64,000 nucleotides of DNA from Actinomycetes bacterium (lineage in GTDB: Bacteria > Actinomycetota > Acidimicrobiia > Acidimicrobiales > JAMCPL01), in the NCBI GenBank assembly GCA_021841005.1, contig JAKBVZ010000010.1, positions 6,302 through 70,301 on the forward strand, written 5' to 3'. The notes under the pieces are model-generated. The model searched no databases and was not told the DNA's origin. It saw nothing but the letters and a program-made list of their open reading frames with translations. Position numbers and translations under genes: made by a program. Positions 1 through 64,000 of the stretch are shown one piece after another (position 1 is the stretch's first letter; the number at the start of each line of letters is the position of its first letter).

Positions 1-1
1 T

Positions 2-781
2 GCCAAGCCCATCCTTCATGCGCTGGAGGCGGAACCTGATCGCTACGACATCACCAGCCTGTTGGCCATCATATCGTCGGGAGTGATGTGGAGCGAGCAC
101 ACCAAGGAGGGTCTACTAAAATACCATCCTAATATGATATTACTTGATACGTTCTCCTCCTCGGAAGCCATCGGGATGGGTGCGTCTATGTCAAGCGGGA
201 ACCAAACCGGCGATACAGCGAAGTTCATGTTGGGCGCAAATGTAAAGGTGCTCGATCCCGATACTCTCGATGAAGTCCAGCCCGGCTCGGGCAAGGCCGG
301 CATGGTGGCGCTCCCTGGAAGGAATCCTCTTGGCTACTACAAGGATGACATCAAGACTGATGCAACCTTCAAGGTCGTTAACGGAATACGTTATGTGATA
401 CCTGGAGATTTCGCCAGCGTAGAAGCGGATGGCACGATCCATTTGCTCGGCAGGGGCTCCATGTGCATAAATACTGCAGGTGAAAAAGTTTACCCCGAAG
501 AGGTCGAAGAGGTGATCAAGGACATCGACGGTGTGCAGGATTCGGTGGTGGTCGGCATACCTGACGACAAGTTTGGGGAGGCGATAACTGCCATAGTTGA
601 GCTACAGTCAGGGACGCTGATCACCGAGGAGGACATAATTTCCACCGTAAAGTCCCGGCTCGCAAGCTACAAAGCCCCTAAGAAGGTGCGCTTTGTGGAG
701 TCAATCGGTCGGGCGCCCAACGGCAAGGTAGATTACGCCCGCCACAAGAAGGAAACGATAGCCTGGGCTGCAAGCCTATAG
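2..781 (+). CDS. Acyl-CoA synthetase / AMP-dependent ligase, C-terminal part (5' end outside the window)
   Basis: The frame is open from the window edge to TAG at 779-781. C-terminal AMP-binding enzyme motifs are present (GRGSMCINTAGEKVYPEEVE, ASYKAPKKV, PNGKVDY). Confidence 0.8.
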   Translation, partial: AKPILHALEAEPDRYDITSLLAIISSGVMWSEHTKEGLLKYHPNMILLDTFSSSEAIGMGASMSSGNQTGDTAKFMLGANVKVLDPDTLDEVQPGSGKAGMVALPGRNPLGYYKDDIKTDATFKVVNGIRYVIPGDFASVEADGTIHLLGRGSMCINTAGEKVYPEEVEEVIKDIDGVQDSVVVGIPDDKFGEAITAIVELQSGTLITEEDIISTVKSRLASYKAPKKVRFVESIGRAPNGKVDYARHKKETIAWAASL

Positions 782-788
782 CAGTGTG

Positions 789-820
789 TGCACGGGCTGC
801 GGCATAGTGGCCGCAGCAGA
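789..820. repeat. Solo copy of the CACTAT-loop hairpin element, inverted orientation, no flanking duplication
   Basis: tgcacgg-GCTGCGGC-ATAGTG-GCCGCAGC-aga is the reverse complement of the cores at 33476-33510 and 36246-36280. It lies between convergent genes. Confidence 0.85.
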
Positions 821-830
821 GAAGGAGCGG

Positions 831-1574
831 TCAGCCCTTATTCGCGCCGTGTGTCCTCACAAAATCGTTAACTGCATAGTAAGCATCTATGGACTCCCCT
901 GCGTCACCCCAGAATCCCTCCAGGATGTCGTAGGCAGCCGTGCCTGCTTCTACATAGAAGTTGTTCACATCGGTAATCTCCAGCTCCCCTCTTGCCGAGG
1001 GTTCGAGATCGTGCACCATCCTGAAAACTTCAGGATCGTACAGGTAGATGCCCGTCACCGCCAATTTGCTCGGAGGATCACTTGGCTTTTCAATGATACG
1101 TATTATCTCCTCTTGATCCCCGAACTCCGCTACTCCAAGGCTCTGAAGATGGTTTACCTCATGTTCCTCCCACAACAAGAGTTGCGCACCGGATCCCTTG
1201 CCGGCAAACCTCTCTATGCTCGGTCGCAGAGACATCTCCAGTATGTTGTCAGCAAGCATCACAGCCACAAGATCATCTCCTACAAAGCGCTCTGCGAGGC
1301 CGAGTGCATCTGCAATACCGGCAGCCTGTTCCTGGTAAGCATAGGCAAGGCGATCTATGCCGTACTCGTGGCCATTGCCGAGCAACCGGAGGAACTCTCC
1401 GGCGTGGGTACCGCCGGTAACCAGCATCAGCTCGGTAATACCGGCCTTGACAAGCGCCTCTACGGCATAGGCAACCATGGGACGATCCCCGATGGGCAGG
1501 AGATGCTTGTTGGTGATCCGCGTCAACGGGTATAGCCTGGTACCGCTTCCACCTGCCAGGATTACGCCTTTCAT
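831..1574 (-). CDS. Sugar-phosphate nucleotidyltransferase (glucose-1-phosphate thymidylyltransferase-like)
   Basis: The ORF spans 831-1631. The ATG at 1572-1574 gives MKGVILAGGSGTRLYPLT, the RmlA-type GxGTRL motif. Confidence 0.8.
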   Translation of the reverse strand: MKGVILAGGSGTRLYPLTRITNKHLLPIGDRPMVAYAVEALVKAGITELMLVTGGTHAGEFLRLLGNGHEYGIDRLAYAYQEQAAGIADALGLAERFVGDDLVAVMLADNILEMSLRPSIERFAGKGSGAQLLLWEEHEVNHLQSLGVAEFGDQEEIIRIIEKPSDPPSKLAVTGIYLYDPEVFRMVHDLEPSARGELEITDVNNFYVEAGTAAYDILEGFWGDAGESIDAYYAVNDFVRTHGANKG

Positions 1575-1696
1575 AAATATGTCCTCCTTCCTTGAACGAT
1601 TACCTTTCGTGATATACTCGCTAACGACCACTCATGTAAACTGGCGGTGCCGGTCAGCGCAGGCATCCACTCCTCGAATACATATCTATAATCTAC

Positions 1697-2713
1697 ATGC
1701 CTCAGATAGTGCGTCTGGAGTACAGTACTGATAGTAACATGGAAACCACACCCGAACCGCACTTGCCCTTCTCCTCTCCCACTCCATCGGCTGCAACGCT
1801 GCACGTGCCACCTGTCCATGTGCGGGGACTCACCAAGAAGTTCCGTAACGGTGTCGTAGCGGTAAACGGTCTGGACCTGAAGGTCGAAGCAGGTCAGGTA
1901 TTCGGACTCCTCGGCCTCAACGGCGCAGGAAAGACCACTACCCTGAGGATACTCCTCGGCTTGGTACGCCCATCGAGCGGCACTGTGCACATTTTTGGCC
2001 ATCCGGTCACTCCCGGTTCCTCGGTCCTCGGTCGAGTGGGGTCTGTAGTGGATACCCCTGGATTCGTGCCACACCTCACAGGACTGCAAAATCTCAGGAC
2101 ATACTGGGAAGCGGTTGGGCAGGACCGCCGGTCGCAGGCAATTGATGATGCTGTGAAGATGGCCAACCTGGAAGGAGCCATCGATAGAGAGGTCCGTAGC
2201 TACTCATTTGGCATGCGCCAGCGACTCGGAATAGCCAGGGCGCTACTCGGCAACCCACCCTTGCTGATACTGGACGAGCCGACTACCGGACTCGATCCCA
2301 AGCAAGTACGAGAGGTGCGGTCGCTTATACGCATACTGTCCCAGCAGGGCAAGACCATCCTGCTCTCATCGCACCTCCTTGGCGAGGTGGAGCAGATCTG
2401 CTCGCACGCCGCCGTAATCCATCATGGCAAGCTAATGGCAAGCGGCTCACTGGCAGACCTCACCAAGGCAGGCACGGCGCTCTACCTCGAAGTCGACAAC
2501 ATCTCTGCAGCAATGACCGTACTCCGCTCTACGGTAGGCGTCACAGATGTGCGTCAGGAGAGCGATGGAATACTTTTGGAAGTGGCCGAGCGGATGGAGC
2601 GCGAAACCATACCCAGGGTCCTCGTCGCCGCCAATATAGGGATAAGGGCCATCCTGCCAAGAAGAAGGCTGGAGGATGCATTCCTTGGAATGATAGAGGA
2701 ACAGGACGTGTGA
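1697..2713 (+). CDS. ABC transporter ATP-binding protein
   Basis: Walker A GLNGAGKTT, signature SFGMRQRL and Walker B LLILDEPT are present. An alternative start lies at 1739. Confidence 0.9.
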   Translation: MPQIVRLEYSTDSNMETTPEPHLPFSSPTPSAATLHVPPVHVRGLTKKFRNGVVAVNGLDLKVEAGQVFGLLGLNGAGKTTTLRILLGLVRPSSGTVHIFGHPVTPGSSVLGRVGSVVDTPGFVPHLTGLQNLRTYWEAVGQDRRSQAIDDAVKMANLEGAIDREVRSYSFGMRQRLGIARALLGNPPLLILDEPTTGLDPKQVREVRSLIRILSQQGKTILLSSHLLGEVEQICSHAAVIHHGKLMASGSLADLTKAGTALYLEVDNISAAMTVLRSTVGVTDVRQESDGILLEVAERMERETIPRVLVAANIGIRAILPRRRLEDAFLGMIEEQDV

Positions 2714-2789
2714 CCGCGGGATCCGCTGCGGCCACTATGTCGCTGCCCGTGTTCCTAGGAATGGTAGAGGAGATGCACGCGTGACCCGC
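2681..2789 (+). repeat. Degenerate hairpin element (2716-2751) flanked by a diverged ~35-bp direct duplication of the ABC ATPase stop / permease start junction
   Basis: 2681-2715 and 2752-2786 match at 28/35 positions (period 71). The core GCTGCGGC-CACTAT-GTCGCTGC has two stem mismatches. Confidence 0.75.
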
Positions 2790-3863
2790 CAGAGTGGTAG
2801 TTCGCAGAATGGTCATCCGGATGATCCTTCACGTACGACCCCAAAGGTGGTACCCAGAGGATGCACGCCAGCGGGCAGTATGTCGCAGCCGGTACGGCAG
2901 AGGAAGCTTGCCACTCTCCGGAAGATTGCGAGCGGCTGGTCACGGATGACCACCTTGTGGAGAATATACACAGTTCCCTCCTCCATTCCGCGTGCTGCCT
3001 CCGGCGTGCCGGCTCACTTATCCAGAAGGGCATTCCTCCCTGAAACAGCAAGCCTTATCCGAACCGAAATTGAAAAGCAACTCCCAAGACCCCGCACCTG
3101 GCTTACCTTGGTATTTATGGCCTTTATTCCTTTCCTGATAACAGTTGCATTTGCCTTGGGAGGCACTGCGCATACGAGCCAGCCGTCAATCGCCGGTGAT
3201 TTCTTGCTCGTAGCAACCAGATCCGGGCTAGACATGCCGCTGGCAACTCTGGATGCGACAGCTCCTTTCCTACTGGTGGTGGCAGTTTCACTTTTCCTTG
3301 GCGAAGCCATCACCTCCGAAACGGGGTGGGGGTTTCTCAGGGCCCTCCTGTCGAAACCCGTATCCAGAAGTCGCCTATTGCTTTCCAAGGCCTTAACGGG
3401 AATAGCCCTGTCCGCCATCGCCTGCTTGGTGGTTGCGCTCTTCGGATTGATTGCGGGCGTAGTGGCATTCGGGTGGCATCCGGTCGTGACTCCCAGTGGT
3501 ATCACGTTCAGCCAAGGGGCCACCCTACTCAAGTTGTCCGTCGCCACCGTCTATACGATGTGGTCACTGGCATCCATCGGATCTTTCTCGCTGCTGGTTT
3601 CGACCGTAACGGACTCGACAATAGGAGCAGTAGCATCGGGAATCGGCTTGGCAATAGTCTCTGAGATCCTTGATGGGATACCAGCACTTGGGCAACTCAG
3701 GGTGGTGTTGCCCACTCACTACATGCTTGCCTGGGGAGAGCTGTTTCTCCAGCCGGCCAATTACAACCCCATGCTCATAGGTACCGGCGTCCAGTTGCCC
3801 TACGTCATCGTTTTCTGTACATTGGCATGGTGGTGGTTCACACGGAAGGACATCCTGAGCTGA
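2781..3863 (+). CDS. ABC-2 type transporter permease
   Basis: Multi-pass hydrophobic protein directly downstream of the ATPase. The start is uncertain: GTG 2781 sits in a GTGA stop/start motif that is duplicated from the ATPase 3' end. Confidence 0.7.
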   Translation: MTRQSGSSQNGHPDDPSRTTPKVVPRGCTPAGSMSQPVRQRKLATLRKIASGWSRMTTLWRIYTVPSSIPRAASGVPAHLSRRAFLPETASLIRTEIEKQLPRPRTWLTLVFMAFIPFLITVAFALGGTAHTSQPSIAGDFLLVATRSGLDMPLATLDATAPFLLVVAVSLFLGEAITSETGWGFLRALLSKPVSRSRLLLSKALTGIALSAIACLVVALFGLIAGVVAFGWHPVVTPSGITFSQGATLLKLSVATVYTMWSLASIGSFSLLVSTVTDSTIGAVASGIGLAIVSEILDGIPALGQLRVVLPTHYMLAWGELFLQPANYNPMLIGTGVQLPYVIVFCTLAWWWFTRKDILS

Positions 3864-4012
3864 CCAGTAAAGACAATATCGGTACTGGTGCAACTGGTGC
3901 CCCAGCGCGTGATCGGACCGGTTCGGGTGGTGTCGTGGTTCGAGCAGGTGCTGAAGATACCGAAGGTACCGGCGGTCAGGCCAGTACGAGTGGAGACGGT
4001 ACACTGTCCAGT

Positions 4013-4993
4013 TTGAAGATCACCGCGCTGGCAGGAGGTGTAGGAGCTGCGCGGCTGCTCAGAGGGATGGTGGAGGTAGTCAAACCGTCCAATGTGACCG
4101 CCATTGTCAACACTGCGGACGATACCGTGCTGCACGGATTACATATCAGCCCCGATCTGGATACGATCACTTATACCCTGGCAGGACTGGTTGACGTAGA
4201 AAGAGGGTGGGGACTCTCCGGCGAAAGCTGGACCGTGATGGAATCTCTCGCAAGCCTGGGAGGCGATACCTGGTTCCAGCTGGGCGACAGGGACATCGCT
4301 ACGCACATGCTGCGTACGGATATGCTCAACCGTGGCATGTCGCTGTCAGCCGTAACTGAAACCCTTCGTATGCGCCATGGCATCATGACACGCATCTTGC
4401 CCATGTCCGATGACAGGGTACAGACCAGGCTTACCCTGGCAGGAAGCGGTGAGGAGATTGGCTTCCAGGAATACTTCGTTAAACTCGCTCATTCAGTAGA
4501 GGTCGGCAAGATCGCATACCAGGGCGCAGGAAGCGCCGCTGCCGCGCCGGGAGTGATCGAAGCGCTAGAAGACGCAGACGTAATCGTCATATGTCCCTCT
4601 AACCCATTTCTCTCGATATTTCCAATCCTGGCCCTGAAAGACGTGAAGCAGGCGCTGCAGGGAAGGCAGGCAACCATGAAAGCCAAGACCGTAGCGATAT
4701 CGCCGATCATAGCCGGCAAAGCGCTGAAGGGACCTGCCGACAGGCTGCTCGTGGAAATGGGCGTTACGGCGAACGTCGCCGGGGTCGCAGGACTGTACAA
4801 AGACATCGCTTCTACGCTGGTTATGGATGACCAGGATGCAAGGTTGCAGGACGACATCGAGGCCATCGGAATGCGATGCGTAACGACTGATACGATCATG
4901 CGTGACATCAATGCATCGAGGGCCCTGGCCAGGGAGGCAATCGAAGCGGCACTGGAAACTGTATCACTAGCGCGGCGCGGCAATAATGGGTAG
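4013..4993 (+). CDS. cofD: 2-phospho-L-lactate transferase (F420 biosynthesis, CofD/FbiA)
   Basis: TTG 4013 gives the canonical N-terminus (L/M)KITALAGGVGAARLLRG. The ORF is open from 3827, but that stretch overlaps the permease and is low complexity. The gene is adjacent to cofE. Confidence 0.8.
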   Translation: MKITALAGGVGAARLLRGMVEVVKPSNVTAIVNTADDTVLHGLHISPDLDTITYTLAGLVDVERGWGLSGESWTVMESLASLGGDTWFQLGDRDIATHMLRTDMLNRGMSLSAVTETLRMRHGIMTRILPMSDDRVQTRLTLAGSGEEIGFQEYFVKLAHSVEVGKIAYQGAGSAAAAPGVIEALEDADVIVICPSNPFLSIFPILALKDVKQALQGRQATMKAKTVAISPIIAGKALKGPADRLLVEMGVTANVAGVAGLYKDIASTLVMDDQDARLQDDIEAIGMRCVTTDTIMRDINASRALAREAIEAALETVSLARRGNNG

Positions 4994-5714
4994 GGACGTC
5001 GCGAGAACGGACTCGCCTTCCTCCATCTCCATATTGCCGGTTACCGGAATCGGTGAGATCATAGCGGGATCTGATCTTGGCGGGATAATAGCCGAACACT
5101 CCCAGCTGCAGGATGGCGATGTGGTAGTGGTAACTCAAAAGGTGGTCTCCAAAGCGGAGGGCCGCGTAGTTCCACTGGATACATCCGATCCAGATGCCAA
5201 AAAGCGCCTGATCGAATCCGAAGCCCGCAGGATTCTTCGCCGTAGGGGCGATCTACTGATCACTGAAACGCATCACGGATTTATCTGTGCCAGTTCCGGC
5301 GTCGACCTTTCCAATGTCGAAGAGGGATATGCCGTGTTGCTCCCCGTTGACCCTGACAGATCGGCACGACGGATCCGCGATCGGATCAGAGCCGCTTGTG
5401 GCGCCGGTGTAGGAGTAGTCATCTCAGATACATTCGGCAGGCCGTGGAGAAACGGGTTGACAGACATCGCCATAGGATGCGCTGGTATATCTGCCATAGT
5501 TGATCTCAGAGGAACGCCAGACGCCAATGGTCGGGTACTGGCTGCCACCGAAGTATGCCTAGTGGATGAGTTGGCTTCTGCTGCGGAACTTGTAATGAGC
5601 AAGTCATCCGGTATCCCTGCGGCAATAGTAAGAGGCCTCAGGTCCGACCTGTTCCGTGATTCCTCCATAAAGGACGAGGTAATAAGGCATCCCCAAGCGG
5701 ACCTATTCCGGTAA
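4986..5714 (+). CDS. cofE: Coenzyme F420-0:L-glutamate ligase (CofE)
   Basis: 242 aa with CofE-family similarity (VVVTQKVVSKAEGR, ISDTFGRPWRNG). It overlaps the cofD stop. Confidence 0.8.
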   Translation: MGRDVARTDSPSSISILPVTGIGEIIAGSDLGGIIAEHSQLQDGDVVVVTQKVVSKAEGRVVPLDTSDPDAKKRLIESEARRILRRRGDLLITETHHGFICASSGVDLSNVEEGYAVLLPVDPDRSARRIRDRIRAACGAGVGVVISDTFGRPWRNGLTDIAIGCAGISAIVDLRGTPDANGRVLAATEVCLVDELASAAELVMSKSSGIPAAIVRGLRSDLFRDSSIKDEVIRHPQADLFR

Positions 5715-5774
5715 GAGGCAAGCAATGCCCAGTTGAAACCAGACCACGCATGAAGCACTACACTGAAGATAGAT

Positions 5775-7640
5775 ATGTCGGGCGAAAATACCACTTCACT
5801 GCTGACTGATCGCTACGAGCTGACGATGCTGGATGCAGCAATCAAGTCAGGCATAATCGGCAGGAAAGCGATATTCGAGGTGTTTGCCAGATCACTGCCT
5901 CCTGGAAGGCGTTTTGGCATCCTGTGTGGAACCGGACGCCTTATAAAGCTGCTCGAAAGATTCCGGTTTGTGGACGCTGATCTCAAGGCTATAGAGGGCA
6001 TCGTCTCTCAACAGACCATAGAGCATCTGAAAGGATGGCGGTTCTCTGGAACAGTGAGAGCTTATTCCGAAGGGGAGTGCTACTTCGCCGATTCACCGGT
6101 ACTTACCGTCGAGGCCACCTACGGTGATGCGCAACTGGTGGAAACTATAATCCTGTCGGTACTGAATCACGACTCAGCCATAGCCTCTACTGCAATTCGC
6201 ATGAGCCTGGCTGCAGGTAATCGCCGGCTCATAGAGATGGGCTCTAGGCGTACTCACGAATATGCTGCAGTTGCTGCCGCACGAGCCGCATATATCGGAG
6301 GGTTCCATGCTACGGCCAACCTCGAAGCCGGCCGTCGATACGGTATACCTACCGCAGGCACCTCAGCCCACTCCTTTACGCTAGCATTTCCTACCGAAAA
6401 AGAAGCATTCAAGGCGCAACTGGAAGCGACCAGCGGACCTATTACCGCTCTGGTGGACACATACGAAATGGAAGACGCCATCAGGACAGCAGCCGAAATA
6501 GCAGGAGATCGCCTGGGAGCCATAAGAATCGACTCGGGCGATCTCGTAAAACAGTCAAGACTGGCGCGCTTGATCCTTGACGGCCTGCACCTGCATAATA
6601 CCCAGATTATATGCACGGGAGACCTGGATGAGTACAAAATCGAGGAATTGAGCAATGCGCCGGTGGACACCCTGGGTATTGGCACAGCGCTTGTCACCGG
6701 CTCAGGATACCCCACGGCAAACTTCATCTACAAGCTCGTGGCCGTGGAGAACCCAAACGGGCAGATGATCCCGGTGGCAAAGCTCTCTCCGGGAGGAAAG
6801 GCCACTGTAGGCGGGCGCAAGCATCCAGCACGCATGTATGACGCTCGAGGAACGGCAATAGGGGAGTACATAGGTACCTCGCCACTAGACACTACACAAG
6901 CCGGCCCGTCCAGGCCGCTCCAAACCGAATTGATGGTACATGGCGAAGCCGTGCTCCAGGACGATATTGATCAGGCGCGTGCCAGATGCAGGCAATCGGT
7001 CGAAGAGCTTGGCTTAGCCGCTCGTGATATATCGCCTGGCCAAGCCGCCATAACAGTGCAAAGGTTGCCAAAAAGAGCGCTGCTCGTGATAGACGTACAG
7101 AACGATTTCTGCGAAGGTGGCTCCCTGGCCGTGGAAGGAGGCCATGGAGTCGCACAAAGACTCGCAGGCATCATTGGACAGGGTCACCGGACCACCACGG
7201 GAATATATGACTATGTCATAGCGACACGTGACTATCACGAGAATCCGGAAGGCCATTTCGCCTCCAACCCCGATTATCGTGATACCTGGCCTCCGCACTG
7301 TGTGATCGGGACATCCGGAGCAGAACTCGAATCCGCACTCACAGGAATTGTTTTCGACGCCATATTCGACAAAGGGCGTTTCCTGCCTGCCTACTCAGGC
7401 TTCGAAGGAGCAGAAACCACAACTGGCATGTCGCTGGAGCAATGGCTGGCGGACCATGAGATCGGTGCGGTGGATGTTGCCGGGATCGCCACGGACTACT
7501 GCGTCAGGGCCACGGTGCTCGACGCGCGAAAAGCGGGCATTGGAGTCAGGGTGCTTGCCGATCTCTGCGCGGGAGTAAATCCCGCAACTTCCGAGGAAGC
7601 TATGCATGAGATGAGCGATGCAGGAGCAGTGATCGCGTAA
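5775..7640 (+). CDS. pncB/pncA: Fusion protein: nicotinate phosphoribosyltransferase (N-terminal) plus nicotinamidase (C-terminal)
   Basis: Residues 1 to about 430 are NAPRTase-like (LTDRYELTMLDA). From about nt 7060 there is an isochorismatase/nicotinamidase domain with ALLVIDVQNDFC and the catalytic Cys motif IATDYCV. Confidence 0.85.
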   Translation: MSGENTTSLLTDRYELTMLDAAIKSGIIGRKAIFEVFARSLPPGRRFGILCGTGRLIKLLERFRFVDADLKAIEGIVSQQTIEHLKGWRFSGTVRAYSEGECYFADSPVLTVEATYGDAQLVETIILSVLNHDSAIASTAIRMSLAAGNRRLIEMGSRRTHEYAAVAAARAAYIGGFHATANLEAGRRYGIPTAGTSAHSFTLAFPTEKEAFKAQLEATSGPITALVDTYEMEDAIRTAAEIAGDRLGAIRIDSGDLVKQSRLARLILDGLHLHNTQIICTGDLDEYKIEELSNAPVDTLGIGTALVTGSGYPTANFIYKLVAVENPNGQMIPVAKLSPGGKATVGGRKHPARMYDARGTAIGEYIGTSPLDTTQAGPSRPLQTELMVHGEAVLQDDIDQARARCRQSVEELGLAARDISPGQAAITVQRLPKRALLVIDVQNDFCEGGSLAVEGGHGVAQRLAGIIGQGHRTTTGIYDYVIATRDYHENPEGHFASNPDYRDTWPPHCVIGTSGAELESALTGIVFDAIFDKGRFLPAYSGFEGAETTTGMSLEQWLADHEIGAVDVAGIATDYCVRATVLDARKAGIGVRVLADLCAGVNPATSEEAMHEMSDAGAVIA

Positions 7641-7864
7641 ACAGAGCAATTGTTACGTAAATATAGTATTCTTGTTTCAGTCAGGCAGGGGAACAATACC
7701 CGGTCGGCAGGAGGAGAGAGGAGATGAGCAACCACAAGCTAACATGGGCTGGAGTAGCCGTAAAACGTTTGTATACCGCCAGGTACGCTATCCTAGATGG
7801 CGCTCCAACCGAAAGGACAGAGTCTTCAATCTACCAAGGGAGATACATCCATCACACACCTTTG

Positions 7865-8668
7865 ATGCCGCGATCGGTATACTGCGCCATGGCCTTGGCC
7901 GCCGTAGCGCTGGCGGTATCGGCATGCAGTTCCACTACATCCACGCACCCACGGGTAGGGAACACCGGAACGGCCACCACATCATATGCGTCCTCACATA
8001 CTTCTTCGCATCCCAAGACTTCCTCCACGTCACACGGATTCCTGACGCCTCCATCGACATCAACGGGTGCAATATCCGGAGGCAGCACAATTTCGGGAAC
8101 CGTCCAGGGCAACCTACACTATTCGTTCCAGGTACTGAGGGTCGTTCGAGGCACGTCAGCACAGATCAAATTGGACACCCTGGGATGGCCCAGCGTAAGG
8201 GGGGTAGGAGAAGTCATGGCCGACCCCATACCGTCAGGATCAGTGTATTTAGTGGTCGATTTTGTCCAGACCACCTCATCGGGAAAAGCCGCCCTCCTGC
8301 CCGACAATCCCAACGTATCTACATTCCCGGTCGTACTGCTTGTTTCTCCATCGGTCATGCACGTAGGCGATACGGGACAACCTGGTCTATGGTGTAAAGC
8401 CACTGGCCCGGTAGGTGCGGGAATCGGCGTATTCTCCGAAAACATCACTGGCCATACCTGCGCTGAAGAGAACTTTCAGGCCGCCAACAGCACGTCCACC
8501 ACTACGCTATCCGGCGAAGCAAGCAACCACGTCGTGGTGGCATGGGCCGTACCCGAGGCCGTACCGACCAGCGCGTTGCGCCTTGGCTGGGATACGGGGA
8601 CCTTCCATCTCAACGCTCACTGGTCACAATCGGTCCCGCTCACCGGCCATGCGCACCTCACGATCTGA
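7865..8668 (+). CDS. Hypothetical lipoprotein
   Basis: ATG 7865 gives MPRSVYCAMALAAVALAVSAC, a signal peptide with a lipobox. An upstream ATG at 7724 has a strong GGAGG RBS, so the start is ambiguous. Confidence 0.55.
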   Translation: MPRSVYCAMALAAVALAVSACSSTTSTHPRVGNTGTATTSYASSHTSSHPKTSSTSHGFLTPPSTSTGAISGGSTISGTVQGNLHYSFQVLRVVRGTSAQIKLDTLGWPSVRGVGEVMADPIPSGSVYLVVDFVQTTSSGKAALLPDNPNVSTFPVVLLVSPSVMHVGDTGQPGLWCKATGPVGAGIGVFSENITGHTCAEENFQAANSTSTTTLSGEASNHVVVAWAVPEAVPTSALRLGWDTGTFHLNAHWSQSVPLTGHAHLTI

Positions 8669-8730
8669 CCGACTTGCACTCCCAGCTTGCATTCCCAGCT
8701 TTCACACCTCGCGGAAAGGCCACTTACCTG

Positions 8731-8770
8731 GATGAAATCGGCAGGATGAAGATGAAATCGGCAGGATGAA
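8731..8770. repeat. Tandem duplication, 20 bp x2
   Basis: GATGAAATCGGCAGGATGAA occurs twice, in the intergenic region. Confidence 0.9.
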
Positions 8771-8798
8771 CCAGTCTACCAATTGCGATCCAGTGGCT

Positions 8799-9557
8799 CT
8801 ATGCTGGACGGACAGTTATGCCACGCGCCGACAAGTAAGCTTTGACCTCGCCGATGCTTATCTCTTTACGATGGAATACCGAGGCAGCGAGCAATCCGTC
8901 TGCACCTCCCTCGAGCGCACCCTGAGCAAAGTGCTCCAGCGAACCGACACCACCTGAAGCTATGACAGGGATGTCCACGCGCGACGTGATCTCACTCGTC
9001 AACTCCAGGTCGAATCCTTCCTTGGTCCCATCTTTGTCCATAGAGGTCACGAGCAGCTCTCCTGCCCCAAGCTCTACGGCTCGGTCCACCCACTCGAGAA
9101 CATCCATCCCGGTAGGATTCCTACCGCCATGGGTATAGACCTCCCATCCCCATGGCGACCGCCTGGCATCCACTGCAACGACTACACACTGCGACCCTAG
9201 CTCGCCAGCGATCTCGCTGATCAATACGGGGCGTGAAATACCTGCAGTATTCACGGTAACCTTGTCGGCGCCAGCCCTCAGTATGCCTTTGGCATCTTCG
9301 AGCGTCCTTATCCCGCCTCCCACGGTAAGAGGGATAAACAGCATATCCGCCGCGCGAGCCACCACATCCACCATGATGGAACGCCTTTCCGAAGATGCCG
9401 TAATATCAAGAAACACGACCTCATCTGCACCTTCAGAATCGTAGCGCAGTGCAAGCTCCACCGGGTCTCCGGCATCCACCAGGTCGAGGAACTGCACGCC
9501 CTTTTTTACCCTGCCCTCGTCCACATCGAGACATGGGATGACCCGGACAGTTCTCAT
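8799..9557 (-). CDS. hisF: Imidazole glycerol phosphate synthase cyclase subunit HisF
   Basis: [21 protein letters not shown]-terminus, full-length HisF similarity and his operon context. Confidence 0.95.
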
Positions 9558-9564
9558 GCTATGG

Positions 9565-10320
9565 CTATTCCTCGCATATCTTCATTGCTTCCTCCAGCGG
9601 TAGAGATCTGTTTGCAATGGCTCTGCCCGAGATCACTCCCTCCACTCCTCTACCTCCCACCGAGAGCCCAGCCAGAGTGCCCAGATCGGACACATTCCTC
9701 ACTCCTCCTGCCACGATCACCGGATGGCTGGACATCTCCAGAACGTAGCGTAGCCCGACCGTATCAGGCCCCTCCATAGTGCCGTCCCTGTCGATGGCAG
9801 TTACCACCAGTGCCGCAAGCGGTACCTCGTTGTACGTCTCCACGGCCCCTCCCAGATCCATCGCGGCATCCTCCTCCCACCCCGATACACAGAGAGAAAG
9901 GGTACCGCCTTCGAGCCCGCCGGCAATTCCCTTGTAATCGAGACTGATTGCCACGCGACCCGGGAAGCCGCGGGCAATCTCAATCGTGGTACCAGGATCG
10001 AGAAGTGCGGTAGTACCGAGCACCGCTCTGGCAACTCCAACGGAAAGCATCCACTCCACGTCACCCGCCGTGCGGATGCCGCCACCCACCTGTACCGGCA
10101 CACCACATTTGCGGGTTATCTCGACCACTACATCCCTGTTGACAGGCAACCCCGTCCTTGCGCCATCCAGGTCGACAACATGCAGTCTTCGAGCACCCCT
10201 GCTCACGTATCCGAGCGCCAATTGCACTGGATCACCAAAGTCGGTCACATTGCCATACTCCCCCTTGAACAGGCGAACTGCTGTCCCGCCATGTATATCG
10301 ACAGCCGGATATAGCTTCAT
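9565..10320 (-). CDS. hisA: ProFAR isomerase HisA (PriA-type in actinobacteria)
   Basis: [12 protein letters not shown] start at 10320 (the ORF is open to 10374), (beta/alpha)8 HisA motifs and operon position. Confidence 0.9.
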
Positions 10321-10351
10321 GCCGCTAGATGCGATTGCAGTCGCATAGAGT

Positions 10352-10969
10352 CTATGCCCGGCATCTTTCGACAAACCGGGAAAGTACCGCTAGCCCGAAC
10401 GCTCCTGACTTCTCGGGATGGAACTGTGTCGCCCAGACGTTATCCTTCTCTATCGCTGCGGCCACTTCCTCTCCGTAGTCACACACCGCCACCACGTTGT
10501 CAAGATGAGGAACAGGGTCCGGCGCATACGAATGGACAAAGTATACCCAAGGCGACGCACCAATACCATCGAGCATTGCCGATTCCTTACCAGGGACTCT
10601 CCTCAACTCGTTCCACTGCATCTGTGGAAGTTTCACATCACCTGCAAGCTTTTTTACACGCCCACTCAGTATACCTAGTCCCTCGATGCCGGAGTCTTCC
10701 TCTGAATTCTCGTACAGTAGCTGGTAACCGACGCAGATACCCAGGAATGGAGTACCTGCTTCGATCACCTTCAGCACAGCATCTCGGAGTCCGCTCGCTT
10801 CCAGCGCCCGAGCGCACCCACCGAAAGCCCCAACACCTGGAAGCACCACTCCCTGGGCGGTCAGAATATCCTGTGGATTGGCCACAAGGCGTGCATCACC
10901 CCCTACCTTCACCAGTGCTTTTTCTGCTGACCGCAGATTCCCTATCCCATAGTCCACTACGGCTATCAC
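10352..10969 (-). CDS. hisH: Imidazole glycerol phosphate synthase glutaminase subunit HisH
   Basis: MIAVVDYGIGNLRS, the catalytic Cys context GICVGYQ and FHPEKS. Confidence 0.95.
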   Translation of the reverse strand: MIAVVDYGIGNLRSAEKALVKVGGDARLVANPQDILTAQGVVLPGVGAFGGCARALEASGLRDAVLKVIEAGTPFLGICVGYQLLYENSEEDSGIEGLGILSGRVKKLAGDVKLPQMQWNELRRVPGKESAMLDGIGASPWVYFVHSYAPDPVPHLDNVVAVCDYGEEVAAAIEKDNVWATQFHPEKSGAFGLAVLSRFVERCRA

Positions 10970-11580
10970 AGCACCCCTTTTGTGGATGGCACCATATCGC
11001 CTTCTACCTTCGTAGCATCATGCAGGCACCTCGCCAACGCCTTGAATGAAGCCTCTAGAACATGATGGGGGCTGTTCCATCGTTCTGCCCAGACATGAAC
11101 CGTAATCTTGGCAGCAGTCACAAACGCACGAAAGAACTCCTCGGCAAGCTGGGGGTAAAATGGTGGCTCCCCTATACCTGGAATGTCCACAGAGAATGAG
11201 ATACCCCACGCGAGATACGGCCTCCCCGACAAGTCCAGCGCCACTTCCACCAAGGCTTCGTCCAAAGGCAAAGCCAGTGAGGCAAACCTCCTCATGCCCG
11301 TTTTCTCTCCTACAGCCTGGGCGAAGGACTCCCCTAAGGCTATGCCCACATCCTCCACTGTGTGGTGTGTATCGACTGCGAGATCGCCCGATGCCGTGAC
11401 ATGAAGATCGAACGACGAATGCCGTCCCAGTTGTGCGAGCATATGATCAAAAAAAGGTATGCCGGTGGCCACTTCTGACCGGCCACTTCCGTCCAAATTG
11501 ATGGACACCGCCACCGCAGTCTCCGAAGTTTCCCGCTTAACGGTTGCTGTCCTGTCGTTTGTTGTTCTGTCACTTACCAT
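10966..11580 (-). CDS. hisB: Imidazoleglycerol-phosphate dehydratase HisB
   Basis: IGPD motifs (FFDHML, HHTVED, HH..EA.FKA) and operon position. Confidence 0.95.
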   Translation of the reverse strand: MVSDRTTNDRTATVKRETSETAVAVSINLDGSGRSEVATGIPFFDHMLAQLGRHSSFDLHVTASGDLAVDTHHTVEDVGIALGESFAQAVGEKTGMRRFASLALPLDEALVEVALDLSGRPYLAWGISFSVDIPGIGEPPFYPQLAEEFFRAFVTAAKITVHVWAERWNSPHHVLEASFKALARCLHDATKVEGDMVPSTKGVL

Positions 11581-14068
11581 TCAAAATCTCTCCCAGTGCG
11601 CCAAGAAATCGATCATTCTCCTCCCTGCTACCGACGGTCACTCTGAAACATCCCTCCAAACCGGGAGCTTCAGAGAAATCACGAATCAGGATGGAACGTG
11701 CCAGCAATGCATCCATCAGCTGCACCGACTCGGTGTCCAGGGGACGGAACAGCAGGAAATTGGCCTGCGATGGCCATACAGCTACCGGCAAATCCGCCAA
11801 CCTTGCAAACATTCTATCTCTCTCGCGCGTGATCGCACTCACACGATCCTGCAATTCACCAACGTGTTCGAGCGCCACTAGGCCAACCTCCTGCGAGATG
11901 GCGTCAATGTGGTACGGCAGGGCAACCAGATCGCATGCCTGCACTACGGAAGGATCTGCGATCATGTAGCCGATTCGCATGGAAGCAAGTGCCCACACCT
12001 TGGAGAAGGTCCGCACAACGACCAGTCTTTCCTGTCCCTTGCAATTGATCGCCGCCGGATCCAGAACAGCATCCGACGTAAACTCCCCATAGGCGGCATC
12101 CAGTATCACCAGTCCCGAAGAGAGCCGTAGCACCTCTTCTACGACCTCCATCGGCTCCAACATCCCAGTTGGGTTGTTGGGAGAGCAAAGGAATATCACA
12201 TTGGGATCGTAGCTCCTGATGGCATCACGCATACGGTCCATATCCATGTCAAAGTTGTCCCGCCGCATTATGGAATGCACCAATGTCTGAGTAATAGCGG
12301 CTATCCTACTGTGCATCTGGTAGGTAGGTTCGAAGACCAGCGCACCACGACCATGACCACCGTAGGCCAGCAGCAGGCATTGGAGCACCTCGTTGGAACC
12401 ACGCCCGACAAAGATGTTTTCCGGATCCGTACCTATCCAATCCGCCAAGCCGGCTCTCAGGCCGGCGGCACGGCGATCCGGATACCTGTTGGTCTCCAAC
12501 GATGCGATCCGGCTGGTGATCTCCTCCTTCCACCCGTCCGGAACCGTAAAGGGATACTCGTTTGCATTGATCTTCACCTCGACTCGAGGCTGCGGGGAGG
12601 AGTAACCGGAAAAGGAAAGCAGATCATCCCTTATGCGAACGCCGGCTACTGACGATGATTCGCTGCCTGGAATATGAGACGACGGGGTGCCATCGAGTCT
12701 CATCTGCACCGCAAGCGCATGGGTGGGAAGCCCTTCAAACCCCGCGATGGTGGCGACCGGGCCAGCAAACTTCCTCGCAGCACCCGCCGATACATGGACA
12801 GAGTGCATCACCTTGGAAAAGTCGCGAGCACCAAGCGCTGATGCAAACCGAGCCGTCCTTGCAGTAGGTAGAACATGGTTGGGCCCCGCAAGGTAGTCCC
12901 CGAAGGCTGCCGCCGAATACGGACCGGTGAATATCGCCCCCGCCGAGCGCAGCCGGGGCAACATTGCTTCCACGCTGCCAGCATCGTCGCTAAGGATTTC
13001 CAGGTGTTCCGGAGCGATCGTGTTCGACACTGCCACGGCCTCATCCAGGCCACTTACCAGTATCGAATAGCCATTACCTGAAAGGGTGGCCTCGATGTCA
13101 GCTCTCCGTGGCGAATCCGATACCAGCCTGCCAAGAGCTTCTTCGACTCTTTCCAGCAAAGGCAGCGACCACGATACAAGCCACGACATTCCATAAGGCC
13201 CGTGCTCTGCCTGGACCGCCAGATCGGCGGCCGCCCATTCCGGGTTGACTGATTCATCCGCGATAATGACTACCTCCGAGGGACCGGCAAAAGCACTGGG
13301 GATACCCGTGATACCGGCAACCTGGCGCTTGGCCTCCGACACATAGATGTTTCCCGGACCGGTTATCACGTCGACCGGCTGGATGGTTTCAGTACCGTAA
13401 GCCATGGCCGCAATCGCCTGCGCGCCACCCACTGCGTATATCTCTCCTATACCTGCAATAGCCGCTGCCGCCAAAGTCTCGGGCGCCGGCAACCCGTCAG
13501 GCCCAGGCGGAGAGCATAGTACGATATTTTCCACTCCTGCGCTCATGGCTGCTGCTGCGCACATGAGAACGCTGGAGGGGTAACGTGCCCTCCCACCCGG
13601 AGCATATATGCCGGCCCTCTCTACGGGGCTGCGCCAGGTACGCACCTCTATCCCCGCGTCCACGTACATATCACCAAGATGGACAGCGTTGCCGGGAGTG
13701 CCCGTATCCCGGCGTGAGTCCACTGGGTGGATGCCTTCCGCAGCTGCCTCATGGCGGTGGTAGTCGAGTAGGCGGCTATAGGCCAGGGTAAGTGCCTGCA
13801 CCAGTTCGGCCGGCGCTGCCACGAGCACATTACCTGCGATCTCGTGAGGAACTTCGAGTTGCGCCGGTACCACCCCGTCGAATTGCCCGGACAGTTCCAG
13901 AAGCGCCTTATCCCCCCCCTCTCGTACCCTGCTCAAGATTTCCGCCACCTTGCCTGCGGTATCGCCAATAGAACCGCCCGCTGGCAGTGACGTAAGAGAT
14001 GGAAGCACGCCAGGAATATCTCCGGCGCTGGTAGCGACAAGGTTCAGACGAGTAAGCAATGAGGGCAT
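11570..14068 (-). CDS. hisD/hisC: Fused histidinol dehydrogenase (N-terminal) and histidinol-phosphate aminotransferase (C-terminal)
   Basis: A single uninterrupted ORF. The HisD part starts at MPSLLTRL (ATG 14068), with a linker [18 protein letters not shown] near 12640-12700. The HisC part follows ([30 protein letters not shown]). The ORF is open up to 14203, but that extension is unlikely to be coding. Confidence 0.85.
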
Positions 14069-14162
14069 ATACAACAATGGTAGCCGGAACGCGATGGTGG
14101 CCGGAACAGGCAATGCCCGGAACGCTCCGGAACGCTCCGGAACAGGATGCCATCCCGAACGC

Positions 14163-14191
14163 GTGAAAGTGCCCACAAGGGGCACTTTCAC
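14163..14191. promoter_or_regulatory. Perfect 12-bp-stem palindrome in the his operon leader
   Basis: GTGAAAGTGCCC-acaag-GGGCACTTTCAC, about 95 nt upstream of the proposed hisD start. Confidence 0.3.
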
Positions 14192-14382
14192 TTGACGCGT
14201 CAACGGGCGGCGGTTCCCGTATGACGCTCACTTGGGAACCTGGTGGCGGGAACCGGTTCCAAAAGACATTATAGCATCCCCGCCAGCCGCTGTCGAACAA
14301 ATACGATCAACGATTACAAAATATTGACCTAATGGTCAGTTGCAGGCATGGCTTCTTATGCAATACTGGTAACCTGATGCCC

Positions 14383-14484
14383 GGAGACCGCCAACCGCGC
14401 TATCACTGCAATAGCCGGCAAAGGAAAGACAGTGCTCCTGCATCGGCCTGTGCAGGAGACCGCCAACCGCGCTATCACTGCAAT
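14383..14484 (+). repeat. Perfect 30-bp direct repeat pair separated by a 42-bp unique insert (period 72)
   Basis: GGAGACCGCCAACCGCGCTATCACTGCAAT occurs at 14383-14412 and 14455-14484. The insert ends in CCTGTGCA. Confidence 0.9.
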
Positions 14485-14555
14485 GCCGGTAGGCCATCTT
14501 GCCACACTTCCCGGCTGCAGGAATTATTCTGCCTCCAGATGCGTTGTACAGGTAC

Positions 14556-15161
14556 ATGAACGGACAATCATTTTCCATCACGTATGACTACCTGTGCCCT
14601 TTTGCCAGGAACGCCAACGAGCATGTAGTAACAGCTTTGAAGGATGGCGCCCCGTGGGATGTGCATTTCCAGCCTTTCTCGCTCCACCAGGCCCATCTGG
14701 AAGAAGGGGAAGCAGCCATCTGGGATACTCCATCACGACATAAAGATGTCCTCGCCCTCGAGGCAGGCCTCATGGTGCGGGAAAGATACCCGGACCGCTT
14801 CCTCGATGCCCATCTGGCACTCTTTGCGGCCCGGCATGATTCCGGCAGGGACATCACTGACGAAGCTGTTGTCCGGGAAGCGCTTACGCCCCTAGATGTG
14901 GACGTAGAAGCCCTGATGAAAGCCGTGACAGACGGGGAGGCTCACGGCATGCTCAAGAAGGAACACGTCGATGCAGTAGACACTTACGCGGTATTCGGCG
15001 TACCTACGTTTATCGTGGGAGATGTTGCTGCTTTTACCAGGATCATGACACGTCCCGGCAGAGATGCCAAGTTGGCTCGCGAGAGCATCCAGCGTATCCT
15101 TGACTTGCTTACCGATCACCCCGAACTCAACGAGATCAAGCAGACCAAAGTCCCGTTCTAG
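14556..15161 (+). CDS. DsbA-family thioredoxin-fold protein
   Basis: MNGQSFSITYDYLCPFARN N-terminus (DsbA/HCCA isomerase-like CPF motif) and VFGVPTF near the C-terminus. Confidence 0.7.
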   Translation: MNGQSFSITYDYLCPFARNANEHVVTALKDGAPWDVHFQPFSLHQAHLEEGEAAIWDTPSRHKDVLALEAGLMVRERYPDRFLDAHLALFAARHDSGRDITDEAVVREALTPLDVDVEALMKAVTDGEAHGMLKKEHVDAVDTYAVFGVPTFIVGDVAAFTRIMTRPGRDAKLARESIQRILDLLTDHPELNEIKQTKVPF

Positions 15162-15280
15162 GAGCGTGAGTCAGAATCCTAGGTCGCTAACCGGCAACTC
15201 CGTATCTTGTGGTGCCGACACATAGTAACCACAACATCTTGTGTTCAATTTATATCATAACAGGGTTATGACCCACGCTA

Positions 15281-15404
15281 CTAGGTGTCTGGTGTCAAGC
15301 CGTTCACAGCTCGAAAGAAGCGGCTGTACCCCCGTGATGGTGAGGTCAGGTGCTCGCGCGTTGTCGATTATGTGCGCAATCCCGTAAAAACACCAGACAC
15401 CTAG
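15281..15404. repeat. 124-bp segment bounded by perfect 15-bp inverted repeats
   Basis: CTAGGTGTCTGGTGT at 15281-15295 and its reverse complement at 15390-15404. The region is non-coding, between the dsbA-like gene and tRNA-Ser. Confidence 0.8.
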
Positions 15405-15480
15405 CCGGTTAGTGCTTGCCTACCAACGTTTCGGTATCCACCTGCAACGGTAACCCATAGTGGCTCTGCGACAGCTGGAG

Positions 15481-15567
15481 CGGAGGAGGTGGGATTCGAA
15501 CCCACGGTGGCCTTGCGACCACAACGGTTTTCGAGACCGTCCGATTCGTCCACTCTCGCACTCCTCC
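15481..15567 (-). tRNA. tRNA-Ser (anticodon CGA)
   Basis: Hand-folded cloverleaf: acceptor GGAGGAG/CTCCTCC, anticodon stem ACGGT/ACCGT with loop CTCGAAA, long variable arm, T arm GTGGG-TTCGAAT-CCCAC. 87 nt, with no encoded CCA. Confidence 0.9.
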
Positions 15568-15842
15568 AGGCAACACACGCAAGTATCTACTGGACCACCT
15601 GCCATCGGTGACGCAAGGTCGGCTGAGCCGTTGCTAACCGGTTGAGCCGTCGCCAATGGCTCAACCCAGTGGACATCCATGAAATCCTACCAGCAACGAC
15701 ACTGCAACCAGGTGCCGACAGCTGTCGCCCAAACCAGCCACCACCATATAGATGCGTACGGACGCTACAACCAAGTACCACCAACTGTAGCACGTGCGCA
15801 GGATGCACTGGTGCATTCGCCAAGCCAAGCGAGCGTTCTCGT

Positions 15843-16451
15843 CTATGCAGGCTTGCGCACCCTCACCAGTGTATCTATTGCCGTACGCTCGCCTTCATCC
15901 GTACTGACAATACGCTTAGCCCTTTCTGCTTTCTCTATCACCAATCCCTGGAAATCCTCGGCAATCCGCTCAGGCGTGAAAAGTACCTCGGGAAAGGGTG
16001 GCCCGCCGTAGCCGTCTGTCAAGTTGGTCAGGTCATGGCCGATCACCAGGATGGTCCCACCTGGCACCAGCGCCTTGACCGCATTCTTGTGTACATTGGT
16101 AAGATCCGACGGAGGCATATGCACATATAGTGACACGATAAGATCGTATGCCAGCTCAGGAGGCTGCCACTCACGCAAGTCGGCTGCAATCCAGTCTACC
16201 GGCAGCCCCTTCTCGATAGCCAGCTGCTTTCCCTTCTTCAGACCCTCCTGCGAAAAGTCAACCCCGGTAGATTGCCATCCCTGCGAAGCCAGCCAGATGG
16301 CATTCCTGCCCTCGCCGCAAGCCATATCCAAGGAACGACCAGGATCCATGCCTTCAACCTCCTGTACCAGCAACTGGTTGGGTTCCCATCCCCACACCAG
16401 ATCGTTGGCTCTGTATCGCTGATCCCACTCCGACTTTTCCATATATATCAC
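15843..16451 (-). CDS. Class I SAM-dependent methyltransferase
   Basis: Motif I LDMACGEGRNAIWLA and a size of about 200 aa. Confidence 0.8.
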   Translation of the reverse strand: MIYMEKSEWDQRYRANDLVWGWEPNQLLVQEVEGMDPGRSLDMACGEGRNAIWLASQGWQSTGVDFSQEGLKKGKQLAIEKGLPVDWIAADLREWQPPELAYDLIVSLYVHMPPSDLTNVHKNAVKALVPGGTILVIGHDLTNLTDGYGGPPFPEVLFTPERIAEDFQGLVIEKAERAKRIVSTDEGERTAIDTLVRVRKPA

Positions 16452-16747
16452 AGACCTCCAATCTGCCCACTATGTAGCAACCGGCATGGCACGCCTACAG
16501 GCCACGCATCATTGCTCGGCATAACCCACGATCCGGCAACATGCGCCATGGGAGCAAGCAACATCGTATCGCCATACCCGCAGCACCGCACCGGCGGCAC
16601 TTCTCAATACAGTTTATCGCCTGGTTCGCATCTCGAATCGGTTGGGCATGAAAATCCTGATACGGGTGAGCAGGCTGGCGACGTTGCGCCCAAAATAGCT
16701 ATGATATCTTATGGTTCTTCGGTATCCGGCCAGTGGGACGTGCCCTG

Positions 16748-18397
16748 TCATGTCGTAACGCGTCTCACTCCTGGGACTTTGTCCAATAGCTCACCCGGAA
16801 TGTCCTCCTTATCGAGTCCGTCCTCATCCAACCCCGCATCCTCGACGCCGGCACCTATCCTGGCAGGAACAGCAATGGGATCCAGATCGTCCGGTGCATC
16901 ACCAGGGCGTATGCTCGCTTCCTCCATCACGTACTCCCCCTCTTCGGTACGGCTTAGGATGACGCTTCGCTTAGGCTCATCCGTCACGGGCATCGCCGCC
17001 AGCTCCTTGCAAATACGGTACGTCACAATGCCCACCACTACTGGCACAGCTATGACGAGAAACCGGAAGGACCACAAAACGGTATTGAGCGACACCTGGA
17101 AGAAATTGGCAAGCACATCCGTAGCGCTTGCGCTGAACAAAGTAAAATAAAACGCGACTCCTGCAGCTCCGAGCGCGGTACGCTTCGGCCTGTATCTCGG
17201 AAAGTCCAGGATGTTGTGCACAGCACGATCACCCGTTATCCTCGCCTCTACAAACGGCCACGCGTAGAACAGCGTAAAGGTGAGGCCAGGGAAGAGCACC
17301 GCCGGAAGCAGAACTTCGAGTGGAATAGTATGGCCAAAGCCGGTGAACTCCCAAGATGGCATGATTCTCATCGCCCCATCCAGCCAACCCATGTACCAGT
17401 CCGGCTGGACCGCATATGTAACCTTGTAGGGTTGGTAGGGGCCGTACTGCCAGATCGGGTTGATCTGGACGAGGCCACCAAGCATCCATAGCACGCCCGT
17501 GACGATGAAGAAGAGTCCCAGAGTCTTTGCCATGAACGTCGGGTACAGAGGCGATCCGACCACATTGTGCTCGGTCCTGCCCTTACCAGGAAATTGGGCA
17601 TGCTTCTGGCGAACCAGCATGAAGAGATGCGCCCCTATAAGAGCGGCAATGATGATTGGAACGATCAGCACATGGAGGATGAACATCCTCGGCTCAATGA
17701 TGCCGTTGCCAGGGAACACTCCCCCAAACAGGAAGAATGCCAGATAGGATCCGACCAGAGGTATCGACAGGATGATCGAGTATGCAATCCGAAGGCCGGT
17801 ACCGGAAACAAGATCGTACGGAAGGGAATAGCCCAGGAAGCCATTGACAATAGCCAGCATGAGCAGGGTGACGCCTACCATCCAGTTGAGTTCGCGAGGC
17901 TTGCGGAACCCTCCTGTGAAAAATATCCTCATCATGTGTATCGCTATGGCACCGACAAAGACATCGGCGGCCCAGTGATGCATCTGGCGAATCACCATAC
18001 CACCTCTCACGCTGAACGATATCTTGAGGGTGGATGCATACGCCTCCGACACCAGCTTTCCCCTCAATGGAGCGTAAGCGCCGTGATAGATAATCTCCTT
18101 GGTGGATGGCACGAAGTACAGCGATAGGAATACACCTGTAAGAACCAGCACGACAAAAGAATAGAGAGCTATCTCCCCGAGTAGGAAAGACCAGTGATCG
18201 GGAAAGATCTTGTCAAGGAGCGATCTACCCTTGCCAACCCCGAGCCTGTCGTCCAGCCAGCCGAGCGCACGTTCGGTAGCACTATCGAAACGCCCTTGAT
18301 GGCGCGCTCCAGTACCGCTGCCACCCGATCCAATGCCGACACTACTTGACCCCTGACCAGTAGTCGTTGACTCCTTGGATGTTGCCGTCTCGCTCAC
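16748..18397 (-). CDS. qcrB: Cytochrome bc1 complex cytochrome b subunit QcrB
   Basis: 549 aa polytopic cytochrome b. It sits in the qcrC-qcrA-qcrB order typical of actinobacteria. Confidence 0.9.
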   Translation of the reverse strand: MSETATSKESTTTGQGSSSVGIGSGGSGTGARHQGRFDSATERALGWLDDRLGVGKGRSLLDKIFPDHWSFLLGEIALYSFVVLVLTGVFLSLYFVPSTKEIIYHGAYAPLRGKLVSEAYASTLKISFSVRGGMVIRQMHHWAADVFVGAIAIHMMRIFFTGGFRKPRELNWMVGVTLLMLAIVNGFLGYSLPYDLVSGTGLRIAYSIILSIPLVGSYLAFFLFGGVFPGNGIIEPRMFILHVLIVPIIIAALIGAHLFMLVRQKHAQFPGKGRTEHNVVGSPLYPTFMAKTLGLFFIVTGVLWMLGGLVQINPIWQYGPYQPYKVTYAVQPDWYMGWLDGAMRIMPSWEFTGFGHTIPLEVLLPAVLFPGLTFTLFYAWPFVEARITGDRAVHNILDFPRYRPKRTALGAAGVAFYFTLFSASATDVLANFFQVSLNTVLWSFRFLVIAVPVVVGIVTYRICKELAAMPVTDEPKRSVILSRTEEGEYVMEEASIRPGDAPDDLDPIAVPARIGAGVEDAGLDEDGLDKEDIPGELLDKVPGVRRVTT

Positions 18398-19428
18398 GAG
18401 CGCTCCCAGAATCCAGGGCCGACCGGCTGGTCATAAGGTTGCTGCGCCCTGAGATACCCCTCAGAATCGATCATCAGCGGCAGTTGCGGCAAGGGCCGCG
18501 GGGCTGGTCCGAACACCGGCTGGGCACCGTCCAGCACGTCGAACATAGACTGGTGGCAAGGGCAGAGCAACTGCTGGGTCTGCTCCTGGTAAAGACCCAC
18601 CGGGCATCCTGCATGTGTGCAGACTTTTGAATACGCCACATACCCCTTGGGGGTCCAGGTCTCTCGCCCAGCCTTCGTGGTGAACGGGCTGGTGGAGGCC
18701 CTGAGCAGTACCGTCTGGTCCATGGCATTGCCCTCGTATCCGGGCGGGAACACCGTAATGATTCCACCAACCTCGAGATCATCTTCCTTGATCTTCCTGC
18801 CATGAATCGTTACAAGATATGACCCCTTTCTCCAGTTGGTCTTGTCAAGGGCCAACTTGGGCAATGGACCCAACGATCTGATTACCGGGAACGCAATGAC
18901 TACGCCAAGAATGCCTGCAGCGCCAGCCAGCATCTTCCCGAGGAACCCCCTGCGGCGCATCACGAGCTTGCCCCGATCTATGACTGCGGCCGCCATCTGC
19001 TCACGCTCGACATCGCTGGAACGCATATCATGGCGCTCCTCTACAAACGGCCCTCGCGGCAATAAATACTTTCCCCATGCAGCCAGTGCCGCACCTATGG
19101 CCAGCAACCCTATGCCCAACGTCAGCCCCTCCAACTGGGGTTGCCCGCCCTGCCAGTAAACCGCACCATATCCCGCAAAGCCCAGTGCCGCCAGCGCAAT
19201 CAGGAATGCTATCCATCTCTCCGTATGCCTGACGTTCTTGGCCGCAGGCCTAAGATGCGGATCATCCAGGGCCACTAGAGGCAATGGCGAGTCCGACACC
19301 TCACCATGATTCTCCGGTATTGGCCTATCGCCGCTCGCATGGCCCGGTACGTGGACTGGCTCATGAATCCGGCCACCGTCCGATTGCACACCCGTTTCCC
19401 TGTTCATCTGCGACAATCTCCTATCCAA
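18394..19428 (-). CDS. qcrA: Cytochrome bc1 complex Rieske iron-sulfur subunit QcrA
   Basis: Rieske motifs CTHAGCP and CPCHQS. It overlaps the qcrB start. Confidence 0.9.
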   Translation of the reverse strand: MDRRLSQMNRETGVQSDGGRIHEPVHVPGHASGDRPIPENHGEVSDSPLPLVALDDPHLRPAAKNVRHTERWIAFLIALAALGFAGYGAVYWQGGQPQLEGLTLGIGLLAIGAALAAWGKYLLPRGPFVEERHDMRSSDVEREQMAAAVIDRGKLVMRRRGFLGKMLAGAAGILGVVIAFPVIRSLGPLPKLALDKTNWRKGSYLVTIHGRKIKEDDLEVGGIITVFPPGYEGNAMDQTVLLRASTSPFTTKAGRETWTPKGYVAYSKVCTHAGCPVGLYQEQTQQLLCPCHQSMFDVLDGAQPVFGPAPRPLPQLPLMIDSEGYLRAQQPYDQPVGPGFWERS

Positions 19429-19474
19429 GAGGCAGTTCCCACTATCGACAATCTTCCACTCCAGACATCGGCGT

Positions 19475-20482
19475 TCATCTGCGATGATCTCCTATCCAGA
19501 AGGCGGCCAGCATCAGCACGCCAACTCCCACCAGTAAGGCGATGAACCCTTCCGCCACTGGACCCACTCCGCCAAGCGCCAGCCCTCCCCTATTGACAGG
19601 ATGCTGTATGTAACGAGTCACGTATGCATCTATGTCAGCCAGTTCCTTATTCGACAACTGTTTCGGGCTGAACCTGGGCATATTGCCAGGCCCCGTACGT
19701 GCCGCCTCTGCGACCTGGGTCTTGGTCGCCAGATGCAGCGTGGGAGCGAAGTACCCTGATCCAAGCGCATCGCCGGATCCGGTAATTGTATGGCAAGCCG
19801 CGCAGTTGAGCGCAAACAGCGACATACCTTGGCTCACGCTGACGTTTTGAAGGTTCACCTTAGGTATGCCAGGACCATTGACCTTTGACAGCGATGCCAC
19901 GAAATCGGCTATCTCCTGGGACTGCTTCGTCGTATATCTCGAAGGCTTGACGGCAGGCTGAGACGTCAGGTTTTCCAGCGGCATCCAGCCATTGGACACC
20001 CATAGATCCACGGTACCGGCACCCAGCCCCACCAGACTCGGAGCCCTGGAAGTACCGTATGCGTTGGCCCCATGGCAAGATGAACAGGTCGCCTCGAAAA
20101 GAACCCTGCCGGCAGCTTCATAGGACTTTCTAATCGTCTGGTAGGTGATCGGGCTACTACCACCGCTCGAAGTCACGCCACCTGGATTTGAACCACCTGG
20201 AGTCGCACTGCTCGAAGTCGCACCCTTGCCACCTGCCGGTTTACCACCTGCAAGCCAACCTGCCCGCTGCTTATCGCTTGGGCGCGCCTGCACATTAGAA
20301 GTCTTAGAATCACCCAAGGCTGAACCTGGCTTGTTGTGCGATGCTACACCAGGCGATACGGCAGCCATCGACAGAAGACCCCAAAGCGCAACCCCCAGAA
20401 CCACCATAACCGGGATGATCTTATGTATATTGCGTGTTGCCAGGCTTCCAGCCCTATCGTGGTCTCTCCGGTCCTTCCGCAT
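19475..20482 (-). CDS. qcrC: Dihaem cytochrome c subunit QcrC
   Basis: Two CxxCH haem-binding motifs (CSSCH, CAACH) and a C-terminal TM anchor. Confidence 0.9.
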   Translation of the reverse strand: MRKDRRDHDRAGSLATRNIHKIIPVMVVLGVALWGLLSMAAVSPGVASHNKPGSALGDSKTSNVQARPSDKQRAGWLAGGKPAGGKGATSSSATPGGSNPGGVTSSGGSSPITYQTIRKSYEAAGRVLFEATCSSCHGANAYGTSRAPSLVGLGAGTVDLWVSNGWMPLENLTSQPAVKPSRYTTKQSQEIADFVASLSKVNGPGIPKVNLQNVSVSQGMSLFALNCAACHTITGSGDALGSGYFAPTLHLATKTQVAEAARTGPGNMPRFSPKQLSNKELADIDAYVTRYIQHPVNRGGLALGGVGPVAEGFIALLVGVGVLMLAAFWIGDHRR

Positions 20483-20485
20483 CGC

Positions 20486-21097
20486 CTATCCAGTCTTCAA
20501 CAGGAATAGACAGCTGAACAGCCCTATCCACATAATATCTACAAAATGCCAATAGTAGCTCACTCCTTGGAATACGCTCAGCTCTCCCGGATCTCCCGAC
20601 GCTCCACGCATCCTCATAAGCAGGAACAGCATCGCCACCAGCCCCAACAAGACATGCAGACCGTGCAGACCGGTCATCAGGAAGAACAATGATCCATACG
20701 CGTTGGTATTCGCACGCGTTGTCAATGTGACCCATTCCACACCTTGGTTGATCACGAAGGCAAGCCCCAAGATAAAGCTGATCACCACCCAACGGCGTGC
20801 CTTCGCCCGGTTGCCCTTTTCAATTTCCCATACAGCCTTTTGCATGGTAGGACTGGACGCCAGTAGAACAACCGTAAAGATGGATGCCTGCACCAGATCA
20901 AGCTTGGTCCCGGGCGGTGGCCATACAGCGGCATGAGCACGTATAGTAAAATAGGCAGCAAACAGCCCGCTGAAGAACATCATTTCGGACCCGAGCCAGA
21001 TCAGTATGCCGACACCCAGTAACGAGGGACGCTCGAATTTGCGCCTCACCCTGTCTCCATCGAGACCCACCGGCTCGAACGTCATTGTCTGGGCCAT
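20486..21097 (-). CDS. ctaE: Cytochrome c oxidase subunit III
   Basis: 203 aa polytopic protein with CtaE-like sequence (TGLHGLHVLLG), directly upstream of qcrC. Confidence 0.9.
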   Translation of the reverse strand: MAQTMTFEPVGLDGDRVRRKFERPSLLGVGILIWLGSEMMFFSGLFAAYFTIRAHAAVWPPPGTKLDLVQASIFTVVLLASSPTMQKAVWEIEKGNRAKARRWVVISFILGLAFVINQGVEWVTLTTRANTNAYGSLFFLMTGLHGLHVLLGLVAMLFLLMRMRGASGDPGELSVFQGVSYYWHFVDIMWIGLFSCLFLLKTG

Positions 21098-21411
21098 GTC
21101 AATTACCTCGCCTGCCAGTGAATACCATTGAAATCACCGGCCCACCACGGATGCCTAGTATAGTTGGTCCTGTTCCCATTTTTTCCCTGCTTCCAATCCC
21201 GTCGTCCGTTCCCATTCCATTCCCTGCTCCCACCACCTTCCCATGCAGTCCTTCCATACCGGCAGCCATCATTCAGGCTGCATGGCAATCAAACTGTGCC
21301 GGCACCCCTGTTCGCTGCAACCAAGGCCACCGCAAACCAGATTAGCTGAACGCCGACATCTTATCAAAATACCTGGTACATAGTCACATTACAAGTCATG
21401 TTGCAAGAGGC

Positions 21412-24051
21412 TCAGCCGCGCGTTTCCAGATGGCTCAGCAACTTCGGCAACGTACCTGAATACACTACATAAAGTGCCTTGGTAGGCCGCGTCATCGCTA
21501 CATACAAGCTGCGCAGTCCCATGGGGTACTCATCTATGACACCTGCTGGATCTACGACAACCACTGTATCGAATTCCAGACCATTGGCCATCGCTGCGGG
21601 CACCACACTCAGCCCGGATGCCACGCCGGTACCACCGCTAACTTGCGTGACATCCCTTCCTACATTGCGAAGCGCTCCGGCAAGATCCTCGCAGAGTGAG
21701 GCAGGCGCAATCAAGGCGCATGTGCCCGCCGACTCCGGAGTGTATATATCTCCGATAACGCCAGCCACGCCTATCCCTATCTCCCCCTCCACCCTGATTG
21801 CGGCAGGACGTACACCCGCCACGCGAAGCGTTCTCGGGACAGTGCGCTCCACCATATACGCAGCAAGGACGGGTTCGGCTGCTTCCAGTATCTCTCGCGG
21901 TGTACGGTAACTCACCGTCAGCTCAACGACATCAATGGTCCTCTTCAAATGCATGTGAGCAAGCACATCGTTCCACGATGAAGGAGGGTCGGGACCCACT
22001 GCCTGCGCTATGTCCCCGGCAAGCGTCATGTCCCCCGAGAGGGAGCGCCGCGCTATGACACGCAACTCCATCGCAGAAAGCCCTTGGGCCTCATCGACCA
22101 CTATATAGCCATACTTCCTGGCTCGATCGTAGTCAGGGTGGCCACTAGCTGTGTAATGACCTGCCGGGCCGTGACGGTCATATGCACCAGGTCCACCGAC
22201 ACCAGCATGGGGCTTCCTCCTGGCTGCATTGCCGTCGAGTGGACCAAGCAGCGTCCTAGCCTCATCCAGCAAGGCTACATCCTCCTGCGACCATCGTGTA
22301 CGCGAGGAACTCGTGTACCCCTCCGTGCCCGTGCTGGCGTCTCCACATCGTCGTCTCTCCAGCAGCGCCAGTTCCTCTGGATGGAAGATCCCTTTCCCAG
22401 CTGCAGTAATAAGGACACTGGAACTGAAGAGATCGTAGAGGAACTCTTCTGCTGCCAGCCGAGGCCACATCCTGTCAAGAGCTATCTGCAGTTCCGGCAC
22501 TCTGAGCAAGCGACGGATCGTCCTGGCATCCAGCTCTTCCTGCGACACCAGTCCCTCTTCTTCGATCTCGGCTGGGAACGCTGTATCCGTACCTTCCACC
22601 CAAAGCCCACCAGACGCCTGATCGTCAGACGCCTGATCGTCAGCGCCGTCACTGCTTGGAGCGCTTCGGGCATCCGGAAAACCTTGGGAACCTTGGGAAC
22701 CTTGGGAACCTTGGGAACCTTGGGAACCTTGGGAACCTTGGGAACCTTGGGAACCTTGGGAACCTTGGGAACCTTCCATCTGCATGAGCATCGGACCATC
22801 CGTCTCCTGCTCAATGCAGGGCTCGATCTGGTCGCTGGAGATCCACCCCTCCGCAGCCTTATCAGGACGGACTTGCCTGACCCGGCTTGCTCTTTCCTTG
22901 TACTGTTCGAGCAGGTACCTGCATACCAGTGTTTCCAGGTACCGCCTCTTCACGTTGTGCGTTCCCTTGCGTGCTTTCACCTCTGCCACGAATCCAGCGC
23001 TTTGCGCAGCAGGGAGAACAAGCATGGTGGAACCGAAGGGTATCTCGCAATCATGCCGGAGGGGGCGCTGCCGGGTCCTCACGGCCCTACGTAGCAAAAC
23101 CGCCATACGAGCATCACCCTTGACCTTGGCGGTCATAAAATTATCCTTGTAGCTTGCCCGTATACCCCGTACAAGCCCCTGAACCGACGAGAGTGTGACG
23201 CCGCTCTCCCCCAGAGAAGGTAGTACGTGCTCTATATACCTCAAGAACACCGGGTTTGGGCCAACCACCAGCACGCCCTGAGTTTCCAGAGGAAACCGAT
23301 GAGTATAAAGAAGGTAAGCAGCCCTGTGCAATGCTACAGCCGTTTTACCGGTACCCGGCCCTCCCTGAACAACCAGAACTCCGCGGATGGGAGCCCTGAT
23401 TATTTCGTCCTGCTCGCCCTGTATGGTGGAGATCATGTCGCTCATACGTGAATCCCTTGGTCGTTCCAGCGCCGCAAGCAGGGCCCCAGGTGGCCCTGGA
23501 TCCACAACCTCCTCGCCGGCTCCGTTACCACCTTGCAACTCTCCGGCATCCGTCTCGAGCGAAAATCTTTCATCCTCGATAGATAGAACCTTCCGAGAGG
23601 CTACTTCTACGTGACGCCTCAGCACCAGCCCCATGGGATCCCGTCCAGTGGCGCGATAGAACGGCTCAGCGACGGGGGCTCTCCAATCGACCACCAATGG
23701 GTCCAAATTCTCATCCAGTATGCCCAAACGTCCGATATGGTAGGTTGCCTTGCCATCCTGTTCGCCTGACACATCGATGCGACCGAACAGAAGTGGCCTG
23801 TTGCCCACATCCGTCCGGGACATGGTACGCAAAATAGACTCAACCGCAGCATCACGTTCGAAACGCCCCTGGTGGGTACCTCCTCTATCCTGGCGGTACA
23901 GCCCAACCAGGCGCGATCTGGCACCAGCCGTCAGCTCTGCAAGCCTACGGTAGGCATTATCCAGATGAGCCTGTTCCAGAGCTATTTCTTGCGCCAAGGA
24001 TAGTTGCCGTGAAGAACCAGGAATGGTTTCACCCGTGCCAACGCCCTCCAT
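21412..24051 (-). CDS. helD: HelD-like UvrD-family helicase (RNA polymerase-associated)
   Basis: HelD N-terminal signature VVDWRAPVAEPFYRAT, Walker A GGPGTGKT and a UvrD C-terminal domain. It contains a (GSQ)10 insertion. Confidence 0.8.
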   Translation of the reverse strand: MEGVGTGETIPGSSRQLSLAQEIALEQAHLDNAYRRLAELTAGARSRLVGLYRQDRGGTHQGRFERDAAVESILRTMSRTDVGNRPLLFGRIDVSGEQDGKATYHIGRLGILDENLDPLVVDWRAPVAEPFYRATGRDPMGLVLRRHVEVASRKVLSIEDERFSLETDAGELQGGNGAGEEVVDPGPPGALLAALERPRDSRMSDMISTIQGEQDEIIRAPIRGVLVVQGGPGTGKTAVALHRAAYLLYTHRFPLETQGVLVVGPNPVFLRYIEHVLPSLGESGVTLSSVQGLVRGIRASYKDNFMTAKVKGDARMAVLLRRAVRTRQRPLRHDCEIPFGSTMLVLPAAQSAGFVAEVKARKGTHNVKRRYLETLVCRYLLEQYKERASRVRQVRPDKAAEGWISSDQIEPCIEQETDGPMLMQMEGSQGSQGSQGSQGSQGSQGSQGSQGSQGSQGFPDARSAPSSDGADDQASDDQASGGLWVEGTDTAFPAEIEEEGLVSQEELDARTIRRLLRVPELQIALDRMWPRLAAEEFLYDLFSSSVLITAAGKGIFHPEELALLERRRCGDASTGTEGYTSSSRTRWSQEDVALLDEARTLLGPLDGNAARRKPHAGVGGPGAYDRHGPAGHYTASGHPDYDRARKYGYIVVDEAQGLSAMELRVIARRSLSGDMTLAGDIAQAVGPDPPSSWNDVLAHMHLKRTIDVVELTVSYRTPREILEAAEPVLAAYMVERTVPRTLRVAGVRPAAIRVEGEIGIGVAGVIGDIYTPESAGTCALIAPASLCEDLAGALRNVGRDVTQVSGGTGVASGLSVVPAAMANGLEFDTVVVVDPAGVIDEYPMGLRSLYVAMTRPTKALYVVYSGTLPKLLSHLETRG
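22611..22640. repeat. In-frame tandem duplication, 15 bp x2, in helD (DDQAS x2)
   Basis: CAGACGCCTGATCGT occurs twice. Confidence 0.9.
22681..22776. repeat. Perfect 9-bp microsatellite (GGAACCTTG, ~10 units) in frame in helD, encoding (GSQ)10
   Basis: Nine perfect units at 22687-22767 plus partial flanking units. Confidence 0.95.
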
Positions 24052-24400
24052 ATCTCAACTCCATCCTTTCATACTGCCGCCCAAAACGGATCAATCCGCC
24101 TCCACCAGGCTGACGTGTTCCTGAATCACCAGGCTCTGCGCTCGTAGGCGGCACATCAAGCGCATTTACCGTAACAATCGAGACATATTATTATAGTCTA
24201 AATCCTCCTTGGATAGCCGATCTGAGTGCCACTACGACCCACTGCAGCAGGTGATTCTGCCGATTCGCAGCCTGTAGTGGGTCGCTACATCCTGGTGCTG
24301 TTGCGACAACACCCCCCGGCAGGGATAATGTGCAATTATGTCCCCATCCAGAGACGCACGCCCGCAACCCCCCGTCCAGAAGGACGGAACAGCTCACAAC

Positions 24401-25483
24401 ATGCCACCTGAAGAGGCACCGGCCTTCCTGCTCGCCTCCGCTCATCGCCGCACCAGCCATGTGCCGGTATGGTTCATGCGCCAGGCCGGCCGGTCGTTGC
24501 CGGAATACAGGAAGCTTCGCGGCAATGGATCCATTCTCGATGTAATACGATCTCCTGAAATCGCGGCGGAAATGACCCTGCAACCCGTCAGGCGTTACGG
24601 TGTCGATGCCGCGATCCTCTACTCCGACATCATGGTTCCCCCGGCAGCAATCGGCTACGGAGTGGAAGTCACCCAGGGACGCGGCCCCTACGTGCCGTCG
24701 CCGTTCCGCTCACCGGCGGACCTAGGTAGGCTGCGAGCGCTGGAGCCGGAAGTGGATATACCATTTGTCATCGAGACCGTACAACACGTTGCCGGAGAGC
24801 TGTGCCACATAGGTGTCCCTCTCATAGGTTTTGCCGGAGGGCCATTCACGGTAGCCAGTTACCTGATAGAAGGAGGGAGCTCGAAGGACTACGTCAGGAC
24901 AAAGTCGCTAATGAGATCGGAACCTGTAGTCTTTGCAGAATTGCTGTCGAGGCTGGGCACCCTGGCTCTCGATTTTCTCAAAGCTCAAGTCAGCGCAGGT
25001 GCAAGTGCAGTACAGATCTTCGACTCCTGGGCAGGTACACTTTCTGCGAGCGAGTACAAGAGTTATGTGTTGCCATCGGTAACAGCGCTCATGGAAGGAC
25101 TTGCCCCGCTCCGGGTACCACGCATCTACTTCGCGGTATCGGCCTCTCACCTACTCGACCTGGTGGCGTCCAGCGGGTGCGACATCATAAGCATCGATTG
25201 GCGGATGTCGTTAAGGCTCGCGAGAAAGCAGCTCGAATCCCATGGGATGCATCAAGCATTGCAAGGCAACCTCGATCCGACCTGCTGCCTGGCTCCATGG
25301 GAGGTACTGGAGAAGGAGGCAATGGCAACTCTCGAAGCGGGACAGGGGATCGGCCACATCTTCAACCTTGGCCACGGAGTACTGCCCGATACTGACCCGG
25401 CGATGCTGGAACGGCTAGTGGAACTGATCCATTCGGTTCCGCTCGACACCCTGGTCGGCAGAACCTCGGATGACCCACGATGA
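24401..25483 (+). CDS. hemE: Uroporphyrinogen decarboxylase
   Basis: PVWFMRQAGR motif. ATG 24401 gives the canonical N-terminal length (the ORF is open from 24338). Confidence 0.9.
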   Translation: MPPEEAPAFLLASAHRRTSHVPVWFMRQAGRSLPEYRKLRGNGSILDVIRSPEIAAEMTLQPVRRYGVDAAILYSDIMVPPAAIGYGVEVTQGRGPYVPSPFRSPADLGRLRALEPEVDIPFVIETVQHVAGELCHIGVPLIGFAGGPFTVASYLIEGGSSKDYVRTKSLMRSEPVVFAELLSRLGTLALDFLKAQVSAGASAVQIFDSWAGTLSASEYKSYVLPSVTALMEGLAPLRVPRIYFAVSASHLLDLVASSGCDIISIDWRMSLRLARKQLESHGMHQALQGNLDPTCCLAPWEVLEKEAMATLEAGQGIGHIFNLGHGVLPDTDPAMLERLVELIHSVPLDTLVGRTSDDPR

Positions 25484-25553
25484 TTACTGGCAATAAAGAC
25501 ACCGCAGGGAGCACCAGTGATGTCACCGCTTACACCGTGGGTAGTCAGCCTGC

Positions 25554-26654
25554 ATGATCGGCATACTACTGATGGCGCACGGAACTCCAGCTGATTCTCA
25601 GGAAATACCGTCATTTCTCGAGTCCATACGCTCGCACAAGCCGTCGCAACCGGAACTGGACGACCTAGAGAAACGTTACCAAGCGATAGGCGGGATGTCT
25701 CCCCTGGCTCAGCTCACGGAAGTACACCGCGATAACCTCGTCCAAGTACTGGACGACAAGTATCCGGGCCGGTTTGCGGTAGCGGTAGGAATGAAGCATG
25801 CCAAGCCATCCATAGAAGACGGTCTGGCTTCACTGGAGCAGGCAGGTGCGGCAAGTATAATAGGATTGGCCCTTGCTCCCCACTACTCACGGGCTAGCAT
25901 AGGCGACTATGAGAACCGCGTACGTGCAGCAATGCGCCTTGACCTCAGCACCGACTCTCGTACAACTTTCCGCATGGTGAAGTCATGGCATCTCGCTCCA
26001 GGACTTATAGAACTCTGGTCTGAACGGATCAAAGATGCAATCGTCTCGCTGCAAAGTGTGATAGAGAAAGAAACGGGGGGCAAATCGGCAAGGCAGGAGG
26101 GGTCGGCAGGGCAAGAACAATTAGCGGAACAGGAGAAGCCGGCAGGCCAGGAAAGGCCAGAAAAGTCGGGTGCCGGTATGCCGGATGACCCTGGATCGGC
26201 TGGCAACGACTCCGCGATACATGTGATCTTTACTGCGCACAGCCTCCCGGCACGCTTGACCGACCAAGGCGATCCTTATGCTGGGCAGGTCAATGAAACT
26301 GCTGCCGCCATAGCCAAGCATGCCAGTCTCGAGCACTGGTCCGTAGCATGGCAAAGCGCCCCCATGCACATCAGAGAACCTTGGCTGGAGCCTGACGTGA
26401 AGGATGCTATAAGTGCTCTGGCAGATACCGGGTGCAAGGCCGTGGCCATCTGCCCGGTAGGGTTCGTATCAGATCATCTGGAGACTCTCTACGATCTCGA
26501 CATAGTCGCCCGAGAGTCGGCGAATCTCGGAGGTATCGCTTTCGACCGGTGCAAGTCTCTCGACCACGACATGCGACTGGCCGAAGTGCTGGCAAGCATC
26601 GTCTACATGGAAATGAATGGGAGTGAGGAGATGGGAATGAGGAGATGGGAATGA
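25554..26654 (+). CDS. hemH: Ferrochelatase (coproporphyrin ferrochelatase type)
   Basis: Ferrochelatase motifs (LLMAHGTP, FTAHSLP, CPVGFVSDHLETLYD). A low-complexity insert of about 40 aa is present. Confidence 0.9.
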   Translation: MIGILLMAHGTPADSQEIPSFLESIRSHKPSQPELDDLEKRYQAIGGMSPLAQLTEVHRDNLVQVLDDKYPGRFAVAVGMKHAKPSIEDGLASLEQAGAASIIGLALAPHYSRASIGDYENRVRAAMRLDLSTDSRTTFRMVKSWHLAPGLIELWSERIKDAIVSLQSVIEKETGGKSARQEGSAGQEQLAEQEKPAGQERPEKSGAGMPDDPGSAGNDSAIHVIFTAHSLPARLTDQGDPYAGQVNETAAAIAKHASLEHWSVAWQSAPMHIREPWLEPDVKDAISALADTGCKAVAICPVGFVSDHLETLYDLDIVARESANLGGIAFDRCKSLDHDMRLAEVLASIVYMEMNGSEEMGMRRWE

Positions 26655-26657
26655 GGA
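26625..26657. repeat. 14-bp tandem duplication (x2.4) spanning the hemH stop and the hemY RBS/start
   Basis: GAGGAGATGGGAAT at 26625-26638 and 26639-26652, then GAGGA. Confidence 0.9.
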
Positions 26658-28396
26658 TAGCCATCATAGGTGGGGGCATCTCCGGGCTGGTTGCCGCCAG
26701 ATCTCTGTCTATTGCCGCCCGCTCTGGCGAGTTTGGCGGAAATCTGGATGTCGATCTGTACGAAAGTACCGGTAGCCTTGGTGGCAAGCTCTCCAGCACC
26801 GATTTTGCGGGAGTAACCGTGGATACCGGACCTGAATCCTTCCTGGCTCGCCGTCCAGAGGCGGTAACGCTCTGCAGAGAACTCGGCCTCGAAGATCATC
26901 TTGCCCCCCCTGGAGCTTCTGGAGCATTCATAGCCATCGGCGACGATCTCAAGAGAATCCCATCCAATCTTGCCCTCGGAGTGCCAACACGCTTGGGACC
27001 GCTCGCACGGTCTGTATTGGAGCAACGTATATTGACTTTTCGTGGCATGTCCCGTTTTGCCGCTGGCTTCCTCTTACCCTCGCTACTTCCCGCGGACATC
27101 CACGTAGACGGACACCACTATCCAGCGTTCTCGCACACAGCCGCCGATGATGCAGATCTCGGGAGGCTGATCGAGCGGCATATGGGTCGCGAGGTCGCCA
27201 GGCACCTGGCTGATCCACTGATAGGGGGCATTCATGCCGGAAGCATCTATGGCATGAGCGCGGCAGCGGTGTTCCCTCCCATATTCGAAGCAAGCAAGGA
27301 ACGCGGCAGCTTGGCGGTCAATCTGGCTCGCAGGATGTCTGCCGGTGGACCTGCCAATAGCCGCAGCAAGCATCGCGACCATGACGCCGGTGACAACCAC
27401 CGTGCAAGCCCTGGTAGCAGTGGTGGCCCTAGTGTCAGCAACAGCTCTGGTAGTGCCGCGGCTCCTGTATTCTATGCCCTCGAGGGAGGCATGAGCACCC
27501 TGGTACGTGCGCTGGAGAATGACATAATCCACCGGGGAGTCACGATCCACAAAGATACACCTGTAGTTGCCGTGGACAGGCTCCGGGGCAAATGGCGTCT
27601 AGCTGTAAGTACACCCACGGGTACGGCTAAGCGAGCAGGCAGCAGTGGAAGTGGAAGTGGAAGTGGAAGTGGAAGTGGAAGTGGAAGTGGAACGGATGTC
27701 GGGGTAGTCACGGGGGCAACAGCAATGACGGGTGCAAGACAAGGTACAGACGCCAAGGAAAAAGGAGACGGCGGGAACAAGCCTGGCGGCGGCCAAGACA
27801 CCTACGACGGTATCGTACTTGCATTGCCGGCTGGTGCCGCAGGAAGGCTTATCCAGCCTATTGCTCCTGAGGTTGCCCGTATGCTGTCGAGAATACCTTA
27901 CGCCTCGGTATCCGTGGTCACCCTGCATGTCGAGCATCCGGCAGCGAACGACCTACCGGACGGCACAGGGTATGTCGTACCAGCAGACAGCGGGCAGATG
28001 GTAACGGCGTGTACGTTCCTCTCGAAAAAGTGGCCTCACCTCGCGACCGGTCGCGGGTCCCTCTTGCGAGTATCCCTCGGGCGCTACAGAGACAGCCGGC
28101 ATCTCTCCCTTGACAAGCAGGGCCTAGTCGAAACTGTGACTACCGAGTTGGAGCAGATGCTTCACCGGCATATCGATACCCGCGCTTCGCTCGTTACGCG
28201 TTGGATGGACGCTTTCCCACAATATCGTGTCGGGCACCTTGCCATGGTGGAGCAAATCCGCCGCACCCTTCCTGAGATCGGACCAGTCTCACTAGCTGGT
28301 GCAGCTTACGGAGGTGTAGGGATACCGGCATGCATCAAGAGCGGCCATGATGCCATGACATCCATCCTCGAACAGCTACGGAACGCCACATGGTAG
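26645..28396 (+). CDS. hemY: Protoporphyrinogen/coproporphyrinogen III oxidase (HemY/CgoX)
   Basis: FAD-binding N-terminus IAIIGGGISGL and HemY-family similarity. It follows hemE and hemH. Confidence 0.85.
   Translation: MGMRIAIIGGGISGLVAARSLSIAARSGEFGGNLDVDLYESTGSLGGKLSSTDFAGVTVDTGPESFLARRPEAVTLCRELGLEDHLAPPGASGAFIAIGDDLKRIPSNLALGVPTRLGPLARSVLEQRILTFRGMSRFAAGFLLPSLLPADIHVDGHHYPAFSHTAADDADLGRLIERHMGREVARHLADPLIGGIHAGSIYGMSAAAVFPPIFEASKERGSLAVNLARRMSAGGPANSRSKHRDHDAGDNHRASPGSSGGPSVSNSSGSAAAPVFYALEGGMSTLVRALENDIIHRGVTIHKDTPVVAVDRLRGKWRLAVSTPTGTAKRAGSSGSGSGSGSGSGSGSGTDVGVVTGATAMTGARQGTDAKEKGDGGNKPGGGQDTYDGIVLALPAGAAGRLIQPIAPEVARMLSRIPYASVSVVTLHVEHPAANDLPDGTGYVVPADSGQMVTACTFLSKKWPHLATGRGSLLRVSLGRYRDSRHLSLDKQGLVETVTTELEQMLHRHIDTRASLVTRWMDAFPQYRVGHLAMVEQIRRTLPEIGPVSLAGAAYGGVGIPACIKSGHDAMTSILEQLRNATW
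27647..27688. repeat. 6-bp microsatellite (GGAAGT x7) in frame in hemY, encoding (GS)n
   Basis: Seven perfect units. Confidence 0.95.
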
Positions 28397-30102
28397 CAGG
28401 TGACCGGAGTGTGTCCACGGTTCCGGACATTCAGGACTCCACGGTTGCACCTACTGACACCCGGCGCGCCAGGCCGGATCCCAGGCGCCCATCCAAGCGC
28501 CGCTACAGGGTCCTTGCCGCTCTCGCTGGCGGCGCGCTGGCGGCCCTGTCGCTCCCCCCATGGGGATGGTGGATACTTGCCTTCCCTGCCACGGGAATAG
28601 CCTATCTCGCTCTCGACGGGCTCCGGTGGAAAGCAAGGTTTACCGTTGGCTGGGCATTCGGACTAGGGATGCTGGTTCCAGGACTGTGGTGGTCGTTTAC
28701 GTTCAATGTGTACGGAGGCTGCGTGCTCATGGTAGCCGAGGCTCTCTTCCTGGCGGTTGCCGCTACGGCAGTACCTTCAAAAGGCGCAAGGATACTGGCC
28801 CTGCCAGCAGCCATGGTGTTGGCCGAGTACTTCCGGGAAAGATGGCCATTCGGTGGGCTGCCCGTAGGAGGGATAGAACTCGGGCAGGCGGCTTCTCCCC
28901 TGGGCGCGACATCCAGGGTTGGGGGACCCCTCCTGATCGTCTGGCTGGTATGGCTATCCGGCTGTGGACTGGCGATCCTGTGCCTATCTTTCTGGCCGCG
29001 CCTGCGACACCGATTCGAAAACGCTGAGCCGGCCGGCAGCACTCGCTCCACGATCACTCCCGCATCTTCTCTCCGCAGGGTGGCTCGATGTCCAGGAACT
29101 CTGCGAGAGCGCACTTGCAGGTCGATGGTTGTTGGATCAGCTGCACTCGCTGTTGTCGTCATAGTGAGCGTACTTGCAGCGGTGGCACCAGACGGGGGCC
29201 CGCCTACCGGGCATCTACGCGTAGCATCCGTTCAGGGTGGCGGACGCCGGGGGACGATCGCATTGCAAGTCAATCCGCTCACGGTATTTTACGCTGCCGT
29301 CGATGCCACGGAGGAGATACCGCACTTGGACAAGGGAAAGCCTCCCCAGCTCATAGTCTGGCCAGAGGACACCGTCGCGCTGTACGGGCATCTCCGGGGG
29401 TCCGAACACGAGCTGATACTCCAGAGTCTAGCGCGTTCACTTCATGCAACACTGGAAGCCGGGGTGACAGAACCGGTCGGCTCCACCCGGTTCGAGAACT
29501 TCTCCGTTGCCTTTTCCCCTACAGGCAAGATCGTTAGTCGATACGAGAAGATACATAGGGTTCCCTTCGGCGAATACGTTCCCTACAGGTCGTTCTTCAA
29601 GCACCTTGCCAACCTGAAGGACATCCCAAGAAACGCAATACCTGGACACGGACCTGCCATCCTCAATACGCCAGCCGGCAAGTTCGGTATCATGATATCT
29701 TTCGAAACCTTTTTTGCCCGCAGGGGAAGAGCAGCCACAAGAGAAGGCGGCAGGCTGCTACTCGTCCCCACCAATACCAACTCCTACGCGGCAAGCCAGA
29801 TGCCCAGCCAGGAAATAGCGGCTTCCCGGCTACGGGCAATCGAGGAGGGCCGCGATCTTGTACAGTCGGCACCGACAGGATACTCTGCCCTGATCAACAA
29901 CCAAGGCCAAGTCATGCAACTGAGCACCCTCGCCAAACGCCAAGTCCTCATAGGCGATGTCGCCCTCAGAAATGGTGCCACTTTGTACGAGCGCTTTGGC
30001 GACCTGCCCATTCTTATAATCGCCATCCTATCCCTACTGGTCGCGTGGGGACTCGAAGTTGACCGCAGGCTGCGAAAGAAACGTCGCAAAATCTCAAAGT
30101 GA
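28390..30102 (+). CDS. lnt: Apolipoprotein N-acyltransferase-like protein (Lnt family; catalytic Cys replaced by Ser)
   Basis: N-terminal polytopic domain plus a CN-hydrolase domain (IVWPED, KIHRVPFGEY). The expected ICxE is ISFE here. Confidence 0.8.
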   Translation: MVAGDRSVSTVPDIQDSTVAPTDTRRARPDPRRPSKRRYRVLAALAGGALAALSLPPWGWWILAFPATGIAYLALDGLRWKARFTVGWAFGLGMLVPGLWWSFTFNVYGGCVLMVAEALFLAVAATAVPSKGARILALPAAMVLAEYFRERWPFGGLPVGGIELGQAASPLGATSRVGGPLLIVWLVWLSGCGLAILCLSFWPRLRHRFENAEPAGSTRSTITPASSLRRVARCPGTLRERTCRSMVVGSAALAVVVIVSVLAAVAPDGGPPTGHLRVASVQGGGRRGTIALQVNPLTVFYAAVDATEEIPHLDKGKPPQLIVWPEDTVALYGHLRGSEHELILQSLARSLHATLEAGVTEPVGSTRFENFSVAFSPTGKIVSRYEKIHRVPFGEYVPYRSFFKHLANLKDIPRNAIPGHGPAILNTPAGKFGIMISFETFFARRGRAATREGGRLLLVPTNTNSYAASQMPSQEIAASRLRAIEEGRDLVQSAPTGYSALINNQGQVMQLSTLAKRQVLIGDVALRNGATLYERFGDLPILIIAILSLLVAWGLEVDRRLRKKRRKISK

Positions 30103-30124
30103 AAGCCTCAAAGTGAAAACCTCA
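30093..30124. repeat. 14-bp tandem duplication (x2.3) spanning the lnt stop codon
   Basis: CTCAAAGTGAAAGC / CTCAAAGTGAAAAC / CTCA; the stop TGA is at 30100-30102. Confidence 0.9.
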
Positions 30125-30271
30125 GAGCAGGTAGGATAGACAACCGAACACACCGTACTCAACGGCGCTTGCATCCTCAACGTGAACAGTCGAGCCCCAC
30201 ATCCAGCGTGCGCCGTTTGTGTTCGACAACACCTCGAGAAGCACCTGAGTGCCGTTAATGGTCAGGGTCGG

Positions 30272-30535
30272 TCAGGAGATTGCGGTCAGTATCTTCTTGC
30301 GCTCCGACTCGTTGGTACCACCCCAGATCCCATGCTGTTCCTTGATCCGGATAGCATAGTCGAGGCATTCCTGTCTCACCGAGCACTTGGCACAGATCGC
30401 TTTTGCGGCAGCCTCACGGTTATGCCTGTCATTCCTGCGTTCCCCCTGAAATGGAGCATAAAAAATCCTCGACTGAGGCCCCCTGCACAATGCCCTCTCC
30501 TGCCAACTCGATTCGTAACCGCTGTACAACATCAC
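30272..30535 (-). CDS. whiB: WhiB-family transcriptional regulator
   Basis: Four-Cys cluster (C..C.KC..R.EC) and the GIWGG turn motif; 87 aa. Confidence 0.9.
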   Translation of the reverse strand: MMLYSGYESSWQERALCRGPQSRIFYAPFQGERRNDRHNREAAAKAICAKCSVRQECLDYAIRIKEQHGIWGGTNESERKKILTAIS

Positions 30536-30742
30536 CCAACCCCTCTACTCTTCGACAACACGTCCCGCAAAGCACTGCCTGCACATTGACCGCCGGATCC
30601 ATGAAAGATATAAACACATCCCATTAATCTACGGTATCGTTCCTTATCTGACGCACCTTGGCAATACCAACCTCCACTACCAGAATAGCGGAAAACGCCA
30701 GAATATTCAATAGCTACGACAAGCCATTCTATAATGCTAACC

Positions 30743-30850
30743 ATGTCATACGCTCCAGTTACAGGTCGTTACAACGTTCTAGATACGCTACGGCCACTAT
30801 GCCGTAGCCCGGGGGAGATGCCATACGCTCCAGTTACAGGTCGTTACAAC
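30743..30850 (+). repeat. Variant hairpin element (30776-30817) flanked by a 33-bp direct duplication (32/33 identical, period 75)
   Basis: The duplicated sequence is ATG(T/C)CATACGCTCCAGTTACAGGTCGTTACAAC. The hairpin GCTACGGC-CACTAT-GCCGTAGC carries a compensatory stem pair. Confidence 0.9.
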
Positions 30851-30887
30851 ACTGACCTCCGCAGAGTTGCTACGCTCGGTTGGTAGT

Positions 30888-31955
30888 ATGGACCTTGTAA
30901 CGTTCTTCCGCCAGAATAAAGTTCTCATCGTCGCAGGCAAGGGGGGGGTAGGAAAGAGTACGGTGGCTGCCACCATGGCGCTTGCCAGTGCACGTGCTGG
31001 GATGTCAGCGCTGATAGTGGACCTTGAAGGCAAGACGGCCATCAAGACTGCATTTGGCATGGAAGGATCGCTTGACTATGAAGAAGTACTACTGTATTCA
31101 AGCGGAGCAGGGGCCGCCAGAGCAAGAAGGATCACTCCCGATGATGCACTGCTGGAATATTTGGCGGACCATAGCCTGAAAAGGATATCAAAACGACTGG
31201 TAAGTTCGGGTGCATTGGAAGTCGTTGCCACCGCCATACCAGGTATCAGAGACATTCTCGTACTCGGCAAGATAAAGCAGCTTGAACGACGTGAAATGGC
31301 TGACGTGATCATTGTGGATGCGCCAGCAACCGGCCATGCCATGACTTTTCTCACCTCTGCATCCGGACTCCTTGAAGCTGCACGATCAGGTCCTGTACGT
31401 ACTCAAGCACAAGAAGTGGTCGAGTTCCTATCCGATCCCTCACGCTGCCGGGTAGTGCTAGTGACACTCCCAGAAGAAATGCCTGTAGCAGAAAGTATCG
31501 AGACTGCCTACCAGCTGGAAGATAGAGCAGGCGTCACTCTAGGTCCAGTCATAGTCAACGGATGTCTTGAACCATTACCACCTGCCGACATCTTGAGTGA
31601 AGCCAATAAAAAGTCTTTTCTTGGCTCGCTCCATGGACCATTCAACTTCACTGGTTCGGAAACCATTAAAATTACTCCTTCGATCGACCTCTTGGAAGGC
31701 ATGGCTCAGGCGGCGACATTCCACGATCACCGCCGCATGCAACAGGCTGAGCAACGTCAACGCCTGGCAGAAGAGCTACCATTACCTCAGCTACACCTGC
31801 CATACCTGTTCAGACCATCCTCAGGATTGAACGAACTCCACGCCCTGTCAGAGTCCCTGTCAAGAGGCATTGCCGGTATACCTGATCCAGCTGGCGAGGA
31901 TGCTGATACGTCTGATATGCCCGGCGTACCTGGCAGGAAAGCAACCGAATTATGA
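30888..31955 (+). CDS. ArsA-family P-loop ATPase
   Basis: Deviant Walker A GKGGVGKST. It is the first of a conserved pair. The ORF track starts at TTG 30867. Confidence 0.8.
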   Translation: MDLVTFFRQNKVLIVAGKGGVGKSTVAATMALASARAGMSALIVDLEGKTAIKTAFGMEGSLDYEEVLLYSSGAGAARARRITPDDALLEYLADHSLKRISKRLVSSGALEVVATAIPGIRDILVLGKIKQLERREMADVIIVDAPATGHAMTFLTSASGLLEAARSGPVRTQAQEVVEFLSDPSRCRVVLVTLPEEMPVAESIETAYQLEDRAGVTLGPVIVNGCLEPLPPADILSEANKKSFLGSLHGPFNFTGSETIKITPSIDLLEGMAQAATFHDHRRMQQAEQRQRLAEELPLPQLHLPYLFRPSSGLNELHALSESLSRGIAGIPDPAGEDADTSDMPGVPGRKATEL

Positions 31956-33268
31956 CAGGAGGGCACACCGGGAACGTCCAGCATCCTAATACCCTGGATC
32001 ACCTGACGTCCGAGCATTCGGTCATAGTCTGCTGCGGCTCTGGTGGCGTAGGAAAGACCACCACATCGGCAGCCATAGCGCTGGCTGGCGCCATGTCAGG
32101 TCGCAGAACCTGCGTGGTAACCGTAGACCCGGCGAGAAGGCTGGCCACCGCCCTTGGGATAGAGCAGCTCACCAACACTCCCGTACCTATCTCCCCTGAG
32201 GCACTGGAGCTGCCGCAAGGAGGCGAACTCTGGGCAATGATGCTCGACCCGAAAGCAACCTTTGACGGCCTCATTGACCGGTACGCGCCCAGCAGGCAGC
32301 AGGCCGAGCGGATAATGGAAAATAGGATATACAAAGAGCTCACTTCCGCCCTATCAGGAACTCAGGAATACATGGCAATGGAGAAACTCTACGAACTCGT
32401 AGAGGAGGGAGGATACGACCTTGTCGTAGTGGACACTCCGCCTACACGTAATGCGATAGACTTCCTGGAAGCACCTTCGAGACTCGTGCACTTTCTAGAA
32501 CATCGTCTTTTCAGAATGCTGCTGGCGCCCACCCGCGTATACCTGAAAGCTGTATCTATCGCCACCCAGGCATTCCTTCGTACCATCTCGAAGGTGGCAG
32601 GCGCAGAAATCGTCGACGATGCAGTAGCATTTTTCCAGGCATTCGAAGGTATGGAAGAAGGCTTCCGCACTAGGGCCGAGAAAATGTCCGCCCTGGTCAA
32701 GGAGACCTCTACAGGATTTGTGCTCGTGACATCCCCCCGGCAGGATGCAGTTACCGAGGCGGACTGGTTCGCCAAGAGGTTGCACCAGATGGGTATTGAG
32801 GTAAAGGCCCTGGTGGTGAACCGGACACATCCTATGTTTGTCCAAGGTGAGGAATTGCTCCAGTCGCTTGTCACCACGCACTTGGCTGATGCTCCTACGC
32901 TGCCGGACGGTGGGGCCGGCACCGGCTCTGCAGAGGACTACCTCAAGTCTCTACTGTCGCTCATACCTCCACCAGTCCATACCGAAAATACAGCAATCGT
33001 TACCGACCCCGATACTATCTTCGAGCTACTCCTTGCGAATCTGCTAAGGTACCAGCTCATAGCATTGACCGAACAGCATACGTACTCCGATCTGGCTGCG
33101 CACTTGGCTACTGCCCATCGGCAAGACCCAGATATTGCCGCCGGCTCCACCGCCCCTGCACAGCGGCCCTTTGCCGTGATCAACGTGCCGTTGATGACTG
33201 AGGACGTGCATGATCTCGAAGGACTGAAAGCCATGGCAGGGGCGCTGGCGACTTCCGCGCGCGCTTAG
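31952..33268 (+). CDS. ArsA-family P-loop ATPase
   Basis: Walker A GSGGVGKTT and VVVDTPPT. It overlaps the upstream paralogue's stop. Confidence 0.8.
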   Translation: MTGGHTGNVQHPNTLDHLTSEHSVIVCCGSGGVGKTTTSAAIALAGAMSGRRTCVVTVDPARRLATALGIEQLTNTPVPISPEALELPQGGELWAMMLDPKATFDGLIDRYAPSRQQAERIMENRIYKELTSALSGTQEYMAMEKLYELVEEGGYDLVVVDTPPTRNAIDFLEAPSRLVHFLEHRLFRMLLAPTRVYLKAVSIATQAFLRTISKVAGAEIVDDAVAFFQAFEGMEEGFRTRAEKMSALVKETSTGFVLVTSPRQDAVTEADWFAKRLHQMGIEVKALVVNRTHPMFVQGEELLQSLVTTHLADAPTLPDGGAGTGSAEDYLKSLLSLIPPPVHTENTAIVTDPDTIFELLLANLLRYQLIALTEQHTYSDLAAHLATAHRQDPDIAAGSTAPAQRPFAVINVPLMTEDVHDLEGLKAMAGALATSARA

Positions 33269-33384
33269 AGACTTAAAGGCTCAGCGGGCAATGAAATTAA
33301 ATTCGAGGTTCACTTGCTGTATACTTATCTTGTATAGCTGAGTCGTGAAAATACCTGCAAGAGTTTAAAGCAGGGATGGCTCGC

Positions 33385-33459
33385 CGGGAAGTAGCGCAGT
33401 TTGGTCAGCGCGCAGCGTTTGGGACGCTGAGGCCGGGGGTTCGAATCCCCCCTTCCCGA
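33385..33459 (+). tRNA. tRNA-Pro (anticodon TGG)
   Basis: Hand-folded cloverleaf: acceptor CGGGAAG/CTTCCCG, anticodon stem CAGCG/CGCTG with loop TTTGGGA, T arm GGGGG-TTCGAAT-CCCCC; 75 nt. Confidence 0.9.
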
Positions 33460-33547
33460 CCGCTACATCATCGTCAGTCCGCTGCGGCCACTATGCCGCA
33501 GCTCGTGCATGTTCGAATCCCCCCTTCCCGACCGCTACATCATCGTC
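33439..33547 (+). repeat. 35-bp hairpin element (33476-33510) flanked by a perfect 37-bp duplication of the tRNA-Pro 3' end plus trailer
   Basis: GTTCGAATCCCCCCTTCCCGACCGCTACATCATCGTC occurs at 33439-33475 and 33511-33547. The insert is AGTCCGCTGCGGCCACTATGCCGCAGCTCGTGCAT. Confidence 0.95.
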
Positions 33548-33578
33548 CTACCCGAGCAACCGTTTCGCATCACCGGCT

Positions 33579-34148
33579 TCAGCCGCCGTATTCGAACCCA
33601 AGCTCAGGAGCGCTGAGCAAAGCCCGAAACTGCACACCTGCCGACCCGACCAGCTCACCAGCCACACCACCTCGATCCACGATGGCCAGCGCCAGCACCG
33701 GAACAGCGCCCACGGCCGACACGGCCTCGATGGCCTGCAGCAACGACGCCCCTCTGGTGGCCACATCCTCGACAATCACCACCTTATCATGTGCATCAAG
33801 AGCACCTGCGATGATGCCGCCGGGCCCATGATCCTTGGACTCCTTTCGCACGCTGAACACCTTAAGACCGATGCCGCGTACCGCGGCAACTCCGGCAGTG
33901 ATGAACGCCACTGGATCAGCCCCCATGGTGAGCCCTCCGATAGCATCTGGCAAGGCAGGCATATCCATCAGCACGTCCAGTACTGCGGTTGCTGCGATGA
34001 GCATGCCCGATGGCCTGCAAAGGGTCTGCTTGGCATCTATGAACCACCCGGAGCGCCGGCCAGACTTGAGAATAAAATCACCAGTTCTAACCGAATGCAG
34101 GAGAATGTCCTCTCGAAGAGCATCGACGGTCGGGCGTGTGTCAGCCAT
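33579..34148 (-). CDS. pyrE: Orotate phosphoribosyltransferase
   Basis: PRPP-binding motif KVVIVEDVATRGAS; 189 aa. Confidence 0.85.
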   Translation of the reverse strand: MADTRPTVDALREDILLHSVRTGDFILKSGRRSGWFIDAKQTLCRPSGMLIAATAVLDVLMDMPALPDAIGGLTMGADPVAFITAGVAAVRGIGLKVFSVRKESKDHGPGGIIAGALDAHDKVVIVEDVATRGASLLQAIEAVSAVGAVPVLALAIVDRGGVAGELVGSAGVQFRALLSAPELGFEYGG

Positions 34149-35268
34149 CCATCCCCTCGATGACGACCTTCCCGCTACCTTCCTTCACCCGTCCGATGGC
34201 GCAGACCTCCACCCCTGGTCTGTTCAGGGCATCCAATACGCTGTCCCGTTGCTCTACGCCGGCAATGACGATCATGCCTATCCCGAGATTGAATACCCTA
34301 AGCATCTCCTCTTCCTCCACATCACCCAAGCGCTGTATCTCAGAGAATATCCGGGGTATATCCCACGATGACATGTTGACGATACCGTCACAATCGGGAG
34401 GGAGGACACGCTTCAGATTGCCCGGTATGCCCCCGCCCGTGATATGAGCGATTGCATGAATACCTCCTGTGCTCAGGGCATCACGCACTACTGGCGTGTA
34501 TATGACCGAAGGCAGCAGCAACTCCTGGCCAAGACTGTTGCCGGCTCCCTGCCAGGCTGGATCCTCCAACGACATTCCCGCCCTTCCCAGCAGTACATGG
34601 CGCGCCAGCGTATAGCCGTTCGAACGCAGCCCCGGCGAATGAAGCCCTACCAGCACATCGCCAGGAACGACATTCTGGCTCCCGAGCATCCTGTCAATCT
34701 CCACTACACCGACCGCGAATCCGGCCAGATCGAGCACCCTGCACCGGCCATCGACAGTCGTATCGCTGGCACCACTACCCACATCAGTACCACTCCCGCC
34801 ACCCGCGCCATCTCCATCGCCTATGCCATGCTCGGCAGTTTCCCCTCCTATGAGAGAGCAACCGGCCAGCCGGCATCCTTGCGCTATGCCCGAAACGATC
34901 TCCTCGACAACATCTGGATCCAGCCTTGACACGGCCAGGTAGTCGAGCAAAAAAAGCGGTTCCGCTCCAGTGCATACCAGGTCATCCACGCACATGGCCA
35001 CCAGGTCAATGCCTATTCCACCAAAAGCCGACATCGCCTGTGCAACTTGCAGCTTGGTGCCTACGCCATCAGTGCTGGAAACAAGGACTGGCCGGTCGTA
35101 TGCACCCGGTGCCAGTGCAAAGCAGCCTGCAAAGCCCCCCAGTGATCCGAGGACTCCCGTACGCCTGGTCGACTCGGTTACCTTGCCTATGCGTTCCACG
35201 ATCATCTCGGCGGCATCCAGGCTGACGCCCGCCTGCTCGTAGGTGACCGGTCTGACATCGAGAGACAC
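34141..35268 (-). CDS. purM: Phosphoribosylformylglycinamidine cyclo-ligase (AIR synthetase)
   Basis: PurM motifs (YEQAGVSLD, STDGVGTK, AHITGGG) and a GTG start. Confidence 0.9.
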   Translation of the reverse strand: MSLDVRPVTYEQAGVSLDAAEMIVERIGKVTESTRRTGVLGSLGGFAGCFALAPGAYDRPVLVSSTDGVGTKLQVAQAMSAFGGIGIDLVAMCVDDLVCTGAEPLFLLDYLAVSRLDPDVVEEIVSGIAQGCRLAGCSLIGGETAEHGIGDGDGAGGGSGTDVGSGASDTTVDGRCRVLDLAGFAVGVVEIDRMLGSQNVVPGDVLVGLHSPGLRSNGYTLARHVLLGRAGMSLEDPAWQGAGNSLGQELLLPSVIYTPVVRDALSTGGIHAIAHITGGGIPGNLKRVLPPDCDGIVNMSSWDIPRIFSEIQRLGDVEEEEMLRVFNLGIGMIVIAGVEQRDSVLDALNRPGVEVCAIGRVKEGSGKVVIEGMDG

Positions 35269-35276
35269 GGCGCTTG

Positions 35277-36992
35277 CTATCTTACTCTTGCACGAAGGCG
35301 CACACCGGGAATCAGCCGCGGTATATCTTCATCTGCATCTGCAATGGCTGTGCCGGCATGCTCCGTACCGGTGTCATTTGTGCCGGCATGCTCAGTACCG
35401 CCGACACCCAGCCGGAGCGCCTTATCCCTTACCGGTACCGGATACTCTCCGGTCAGGCAGGCGGTACAGAAACCTCCACCGGGCACTCCAATGGCCTTGT
35501 AGAGGCCTTCAAGGCTCAAGTAAGCGAGCGAGTCGACTCCCAGGTATCCTTCTATTTCTCTGACCGTCCTGTTGGACGCCAGCAACTCTGATCTCTCAGG
35601 GGTATCTATGCCATAAAAGCACGGCCACCGGAAGGGTGGGGAAGAGATACGTAAGTGCACCTCCCTGGCTCCTGATTCCTTGAGCATCCTCACCATCTCC
35701 CGGGTAGTGGTCCCTCTCACGATCGAGTCATCCACTACGACGAGCCGCTTCCCTGAGATGGATTCCTTCAGCGGGTTGAGCTTGCGCCTTACGCCTCTAA
35801 CCCGGGCCATCTGGCCAGGAGTGATAAACGTACGCCCGATATAGCGGTTCTTTACAAGTCCTTGGCCGTAAGGGATGCCGCTTGCCTTGGAGTAGCCCTC
35901 TGCTGCGGGGACACCCGAATCTGGAACGCCCATCACCATATCTGCACGAACGGGTAACTCGGCTGCCAGGTACTCACCCATCCTCCTCCTCGCCCCATGC
36001 ACCTCGGTTCCGTAAAGATTGCTGTCAGGCCGCGCAAAGTAGACAAACTCGAATATGCACAGGTGCGGATCGCCGGCTCCCGCAGGCGACAGACGCAGCG
36101 ACCGCACCCCGCCCGCATCTATCACCACCAATTCACCCGGCTCGATCTCACGCAGGAACCTTGCTCCGATCACATCCAGAGCAGGCGTCTCAGAGGCAAG
36201 GACATAGCCTGGTTCCCCACCTGCTACACCTACTCCACCCTCCAGAGGTCTGCTGCGGCCACTATGCCGCAGCCCGTGCACTGGTTCCCCACCTGCTACA
36301 CCTACTCCACCCTCCAGTCCACCTGGTACGCCTGATCCCCGCTCACCATCTCTGGATACACCGTTCGATCCATTACCTGGCAGCACACCGAGGCACAGCG
36401 GCCGGAAGCCGTCCGGATCCCTCGCTCCGAAGATATGCTTGGCATCCATCGCTACAAACGAGTAGGCACCCTGCAGCCTGGGGAGCACTTCCACCATCGC
36501 CGCTTCCAACAACCCATCATTACCGGTACCGGCTCCTGTCCCAGCCCCCCTGGACGCCATTGCTCGCACTACAGCCTTGGAAAGCAGCTCCATCACAAAA
36601 TCGGAATCGGTGGTCAACACCTCCGGTATCATCCCAGCTTCCAGCCCAAGCTCCTCCACGTTGGTCAGGTTGCCATTGTGCGCAAGAGCCAGTGAAGCAC
36701 TCCCGACCGACCTGAATACCGGCTGGGCATTCCGCCACGTCGAATCGCCGGCAGTGGAATAGCGAGTATGGCCTATAGCAATACTTCCCGGCAGGCAACC
36801 GATGGTGCGCTCGTCGAAGACCGACGATACGAGGCCCATGTCTTTCACTACGGTTACAAGCTCGCCGTCACTCACGGCCATACCTGCTGATTCCTGGCCA
36901 CGGTGCTGCAGTGAATACAGGCCGTCAAAAGTAAGCTGTGCCGCTCGATAACCGGGGGCATACACCGCAAACACCCCGCAGGCCTCCTTCAT
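35277..36992 (-). CDS. purF: Amidophosphoribosyltransferase
   Basis: Propeptide plus N-terminal Cys (MKEACGVFAV), PRTase motif VVVDDSIVRGTT. It carries a 72-bp in-frame insertion at 36209-36317 and a long C-terminal tail. Confidence 0.9.
   Translation of the reverse strand: MKEACGVFAVYAPGYRAAQLTFDGLYSLQHRGQESAGMAVSDGELVTVVKDMGLVSSVFDERTIGCLPGSIAIGHTRYSTAGDSTWRNAQPVFRSVGSASLALAHNGNLTNVEELGLEAGMIPEVLTTDSDFVMELLSKAVVRAMASRGAGTGAGTGNDGLLEAAMVEVLPRLQGAYSFVAMDAKHIFGARDPDGFRPLCLGVLPGNGSNGVSRDGERGSGVPGGLEGGVGVAGGEPVHGLRHSGRSRPLEGGVGVAGGEPGYVLASETPALDVIGARFLREIEPGELVVIDAGGVRSLRLSPAGAGDPHLCIFEFVYFARPDSNLYGTEVHGARRRMGEYLAAELPVRADMVMGVPDSGVPAAEGYSKASGIPYGQGLVKNRYIGRTFITPGQMARVRGVRRKLNPLKESISGKRLVVVDDSIVRGTTTREMVRMLKESGAREVHLRISSPPFRWPCFYGIDTPERSELLASNRTVREIEGYLGVDSLAYLSLEGLYKAIGVPGGGFCTACLTGEYPVPVRDKALRLGVGGTEHAGTNDTGTEHAGTAIADADEDIPRLIPGVRLRARVR
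36209..36317 (+). repeat. 35-bp hairpin element (36246-36280) flanked by a perfect 37-bp duplication, in frame inside purF
   Basis: CTGGTTCCCCACCTGCTACACCTACTCCACCCTCCAG occurs at 36209-36245 and 36281-36317. The insert is AGGTCTGCTGCGGCCACTATGCCGCAGCCCGTGCA. The 72-bp total equals 24 codons. Confidence 0.95.
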
Positions 36993-37260
36993 CTTCCGAT
37001 CACCTCGACGCTGGCAACATACTCCATACGGTAGACCAGTGTACTAAGACCCCGAACTAGTGGAAACGCCATCGCCGGCACGTACAGCAGTGGACAAGTC
37101 AGAAGATTGCTCTCCTCTTCTGGCGATCCTGTACGGCTCTTATTCACCACCAATAGACTAGCCTCTCTTACGCCGCTCTGCACTACCGTGAGCCAATAAG
37201 TAAGCGTCAAGAGCTGAAAACCGGTTGCGGGCACCCACGGGTCCGGCGCTCGAAGATCAA

Positions 37261-37276
37261 AGACGGCATACCGTCT
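37261..37276 (-). terminator. Possible weak intrinsic terminator downstream of the mprF-like gene
   Basis: AGACGG-cata-CCGTCT hairpin, followed on the minus strand by TTGATCTT. The stem is short and the U tract is poor. Confidence 0.3.
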
Positions 37277-37290
37277 GTAGAAGCCCCGGA

Positions 37291-40200
37291 TTACCCATTC
37301 TGCCGGGATGGCCGCTGTGCTGACCGGTCAGTCGCAGAACGGTTGGCAACCGAGATCAGCTTACCGACCACTGGAAAATCCACCAGCGCCTCAGCCCTGA
37401 AACAGGCCAAGCCAATGGGGAGGGCATATTCAGGGGAATCAAACACGACGTAGCGAGGATACCACTCCGGTCTGTACTTAGCATTGAATTTGAGCAGGGA
37501 CTCCATCTGCATCACGTTGGACATCCTCTTGTAGGCCCAATGCTGGAAACGCTGCGTTGCTCCACTGCCTCTCTCCCGGTCAAAGACCGCCCGCATCGCC
37601 GCAAAATTCAAGCTGAGCTTTTCCTTTCCCATCTTAGCGAGATGAAAAATGGTAAAGCAGAGGGCGAAATCTATCAATCCATTGGGATGTCCACCTTCCT
37701 TGTCCCATCTCATGAGATCCAGAGAGAAGCCATTTACAGCTGGAGCAGGCACGAAATGGCACAGGGCAGCAATCTTCCCGCCAGGATCCCGCACGACGCA
37801 GATCAGGGTACCCTCGTCCCTGGCATCGCATATCCTGCCCAGCATCATGGAAAATCCGCGCTCCACGTTTCCCCTCCTGGCCGCTTCGAGCAGGGGCTGT
37901 ATCTCATCAAGGAACGTGGTGCACCGCACGGCTGCACCCTTCTCACCTGGTTCCTCACCGGCACCGCTCTTGGTGACAAACTCCCCCCCCGACAGCTCGA
38001 ACAGAGCTGCACTGTACCCTTTGTTCTGAACGCGGTTGTAGGCTTGGCGGAGCCCCTTCATTGAGTTGCCTTTCAACGAGAATTGCTGGACATCCACTAT
38101 ACCCTCGTCTCCAATATACATATATCGCATACCACTATGCTGGTAGATCGGCAACCACTCCTCAGAGGCACCGATAATGGCTATCACCCACCCCTGCCGA
38201 TCAGCCATCTGTTTGAATGCCTGCCACGCCAACTCCCTCTCGCTGTACGGCCCTATTGGATCCGGCGAGACAACGCATACGCCGCTGATTACGCCATAAG
38301 CAATCACGGAGTTCCTGAAGAAGAACCACGTCTTGTCGTCCCTGAGAGCGAAAAAGTCTAGAGTACCACCCCCGTAACGCTCTACGATATTCCTTGCCCT
38401 GATGGCATCCATCTCGGGATCACGATGCAGTAGATGCACTCCACCCGACAGCACAGGACGCGTAATGACCCAGGTGAGCACGGCAACAAGCACAAAACCC
38501 GTAGCCAGCAACGCCGGCGAAAGGAAGCTGTCCAGGCGGTGAGGCAACGTTATCTCGTGAACTCCCACCAATCTTGCAGCAACAGCTTCGAAGGCGGTAA
38601 CGATGCTCAAGCCATTACGTGATCCGTCGCTGTCCACGCGAGGCGCGTATACCACGACTGCCGTTGCGACAACCACAACGCTCAGACAACCTCCAAGGAT
38701 CCATAGCAGCGTATTCTGGATATACGCCAAGTCCATGGATGCCCTGAAATAGCTACGGTTCAAGACAAGGAAAACCAGAGCGGCAGCCGTGAGCAACATG
38801 GCAACAAGACTGCCGCCTCTTATAAGATGGAACGCCAGGGAAGCAGCAAGCACCATAACAGCAATCCGGTAGGCATTCTTCTGCCCTCTTCTGATTCCTC
38901 GTGCAAGAGCGAGTAGGGACAGGCCTGTCAGCACGATCAGCGCTCCGGCAGCCTGGGCAGCCACCAGTGGAAGCACCTGCAATACAATATGCATACGCTC
39001 CCTGAGCGGCGGAACCACGCCTGATATGAAATCAGTGAGACCCGCTATTCCTATGGCAACTGCGGCTACACGCCTTACCCGTGCGGCACTGCGGTGTGAC
39101 CTGAGTGCCTCCATGGCCTGCTCTCCACGGGGCCAAGTCATCCCCGGTTGCCCCGCCATCCCCGGTTGCCCCGCCATCCCTGACGACCATGTGGCAGCAA
39201 GCTCAGGATGCCGCGCGGGTTCGCAGCCATAATGTCGCTGTAGGATCCTCTCCAGCCAGTAAGGAGATCTTACCGGCTCCCTGCCCACGAAAAGCCTTAC
39301 CCTTAGCTCCGCTCCACCCTCCAACTCGATCCAGGATGCTTGTGCCGCATCGACAAAGATCGATGGAAGCCCGAAGTGGGCAGGATATTCATGCGTCACC
39401 GTACTGACACTTCCTGAACAGGCAAAGAACCGCTCGCCCTGCGAGGTGCTCGCCGATTCATCCCGAACGGCGCCTTGGTATGACAGCTCAGGTTCGAGGG
39501 AGGCACCCGTGATAAATCCTTCATAACCATCAGCCAGCACCCAGCGTGCATAGCTCCTGATTGGATCGTTGATTATGCCGGTACTGGGCAGCAGACCAGC
39601 AGATCTGCCAGCAAGCCCCGATCCATCTGTATCGCCGTTTGCCGCCACTGTGGCTTTCCATACCTTATGGGTAAGCCAGAGAACCGCAACGGCAAACAAC
39701 GCAACCTCCACCAGCAGGCCGCCTATTGCAGTTGCCAGTCTCACACCCCACTGGAATCTGTAGACATTCATCACCACTTTTCTCGGAGCCGGATGCGATC
39801 TTAGGGCATGGGAGAGCAAAACCACCACGACTGGTATCTTCAGCGCCACGACTATGAGAATCGGGAGGAGTAGCACCCACGCATACTTGCTGAGTCTCCT
39901 GTAGACAAGGCGGGACAGTACAAAGCGCTTGGTGGCAGTGAGGTCGGACAGCCTGGACACGCCTTTGTCCAACTTGCCGTGCCGTAAATCTGGGTCACTC
40001 TCACCCGGACGTTTCTCCATCATGCTAGAGAGTGCGGCTGAACCCGCCTCCACATGTACCACCCTGTCACCATTCGCAGTATGAAATATAAGATCAGCTA
40101 CGGGCATCACTTCGAGTCCCATGGAACGTAGACGTTCTGCAACTGGACCACCCTCGTAACTCTCATGGCCACCTGCGCGTTCTTGCCTGCCGGCCACTCC

Positions 40201-40770
40201 GGGCGTTGCCCCATTTGCCTGGCCTCCGGGCGTTGCCCCGCCTCCCGTAAGCCCTGAATCTTCAATCATGTCCCGTAAAATGATGACCCGCCTCTGATCG
40301 CCGGCGGCGAAACGGCTCAGCCTCTCGAAAAAGTCGCTATGAGATTCAATGGCATCCAACTCCGCCTCTGCCCTTATGTCACCCTTTGCGACAACCCCGC
40401 CCGCCCTCAAGGCTATAGCGGGCATCTCGACATTGTTCTGCTGCGCCCCATCATCCACGCGACGTAGATCACCGACCGCTTCTGGATGGGATGGCTGATA
40501 TTGCGACCGCAGTTTGCCTGGCGCACTCCCTGGGGAGCTGCATGCAGTATCAAAGAGTGCCCCCGCTATCAGAAGTATTCCTCCACCTACCCACTCATCA
40601 AGCTGCCGGCCCAGTAATCCTACGGCGCGGAGCGACTCTTCCGTCGTTTCCCTGGAAAGTAGCAGATTGGATACGACCATCACCCTGTCGCCGGTACGTA
40701 CCTCGACATTATTAGCTGCAATATTACGGGCACCGTGAAGCACCCTGGTCGAATCATCCACCAAGACCAA
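37291..40770 (-). CDS. MprF-like aminoacyl-phosphatidylglycerol synthase/flippase with an extra N-terminal domain
   Basis: C-terminal DUF2156/LPG-synthase-like domain (GGTLDFFALRDDK...), a central polytopic region and an unrelated N-terminal domain of about 300 aa. The start is uncertain (TTG 40770). Confidence 0.7.
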   Translation of the reverse strand: MVLVDDSTRVLHGARNIAANNVEVRTGDRVMVVSNLLLSRETTEESLRAVGLLGRQLDEWVGGGILLIAGALFDTACSSPGSAPGKLRSQYQPSHPEAVGDLRRVDDGAQQNNVEMPAIALRAGGVVAKGDIRAEAELDAIESHSDFFERLSRFAAGDQRRVIILRDMIEDSGLTGGGATPGGQANGATPGVAGRQERAGGHESYEGGPVAERLRSMGLEVMPVADLIFHTANGDRVVHVEAGSAALSSMMEKRPGESDPDLRHGKLDKGVSRLSDLTATKRFVLSRLVYRRLSKYAWVLLLPILIVVALKIPVVVVLLSHALRSHPAPRKVVMNVYRFQWGVRLATAIGGLLVEVALFAVAVLWLTHKVWKATVAANGDTDGSGLAGRSAGLLPSTGIINDPIRSYARWVLADGYEGFITGASLEPELSYQGAVRDESASTSQGERFFACSGSVSTVTHEYPAHFGLPSIFVDAAQASWIELEGGAELRVRLFVGREPVRSPYWLERILQRHYGCEPARHPELAATWSSGMAGQPGMAGQPGMTWPRGEQAMEALRSHRSAARVRRVAAVAIGIAGLTDFISGVVPPLRERMHIVLQVLPLVAAQAAGALIVLTGLSLLALARGIRRGQKNAYRIAVMVLAASLAFHLIRGGSLVAMLLTAAALVFLVLNRSYFRASMDLAYIQNTLLWILGGCLSVVVVATAVVVYAPRVDSDGSRNGLSIVTAFEAVAARLVGVHEITLPHRLDSFLSPALLATGFVLVAVLTWVITRPVLSGGVHLLHRDPEMDAIRARNIVERYGGGTLDFFALRDDKTWFFFRNSVIAYGVISGVCVVSPDPIGPYSERELAWQAFKQMADRQGWVIAIIGASEEWLPIYQHSGMRYMYIGDEGIVDVQQFSLKGNSMKGLRQAYNRVQNKGYSAALFELSGGEFVTKSGAGEEPGEKGAAVRCTTFLDEIQPLLEAARRGNVERGFSMMLGRICDARDEGTLICVVRDPGGKIAALCHFVPAPAVNGFSLDLMRWDKEGGHPNGLIDFALCFTIFHLAKMGKEKLSLNFAAMRAVFDRERGSGATQRFQHWAYKRMSNVMQMESLLKFNAKYRPEWYPRYVVFDSPEYALPIGLACFRAEALVDFPVVGKLISVANRSATDRSAQRPSRQNG
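39141..39180. repeat. 18-bp in-frame tandem repeat (x2.2) in the mprF-like gene (GMAGQP x2)
   Basis: TCCCCGGTTGCCCCGCCA at 39141-39158 and 39159-39176. Confidence 0.9.
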
Positions 40771-40986
40771 CTATACCGCATCCAATCACCGTCTCCAAGC
40801 ACCTTGAATGCAGGCATGAGTGGAAACGACCGTTGCTGATTTCCTCCCGTTCCCCGTAATCTCACCTGCCGAGCATGAGTGGAAACGACCATCCTCTGGA
40901 ATGGGTCTCCGGTAATTGAACACTATCCAACGAATACGTAAGCAATGTGGAACAGGCTCAGCACAAGTGATGTATCATATAATGCC

Positions 40987-41847
40987 ATGCAAATAAAACG
41001 AGTAGGAATCATAGGTTCGGGTATCATGGGCTCCGGCATTGCGGAATGCGCGGCCAGGAATGGATACGAGGTGGTCGTCAGGTCGCGGTCGCAGTCCACA
41101 GCTGACGCCTTACTGGCAGGGATAGAGAAGTCCCTGGGAAAACAGGTGGAAAAGGGCAAACTTGGCGCCGGCGAGGTGGATGCCATCCTTTCCAGGATGA
41201 CTGCCACATCAGACTTCTCGATACTGGCCGATTGCGATCTCGTCATAGAATCGGTGCTCGAAGACCTGCAGACCAAGAAGCATCTCTTTCTCGAGCTGGA
41301 TCGCATCTGCCCGGACAGTACGATTCTTGCCACCAACACCTCGACCCTGCCGGTGATCGAGTTGGCGATGGAAACGGGCAGGCCGGAAAAAGTTTGCGGT
41401 ATCCACTTCTTCAATCCGGCCACGGTAATGAAGCTGGTGGAAATCGTGAGACCGATCACTGTGTCCAGCGATACCATCGAGTCGGCAAAGGAGTTCGCCA
41501 GATCATGCGCCAAAACGCCCGTGGAGGTCCGCGATCAGGCCGGTTTCGTAGTGAATGCGCTGCTATTTCCTTATCTCAACAATGCCATCAGGCTGCTCGA
41601 ACAAGGAGTGGCTTCTCTCGAGGATATAGACACGTCCATGAAGGAAGGATGCGGTTTCCCCATGGGCCCGTTTGCGCTCCTGGATCTGATAGGTCTGGAT
41701 ACCTCACTTTCCATACTGGATGCGCTGTACGAAGAATACAAGGATCCGAACTATGCCGCAGTTCCCCTCTTGCGCAGGATGGTCTCCGCGGAGTTGCTTG
41801 GCAAGAAGTCTGGGAGGGGTTTCTATGACTACCACGATGGAAAGTGA
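40987..41847 (+). CDS. 3-hydroxybutyryl-CoA / 3-hydroxyacyl-CoA dehydrogenase
   Basis: Rossmann motif VGIIGSGIMGSGIA and HFFNPA. ATG 40987 gives MQIKRVGIIG. Confidence 0.9.
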   Translation: MQIKRVGIIGSGIMGSGIAECAARNGYEVVVRSRSQSTADALLAGIEKSLGKQVEKGKLGAGEVDAILSRMTATSDFSILADCDLVIESVLEDLQTKKHLFLELDRICPDSTILATNTSTLPVIELAMETGRPEKVCGIHFFNPATVMKLVEIVRPITVSSDTIESAKEFARSCAKTPVEVRDQAGFVVNALLFPYLNNAIRLLEQGVASLEDIDTSMKEGCGFPMGPFALLDLIGLDTSLSILDALYEEYKDPNYAAVPLLRRMVSAELLGKKSGRGFYDYHDGK

Positions 41848-41934
41848 CCCCAGCAAGCAAACAAACATCCAGCAAGCAACCTGCTCGGCCCCGGCATACG
41901 CACCAGTCGCAGTCGCACAGCGTATGAATTCCAT

Positions 41935-43932
41935 ATGACAAGCTCATTCTCTTGGAGGCTGCCCGAGAAGGACAAACCCTGGGTAATGAGAACCTACTCC
42001 GGGCATTCAAGCGCCGCCGCCTCCAACGAACTCTACCGTTCCAACCTCGCAAAAGGGCAGACGGGCCTTTCCGTGGCCTTTGACCTCCCGACACAGACCG
42101 GCTACGACCCGGATGAACCTGAGGCCAGGGGCGAGGTAGGCAAAGTCGGAGTTCCTGTTGTGCATCTTGGGCATATGCAGCAACTGATGGACTCCATACC
42201 TCTGGACAAGATGAACACATCCATGACCATCAATGCCACCGCACCATGGCTACTCAGCCTCTACATAGTACAAGCAGAGAACTCAGGCGTGGACCGGAGC
42301 CTGCTTACAGGAACCACGCAAAACGATATACTAAAAGAGTACCTGTCCAGAGGCGCATTCATATTCCCGCCGGCGCCGAGCCTGCGCCTTACCGTAGACC
42401 TGATCACCTACTCGGTGAAACACGTACCCAAGTGGAATCCCATGAACATTTGCGGGTACCACCTTCAGGAAGCCGGAGCAACCCCTTCTCAAGAAGTGGC
42501 TTACGCACTTGCCAATGCCATCGACGTGCTCGATGCCGTGAAGAGATCCGGGCAGGTGGATGACGACGACTTCCCTCGCGTCGTGGGTAGGATGTCATTC
42601 TTTGTCAACTCTGGGATAAGATTTGTGGAAGAAACCTGTAAGCTTAAGGCGTTTGCGGCCAATTGGGACAGGATATGCAGCGAACGTTACCACGTCACCG
42701 ATCCCAAGCTGAGACGCTTCCGCTATGGAGTGCAGGTAAACTCTCTTGGCCTCACCGAAGCACAGCCCGAGAACAACATCGCCAGAATCATCCTCGAAAT
42801 GCTGGGCGTAACCCTGTCGCGTTCTACAAGGGCGCGAGCAGTGCAACTCCCTGCATGGAACGAGGCACTGGGCTTGCCACGCAAGTGGGATCAGCAGTGG
42901 TCCTTGAGAATGCAGCAGGTCATGGCGCTGGAGACAGACCTACTTGAATACCCTGACATATTCGAAGGATCAAGAGTCATCGAGTCCGCGGCTGTGCACA
43001 TAGCAGAGGAAGCGTGGGCGGAGATGGAGGAGATCATCGCTCTGGGAGGCGCCTTCTCCGCAGTGGATGAGATGAAAATGCGCCTGGTTGCAAGCCAGCG
43101 CCGGCGGGTAAGCAGGATCGAATCGGGAGAGCTTCCGGTCGTGGGAGTCAACTGCCACCGCGAAACCGAGCCATCGCCCCTTGACAGCCGGGACGGCGCT
43201 GCAAACGTGCTCAAGGTAAATCCAGCCATGGAGAAGGAGTTGAGGGAAGAAGTGGAGAAATGGCGTTCCCGCAGGAACGCAAGAGATGTCACGCGAGCGA
43301 TCGATAGGTTGAAATATGCCTGCCAATCGGGAGAAAATATCATGGAAGCATCCATAGATCTCGCAAGAGCAGGTGGTACGACCGGCGAATGGGCAGGCAC
43401 GCTCCGGGACGTGTTCGGCGACTACAGAGCTCCTACTGGCGTCGGCGGCGCAAAGGTAAACGGCTCTCGTGAGGAACTCCGCACAGCGGCTGGTAAGGTA
43501 CGAGCACTATCCGCAGGCTCAGGATCCGCACCACGCATCCTGGTGGCAAAGCCAGGCCTGGATGGTCACTCCAACGGGTCCGAGCAGATAGCACTGGCCG
43601 CCAGGGATGCTGGCTTCGAGGTCATATATCAGGGGATCCGCACCACACCGGAACAGATAGCATCAGCCGCCAGGGATGAGGATGTCGACCTCGTCGGTAT
43701 ATCAATACTCTCAGGCAGCCACATGGAGCTCATACCGGAGATACTGGACCTGCTGGCCACCTCGGGCGTAAACGCCCCCGTAGTGGCCGGTGGGATCATC
43801 CCACCGGACGATGCCGCCATATTGATGCGTCAAGGTGTACGAGCCATATACACTCCCAAGGATTTCAAGCTTGGCGATATCATAAGCGATATGGCGGACT
43901 TGGTAAAGGAGTACCGTTCCATCCGGGCATAG
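41935..43932 (+). CDS. Fused acyl-CoA mutase (catalytic plus B12-binding domain; MeaA/ethylmalonyl-CoA mutase-like)
   Basis: PWVMRTYSGHSS and GTTQNDILKEYLSRG in the barrel, and a C-terminal B12 domain (KPGLDGHSNG); 665 aa. Confidence 0.75.
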   Translation: MTSSFSWRLPEKDKPWVMRTYSGHSSAAASNELYRSNLAKGQTGLSVAFDLPTQTGYDPDEPEARGEVGKVGVPVVHLGHMQQLMDSIPLDKMNTSMTINATAPWLLSLYIVQAENSGVDRSLLTGTTQNDILKEYLSRGAFIFPPAPSLRLTVDLITYSVKHVPKWNPMNICGYHLQEAGATPSQEVAYALANAIDVLDAVKRSGQVDDDDFPRVVGRMSFFVNSGIRFVEETCKLKAFAANWDRICSERYHVTDPKLRRFRYGVQVNSLGLTEAQPENNIARIILEMLGVTLSRSTRARAVQLPAWNEALGLPRKWDQQWSLRMQQVMALETDLLEYPDIFEGSRVIESAAVHIAEEAWAEMEEIIALGGAFSAVDEMKMRLVASQRRRVSRIESGELPVVGVNCHRETEPSPLDSRDGAANVLKVNPAMEKELREEVEKWRSRRNARDVTRAIDRLKYACQSGENIMEASIDLARAGGTTGEWAGTLRDVFGDYRAPTGVGGAKVNGSREELRTAAGKVRALSAGSGSAPRILVAKPGLDGHSNGSEQIALAARDAGFEVIYQGIRTTPEQIASAARDEDVDLVGISILSGSHMELIPEILDLLATSGVNAPVVAGGIIPPDDAAILMRQGVRAIYTPKDFKLGDIISDMADLVKEYRSIRA

Positions 43933-43983
43933 CCACCTCAATATTTCAGTGCTACGCGCCGAGTTGCAGTACTGCGTTCCGGA

Positions 43984-44343
43984 TCAGGAGAAGGAGGAGC
44001 CGCAACCGCAGGTGCGTGTCGCATTGGGGTTGACCAGGTGAAATCCTCCCTGGAGACCATCCTCGTATTCCAGTGTCGACCCGATGAGCATCTTCGCACT
44101 CTCAGGATCCACTGCAACCCGTACTCCGTCGAACTCCCTCACTATGTCTGCTTCGTCCAGCTCTGAATCGAAGAACATCTCATAAGAATATCCCGAGCAC
44201 CCGCCAGGAGCCACCGCCACCCTGAGAAAAAGATCACCATCTCCTTCCTGCGCAAGAAGGTCAGCCACCTTGGCGGCAGATTCGCTGGTAAGCTTAACAG
44301 GATCTGGTCGCTTGGCGATCTTTACTGGCGCTTCAACTGTCAT
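43984..44343 (-). CDS. erpA: HesB/IscA-family iron-sulfur cluster insertion protein
   Basis: C-terminal CGCGSSF signature; 119 aa. Confidence 0.9.
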   Translation of the reverse strand: MTVEAPVKIAKRPDPVKLTSESAAKVADLLAQEGDGDLFLRVAVAPGGCSGYSYEMFFDSELDEADIVREFDGVRVAVDPESAKMLIGSTLEYEDGLQGGFHLVNPNATRTCGCGSSFS

Positions 44344-44435
44344 ATCTCCATTCCTCCAATCATATTCCCGTCAACCTGCACTTGCATAGCCATCCATCAT
44401 CGTCGGCAAGCCCTTCCAATCATTGTAGCGCATAA

Positions 44436-44846
44436 TCATCGTTTTTGATGTTCAGCCGGGTCACGCCCGGGCCGCCTTGATTGACGGCTCCCCGAAGAGC
44501 GCTGTGGCCATATCATCAAGCCGAGAAGGTCACCTATACTGTGCGGCTGTTCAACGGGATGGCGCAACGGAAGCTCTGGATTGATATCGTAATGGTTCCT
44601 ACGTCCCACGCGAGTCTTTCTCACATAACCAGCCACCACCAGGTCATGTATAATAGCCTGAGCTGAACGTTCGGTAATGCCTACTCTCATTGCAATATCA
44701 CGCCCACGGATACCTGGATCGCTCGCTATGCAAACAAGTACATGCCCATGATTGGACAGGAATGTCCATCCTGCTCCTGCTGGATCTACATCTTGGTCTT
44801 GATCTTGATACGTATTCGCTTTCTCGTATGCGCTATCCGCCCTCAT
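44436..44846 (-). CDS. Winged helix-turn-helix transcriptional regulator
   Basis: HTH segment RDIAMRVGITERSAQAIIHDLVVAGYV; 136 aa. Confidence 0.65.
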   Translation of the reverse strand: MRADSAYEKANTYQDQDQDVDPAGAGWTFLSNHGHVLVCIASDPGIRGRDIAMRVGITERSAQAIIHDLVVAGYVRKTRVGRRNHYDINPELPLRHPVEQPHSIGDLLGLMIWPQRSSGSRQSRRPGRDPAEHQKR

Positions 44847-45238
44847 CGCTATACTGGCTGCTCCTATCTGCTGAATCGTATTTCACGAGGCACAGTACCA
44901 CTATATCCTTTTGTTCGGGTGTTGCCAGATAATACCAGCACCCGCGGTTTTACGCTCCTGGTCTCGGGCGTGCCATCTTCCCGTACCAGTGACACTCCAC
45001 ACTTCCTCACACCTCCCCCCAGCCCTCCACCACACATCACCCCACCCCCCTATAATATGTACTGTGATTCGTAATAATATATTCCATCGTTATGATCGTT
45101 GAAAGTGCCGTCAAGTGCACGAAGTGAAAATCATAGATACACAGCAACGGACGGCACTCAACAGTGCCCAACTACCGGCCAGCCGGTCCATTATCCAGTG
45201 TAACACGATATCATTCAACCGCAGGAAAAGATACTGCC

Positions 45239-46387
45239 ATGGATAAGGACAAACGCCATCGACCTCGCGTAGGGATGGTTGGAGCCGGGCAACTCGCGCG
45301 TATGACATACCAGGCAGCGGTGAGCCTTGACGTAGAGATGTCTGTACTGAGCAATTCTGCCAATGCACCGGCAGTACTGGCCGGAGCCCCTCGTGTCCCC
45401 GGAGCCGCCACTTCGATTGCAGCACTACGCCATCTGGCCGGCAGATCGGACGTAGTCACATTTGACCACGAAGGCGTACCTGCCGGTATCGTCTCAACCT
45501 TAGAACGCGAACGGACACTCGTCAGGCCATCCTCTGAGGCACTTTTACTGGCCCAAGACAAGCTGGCAGGCCGGCACAGGCTGGACCGAGCCGGCTTTCC
45601 CGTGCCACCCTATCGCGAACTGGACATTCACCATCCGGACATGCTTGATGCCCTGGGAGAGAAATGGGGATGGCCGCTGGTTCTCAAGGCACGCACCGGG
45701 GGATATGATGGCCGGGGAGTCGTGATCGTTGACCGCACCGATGCACGGCGGATCCTTGCAGGCGCAGGCCCGGAAACCTGGTTTGCAGAGGCAGCCGTGG
45801 ATATTGCCACAGAAGTTGCCGTGGTAGCTGCCCGCTCGCCGTCTGGAGCATGGGAACCTTATCCATTGGTGGAAACCACGCAGGAAGATGGTATTTGCCG
45901 GGAACTTGTGATGCCGGCACGTGTCCCCGAAGGAATCGCGAAACAAGCCTTGGATATGGCTGAAACGCTGGCAAGCAGGATCGGCGCCACAGGGATAATA
46001 GCCGTTGAGATGTTTGTCACTGGCCAGGGCGGCCTTGTGCTCAATGAGCTGGCGGTACGCCCTCACAATTCCGGGCATGCCACGATAGAAGGCGCTGTCA
46101 CCTCGCAGTTCGAAAACCACTTGCGAGCAATACTGGACTGGCCTTTGGGATCTGCCGCCATGGTCAGCCCTGCTGCCGCCATGGTCAATGTGCTCGGCTC
46201 TCCCGACGGCGCCGATCCACGAGACAATCTGGCAAAGGCGCTCTCCGTCCGGAATGCCCGGGTGCACCTTTACGGGAAGGAGCCGGCACCCGGACGCAAG
46301 CTGGGCCACGTAACCGCTCTCGCTCCCACACACGAAGAAGCACTCTCTACGGCACGTGCCTGCGCATCGCTCCTCAACGGCAATTGA
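45239..46387 (+). CDS. purK: N5-carboxyaminoimidazole ribonucleotide synthase
   Basis: VGMVGAGQLARM N-terminus, ATP-grasp GGYDGRGV. ATG 45239 (the ORF is open from 45164). Confidence 0.9.
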   Translation: MDKDKRHRPRVGMVGAGQLARMTYQAAVSLDVEMSVLSNSANAPAVLAGAPRVPGAATSIAALRHLAGRSDVVTFDHEGVPAGIVSTLERERTLVRPSSEALLLAQDKLAGRHRLDRAGFPVPPYRELDIHHPDMLDALGEKWGWPLVLKARTGGYDGRGVVIVDRTDARRILAGAGPETWFAEAAVDIATEVAVVAARSPSGAWEPYPLVETTQEDGICRELVMPARVPEGIAKQALDMAETLASRIGATGIIAVEMFVTGQGGLVLNELAVRPHNSGHATIEGAVTSQFENHLRAILDWPLGSAAMVSPAAAMVNVLGSPDGADPRDNLAKALSVRNARVHLYGKEPAPGRKLGHVTALAPTHEEALSTARACASLLNGN

Positions 46388-46420
46388 CATACGTACTGTA
46401 ATTCTGTTAATATATTTCGT

Positions 46421-46921
46421 ATGTCAATCTCTTACGCCCTTCCCCTGGAAGAAGAATTACAAGAAGATACAGGTAAATCCCGGCCGGCAACCACGATGCT
46501 GGGCCACCGCCGCCGCACTGTAGGGTTCGACCTGTGGATCGATCAGGCAAGTATGCGACAACTACCTGCACAGGATATACGGCATCTGATCGGCGATACC
46601 CACTTGAGCCTGTCCACTATCTACCGATCCGAACAAGCCACACAAGAACAAGCCACACAAGACGGAAGCACCACCGATCTGAAACCATGCCGGAAGGCGG
46701 CTCTTCGTAACCACACCGCCGGGTTGGCTTTCCTGGATGGAAGTCCCGCCGATATGCCGATCCGGGCCCGATTCCTGGCACGCGAGGAAGGGGTGCACAT
46801 CACCGATGCCGCCATTGCTGAGATGCTCATAGCTCTGTCCGACCGGCTTCATTGGTCAAAACTGGAAAAGCTCGAGGAAATCGACAACATACCCGCCTAC
46901 GTCCCGTTGCCGGAGTCTTGA
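46421..46921 (+). CDS. Hypothetical protein
   Basis: 166-aa ORF in a gap between purK and icd, with no recognisable motif. It contains a 15-bp x2 in-frame tandem repeat. Confidence 0.45.
   Translation: MSISYALPLEEELQEDTGKSRPATTMLGHRRRTVGFDLWIDQASMRQLPAQDIRHLIGDTHLSLSTIYRSEQATQEQATQDGSTTDLKPCRKAALRNHTAGLAFLDGSPADMPIRARFLAREEGVHITDAAIAEMLIALSDRLHWSKLEKLEEIDNIPAYVPLPES
46631..46660. repeat. 15-bp in-frame tandem duplication (EQATQ x2)
   Basis: GAACAAGCCACACAA occurs twice. Confidence 0.9.
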
Positions 46922-46923
46922 GC

Positions 46924-48441
46924 ATGGACACATCCATTACCTCCCGCACATCCACGCTGCACACCGGCAACCAGCCCCGGCCTGCGCACTCGATAACTGA
47001 CACTGTTGCCACACCCATTACGGTCGCCTACGGAGATGGCATCGGCCCGGAAATCATGGCGGCGACACTGCGCATACTAGAAGCGGCCGGCGCCAACTTA
47101 GATGTGGAGACCATAGAAATCGGCGAGTCGGTCTACCGCCGGGGTGTCACTGCCGGCATAGAACCTTCATCCTGGGACTCCATCCGGCGCACAAAGGTAT
47201 TCTTGAAAGCGCCCATCACCACACCTCAGGGCGGAGGATTCAAAAGCCTGAATGTAACGGTCCGCAAGACCCTTGGCCTGTTTGCAAACGTCCGCCCCTG
47301 CATAGCATACGACCCATTCGTCAGCACCAAACATCCCGGTATGAATGTAGTCATAGTAAGGGAAAACGAAGAGGATCTGTACGGCGGGATCGAGCACCGC
47401 CAGACCGAAGACGTATACCAGTGCCTCAAGCTCATAACGCGGCCGGGCACAGAGAGGCTGGTGCGGTATGCATTCGAGTACGCGCGCCGTTACGGGCGCC
47501 ACAAGCTTACCTGCTTCACCAAGGACAACATCATGAAGATGACCGATGGCTTGTTCCATCGCGTCTTTGACGAAGTGGCGGCAGACTACCCCGATCTCGA
47601 ATCCGAACACTGGATTGTCGACATCGGCGCTGCCAAGTTGGCCGATACGCCGGAAGCCTTCGATATGATAGTCTTGCCAAATCTCTATGGCGACATACTT
47701 TCCGACGTTGCAGCGCAGATAGCAGGCTCCGTCGGCTTGGCTCCGAGTGCCAACATCGGTGAAGAAGTGGCTATGTTCGAGGCCATACATGGTTCAGCTC
47801 CGCGGCGAGCCGGCCAGGATATGGCCAACCCGTCAGGGCTTCTGCTGGCCGCTGTGCAGATGATGGTGCACATAGGCCAGAGCGATGTGGCCGCACGCAT
47901 CCACAATGCATGGCTCCGCACCATTGAAGACGGTGTCCACACGTACGACATCTTCGATCCGCAAGTATCTACTGAAAAAGTCGGTACATCAGGCTTTGCC
48001 GATGCCGTGATCCAACGACTGGGTCAGCTGCCGCAGCAGCTTCCGGCTGCCGGCTATGCAGCCGAAGCCGGCCCCATAAGCATCCAGACACACCCAGGCA
48101 CTCGCGCCACCAAGGAGCAGGTAGGAATAGATGTATTCATAGATTGGATCGCATCCGTGGATGACCTTGCCGCCATCCTGGAGACACAAGCCAAGCCGGA
48201 TTTTCGGCTGCTGATGATCACCAACCGTGGCCAGAAGGTATATCCCGGCGGGTTGCCGGAAACTTTTTGCGTAGACCACTGGCGTTGTCGTTTCGAAGCC
48301 ATCGAAGGCGGTGCGGTCACCACCAAGCAAGTCATTGATCTGCTGGACAGGCTGAACAGTGCGGGGGCACCCTTTATAAAGACTGAAGGGCTATACAGTT
48401 TCGATGGAGTTCCAGGCTACTCATTGGGTCAGGGACAGTAA
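46924..48441 (+). CDS. icd: Isocitrate dehydrogenase (isocitrate/isopropylmalate dehydrogenase family, long form with C-terminal domain)
   Basis: Family motifs NLYGDILSD and IHGSAP. ATG 46924 lies directly after the upstream stop. Confidence 0.8.
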   Translation: MDTSITSRTSTLHTGNQPRPAHSITDTVATPITVAYGDGIGPEIMAATLRILEAAGANLDVETIEIGESVYRRGVTAGIEPSSWDSIRRTKVFLKAPITTPQGGGFKSLNVTVRKTLGLFANVRPCIAYDPFVSTKHPGMNVVIVRENEEDLYGGIEHRQTEDVYQCLKLITRPGTERLVRYAFEYARRYGRHKLTCFTKDNIMKMTDGLFHRVFDEVAADYPDLESEHWIVDIGAAKLADTPEAFDMIVLPNLYGDILSDVAAQIAGSVGLAPSANIGEEVAMFEAIHGSAPRRAGQDMANPSGLLLAAVQMMVHIGQSDVAARIHNAWLRTIEDGVHTYDIFDPQVSTEKVGTSGFADAVIQRLGQLPQQLPAAGYAAEAGPISIQTHPGTRATKEQVGIDVFIDWIASVDDLAAILETQAKPDFRLLMITNRGQKVYPGGLPETFCVDHWRCRFEAIEGGAVTTKQVIDLLDRLNSAGAPFIKTEGLYSFDGVPGYSLGQGQ

Positions 48442-48578
48442 CACATCAGCTGCACTGGCATCCGATGAATGGTGCGGAGAGGATAGCATAAGATTCCTCG
48501 CCGGCCAAGAACCAGCCACCGTTCATAAGATATTTCACCAGTATCAGGCCATGCCGTCAACCAGCAAAATCCATCCAG

Positions 48579-48651
48579 TGGCCAGGACCGGCGTCGATCC
48601 GGTGACCTCACGGTTTTCAGCCGCGCGCTCTGCCAACTGAGCTACCTGGCC
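48579..48651 (-). tRNA. tRNA-Phe (anticodon GAA)
   Basis: Hand-folded cloverleaf: acceptor GGCCAGG/CCTGGCC, D arm GCTC-AGTTGGCA-GAGC, anticodon loop CTGAAAA, T stem ACCGG/CCGGT; 73 nt. Confidence 0.9.
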
Positions 48652-48760
48652 AGGCCATCGTGGTGGGAAACCACTACCGCCCCACCCCCACCATACCATG
48701 ATGGTTGAGCTTCTTCGCTCTCGAGACCTCATAGCTGGCTATGGTATTATACCATCTCCA

Positions 48761-48871
48761 CGGTACAACCGCACCAGGCATTACGGGCAAGGCCACATAC
48801 CGATTGCAATTGGCTATGACGGCACGATAGAACTTCGGTACAACCGCACCAGGCATTACAGGCAAGGCCAC
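48761..48871 (+). repeat. 36-bp direct repeat pair (35/36 identical) separated by a 39-bp unique insert (period 75)
   Basis: CGGTACAACCGCACCAGGCATTAC(G/A)GGCAAGGCCAC occurs at 48761-48796 and 48836-48871. Confidence 0.9.
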
Positions 48872-48876
48872 CGCAC

Positions 48877-48910
48877 GACAGGACCTCATTGACAGGACCT
48901 CATTGACAGG
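48877..48910. repeat. 14-bp tandem duplication (x2.4) spanning the stop codon of the PHP-domain gene
   Basis: GACAGGACCTCATT at 48877-48890 and 48891-48904, then GACAGG. The minus-strand stop is at 48900-48902. Confidence 0.9.
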
Positions 48911-49772
48911 TCGGCAGGGCAACACCGCCATACGACTGGCATCGTTTCACAAGTTGCTCCAGTACCGAATCGGGCACATGGAGATCTCCCGTGCCGGTAC
49001 CCACCATGATGCCAGGCTTGTAAGTGCCATGAAAGTCCGAGCCACCGGTGGCAATCATGGAATGGGCATCCGCCAGATCTGCCAACCAAGCACGCTCTTC
49101 AGGTGAATAGGTGGAATAGTAGGCTTCGATCCCGTCAAATCCCTCACCTGCCAGTTGCTCGACAAGCGATCCCAGTTCCCGATCGCGCAAGCCGGTACGT
49201 AAAGGGTGTGCCAGCACAATTGCACTCCCCGATAGCCTGGAGAGCTCGACCAGCCTGTCAGTCCCCAGCAACTCCCTCGGCACGTAAGCCGGTCGGCCTG
49301 CGCCCAGCCATACCCCAAACGCCTCCTCAATGTTGCCGGCATACCCCTTCCGTACCATCACGGATGCCACATGAGGCCGTCCTGCGCTCTCCTCGTTACC
49401 CGCCTCATCAATCAGCTCGTCATAGGAGATATCCATCCCCAATCCCTGCAGCACGGCAACCATCTCGACGTTCCTGGCCACCCTGCTCCTACGCAACCTG
49501 GCCAATTCCATGGCAAGAGGCGCATCGGAAGGCAGGAAATATGCGAGAGCATGCGCACTCTGCACAGGTGATATCCTGAACGATACTTCACACCCGGGCA
49601 CAAGAGTGATCCCGAGGCGCTCTGCAGACGCCGTAGCGGCAGGAATCCCTTCAAGGGTGTCGTGATCGGTAAGCGAGAGGGCACTACATCCTGCTCGTGC
49701 CGCCAGCTCACACACCTGTTCCGGACTACTGGACCCGTCTGAACATACGGAGTGGGTATGGAGGTCGATCAC
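48900..49772 (-). CDS. PHP-domain phosphoesterase (TrpH/YciV-like)
   Basis: MIDLHTHSVCSDG metal-binding motif; 290 aa. Confidence 0.8.
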   Translation of the reverse strand: MIDLHTHSVCSDGSSSPEQVCELAARAGCSALSLTDHDTLEGIPAATASAERLGITLVPGCEVSFRISPVQSAHALAYFLPSDAPLAMELARLRRSRVARNVEMVAVLQGLGMDISYDELIDEAGNEESAGRPHVASVMVRKGYAGNIEEAFGVWLGAGRPAYVPRELLGTDRLVELSRLSGSAIVLAHPLRTGLRDRELGSLVEQLAGEGFDGIEAYYSTYSPEERAWLADLADAHSMIATGGSDFHGTYKPGIMVGTGTGDLHVPDSVLEQLVKRCQSYGGVALPTCQ

Positions 49773-52213
49773 GAGTGCCGGCCAACGACATCGACAATAT
49801 CCATCACACGAGGTATCTTACCTCTCCAGGTCCGATCGACATCGCTCATGTCGAGATCCACCAAACCGGCAATCACGACCCTCTCCCCGCCGGCAACTCC
49901 AAGCACAGCCGCAGGGATACCATTGCGTTCCGCCTCTCTTATAAGCGCTCTGGGATCATCCGTACAGGCGAGAACGCGCGAAGCCGATTCGCTGAAAAGC
50001 TCAGCATGATCCGAAACTCCCTCCACCGTCGCTCCTATGCCCGACCACAGGCAAAGCTCCGCCAGAGCTACGCCTATCCCACCCTCGGACACATCGTGAA
50101 CAGCGCTGACACTTCCTTCGCGTATACCCGACGCTGTCCCGGCCACTAGAGAGGCAATCCATCCCACAAGGCGACCATGAAATTCAAGATCCAGCTTGGG
50201 TGGAGCACCTCCTTTCCTGCCATACAAATCGACAGCCCACCTGGAACCTCCCAACCTGGTATCGGTGGTACCTAGCAGGACTATGTACCCGCCCTCGACA
50301 AGGCGAGGATGGGTAGGAACGCTGGACTTGCCTGCTTCCAATTTTCTCAGACCAAGCATTGTGACCACCGGCGTCGGATTTATGTCACGGCCGCCACTTT
50401 CGTTGTAAAGGCTTACATTGCCGCCCACCACGGGTACCGACAACGCCTTGCAGGCATCCGAAATGCCATCGACCGACCTTGACAGCTGCCACATGACTTC
50501 CTCGTGTTCCGGGTTGCCGAAGTTGAGGCAGTCGACCAGAGCGTAAGGCCGCGCACCCATACAGGCTACATTGATAGCGGACTCGGCCACTATATAAGCC
50601 GCACCGATATATGGATCGAGGGCGCACAGGCGCGGCGCGGAATCAGTGGAAAGCGCTATGGCCTTCGTACTTGCCGCCTCGGGCATACCCGGTACATCCA
50701 GCCTCAACAAGGCGGCATCTCCACCTGGACCTGCAATAGTCGCACACCAGAGCTGATGGTCATACTGCTCATATACCCATGCCGGATCTGCAAGCATACC
50801 CAGTATATCGTCACCTGCATCATCTGGAGGCGGGATTCCATCGGGATCATCCGCATCATGGTAATCATTGCGAGGCGGATACATTGGCCTGTCGTATATG
50901 ATGGCCCCATCAGCCAGGGAAGCAGCAGGCACATCGGCAACTACCTCACCCGTTTCACCATCTCTCACCACCAGCCTGCCGGTACCATCAGCTCCACCTG
51001 CAGACACTTTGCCGACAGCCACGGCCCTTACCTCGTGATGCCTGCAGACCTCCTCGACTATGAGCTGATCCTCTGGTGCCACTATGGCCAGCATCCTCTC
51101 CTGGCTCTCCGATGTCAGTATCTCCAGGGCGCTCATAGGAGTTTCCCTCAACGGAACCTTGGACACATCCACTTCCATGGATGTCCCCCCCCTCGCTGCA
51201 GTTTCACTGGTGGCACAGCTCAGACCGGCCCCGCCAAGGTCCTGCAGGCCCTGAAGAAGACCCCGACCGGCCAGGTCCAGGCAAGCTTCGATCAAGCGCT
51301 TCTCCTCAAAGGGATCTCCCACCTGTACGCTGGGCCGCTTGTCCTCGTCTCCTTCCCGGAAGCCGGAGGAAGCCAGTATGCTCACCCCTCCGATCCCGTC
51401 CCGCCCCGTGAGCGAACCGAGCAACACTGCAAGTCCTCCATCGTACGAAGCCTTGCCCAGGACTATGCGATCCTTGCGCACCACCCCCACGCATACCACG
51501 TTCACCAGAGGATTCTGCTCATAGCAGGGCAGGAACGTGAGTTCGCCGCCGACAGTAGGTACGCCCACAGAATTACCGTATGACGATATGCCGCTCACCA
51601 CTCCATCAAAGAGCATCTTCACGTGCGCGCCACCAAGATCCCCGAAGAACAACGGATCCATAAGGGCGATAGGCCGTGCTCCGACAGAGAGAATGTCTCG
51701 TATGATCCCACCGACTCCCGTTGCGGCGCCTTGCTTCGGCTCTACGGCGGATGGATGGTTGTGGCTCTCCATGCGGATGGCCACCGCCATTCCATCTCCC
51801 ACGTCCACCACCCCTGCATTCTCACCGGGACCAAGCAATACTTGAGGAGCATCTACAGGGAATCTCTTGAGGTGAATGCGGGAAGACTTGTAAGAACAGT
51901 GCTCGCTCCACATCACGCTGTACATAGCCAACTCAGCCGGTGAGGGCTCGCGCCCCAGTTCAGCAAGTAAGTGCTCATACTCCTCGCTGGTCATCCCCAG
52001 TTCTCTATAGAGGTTCGGCGGAATTGCCTCGCCGCGGAAGCCCGAGTATCCTGCTACCTCGGGTGAGACTACGGCCTGTTTCCCTCCTATCCGGGTAGGC
52101 GGCACACGCACACTCTCTGTGCTCTTCTCTACAGTTTCTATACGATCAGCCGTGGTTCGATCAGCCAGTATTTTAGCGGTCGGTATTCGGGTCTCCGATT
52201 CCATGCCTACCAT
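49769..52213 (-). CDS. purL: Phosphoribosylformylglycinamidine synthase subunit PurL
   Basis: PurL motifs (MWSEHCSYKSS, ESHNHPS, repeated AIR-synthase-like domains). The N-terminus is about 60 aa longer than usual. Confidence 0.9.
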   Translation of the reverse strand: MVGMESETRIPTAKILADRTTADRIETVEKSTESVRVPPTRIGGKQAVVSPEVAGYSGFRGEAIPPNLYRELGMTSEEYEHLLAELGREPSPAELAMYSVMWSEHCSYKSSRIHLKRFPVDAPQVLLGPGENAGVVDVGDGMAVAIRMESHNHPSAVEPKQGAATGVGGIIRDILSVGARPIALMDPLFFGDLGGAHVKMLFDGVVSGISSYGNSVGVPTVGGELTFLPCYEQNPLVNVVCVGVVRKDRIVLGKASYDGGLAVLLGSLTGRDGIGGVSILASSGFREGDEDKRPSVQVGDPFEEKRLIEACLDLAGRGLLQGLQDLGGAGLSCATSETAARGGTSMEVDVSKVPLRETPMSALEILTSESQERMLAIVAPEDQLIVEEVCRHHEVRAVAVGKVSAGGADGTGRLVVRDGETGEVVADVPAASLADGAIIYDRPMYPPRNDYHDADDPDGIPPPDDAGDDILGMLADPAWVYEQYDHQLWCATIAGPGGDAALLRLDVPGMPEAASTKAIALSTDSAPRLCALDPYIGAAYIVAESAINVACMGARPYALVDCLNFGNPEHEEVMWQLSRSVDGISDACKALSVPVVGGNVSLYNESGGRDINPTPVVTMLGLRKLEAGKSSVPTHPRLVEGGYIVLLGTTDTRLGGSRWAVDLYGRKGGAPPKLDLEFHGRLVGWIASLVAGTASGIREGSVSAVHDVSEGGIGVALAELCLWSGIGATVEGVSDHAELFSESASRVLACTDDPRALIREAERNGIPAAVLGVAGGERVVIAGLVDLDMSDVDRTWRGKIPRVMDIVDVVGRHS

Positions 52214-52331
52214 TATGGCCCAAAATCACCATTGGGGTACTAGGTGCCTGGCGTCGAACGACCGACGCCCCGAAAAAGGCAGCTGCTAACATGCTTGGTT
52301 CACCCAGCTATCTGATATTTGCAGGCTGGAA

Positions 52332-52360
52332 ACCGGCATGGCGGTATAGTGGTAATTTGC
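52332..52360 (+). promoter_or_regulatory. Conserved 29-mer with a -10-like TATAGT, upstream of nfo
   Basis: ACCGGCATGGCGGTATAGTGGTAATTTGC matches 56673-56701 at 27/29 positions. Confidence 0.4.
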
Positions 52361-52396
52361 TGACGGAGCAGGCGGGCAACGAAGTGAGATGGGCAG

Positions 52397-53350
52397 ATGA
52401 TTATCGGAGCACACGTAGGTACCAGTGGCGGGATTGCAAAGTCCGTGGAACGGGGAGCAGCAATGGGGGCGGGAGCGATACAGATATTCACCCACAACCC
52501 TCGTCAATGGCGGGGACCAGGGCTGGATGGTGTTGCCATAGAAGACCTGAAGAAGGCACTAGAAGCTGAACCTGCAATCGCCTCGATAGTCACCCATGTC
52601 ACCTACCTGGTCAATCTAGCCTCTCTGGACCCCGACATTTACGACCGCTCCAGGGTCAGCCTCGCATGCAATCTTGCGGCAGCTACGGCCATAGCCGCCT
52701 CCGGTGCGGTCCTGCATCCAGGCAGCCACAAGGGAGCAGGTTTCGAGAGTTGCAAGGCACGCATAGTGGATGGGATCTCCTGGGCCTTCGAGCATGCAGG
52801 CGACAGCCATATCGTTGGCGAGCAACTGGCCTACAGGGTAGCAGTGCAGGGTCAAGTCTCTACACTGCTACTGGAGAATACCGCTGGTGCCGGGGGAACG
52901 GTAGGCAGGAGCTTTGATGAATTGGCTACGCTGATCGAGATGCTCGATTCCAAGAGTCTATCTGGTCGCATTGGGGTATGCCTGGATACGCAGCACTTGT
53001 GGGCTTCGGGGAAGGACTACACATCAGTACCATCCGCTGACCACGTAATCGATGAATTCGACCAGGCCATCGGGCTGGACAAGCTGGAGTGCCTACACCT
53101 GAACGATTCCAAGGTTCCATGCGGAGCCATGCGCGATCGGCATGCCAATATCGGAGAAGGCATGATCGGAAAGCAGGGCTTGGCCGCCCTGCTGGGCCAT
53201 CCTCGCCTTGGTAGTCTCACTGCAATCCTTGAGGTGCCCGGTGACGGGCATGGACCCGACCGCAATCAGGTGGATATAGCAAGGGAAACCCTGGAACAAG
53301 GGATCGCAATGCGCGCTGGTTTGGCCAATGACGTCCAGCCAGGAGTATGA
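52397..53350 (+). CDS. nfo: Deoxyribonuclease IV (endonuclease IV)
   Basis: MIIGAHVGTSGG start and Nfo metal-ligand motifs (LHPGSH, LENTAG, CLDTQH, LHLNDS). Confidence 0.9.
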   Translation: MIIGAHVGTSGGIAKSVERGAAMGAGAIQIFTHNPRQWRGPGLDGVAIEDLKKALEAEPAIASIVTHVTYLVNLASLDPDIYDRSRVSLACNLAAATAIAASGAVLHPGSHKGAGFESCKARIVDGISWAFEHAGDSHIVGEQLAYRVAVQGQVSTLLLENTAGAGGTVGRSFDELATLIEMLDSKSLSGRIGVCLDTQHLWASGKDYTSVPSADHVIDEFDQAIGLDKLECLHLNDSKVPCGAMRDRHANIGEGMIGKQGLAALLGHPRLGSLTAILEVPGDGHGPDRNQVDIARETLEQGIAMRAGLANDVQPGV

Positions 53351-53500
53351 CAAGAGAAGGAACTGCGGATAATGGCGGTTAGGGCGCGTCGAAGGTCTTC
53401 TATTTGCCAGCGGCAGCATTATATTTGGGCTTCTGGTCGTACTGGCAATCGTGGCATTCGGGAGGTTGTTCTGACGGGGAATCCGTAGACGTCAGATATA

Positions 53501-53836
53501 TCAGATATAGGGGAACGCCAACAGCGGATTGACCGTACAGGTAACCTTCTGCGCTTCCTCGCAGCCAACTGGCGAGAAACTGCACCAGGCAAGCCTCAGT
53601 GGATCGGTGAGACTAATGGGATCACCGCCCATATGCAGGTAGGGCTAGTCTGTGATGCCTACGAGGGCATCTACGGAGGTGAACTGACCGGTAGCCGGGC
53701 CATACCAGTGAGCACGGAGGTGGTAGATCCCGGAAATGCTGTCTAGATACTGTCCGTCGTCGAGGAACCGGTTGGCCTGGACCGCACAGGAAGGACATAG
53801 GGACGGGCCGGAGGGAGAGTGGCTCGAGGGCTGCAT
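53501..53836 (-). pseudogene. Orphan Rhs/YD-repeat core C-terminal remnant, interrupted by an in-frame TAG (53645-53647)
   Basis: Translation GQYLDSISGIYHLRAHWYGPATGQFTSVDALVGITD*PYLHMGGDPISLTDPLRL matches the Rhs core end pattern (LYYYRARYYDP..GRF.S.DP....LY.Y....P....DP.GL). A stop lies immediately upstream (53840-53842), so no Rhs body is attached. Confidence 0.65.
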
Positions 53837-53893
53837 ATGTCATCACAGGAAGCAGCTAGATGGCCCTCTACCAGCGTGGCCATCTATGGACAG

Positions 53894-54439
53894 TTATAGA
53901 TGGTGGCCCTGCTGTATCGTTACACCATGCTGCGGATTTACAACGAAGCTGACCTCATATACCAGTCCACTGCGCACATGAACGGGGTATCCGTATTTGG
54001 CTAGAAGATTCGGATTGTCCACGGCGACCTCGAACATCTCGCGCCTTTGACGTATGTAGTGGTCTGCAAGTACCTGTGCGCCATTCACTTTCCTGCCTGT
54101 CGGGATCCATTGCCATCCATCGGTCAGGAGCGTCTTACGGTACCACGACAGTAGCTGTCTCCATGTGGCTTTACATTCAAGTACCGTACTTGCATAGGCT
54201 GGTTGCATCCCATGCGGACCGAGTGAGGTACCTGACGCTATCCAGTAAAGTGCTTTAGACCCCGGATGATACAAATGGGAAAACCGGGAGGAGATTACAA
54301 ACACTTGGGATGGGACAGGCGGTACTGTTTCAGCCGTAGCAGATGCACACCCGCTCGACAGCAGGCTCAATGAAGCCAGTAGAGCAAGGCAGGCCAGTAT
54401 GCGCAGGATTTGGCTCGACGTAACCGTAGATCGCGTCAT
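53894..54439 (-). CDS. Hypothetical lipoprotein
   Basis: Signal peptide with lipobox LLSSGC; 181 aa. Confidence 0.6.
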   Translation of the reverse strand: MTRSTVTSSQILRILACLALLASLSLLSSGCASATAETVPPVPSQVFVISSRFSHLYHPGSKALYWIASGTSLGPHGMQPAYASTVLECKATWRQLLSWYRKTLLTDGWQWIPTGRKVNGAQVLADHYIRQRREMFEVAVDNPNLLAKYGYPVHVRSGLVYEVSFVVNPQHGVTIQQGHHL

Positions 54440-54467
54440 TGTTATGCCACGTTATACTGGAATAGCA

Positions 54468-55250
54468 CTATCCAGGCTGTTTCCCCGGCACGAATGACAT
54501 CTTCATGTAGTCGATCTGCCATATCCCGCTCGTGCCGTTGAACCTGAGTGACCAGTTGTATATCCTCGAGTGATCGCTTGGCGACCACTGGCACTTGAAC
54601 GCATAGGCGCCGTTGCTTGCGGCGGTCTTGGCAGCAACACACTGCGAGAAGGAGCCTCCGAGTATCGCACTGGCGGTGGCTTCATTGCCCGAGACATTGA
54701 CGTAGTTCCACTGGTAGATCGACACTACGGCGGGGCCGGCAATCCACGGGGTGACTGACTTGCTGCAGGGAGCTACCTTGGTAGGTTGATTCAGGCTTTG
54801 GCCGGAAATCTCTTGAGGCAGAGCAACCCCGGTGAAGTACTTCTTCACCTCGGCGATATAGTAGGTATTTGCCAAATCGGCTGCCTGCTGGGTGATGTTG
54901 ACTCCCCCGCCAAGCGAAGCCGGGCAGAGATACCACGGGGAACTGGTGGCCGTAATCTCCTTCTGGAGCGCTCCACGGAAATCGGGTAATACAAGACCAT
55001 GCGACATGCGTATTGGGCTGACCATCGTGTTCGCATCGACACTCATCGCTTGGATGAGGTCGTATTTGACCTGGTTCACCGCAGCGGTACTGGAGGGAGT
55101 CGTGGCCACTGCAGCGGCCAACTCGTAACCACCGCCACCTGCCGCCAGGAATGCGGCGGCTATGGCCAACATCCCCTTGCGCGGACCTCGTGCCCGCTTC
55201 TCTTTGCCTGCCTCCTGCACTCCGTATTCCCCGGTCACACCTGTATACAT
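54468..55250 (-). CDS. Hypothetical secreted or membrane-anchored protein
   Basis: N-terminal hydrophobic anchor MLAIAAAFLAAGGGG; 260 aa, no known motif. Confidence 0.55.
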   Translation of the reverse strand: MYTGVTGEYGVQEAGKEKRARGPRKGMLAIAAAFLAAGGGGYELAAAVATTPSSTAAVNQVKYDLIQAMSVDANTMVSPIRMSHGLVLPDFRGALQKEITATSSPWYLCPASLGGGVNITQQAADLANTYYIAEVKKYFTGVALPQEISGQSLNQPTKVAPCSKSVTPWIAGPAVVSIYQWNYVNVSGNEATASAILGGSFSQCVAAKTAASNGAYAFKCQWSPSDHSRIYNWSLRFNGTSGIWQIDYMKMSFVPGKQPG

Positions 55251-55272
55251 TGAGTCGGCCTCCTTTGCTGGG

Positions 55273-56121
55273 TCAATCCGCGGGATTGATATGGATCATG
55301 TAGATATGCATATGGTAGAACTCGGTCCTGCTTAGATACGGCTTGAGGGTCCAGAAAACGAGCAACCTGTTGTTGGTGTGAGTATCGACCAGATCGCCAT
55401 GCCAGGCGGGGTGCGGCTTGTAGGTCGCGGGCTGGCCTGGCCTGCCGGCGGCCTGGATGCTCAGATGCGATGCTCCGGAAATACCAGAGCCGCTCCAGTT
55501 GTACGCGTAGACGTCTCCTGGCTGCATCTGCGCAGGAGTCGACGGAGCCATATTCCTTTCACCTCTGCTGTTGAAATAGTTGAACTCGCCTACCACCGTG
55601 GCACGTGGCTGCCCCTGGCTGTTCTTCGTGTGGAGATAGTGATTGAGGAATGCCTGCACATTCACCCATGATACGCTGTCGTAACCATTTACGGCTGGAG
55701 TCCACGAAGACATATAAATATACTCGTCTATTGACTCTTTTACCAGTGCAGTCTTGTTGTTCTTCGGGATGCCCCACCATGACGAACCGCTAGCGGCATT
55801 GCCCGGGAAATTGGACCATTTCATTCGCCCGCCAGCACTCGTGTTGTCCCCAAGGTTCATGGCTTGGGACACGAAGTTTGTACAGTCCGAGTTGAACGAT
55901 ACGTAGTTGCTGTCATACTTGTACACATGCGCATCAGCCCAGAGTGCAGCCTTCGTGCCGTCGTAGCAACCGCTCAGCAGCACTGTGAACAGCAAGAGAA
56001 CACCTATCGATCTCGATGTTGCCGAGGAACGCAACCTGCTTGCTGTACGCACCGGCTTGCCGCACGCTTCTGCAGCGAAATCCTTCATACACCCCATAGA
56101 GGCCCCCATCACCCTTCGCAT
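55273..56121 (-). CDS. Secreted putative amidase-domain protein (lipoprotein)
   Basis: Lipobox LLSGC. The Cys motif DCTNFVSQAM and a downstream His (ASHLSI) are typical of the putative amidase domain family. Confidence 0.65.
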   Translation of the reverse strand: MRRVMGASMGCMKDFAAEACGKPVRTASRLRSSATSRSIGVLLLFTVLLSGCYDGTKAALWADAHVYKYDSNYVSFNSDCTNFVSQAMNLGDNTSAGGRMKWSNFPGNAASGSSWWGIPKNNKTALVKESIDEYIYMSSWTPAVNGYDSVSWVNVQAFLNHYLHTKNSQGQPRATVVGEFNYFNSRGERNMAPSTPAQMQPGDVYAYNWSGSGISGASHLSIQAAGRPGQPATYKPHPAWHGDLVDTHTNNRLLVFWTLKPYLSRTEFYHMHIYMIHINPAD

Positions 56122-56137
56122 TATGATGTAATCATAT

Positions 56138-56155
56138 TCTCTCTCTCTCTCTCTC
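56138..56155. repeat. (TC)9 dinucleotide microsatellite upstream of the amidase-domain lipoprotein gene
   Basis: Eighteen nucleotides of perfect TC repeat, 17-34 nt upstream of the ORF start at 56121 (minus strand). Confidence 0.9.
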
Positions 56156-56672
56156 GATAGGGCCTTTTGTCACAACATACTTTATCTTATATTTATGTTA
56201 GAGCAGATAGATACACGTGGTGTGCCTGATACCTGGCAAGGACATACCTGTGATCACACAGTACGATTCCACGATATAACAGATAATGAACACACCAAAA
56301 CGATCGTTATCAGATATGGCGAATACGCTTGTGTTGACAGTGGGCATCGTCACTCGTAGTCGTGCGGGCAGTATATACAAGGTCATGGCCGCGAGTCACG
56401 GCCATGACCTGTGTTTTAGGATACAAATAATCTTGGACAGAGAGGCACTGGTCAGGAGTTCTGATTATCCCAACTAAGCCTGCCAGTGCCTCTGACTGGC
56501 CATGTGAGACGCGAGGAAGCTGAGCATCCCCGCTGGGTCGCTTCCCCGGCGGAAGCTCTCCAGTCGGTTCATCATCCATCATAGGATCCCCACAATCAGC
56601 AGATTGCGCCTATCAACCACGGATATGATTCTACAGCGATACTTGCCACGCAGGATTGCATTCCCTGTACAG

Positions 56673-56701
56673 ACCGGTATGGCGGTATAATGGTAATTTG
56701 C
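56673..56701 (+). promoter_or_regulatory. Conserved 29-mer with a -10-like TATAAT, upstream of fumC
   Basis: ACCGGTATGGCGGTATAATGGTAATTTGC. It is the partner of 52332-52360 and lies 95 nt upstream of the fumC ATG. Confidence 0.4.
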
Positions 56702-56795
56702 CGGTAGCATCAGCTTTTGCCCGGAACGGCAAACCCGCCTTACCATATGAGTGCCGGGCATTTGCAGCCTGGCCGGCAAACATATAGGAGGTAAC

Positions 56796-58211
56796 ATGGA
56801 AAGTTTCAGCGATCCGTCTGGTTCCCAGGATGCCCGTATTGAATCGGACTCTATGGGGACCATCGAAGTACCCAAGATACGCTACTGGGGGGCACAGACG
56901 CAGCGGTCACTTATACATTTTTCAATCGGCGATGACACGATGCCGCGATCTGTCATAAGGGCGATCGGAGTCCTCAAGGAAGCGGCGGCCGCTACCAACC
57001 GGGACCTCGGCAAGCTCGATAACCATATTGCGGATCTGATCATCCAGGCATCTGGGGAAGTACGCAACGGCATCCTCGATGACCATTTCCCTCTGCATAT
57101 ATGGCAAACCGGAAGCGGTACCCAGACCAACATGAACGCCAACGAGGTGATATCCAATCGGGCCATAGAGCTTGCCGGCGGAGTGCTCGGCTCCAAGGCG
57201 CCGATCCACCCGAATGATCACGTAAACATGTCTCAATCCTCTAACGATACATTCCCGACAGCCATGCATATCGCTGCGGCTGAAGAGATTGTGCACAAGC
57301 TGCTGCCCAGCGTAGCTGCGCTGAAAGACGCACTTGCGGCCAAATCCGAGATGTGGATGGATATCGTCAAGATAGGGCGTACCCACCTGATGGATGCGGT
57401 ACCTCTTACGCTGGGCCAGGAGATCTCTGGATATGCCGCACAACTCGTAGCCAGCATCGATCGTGTACGCGGTAGCCTGGATGGCCTCTACGAACTCGCC
57501 ATCGGCGGGACCGCTGTCGGCACTGGACTCAATACTCACCCGGAATTTGGAGAGAGGGTTGCAAGCCACATAGCTCGCATTACTGGATTACCATTCGTGA
57601 GCGCTCCCAACAAGTTCGCATCCCTTGCAGCTCATGATGCCCTGGTGCATACCAGCTCCACCCTGCGGACGCTTGCGGTGTCGCTCATGAAGATAGCAGA
57701 TGACATCAGGTGGCTCGCATCGGGTCCTCGCTGCGGCATAGGCGAACTCCGCCTACCCCCGAACGAACCTGGTTCATCCATCATGCCAGGCAAGGTCAAC
57801 CCTACCCAATGCGAGGCAATGATCATGGTCTGCATACAAGTCATGGGCAACGACACGGCAGTGGCAGTGGCGGGCAGCAGGGGTAATCTGGAGCTGAACG
57901 TCTGCAAACCAGTCATGATACATAACGTGATCCACTCCATCACAATCCTCTCAGATGCCTGCGACACTTTCAGACGTTTCGCAGTAGAGGGGATGGAGCC
58001 CAATCTGGACAGGATACAGCAACATCTCACCCATTCGCTTATGCTGGTTACTGCACTGAACCCGTATATCGGCTACGACAAGGCAGCAGAGGTCGCCAAG
58101 AAGGCCGACCGGGAGGGAATCACGCTAAGGGAATCATGCACTGCATTGGGATATATGTCGCCGGAAGAATTTGACAGGGCGGTACGTCCCGAAGAAATGG
58201 TGCATCCATAG
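56796..58211 (+). CDS. fumC: Class II fumarate hydratase
   Basis: Signature [14 protein letters not shown] 56796 is preceded by AGGAGG. Confidence 0.95.
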
Positions 58212-58462
58212 CGTAGGATAGTACTGTACTACGATATAAAGTAAACTTGAGATATTGTGATTGCCTTACAGCGGGGCCGCAAGATATCGCAAGATATAGG
58301 TTGACCGGGTTAACGGCCGGGGGTTCCGACCGACGCTCCTGGATGCTGCTGACAATACCCGCAACTGATCCGATACGGATTGGCTGCTCCGCTCGTCGCG
58401 GATCATTGAATGCATGAGAACGCAAGCCCCGCCTGTAAGGGCGGTGAGGCTCACCGGTCGCA

Positions 58463-61400
58463 CTAGCCCTGCTTGCACTTACCGGAAGGCGGGGCAGGAG
58501 TACCCGTGGTCTGCAGATTGTTGGTATTGTACAAATCGTGGTGCGACATTGGCCAAGGACCGTTGCTCGCGCAGCTACTGGTGGAGGACTTCCACACAAA
58601 CAGATAACCCTCTCTGGTACCCGCTGCAAGGACTTTATATCCAAGGTCACCGAAGGATCCGAATGTGGGGCTGTTCACCATCCAGCCACCGGTGAACTTG
58701 GGATAACCAGGTGCCGCCTCGCCCTTGACATTCACAGCCCTCACGTCATACAGGCTAGATCCCTCCACGATATATGGTCCTGAATGTCCAGGCACCAGAT
58801 TGGCGACTACCGGCTGATCAAAGAACTCCATGTCGTTGACAGTGGCAGGAAATCCGTGCAGCATCTGTCCAGTACCGGCGTTCCAGCCATCAAGCTGAGA
58901 TACATGAGGTGACTGGTTCGCCGGCAGTGCCTCATCGAGACCCCTGCCCAGGCTGAGCGCAGGAGCAAACATGTCTAACCCGCTTGATCGACCCTTGCTA
59001 CCGGTACTCTCTCCCAGGTCAGCAAAGGATGGTGACCCCAAGGCTGGGAGGCTCAAGGAAAGCATCGCCTGGATACTTGCGCCCTTTGCGGCAGCGCTGC
59101 CCGGTGTCGCAAAACCCATGACATTGGGCTGACCCGATGTCGTACCAAGCGCTGAAGTGCCATTGGACCTGAGCAAGTATGCCGGGCCCGTAGTTGCAAT
59201 CACACCAACATCCAGGGGAGGGTCCGGCGCGGTACCATTTGTAGGTGCTATCGAACCGGATGGAGCAGTCGACCCGGAAGTGCCGGGCAGAACGTTGGAT
59301 GCAGCGGCAAGGGCCGGACTGCCGACGATCCCGTCTCCGACATCCGGAAGTACTCCAGGCGTCAGATCGGCTACAGCCACCGGCCACCCGGGCAGGAATG
59401 CCCCCGGGTTGGGAAATCCTGGCGGGTCCGGGCTAGTGCGGGAAGCAGGATGAAGTGACCCATTGGGATACACTGCATAGACCATAGAGTTGCCGGCATC
59501 CGAGAGCAGCCCAGTAAGCTTCAGCAGTCCATCCAGAGTACCAAGATTAGCATCCGGCAATCCCCTGTACTGCTCGTTGGAACCCAGAACCAAGTCGGGC
59601 GGTCCCGATCCGCCATCGAGATTGCCTACAGCAGGCGTATCCATGAGCTTGGTACCCTGCATCACATTGGAGGAAGCCAGAAAAGTGATCTGGTTGCTTA
59701 CCGGATTGACACTGGCCACCTTGGCAGCGTCGACCACCAGCACCGGAAATCCCGGAGCTGGGCTACCGTCAGGCTGCCATGCATAGAGGTGGCGATCCAT
59801 GCCTGATGCAACGATGTCGAGCTGACCGTTGCCTTGCAGGTCGGCCAGTGCCGCGGCCGAGAAAATCCCCCGCTGAACCCTATTGCTCGGGTTGGCAACC
59901 CCTGGTGCCGAAAAAGCAGGGTCGGTCTTGACCGGAAAATGTGGAAGCAACTTACCCTGCGCATTCCAAGCATAGACACCACCTGCCCAGGTAGTGGCCA
60001 CAATGTCCAGGCAGCTGCCATTTGGACTCGCCTCATGAAGGCACGGAGCGGAGGCATCGGCAAGATCGCCAACCCCAAGACCTCCGCCCAGGTCAAGTAA
60101 TTCGCTATGTGGTGGTGCAACGGCTCCAGAACTGTATGCAGCCTCCTGAAGATGCACTCCCCTATCCAGACCAGTTGCAACCGGCCACCCCGGAAGTTCC
60201 TTCCCGTCGGGTAGGAGTGCGTGGATATTGCCGTCGGCAGTAGCCACCAGCAGCACGTTCTCAGCGTTAGGCCCTATGGGCGCAAGTGTAGGCGATGTGA
60301 TGATGGAGCTATTGAAATGCACCGGCTTGCCGTAGAGGAGGCTGGAAGTCGAATGTAGGTATGCCGCCCGGCGCGCCATGCCTACCAGGGGGATATTTGA
60401 ATGGTCTTCGACCACTATCCGTACGGTAAAGGTGAACTTATTTGGATCCGACGATCCGTTGCCATTGACTGGACCGCCCTTGAAGCCATCGTGCCTCAGG
60501 GAAGACGGGAAAAGTTTGGCCACCCTATCGAGCGGTATGCGGGCCAACACCCCCTTCCTGATTCCCTTGCCAGAGCCTCCCGTAACCGTGTACCAGCTTG
60601 ACGGTTCAGGCTGCGCACCAATACCCACCTGCACCTGGTAGCTCCAGGGGCACGGAGCGGACGACTGCGACTGACCAGGGCACGCCCTGGTGGTTCCCAT
60701 GAGCCCATGCAGAGTGAGCGTACCTGCTGGCTTGTACAATCCAAACCACGGCATGCCGGTGATCTCCGCTTGGGGTGGTATCCACCCCTTGCTTACCCAG
60801 CGGACCGCCTGGGCCGCATCTATACGACCATAGCCTGTGTAAATATTGAATCCTGGCTGGGTGTGGTACCTGCTGGTTGGAACCGGAGCTGTTACTTTAT
60901 AGTTGTTAGCGGGCCCATACGGAGGAGCGGCTGTCTGGAAGTTCACGCTGCTTGCCGTCATAGTCACAATCTGTTTCACCTCATTTGCCGATAGGGCCAC
61001 TGGATTACCAGTTACGGTCGTGAGACCGGGATAAGGCGATAACTTGTGACGGGCCATTGCGGCATTGGCGGCTGATTCTATTAGCCCAGTAATCCCGGCG
61101 GCTTTTCCAGTGGCTTCCGAGGAGCAAGATTGGCTCTCAACTGCAACCGCGATGTTCGCTCCATAATTGGTACACCCATTCAGATAAAGGTAACTGTCCG
61201 GTGAGAACTTTGTGACAGCGCCGCCCAGCCCAGACTTGGTGACGCTATTCACCACTATCATGTGAGCAAGCGTCGAAGGCTGGTTGTGGTGCTGCGACTC
61301 CTCATCGGCTGCAGAGGCAATCACCGGAACGCCGTGGGCTTGTGCATAATCTACTGCCTGGTGCGCAGTACTTGTCACATCGATGGCGCCCAGTGCCTCC

Positions 61401-62596
61401 TGTACGATGGATGCCCCTGAGTCCACGGCAAAAAGCACTCCCTCCGCGAAGGTATTCCCCGACACTATGAAGGAATCTCCCACCCGGACCGGCAGGATCA
61501 TGCAGTTCGGACACGCGCCGACCTCATGGGAAAGGGAGTTCGCCACACCACTCGAATCTTCAGCCTCGCCGGTGCCATGGTCGTAGTGCACCACGTCATA
61601 AGGGTTGTTGTTGTTGTCAATGAAGTTCCATCCCGAAATGGCTTCGGTAAAACCGGCAGGTCCCGTATGGCCATAGTAGTAGGGGTTCGGGCCACCATCA
61701 GGGAGGGTCGGAGTACCGAATGTCCTAATGAGATCCATGGGTGATATGCCAGTGTATCCATAGTGATCGTATGTATGGCTGGCGCAGAAGTAGCCTCCGT
61801 AATCCTTGGTGATCGCAGCCACCCGGGGATCGTTTGCATACTGGAATACATTGACTATACCTGAGCTGTTCAGATCGTAGGGGTTACTTCCAGCGAACTT
61901 GGCGCCTTCCGCCTGGAGCTGAGCCTTGGTCTTCCCTGCCGCATTCTCCGGTGGCGGCAGGGCCGCTGGATTGATATAGATCTTGCCCACTATGGCAGGA
62001 TCGCACCACTCGATGCCGGAATCCGTAATCCCTATGAGTGTGTAAGGAGAACCGGTGGTAACCTGCCATGCCGTATCCACGCTGTTACCTTTTACCCCAC
62101 AGAGTTCCTGGGGATTGCGATTGATGCGCCCATCCGTCGTACGTGCACTGGACAGCATCCAGCTGCCGCCACTGTCATACCAGTTGGACGGCCTGACCGG
62201 CGGAGACTGCGTAGGCGTATGATCAAACTTGACGGCAGTGGACGGGCTCGTAGCGCCTGCCGGCAGCGGGGGCCACGGGACAGTTCCTGTGAGGCTCCCA
62301 GTCTGGCCGGGTGTAGGAGAATCCGCCGTCTGTGCAGCAGTAGGGACCGGACATGATGATGGGCGATGAGGCATATACCCGGCAGAAGCGGCATCCGGCA
62401 AGGTGGCTTTCGAAAAGCCTGATGCCGATACTGGAGATGTCGAGCAGGCAGCCAGAAGCGTACCCAGTAACGTCATCGACAGCAATGAGGTCAGGGTTGC
62501 GCGCCGCAGCCTGCCGCCGGTGTGAACCGGTTGTGCGCTCAGGCGTGCCCAACCTCTGTGACGCAGCAACGGAACATAAAGCTTCGCTCGTCGCAT
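58463..62596 (-). CDS. Secreted S8 (subtilisin-like) peptidase lipoprotein with C-terminal FG-GAP/VCBS-type repeats
   Basis: ATG 62596 gives a signal peptide with lipobox LLAACS (the ORF is open to 62773). Asp (GITDSGIE), His (YDHGTGE) and Ser (CSSEATGKAAGITGLI) regions are present, with repeated ..GDLxGxGxxDIV.. FG-GAP-like units in the C-terminal half. Confidence 0.75.
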   Translation of the reverse strand: MRRAKLYVPLLRHRGWARLSAQPVHTGGRLRRATLTSLLSMTLLGTLLAACSTSPVSASGFSKATLPDAASAGYMPHRPSSCPVPTAAQTADSPTPGQTGSLTGTVPWPPLPAGATSPSTAVKFDHTPTQSPPVRPSNWYDSGGSWMLSSARTTDGRINRNPQELCGVKGNSVDTAWQVTTGSPYTLIGITDSGIEWCDPAIVGKIYINPAALPPPENAAGKTKAQLQAEGAKFAGSNPYDLNSSGIVNVFQYANDPRVAAITKDYGGYFCASHTYDHYGYTGISPMDLIRTFGTPTLPDGGPNPYYYGHTGPAGFTEAISGWNFIDNNNNPYDVVHYDHGTGEAEDSSGVANSLSHEVGACPNCMILPVRVGDSFIVSGNTFAEGVLFAVDSGASIVQEALGAIDVTSTAHQAVDYAQAHGVPVIASAADEESQHHNQPSTLAHMIVVNSVTKSGLGGAVTKFSPDSYLYLNGCTNYGANIAVAVESQSCSSEATGKAAGITGLIESAANAAMARHKLSPYPGLTTVTGNPVALSANEVKQIVTMTASSVNFQTAAPPYGPANNYKVTAPVPTSRYHTQPGFNIYTGYGRIDAAQAVRWVSKGWIPPQAEITGMPWFGLYKPAGTLTLHGLMGTTRACPGQSQSSAPCPWSYQVQVGIGAQPEPSSWYTVTGGSGKGIRKGVLARIPLDRVAKLFPSSLRHDGFKGGPVNGNGSSDPNKFTFTVRIVVEDHSNIPLVGMARRAAYLHSTSSLLYGKPVHFNSSIITSPTLAPIGPNAENVLLVATADGNIHALLPDGKELPGWPVATGLDRGVHLQEAAYSSGAVAPPHSELLDLGGGLGVGDLADASAPCLHEASPNGSCLDIVATTWAGGVYAWNAQGKLLPHFPVKTDPAFSAPGVANPSNRVQRGIFSAAALADLQGNGQLDIVASGMDRHLYAWQPDGSPAPGFPVLVVDAAKVASVNPVSNQITFLASSNVMQGTKLMDTPAVGNLDGGSGPPDLVLGSNEQYRGLPDANLGTLDGLLKLTGLLSDAGNSMVYAVYPNGSLHPASRTSPDPPGFPNPGAFLPGWPVAVADLTPGVLPDVGDGIVGSPALAAASNVLPGTSGSTAPSGSIAPTNGTAPDPPLDVGVIATTGPAYLLRSNGTSALGTTSGQPNVMGFATPGSAAAKGASIQAMLSLSLPALGSPSFADLGESTGSKGRSSGLDMFAPALSLGRGLDEALPANQSPHVSQLDGWNAGTGQMLHGFPATVNDMEFFDQPVVANLVPGHSGPYIVEGSSLYDVRAVNVKGEAAPGYPKFTGGWMVNSPTFGSFGDLGYKVLAAGTREGYLFVWKSSTSSCASNGPWPMSHHDLYNTNNLQTTGTPAPPSGKCKQG

Positions 62597-62868
62597 GTGC
62601 CAGTGCCAGGATGTAATAGGACACAGACATGCATCGAACGAGTATGGATGCGAGCATAGCCTACCACCCTTACCGACGATCTCACCCCCTGCAATGCCGG
62701 AAGAGCAATTGCAGCCCCGGTAACCCTGCAAACAATGATTATCACCATCTATCGCATGGCCTGCGCTACCCATATGTCAATATCCCTTCTGCCACCAAAG
62801 ACCCCACTCCCACCTATTGGTCATCCTGGAAAACCAGATTTGATTTTATAATTAAATTAAACTACCTG

Positions 62869-63999
62869 TCAACAGCGTGTCCATGATCCAGCCTGCTCTC
62901 TCGCCAACCCCTCGTCAGCAAGGAGCTCCAGGCATAGCGATACCTTGCCAACCGGCCGCCCGGACAGAACAACTACCTCCTCAAGCGTAAGCGGCTGGAA
63001 ACCCAGCTGACCCAGAACGATGAACCGCAAGTCCTGGTCACCACCGTGGCAGCTCGCCTCACCTGCAGCACCCCCTGACTGTACCACCACAATCTTCTTC
63101 TTCTTCTTCGATTTGTCCCGGGAGCCTGACACACTAGGATCTGCCTCCAGGAGGGAAACGACATCAGCAGTTCCACGCACCAGCCTTGCCTTTCCACTTT
63201 GTATCAGCTCATTGCAACCACTCGATGCCGACGAATTGATCGGGCCAGGAACCGCTCCCACTGGCTTGCCTTGACGCAGTGCGTATCCTGCAGTGTGCAG
63301 GGATCCCCCACTGGTATGACTTTCCACTACGATCACAATATCCGACAATGCCGCCATAATCCTGTTTCTCGCTACAAACCGCCACCTCTGTGCCTTGACT
63401 CCAGGCGGGACTTCCGAGATGATCACTCCAGCGTCCCACACGGCATCGAATAGGTCACCGCTTCCCCTGGGGTAGGCAACATCAGGTCCACCGGCTACAA
63501 CAGCCACTGGAAATGCTGTGTGAAAGATATGCCCGGTATGCGCAGAGATACCAGTGGCGGGTGATGGCATGTCTGGGAAAGGTGCAAGAAAGCCCCTATG
63601 CGCAGCAGAATCGATGCCATCCGCAAGTCCTGATACGACTGATATGCCGGCAGTTGCAAGCTCTTTGCCTAACTCGTAGGCAACCTTCATGCCATAAGGG
63701 CTCGCAGCCCTAGTACCCACAGTGCACACCATGGAGGCATTGGCTAGATCTCCGAGACGCTCCTTCCTCCCTCCAACAAATATCACAGCAGGGGCCATCG
63801 GGTCATTTGAAAGCGAAGGTGGATAGCCATCCATGCCAAGCACCTGGACATCCACCGCACTCTCCAAACAACGCTCGCCCAATACCGCCATGCGATCCCG
63901 CCCGCACAATCCTATCCATCGTCCTTGTGGATCAGCCGGATGCCGCCCACCATTTACGCGTTCTGCCGCTTCCTCAGGATCAAAGCCCCCCATGAGCAT
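62869..63999 (-). CDS. dprA: DNA processing protein DprA (may extend beyond the window edge)
   Basis: DprA Rossmann-like core (GLADGIDSAAHRG, VIVVESHTSGGSLHTA) and a C-terminal winged-helix domain. Confidence 0.85.
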   Translation of the reverse strand: MLMGGFDPEEAAERVNGGRHPADPQGRWIGLCGRDRMAVLGERCLESAVDVQVLGMDGYPPSLSNDPMAPAVIFVGGRKERLGDLANASMVCTVGTRAASPYGMKVAYELGKELATAGISVVSGLADGIDSAAHRGFLAPFPDMPSPATGISAHTGHIFHTAFPVAVVAGGPDVAYPRGSGDLFDAVWDAGVIISEVPPGVKAQRWRFVARNRIMAALSDIVIVVESHTSGGSLHTAGYALRQGKPVGAVPGPINSSASSGCNELIQSGKARLVRGTADVVSLLEADPSVSGSRDKSKKKKKIVVVQSGGAAGEASCHGGDQDLRFIVLGQLGFQPLTLEEVVVLSGRPVGKVSLCLELLADEGLAREQAGSWTRC

Positions 64000-64000
64000 C

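Follow-up and report, generated by a model that had tools for sequence, protein, structure and literature searches.

The purF gene in the 64,000-nt stretch of Actinomycetes DNA analysed here (the window) carries a 35-nt insert between two identical copies of a 37-bp sequence, and this feature probably arose through the recent insertion of a mobile DNA element that is very small and non-autonomous. A conserved core dispersed over several loci, its presence or absence at otherwise identical sites and the accompanying duplications of local target DNA together argue that the element is mobile.

An in-frame insertion in purF

The host gene and the parts of the insertion are the following.

35277 to 36992, minus strand: purF (amidophosphoribosyltransferase), 571 aa, host of the insertion, assigned from the open reading frame, Pfam and the match to PDB entry 1AO0.
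36209 to 36245, plus strand: left copy of the 37-bp target duplication (CTGGTTCCCCACCTGCTACACCTACTCCACCCTCCAG), which encodes LEGGVGVAGGEP on the minus strand and is present once in the empty allele of contig L011.
36246 to 36280, plus strand: 35-nt insert AGGTCT-GCTGCGGC-CACTAT-GCCGCAGC-CCGTGCA, which encodes VHGLRHSGRSRP in purF and is absent from contigs L011 and L012.
36281 to 36317, plus strand: right copy of the 37-bp target duplication, identical to the left copy.

Pfam detected GATase_6/7 and Pribosyltran in the 571-aa open reading frame, and 1AO0 (B. subtilis PurF) matched the product with 412 bits (E = 3.5e-122). The predicted Cys5 (in CGVF) aligns to residue 1 of 1AO0, and the sequence alignment continues through the putative PRTase domain. 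As judged from this homology, the product is PurF, with an N-terminal Ntn glutaminase domain and a PRTase domain as in the B. subtilis protein.

The initial annotation of this DNA had described the two 37-mers and the 35-nt insert, with their coordinates, correctly in all details. It had also proposed a hairpin, and this was borne out by folding: the core (36252-36273) forms an 8-bp stem (36252-36259 with 36266-36273) and a CACTAT loop, with a folding energy of -10.6 kcal/mol as DNA (z = -2.4 compared to shuffles). The repeats scored 74, against 30 or less in shuffled flanks, and an unbiased scan of shuffled windows yielded no purF-like structure. The added 72 bp equal 24 codons, and the open reading frame reads through, as had been claimed; the minus-strand translation is ...LEGGVGVAGGEP-VHGLRHSGRSRP-LEGGVGVAGGEP-GYVLASETPALD, with the frame unbroken. 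The identical 571-aa protein was present on 19 contigs from NCBI and ENA assemblies, and the filled loop was also found in a JGI contig. The filled purF allele is common in the population.

The loop that holds the insertion has 57 residues (205-261) in the window PurF and 2 in 1AO0. Subtraction of the 24 inserted residues leaves 33 that predate the insertion, in line with the earlier estimate of a segment already about 30 aa longer than usual. Mapped on the structure, the insertion site aligns to the 2-residue turn of 1AO0. The loop is strongly length-variable among PurF relatives, and in a predicted model of low quality (mean pLDDT 55) the site is coil with pLDDT of about 25, flanked by two strands. 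All three observations agree with the suggestion that this is a permissive loop.

Empty and filled alleles

An empty allele of purF was found in contig L011 (Logan SRR25885120), which is 100% identical to the window over the 13.4 kb compared, except for one gap. Its purF is exactly 72 bp (24 aa) shorter, as expected from the initial annotation; it contains one 37-mer and no insert, and encodes a protein of 547 aa (P0001). The insert is likewise missing from the sister species (contig L012), whose PurF is 88% identical in a local alignment, which indicates that the insertion is the derived state. The earlier reading of a recent insertion with target duplication thus gained both an empty allele and, as described below, a hairpin that is dispersed and mobile. 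Within this species, the empty purF allele is represented by a single Logan contig. Logan contigs are assembled with k = 31, which is below the length of the 37-nt repeat. The same contig breaks inside the other 37-mer, which argues that the assembler does not silently collapse such loops.

Presence or absence of a 72-bp segment was seen at two more places in the window.

33385 to 33461, plus strand: intact tRNA-Pro(tgg) (ARAGORN; Rfam tRNA, 70 bits), whose last 23 nt (33439-33461) lie within the duplicated target of the next element.
33439 to 33547, plus strand: second fresh insertion, with a 37-nt repeat (33439-33475), a 35-nt insert (33476-33510) and a 37-nt repeat (33511-33547); 72 bp shorter in contig L009.
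14383 to 14484, plus strand: third fresh 72-bp insertion, intergenic, with perfect 30-nt repeats (14383-14412 and 14455-14484); empty in contig L014 and filled in contig L013.

Contig L009 is shorter by exactly 72 bp at the tRNA-Pro site, where the insert reads AGTCC-core-TCGTGCAT. At site 14383, the repeats extend to about 35-37 nt if a 1-nt slip is allowed, and the insert (42 nt, or 35-36 nt) is not the hairpin; it starts with AG and ends with CCTGTGCA. The empty allele at this site comes from an ENA contig whose name (k141) points to an assembly at k = 141, with which the short repeat could not have been collapsed. There are thus three clean 72-bp presence/absence sites among assemblies 99.8-100% identical to the window, and these three are the only large indels between the window and those assemblies. 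None of the three empty sites holds any trace of the insert. Beyond what had been annotated, the purF insertion is therefore one of several with the same geometry, and two further sites are polymorphic.

These comparisons bear on whether the structure is an error that metagenome assemblers made at a palindrome. Although every sequence used comes from a metagenome assembly, and the 37-nt repeat is longer than k = 31, we consider such an artefact exceedingly improbable. The filled allele is common to NCBI MAGs, ENA k141 contigs and a JGI contig, its junction k-mers must be present in the reads, the repeats of older copies have diverged, and frames are kept in two genes. Moreover, the repeats are direct, whereas palindrome artefacts would be inverted.

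A family of dispersed hairpins

The purF hairpin belongs to a family with a 32-nt core, TCY-GCTGCGGC-CACTAT-GCCGCAGC-YCGTGCA, usually extended to 35 nt by variable end bases. Five clear copies of the core occur in the window, where 0.06 would be expected by chance; three further core sites lie in another locus of the same species (L020/L021/L022, from the same MAG series) and two in a second Actinomycetota MAG (L001 and L002). In all, at least 10 copies of this non-coding, small, multi-copy element of 32-35 nt were found in about 150 kb of two genomes, and the 32-nt core is conserved across the 10 copies aligned. One compensatory pair was seen in the stem, no better than in shuffles (94/500). 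The hairpin is conserved by identity, and any structural role is putative.

Long flanking duplications are present at nine of the ten copies, as locus-specific direct repeats of 24-39 nt with a period of 68-75 nt (modal 72); for four of the five window copies the period is 71-75 nt. The ...YCGTGCA end usually abuts the repeat, and the other end carries 0-8 variable nt, often AG or AGG. The ends RG-TCY... and ...YCGTGCA are not complementary, and the 8-bp inverted repeat is internal. In the fresh 35-nt inserts (purF and tRNA-Pro) the palindrome is centred within 1 nt (6+22+7 and 5+22+8).

A second in-frame copy interrupts an L,D-transpeptidase (YkuD) gene in L002, which reads ...SWSYDPAGNHT-IPSAAATMPQPVQR-QSYDPAGNHT..., and in L020 the insertion has duplicated the ribosome-binding site and ATG of thiS. 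The thiS site is an A-B-A-B-A array with a period of 68, and the left end AGGTCT is common to this array and to the purF copy. Extra degenerate units are present at the site in L002. The thiS array and the L002 units show that slippage or unequal exchange can expand an existing site, and one could propose that the A-B-A structure in purF was made with no mobile element, by slippage, template switching at a quasi-palindrome, tandem duplication or a similar local error of replication or repair. We regard this as highly improbable, since the insert bears no relation to its surroundings, recurs in identical or nearly identical form at no fewer than 10 unlinked loci of two genomes, and has left no trace at empty sites.

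Collections were also scanned with the hairpin core. A non-exhaustive scan of a genome collection returned two loci in one MAG only, and a scan of viral contigs returned none. Six loci from a non-exhaustive metagenome scan were rejected, since all were unrelated coding sequences with non-complementary arms. These scans missed the JGI contig that carries the filled purF, which shows that they were not exhaustive. No Rfam family matched the hairpin. A five-frame peptide profile for in-frame copies gave 11 candidates with one match (P0121, a spurious ORF), which led to locus L020; a sharper single-frame profile detected no in-frame copies.

Other sites in the window

The window contains further members and related structures.

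30743 to 30850, plus strand: older member with 33-nt repeats (1 mismatch; 30743-30775 and 30818-30850), period 75.
2681 to 2786, plus strand: older member between two ABC-transporter genes, with degenerate 35-nt repeats (2681-2715 and 2752-2786), period 71; fixed in contigs L018 and L019.
789 to 823, minus strand: intact member (z = -3.8) without flanking repeats, midway between two convergent genes whose stop codons are each 7 nt away.
48761 to 48871, no strand assigned: unrelated, unique 39-nt insert (48797-48835) between 36-nt repeats (1 mismatch; 48761-48796 and 48836-48871), period 75.
19402 to 19498, no strand assigned: probable decayed member at the qcrC/qcrA junction, with 26-nt repeats (2 mismatches; about 34-37 nt when degenerate positions are included), period 71.

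In the hairpin of the 30743 copy (30787-30808), one stem pair has changed in a compensatory way (G>A / C>T), and the insert at 19402-19498 retains AG...CACTAT. At 2681-2786, the left repeat contains the stop codon of the upstream gene and the right repeat the GTG start of the downstream ORF. Neither of the unique inserts (14383 and 48761) recurred in any locus examined.

An unbiased scan for repeat-insert-repeat structures, in which spacings of 40-140 nt were allowed, placed all nine non-tandem hits in the window at 63-75 nt, and seven of the nine at 71-75 nt; five shuffled windows gave no hits. Two hits were set aside: that at 43579 (period 69) is a conserved repeat, shared with the sister species, within a methylmalonyl-CoA mutase gene, and that at 15695 (period 63) was too weak. 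The lengths of the perfect repeats vary (24, 27, 30, 33, 36, 37 and 37), and the sum of repeat and insert is constant. The recurring quantity is the 72-bp footprint and not the 37-bp repeat alone, a point that the initial annotation did not contain. Inspection by eye of about 11 targets revealed no convincing target-site motif; CATACG is common to three targets and GTTC to three others, both too weak to count.

Proposed mechanism

The filled sites suggest how an element of this kind could insert. The target would be nicked once on each strand, with an offset of about 37 bp, and the element would be joined between the nicks, precisely at its ...GTGCA end and less precisely at the other. Filling in of both single-stranded gaps would then duplicate about 37 bp of target and add 72 bp in all. 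The mobilising enzyme would act in trans. Genes for a transposase, Cas protein, RAYT or reverse transcriptase were found neither in the window, nor in about 20 kb beyond its ends, nor near the other copies; we thus infer the staggered cut from its product only. The search for such an enzyme covered about 40 ORFs from the window, L001 and L002, by Pfam, and the gene tables of L009-L022. It gave housekeeping genes only in the element-bearing genomes, and the sole transposase-like match was a weak ISL3 hit in the sister-species locus L012, which itself has no copies of the element.

Because the core is open in five of its six frames and the added 72 bp make up 24 codons, insertions into coding DNA would stay in frame. 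Such frame-neutral insertion is how purF and the YkuD transpeptidase gene would tolerate the element in disordered loops. The long duplication, in turn, would regenerate what the cut would destroy, namely a tRNA 3' end, overlapping stop and start codons, or a ribosome-binding site with its ATG. The varying repeat length is not predicted by a simple fixed-stagger model unless one junction is error-prone, and the intact copy at 789-823, with no duplication, runs counter to the model. The non-hairpin inserts at 14383, which has only its ends in common with the hairpin, and 48761, which has nothing in common with it, suggest that the process is not strictly specific to one element.

The junctions could also reflect target-primed reverse transcription, in which a nicked target primes the copying of a small hairpin RNA that ends in ...GUGCA-3', and a second-strand nick about 37 nt away gives rise to the duplication. 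A precise YCGTGCA junction with a ragged other end resembles the 3' and 5' junctions of retrotransposition, and the duplication length is variable (24-39 nt). This route is nevertheless unlikely: fresh inserts are constant at 35 nt and not 5'-truncated, and the variable left end AGGTCT was inherited (purF and the thiS array) and is thus not random filler. No reverse transcriptase was seen in the loci examined, and the constant 72-bp sum is not accounted for either.

By analogy, the duplication of about 37 bp and the insert of 35-39 bp have the geometry of a Cas1-Cas2-type integrase. It is possible, if doubtful, that the insertions were made outside an array by a host CRISPR adaptation integrase (Cas1-Cas2, Cas1-solo or a casposase relative). 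On this view the duplicated DNA of about 37 bp would stand in for the CRISPR repeat and the 35-39-bp insert for the spacer, with the hairpin as a prespacer that is favoured, or parasitic, and the two unique inserts (14383 and 48761) as ordinary ectopic spacers. The modal duplication of 37 bp, inserts of 35, 35, 35-42 and 39 bp and a unit of about 72 bp are in keeping with this, as are the occupation of the same architecture by unrelated inserts and the centring of the palindrome in the two fresh 35-nt inserts, which a ruler would produce. Precedents for off-target integration are documented at repeat-like sites for P. furiosus Cas1-Cas2 (PMC6698737) and were detected in E. coli in vivo (Nivala et al. 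2018, cited by PMC7054753), and errors in repeat length are expected where ruler motifs are absent (PMC4872114).

Several results stand against such an integrase. Neither a cas gene nor a CRISPR array was present in the approximately 150 kb examined, the targets have no evident motif in common, and, unlike spacers, one 32-nt sequence recurs at no fewer than 10 sites in two species. IMG/VR viral contigs held no exact match to the hairpin or to either unique insert, and BLAST matches of the hairpin in phage and plasmid records were at chance level only. Against the CRISPR repeat families of Rfam (CRISPR-DR), the best matches, the hairpin scored 12 bits, far below the cut-off of 35, and it was not seen as an array in the genome and metagenome scans, which were not exhaustive.

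We tentatively suggest a new class of mobile DNA, in which a 32-35-bp hairpin, shorter than its own duplication of about 37 bp, would be mobilised in trans. The enzyme would be either the integrase of CRISPR adaptation, with the element a parasite of Cas1-Cas2, or another integrase with a stagger of about 37 bp. With its 72-bp footprint and five open frames, the element would colonise coding sequence and give rise to new peptide loops in housekeeping proteins, and its duplication would repair what it interrupts. If true, no kind of mobile DNA known to us would be smaller or have a larger target duplication relative to its size, and the geometry would point to a CRISPR-adaptation-type integrase acting on ordinary chromosomal sites in nature. 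In a natural population with coexisting filled and empty alleles, the frequency at which Cas1-like enzymes strike the chromosome, and the birth of CRISPR-like units, could be tested directly. A housekeeping enzyme would have gained a protein loop of 24 frame-neutral codons, half of them copied from the neighbouring peptide. Such repeat-insert-repeat units are also prone to be miscalled as mini-CRISPR arrays, break short-k assemblies and give spurious ORFs (P0121).

Comparison with known systems

A hairpin element with duplications of about 37 bp was not found described in our literature search, and we know of no transposon family that such an unusually long target duplication matches. REP and REPIN sequences (RAYT, Y1 HUH) resemble the present element as GC-rich imperfect palindromes of 20-40 nt that are non-coding, lineage-specific, dispersed and mostly intergenic, often at gene ends. 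According to PMC3733652, REPs carry a GTAG or CGTC tag beside the stem; the element has neither, and has YCGTGCA instead. REPs are strictly extragenic and lack target duplications, in contrast to the two intragenic in-frame copies and the long duplications at nine of ten sites described above, and the inverted doublets of REPINs are absent here.

Like MITEs, the element is small, non-autonomous and multi-copy, with presence/absence polymorphism and target-site duplications. MITEs have duplications of 2-10 bp and terminal inverted repeats, whereas here a duplication of about 37 bp exceeds the 32-35-bp element, the inverted repeat is internal, and the ends (AG... and ...GTGCA) are dissimilar. 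The in-frame palindromes tolerated as extra peptides recall the Rickettsia palindromic elements, which form surface segments in protein genes. Those elements are about 100-150 bp long and confined to Rickettsia, and we know of no long target duplications associated with them. Casposons would, by analogy, share integration by the Cas1 family, a fixed, longer-than-usual duplication and a tRNA 3' end as target. They prefer tRNA 3' ends, have duplications of about 14-15 bp, reach kilobases in length and carry a polymerase gene of their own, unlike an element of 32-35 nt with a duplication of about 37 bp.

In a genuine CRISPR array the repeat is constant; here the flanks differ at each locus and are host genes, and the common sequence is the middle part. 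The sites also differ from ectopic (off-target, neo-CRISPR) Cas1-Cas2 integration, in that the 'repeats' are ordinary host DNA (purF coding sequence, a tRNA 3' end, gene junctions) and the 'spacer' is mostly one conserved hairpin in two species, with no cas genes or arrays in about 150 kb. Two inserts are unique and most sites carry the same hairpin; a viral or plasmid source was not found. About eight sites in 84 kb is, to our knowledge, a density far above that of any reported ectopic Cas1-Cas2 integration. CRISPR systems with 36-37-bp repeats, such as the DR locus of M. tuberculosis, have spacers of 35-41 bp, and Cas1-Cas2 is the only enzyme family known to us that makes fixed duplications of 28-37 bp, with inserts likewise of 35-39 bp. 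The likeness to ectopic Cas1-Cas2 integration lies in a spacer-sized insert, a target duplication of about 37 bp and a unit of about 72 bp, together with an architecture that inserts of unrelated sequence can occupy and the more precise joining of one end.

Insertion in purF and its empty site

Re-reading of the sequence bore out the repeats, hairpin and intact frame described in the initial annotation. Identical 37-mers at 36209-36245 and 36281-36317 enclose a 35-nt insert (AGGTCTGCTGCGGCCACTATGCCGCAGCCCGTGCA) with an 8-bp stem and a CACTAT loop (-10.6 kcal/mol folded as DNA, z = -2.4), and the protein reads LEGGVGVAGGEP-VHGLRHSGRSRP-LEGGVGVAGGEP-GYVLASE across them. The repeat score of these flanks was never approached by shuffled flanks.

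35277..36992, minus strand: host ORF, PurF, 571 aa (Pfam; 412 bits to B. subtilis PurF, 1AO0)
36209-36317: purF site, in frame inside the gene; perfect 37-nt repeat, 35-nt insert, period 72

The empty purF that had been predicted exists in L011, a Logan contig (SRR25885120), which is exactly 72 bp shorter, carries a single 37-mer and lacks the insert. This contig is 100% identical to the window across the 13.4 kb compared, barring this one gap, and its 547-aa PurF (P0001) is the closest relative of the window protein, differing solely by a clean 24-residue gap. Logan assemblies presumably use k = 31, below the repeat length; the contig terminates 30 nt into the perfect 37-mer of the tRNA-Pro site, indicating that its assembler breaks at such loops and does not skip them silently. 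The filled 571-aa protein was found, exact, on 19 contigs of NCBI and ENA assemblies, and the same filled loop on a JGI contig, and is therefore no assembly accident. The insert is absent from the sister species (L012; PurF 88% identical in the local alignment), as are another 51 bp, so that the insertion is the derived state. These 51 bp (window 36318-36368, 17 aa, GSGVPGGLEGGVGVAGG) lie beside the 72-bp insertion; the PurF loop thus grew in several steps, to which earlier, decayed insertions may have contributed. Elsewhere in L012 (14184-14927), an ISL3-like transposase fragment and a PIN-domain gene stand where the window has tRNA-Pro and an ArsA-like operon, which marks a synteny break.

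The population assemblies were 99.8-100% identical to the window, and the only structural differences found among them were three 72-bp indels and one 18-nt difference in tandem-repeat length. At site 14383, L014 (an ENA contig) is exactly 72 bp shorter and L013 is filled; the name k141 of L014 points to an assembly at k = 141, at which so short a repeat could not have collapsed. L009, a contig of an NCBI MAG, lacks exactly 72 bp at the tRNA-Pro site, though its purF is filled. Three such indels in a nearly clonal population are what recent insertion, or very recent precise loss, would leave behind. The recent event proposed for purF agrees with presence and absence of the 72 bp between otherwise 100% identical contigs, very recent precise loss being the alternative. 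Another ENA contig, L016 (k141_83463, 14311-24311), tracks the window as far as the genes for the S8 peptidase and fumarase and then enters another region, where a second dprA-comM pair lies; the contig is either chimeric, from a related strain or the product of a rearrangement.

Proposed tolerance of the PurF loop

The position equivalent to the insertion in 1AO0 is a two-residue turn (M185 to A188), as against 57 residues in the window protein, in line with the earlier remark that this loop is unusually long. Loop length at this point differs widely among relatives. An AlphaFold model from a shallow alignment was poor overall (mean pLDDT 55), with residues 208-258 modelled as coil (pLDDT ~25) between strands 200-204 and 262-266. 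Because of the turn in 1AO0, the variable relatives and the predicted coil, the idea of a permissive loop appears reasonable.

A family of hairpin inserts

Ten aligned copies share a 32-nt conserved core, TCY-GCTGCGGC-CACTAT-GCCGCAGC-YCGTGCA, which occurs five times in the window (0.06 expected by chance). Besides the purF copy, these are:

33439-33547: tRNA-Pro 3' end; perfect 37-nt repeat, 35-nt insert, period 72
30743-30850: divergent intergenic region; 33-nt repeat with 1 mismatch, 42-nt insert, period 75
2681-2786: between two ABC-transporter genes; degenerate 35-nt repeat, 36-nt insert, period 71
789-823: between two convergent stop codons; 35-nt insert, no flanking repeat or duplication

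The left repeat at the tRNA-Pro site holds the final 23 nt of the tRNA, which is still intact. The copy at 30787 shows a compensatory change in its stem; stem covariation across the copies was not significant, and a structural role of the hairpin is therefore unproven.

The same element is present in a second Actinomycetota MAG, upstream of dnaX (L001) and inside a YkuD L,D-transpeptidase gene (L002), which reads through in frame as ...SWSYDPAGNHT-IPSAAATMPQPVQR-QSYDPAGNHT... Within the window's own species, the element was found at another locus (L020) via P0121 (10001-10168), a publicly annotated 55-aa 'protein' that is a spurious ORF spanning two hairpin copies upstream of thiS. At the start of thiS lies an A-B-A-B-A array of period 68 with an RBS and ATG in every repeat, giving short upstream ORFs; another copy at this locus has a flanking repeat that is perfect over 27 nt, at a period of exactly 72. 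The purF copy and the thiS copies have the AGGTCT end in common, so this end was inherited and is no random filler.

Same architecture with other inserts

We scanned the window without bias for any direct-repeat pair spaced 40-140 nt. All nine non-tandem hits fell at 63-75 nt spacing, seven of them at 71-75 nt, and the same scan of shuffled windows gave no hits. Three sites were added:

14383: perfect 30-nt repeats (~35-37 nt with a 1-nt slip), period 72
48761: 36-nt repeats with one mismatch, unique 39-nt insert, period 75
19402-19498: decayed structure at the qcrC stop/qcrA start junction

The insert at 14383 is not a hairpin, yet begins AG and ends CCTGTGCA, as the family does. At 19402-19498, a ~20-nt motif (CGACAATCTCCTATCCAAGA) occurs three times at 35-36-nt spacing within a 71-nt repeat structure, and a single insertion does not account for the history of this site. 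One hit, of period 69 (43579-43680), lies in the gene for methylmalonyl-CoA mutase; the repeat is also conserved in L012 (2963) and was rejected as a protein-level repeat.

Other repeats and gene features

Three further tandem repeats lie in coding sequence:

22680-22775: perfect 9-nt repeat AACCTTGGG x10.7 in an 879-aa UvrD-like helicase ORF (21412..24051, minus strand), an in-frame tripeptide expansion labelled 'Collagen' by Pfam
27644-27692: hexanucleotide AGTGGA x8.2 in an amine-oxidase-like ORF (26645..28396)
39139-39180: 18-nt repeat x2.3 in an MprF-like ORF (37291..40770), encoding GMAGQP repeats

The amine-oxidase-like products have 575 aa in L009 and 581 aa in locus L010 (6 aa), and L009 differs from the window by 18 nt in length, which looks like a coding VNTR polymorphism within the same population. 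Together, the three repeats suggest that housekeeping genes of this genome accept in-frame expansions readily. Apparent fusions were seen of hisD and hisC (11570-14203, 877 aa, Histidinol_dh + Aminotran_1_2) and of NAPRTase and isochorismatase (5775-7640, 621 aa). The Pfam domain of a DprA homologue (62869-63999) was matched as two separate stretches, indicating an insertion inside the domain.

Discussion

One short DNA occurs at unrelated sites, always bracketed, the copy at 789-823 apart, by a duplication of the local sequence, and unoccupied sites hold this local sequence once. Insertion probably proceeds by two nicks on opposite strands ~37 bp apart, integration there and then gap filling. 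The reaction would be polar, one element end being joined differently from the other; usually there is nothing between the ...YCGTGCA end and the repeat, whereas 0-8 variable nucleotides, frequently AG or AGG, lie at the opposite end. At the four fresh sites the perfect repeat measures 37, 37, 30 and 27 nt, yet the sum of repeat and insert is exactly 72 bp at each; repeat bases that do not match are confined to one of the two copies and always adjoin the insert. This points either to one error-prone junction or to a measured total length, and for the latter we can name no mechanism.

Transposon target duplications are as a rule 2-15 bp, and those of casposases ~14-15 bp. To our knowledge, fixed duplications of 28-37 bp, a range that includes the ~37 bp seen here, are known only from spacer integration by Cas1-Cas2, where it is the CRISPR repeat that is duplicated. 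Insert lengths of 35-39 bp are likewise what a ruler-type integrase would give, as is the palindrome, which lies within 1 nt of the centre of each fresh 35-nt insert. Off-target Cas1-Cas2 integration is on record (PMC6698737; Nivala et al., 2018, as cited in PMC7054753). We nevertheless regard a Cas1-Cas2-type integrase as a possible but doubtful source of the insertions, because no cas gene was seen in the ~150 kb of loci covered, repeated insertion of the same 32-nt sequence in two species is the behaviour of a transposable element and not of spacers, and no source was found for the unique inserts in IMG/VR viral contigs or in these loci. Conjecturally, a hairpin element parasitising an adaptation integrase would reconcile these findings.

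The 72 bp equal 24 codons and five of the six core frames lack stop codons, so that insertion into a gene would add a peptide and not destroy the gene. The long duplication would regenerate the tRNA 3' end, the overlapping stop/start codons at 2681-2786 and the RBS and ATG of thiS. Such frame-neutral, target-regenerating insertion would explain why the surviving copies are found where genes meet and in disordered loops of proteins.

We class the element as a small non-autonomous mobile element with exceptional integration geometry. We found no description of such an element in the literature searched; that it represents a new class is a tentative and rather unlikely proposition. It lacks the terminal inverted repeats and short duplications that define MITEs, the GTAG or CGTC tag, absence of duplication and extragenic location that define REPs, and the defining features of genuine CRISPR arrays. 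Its mode of action is closest to ectopic Cas1-Cas2 integration, and its appearance to that of a REP.
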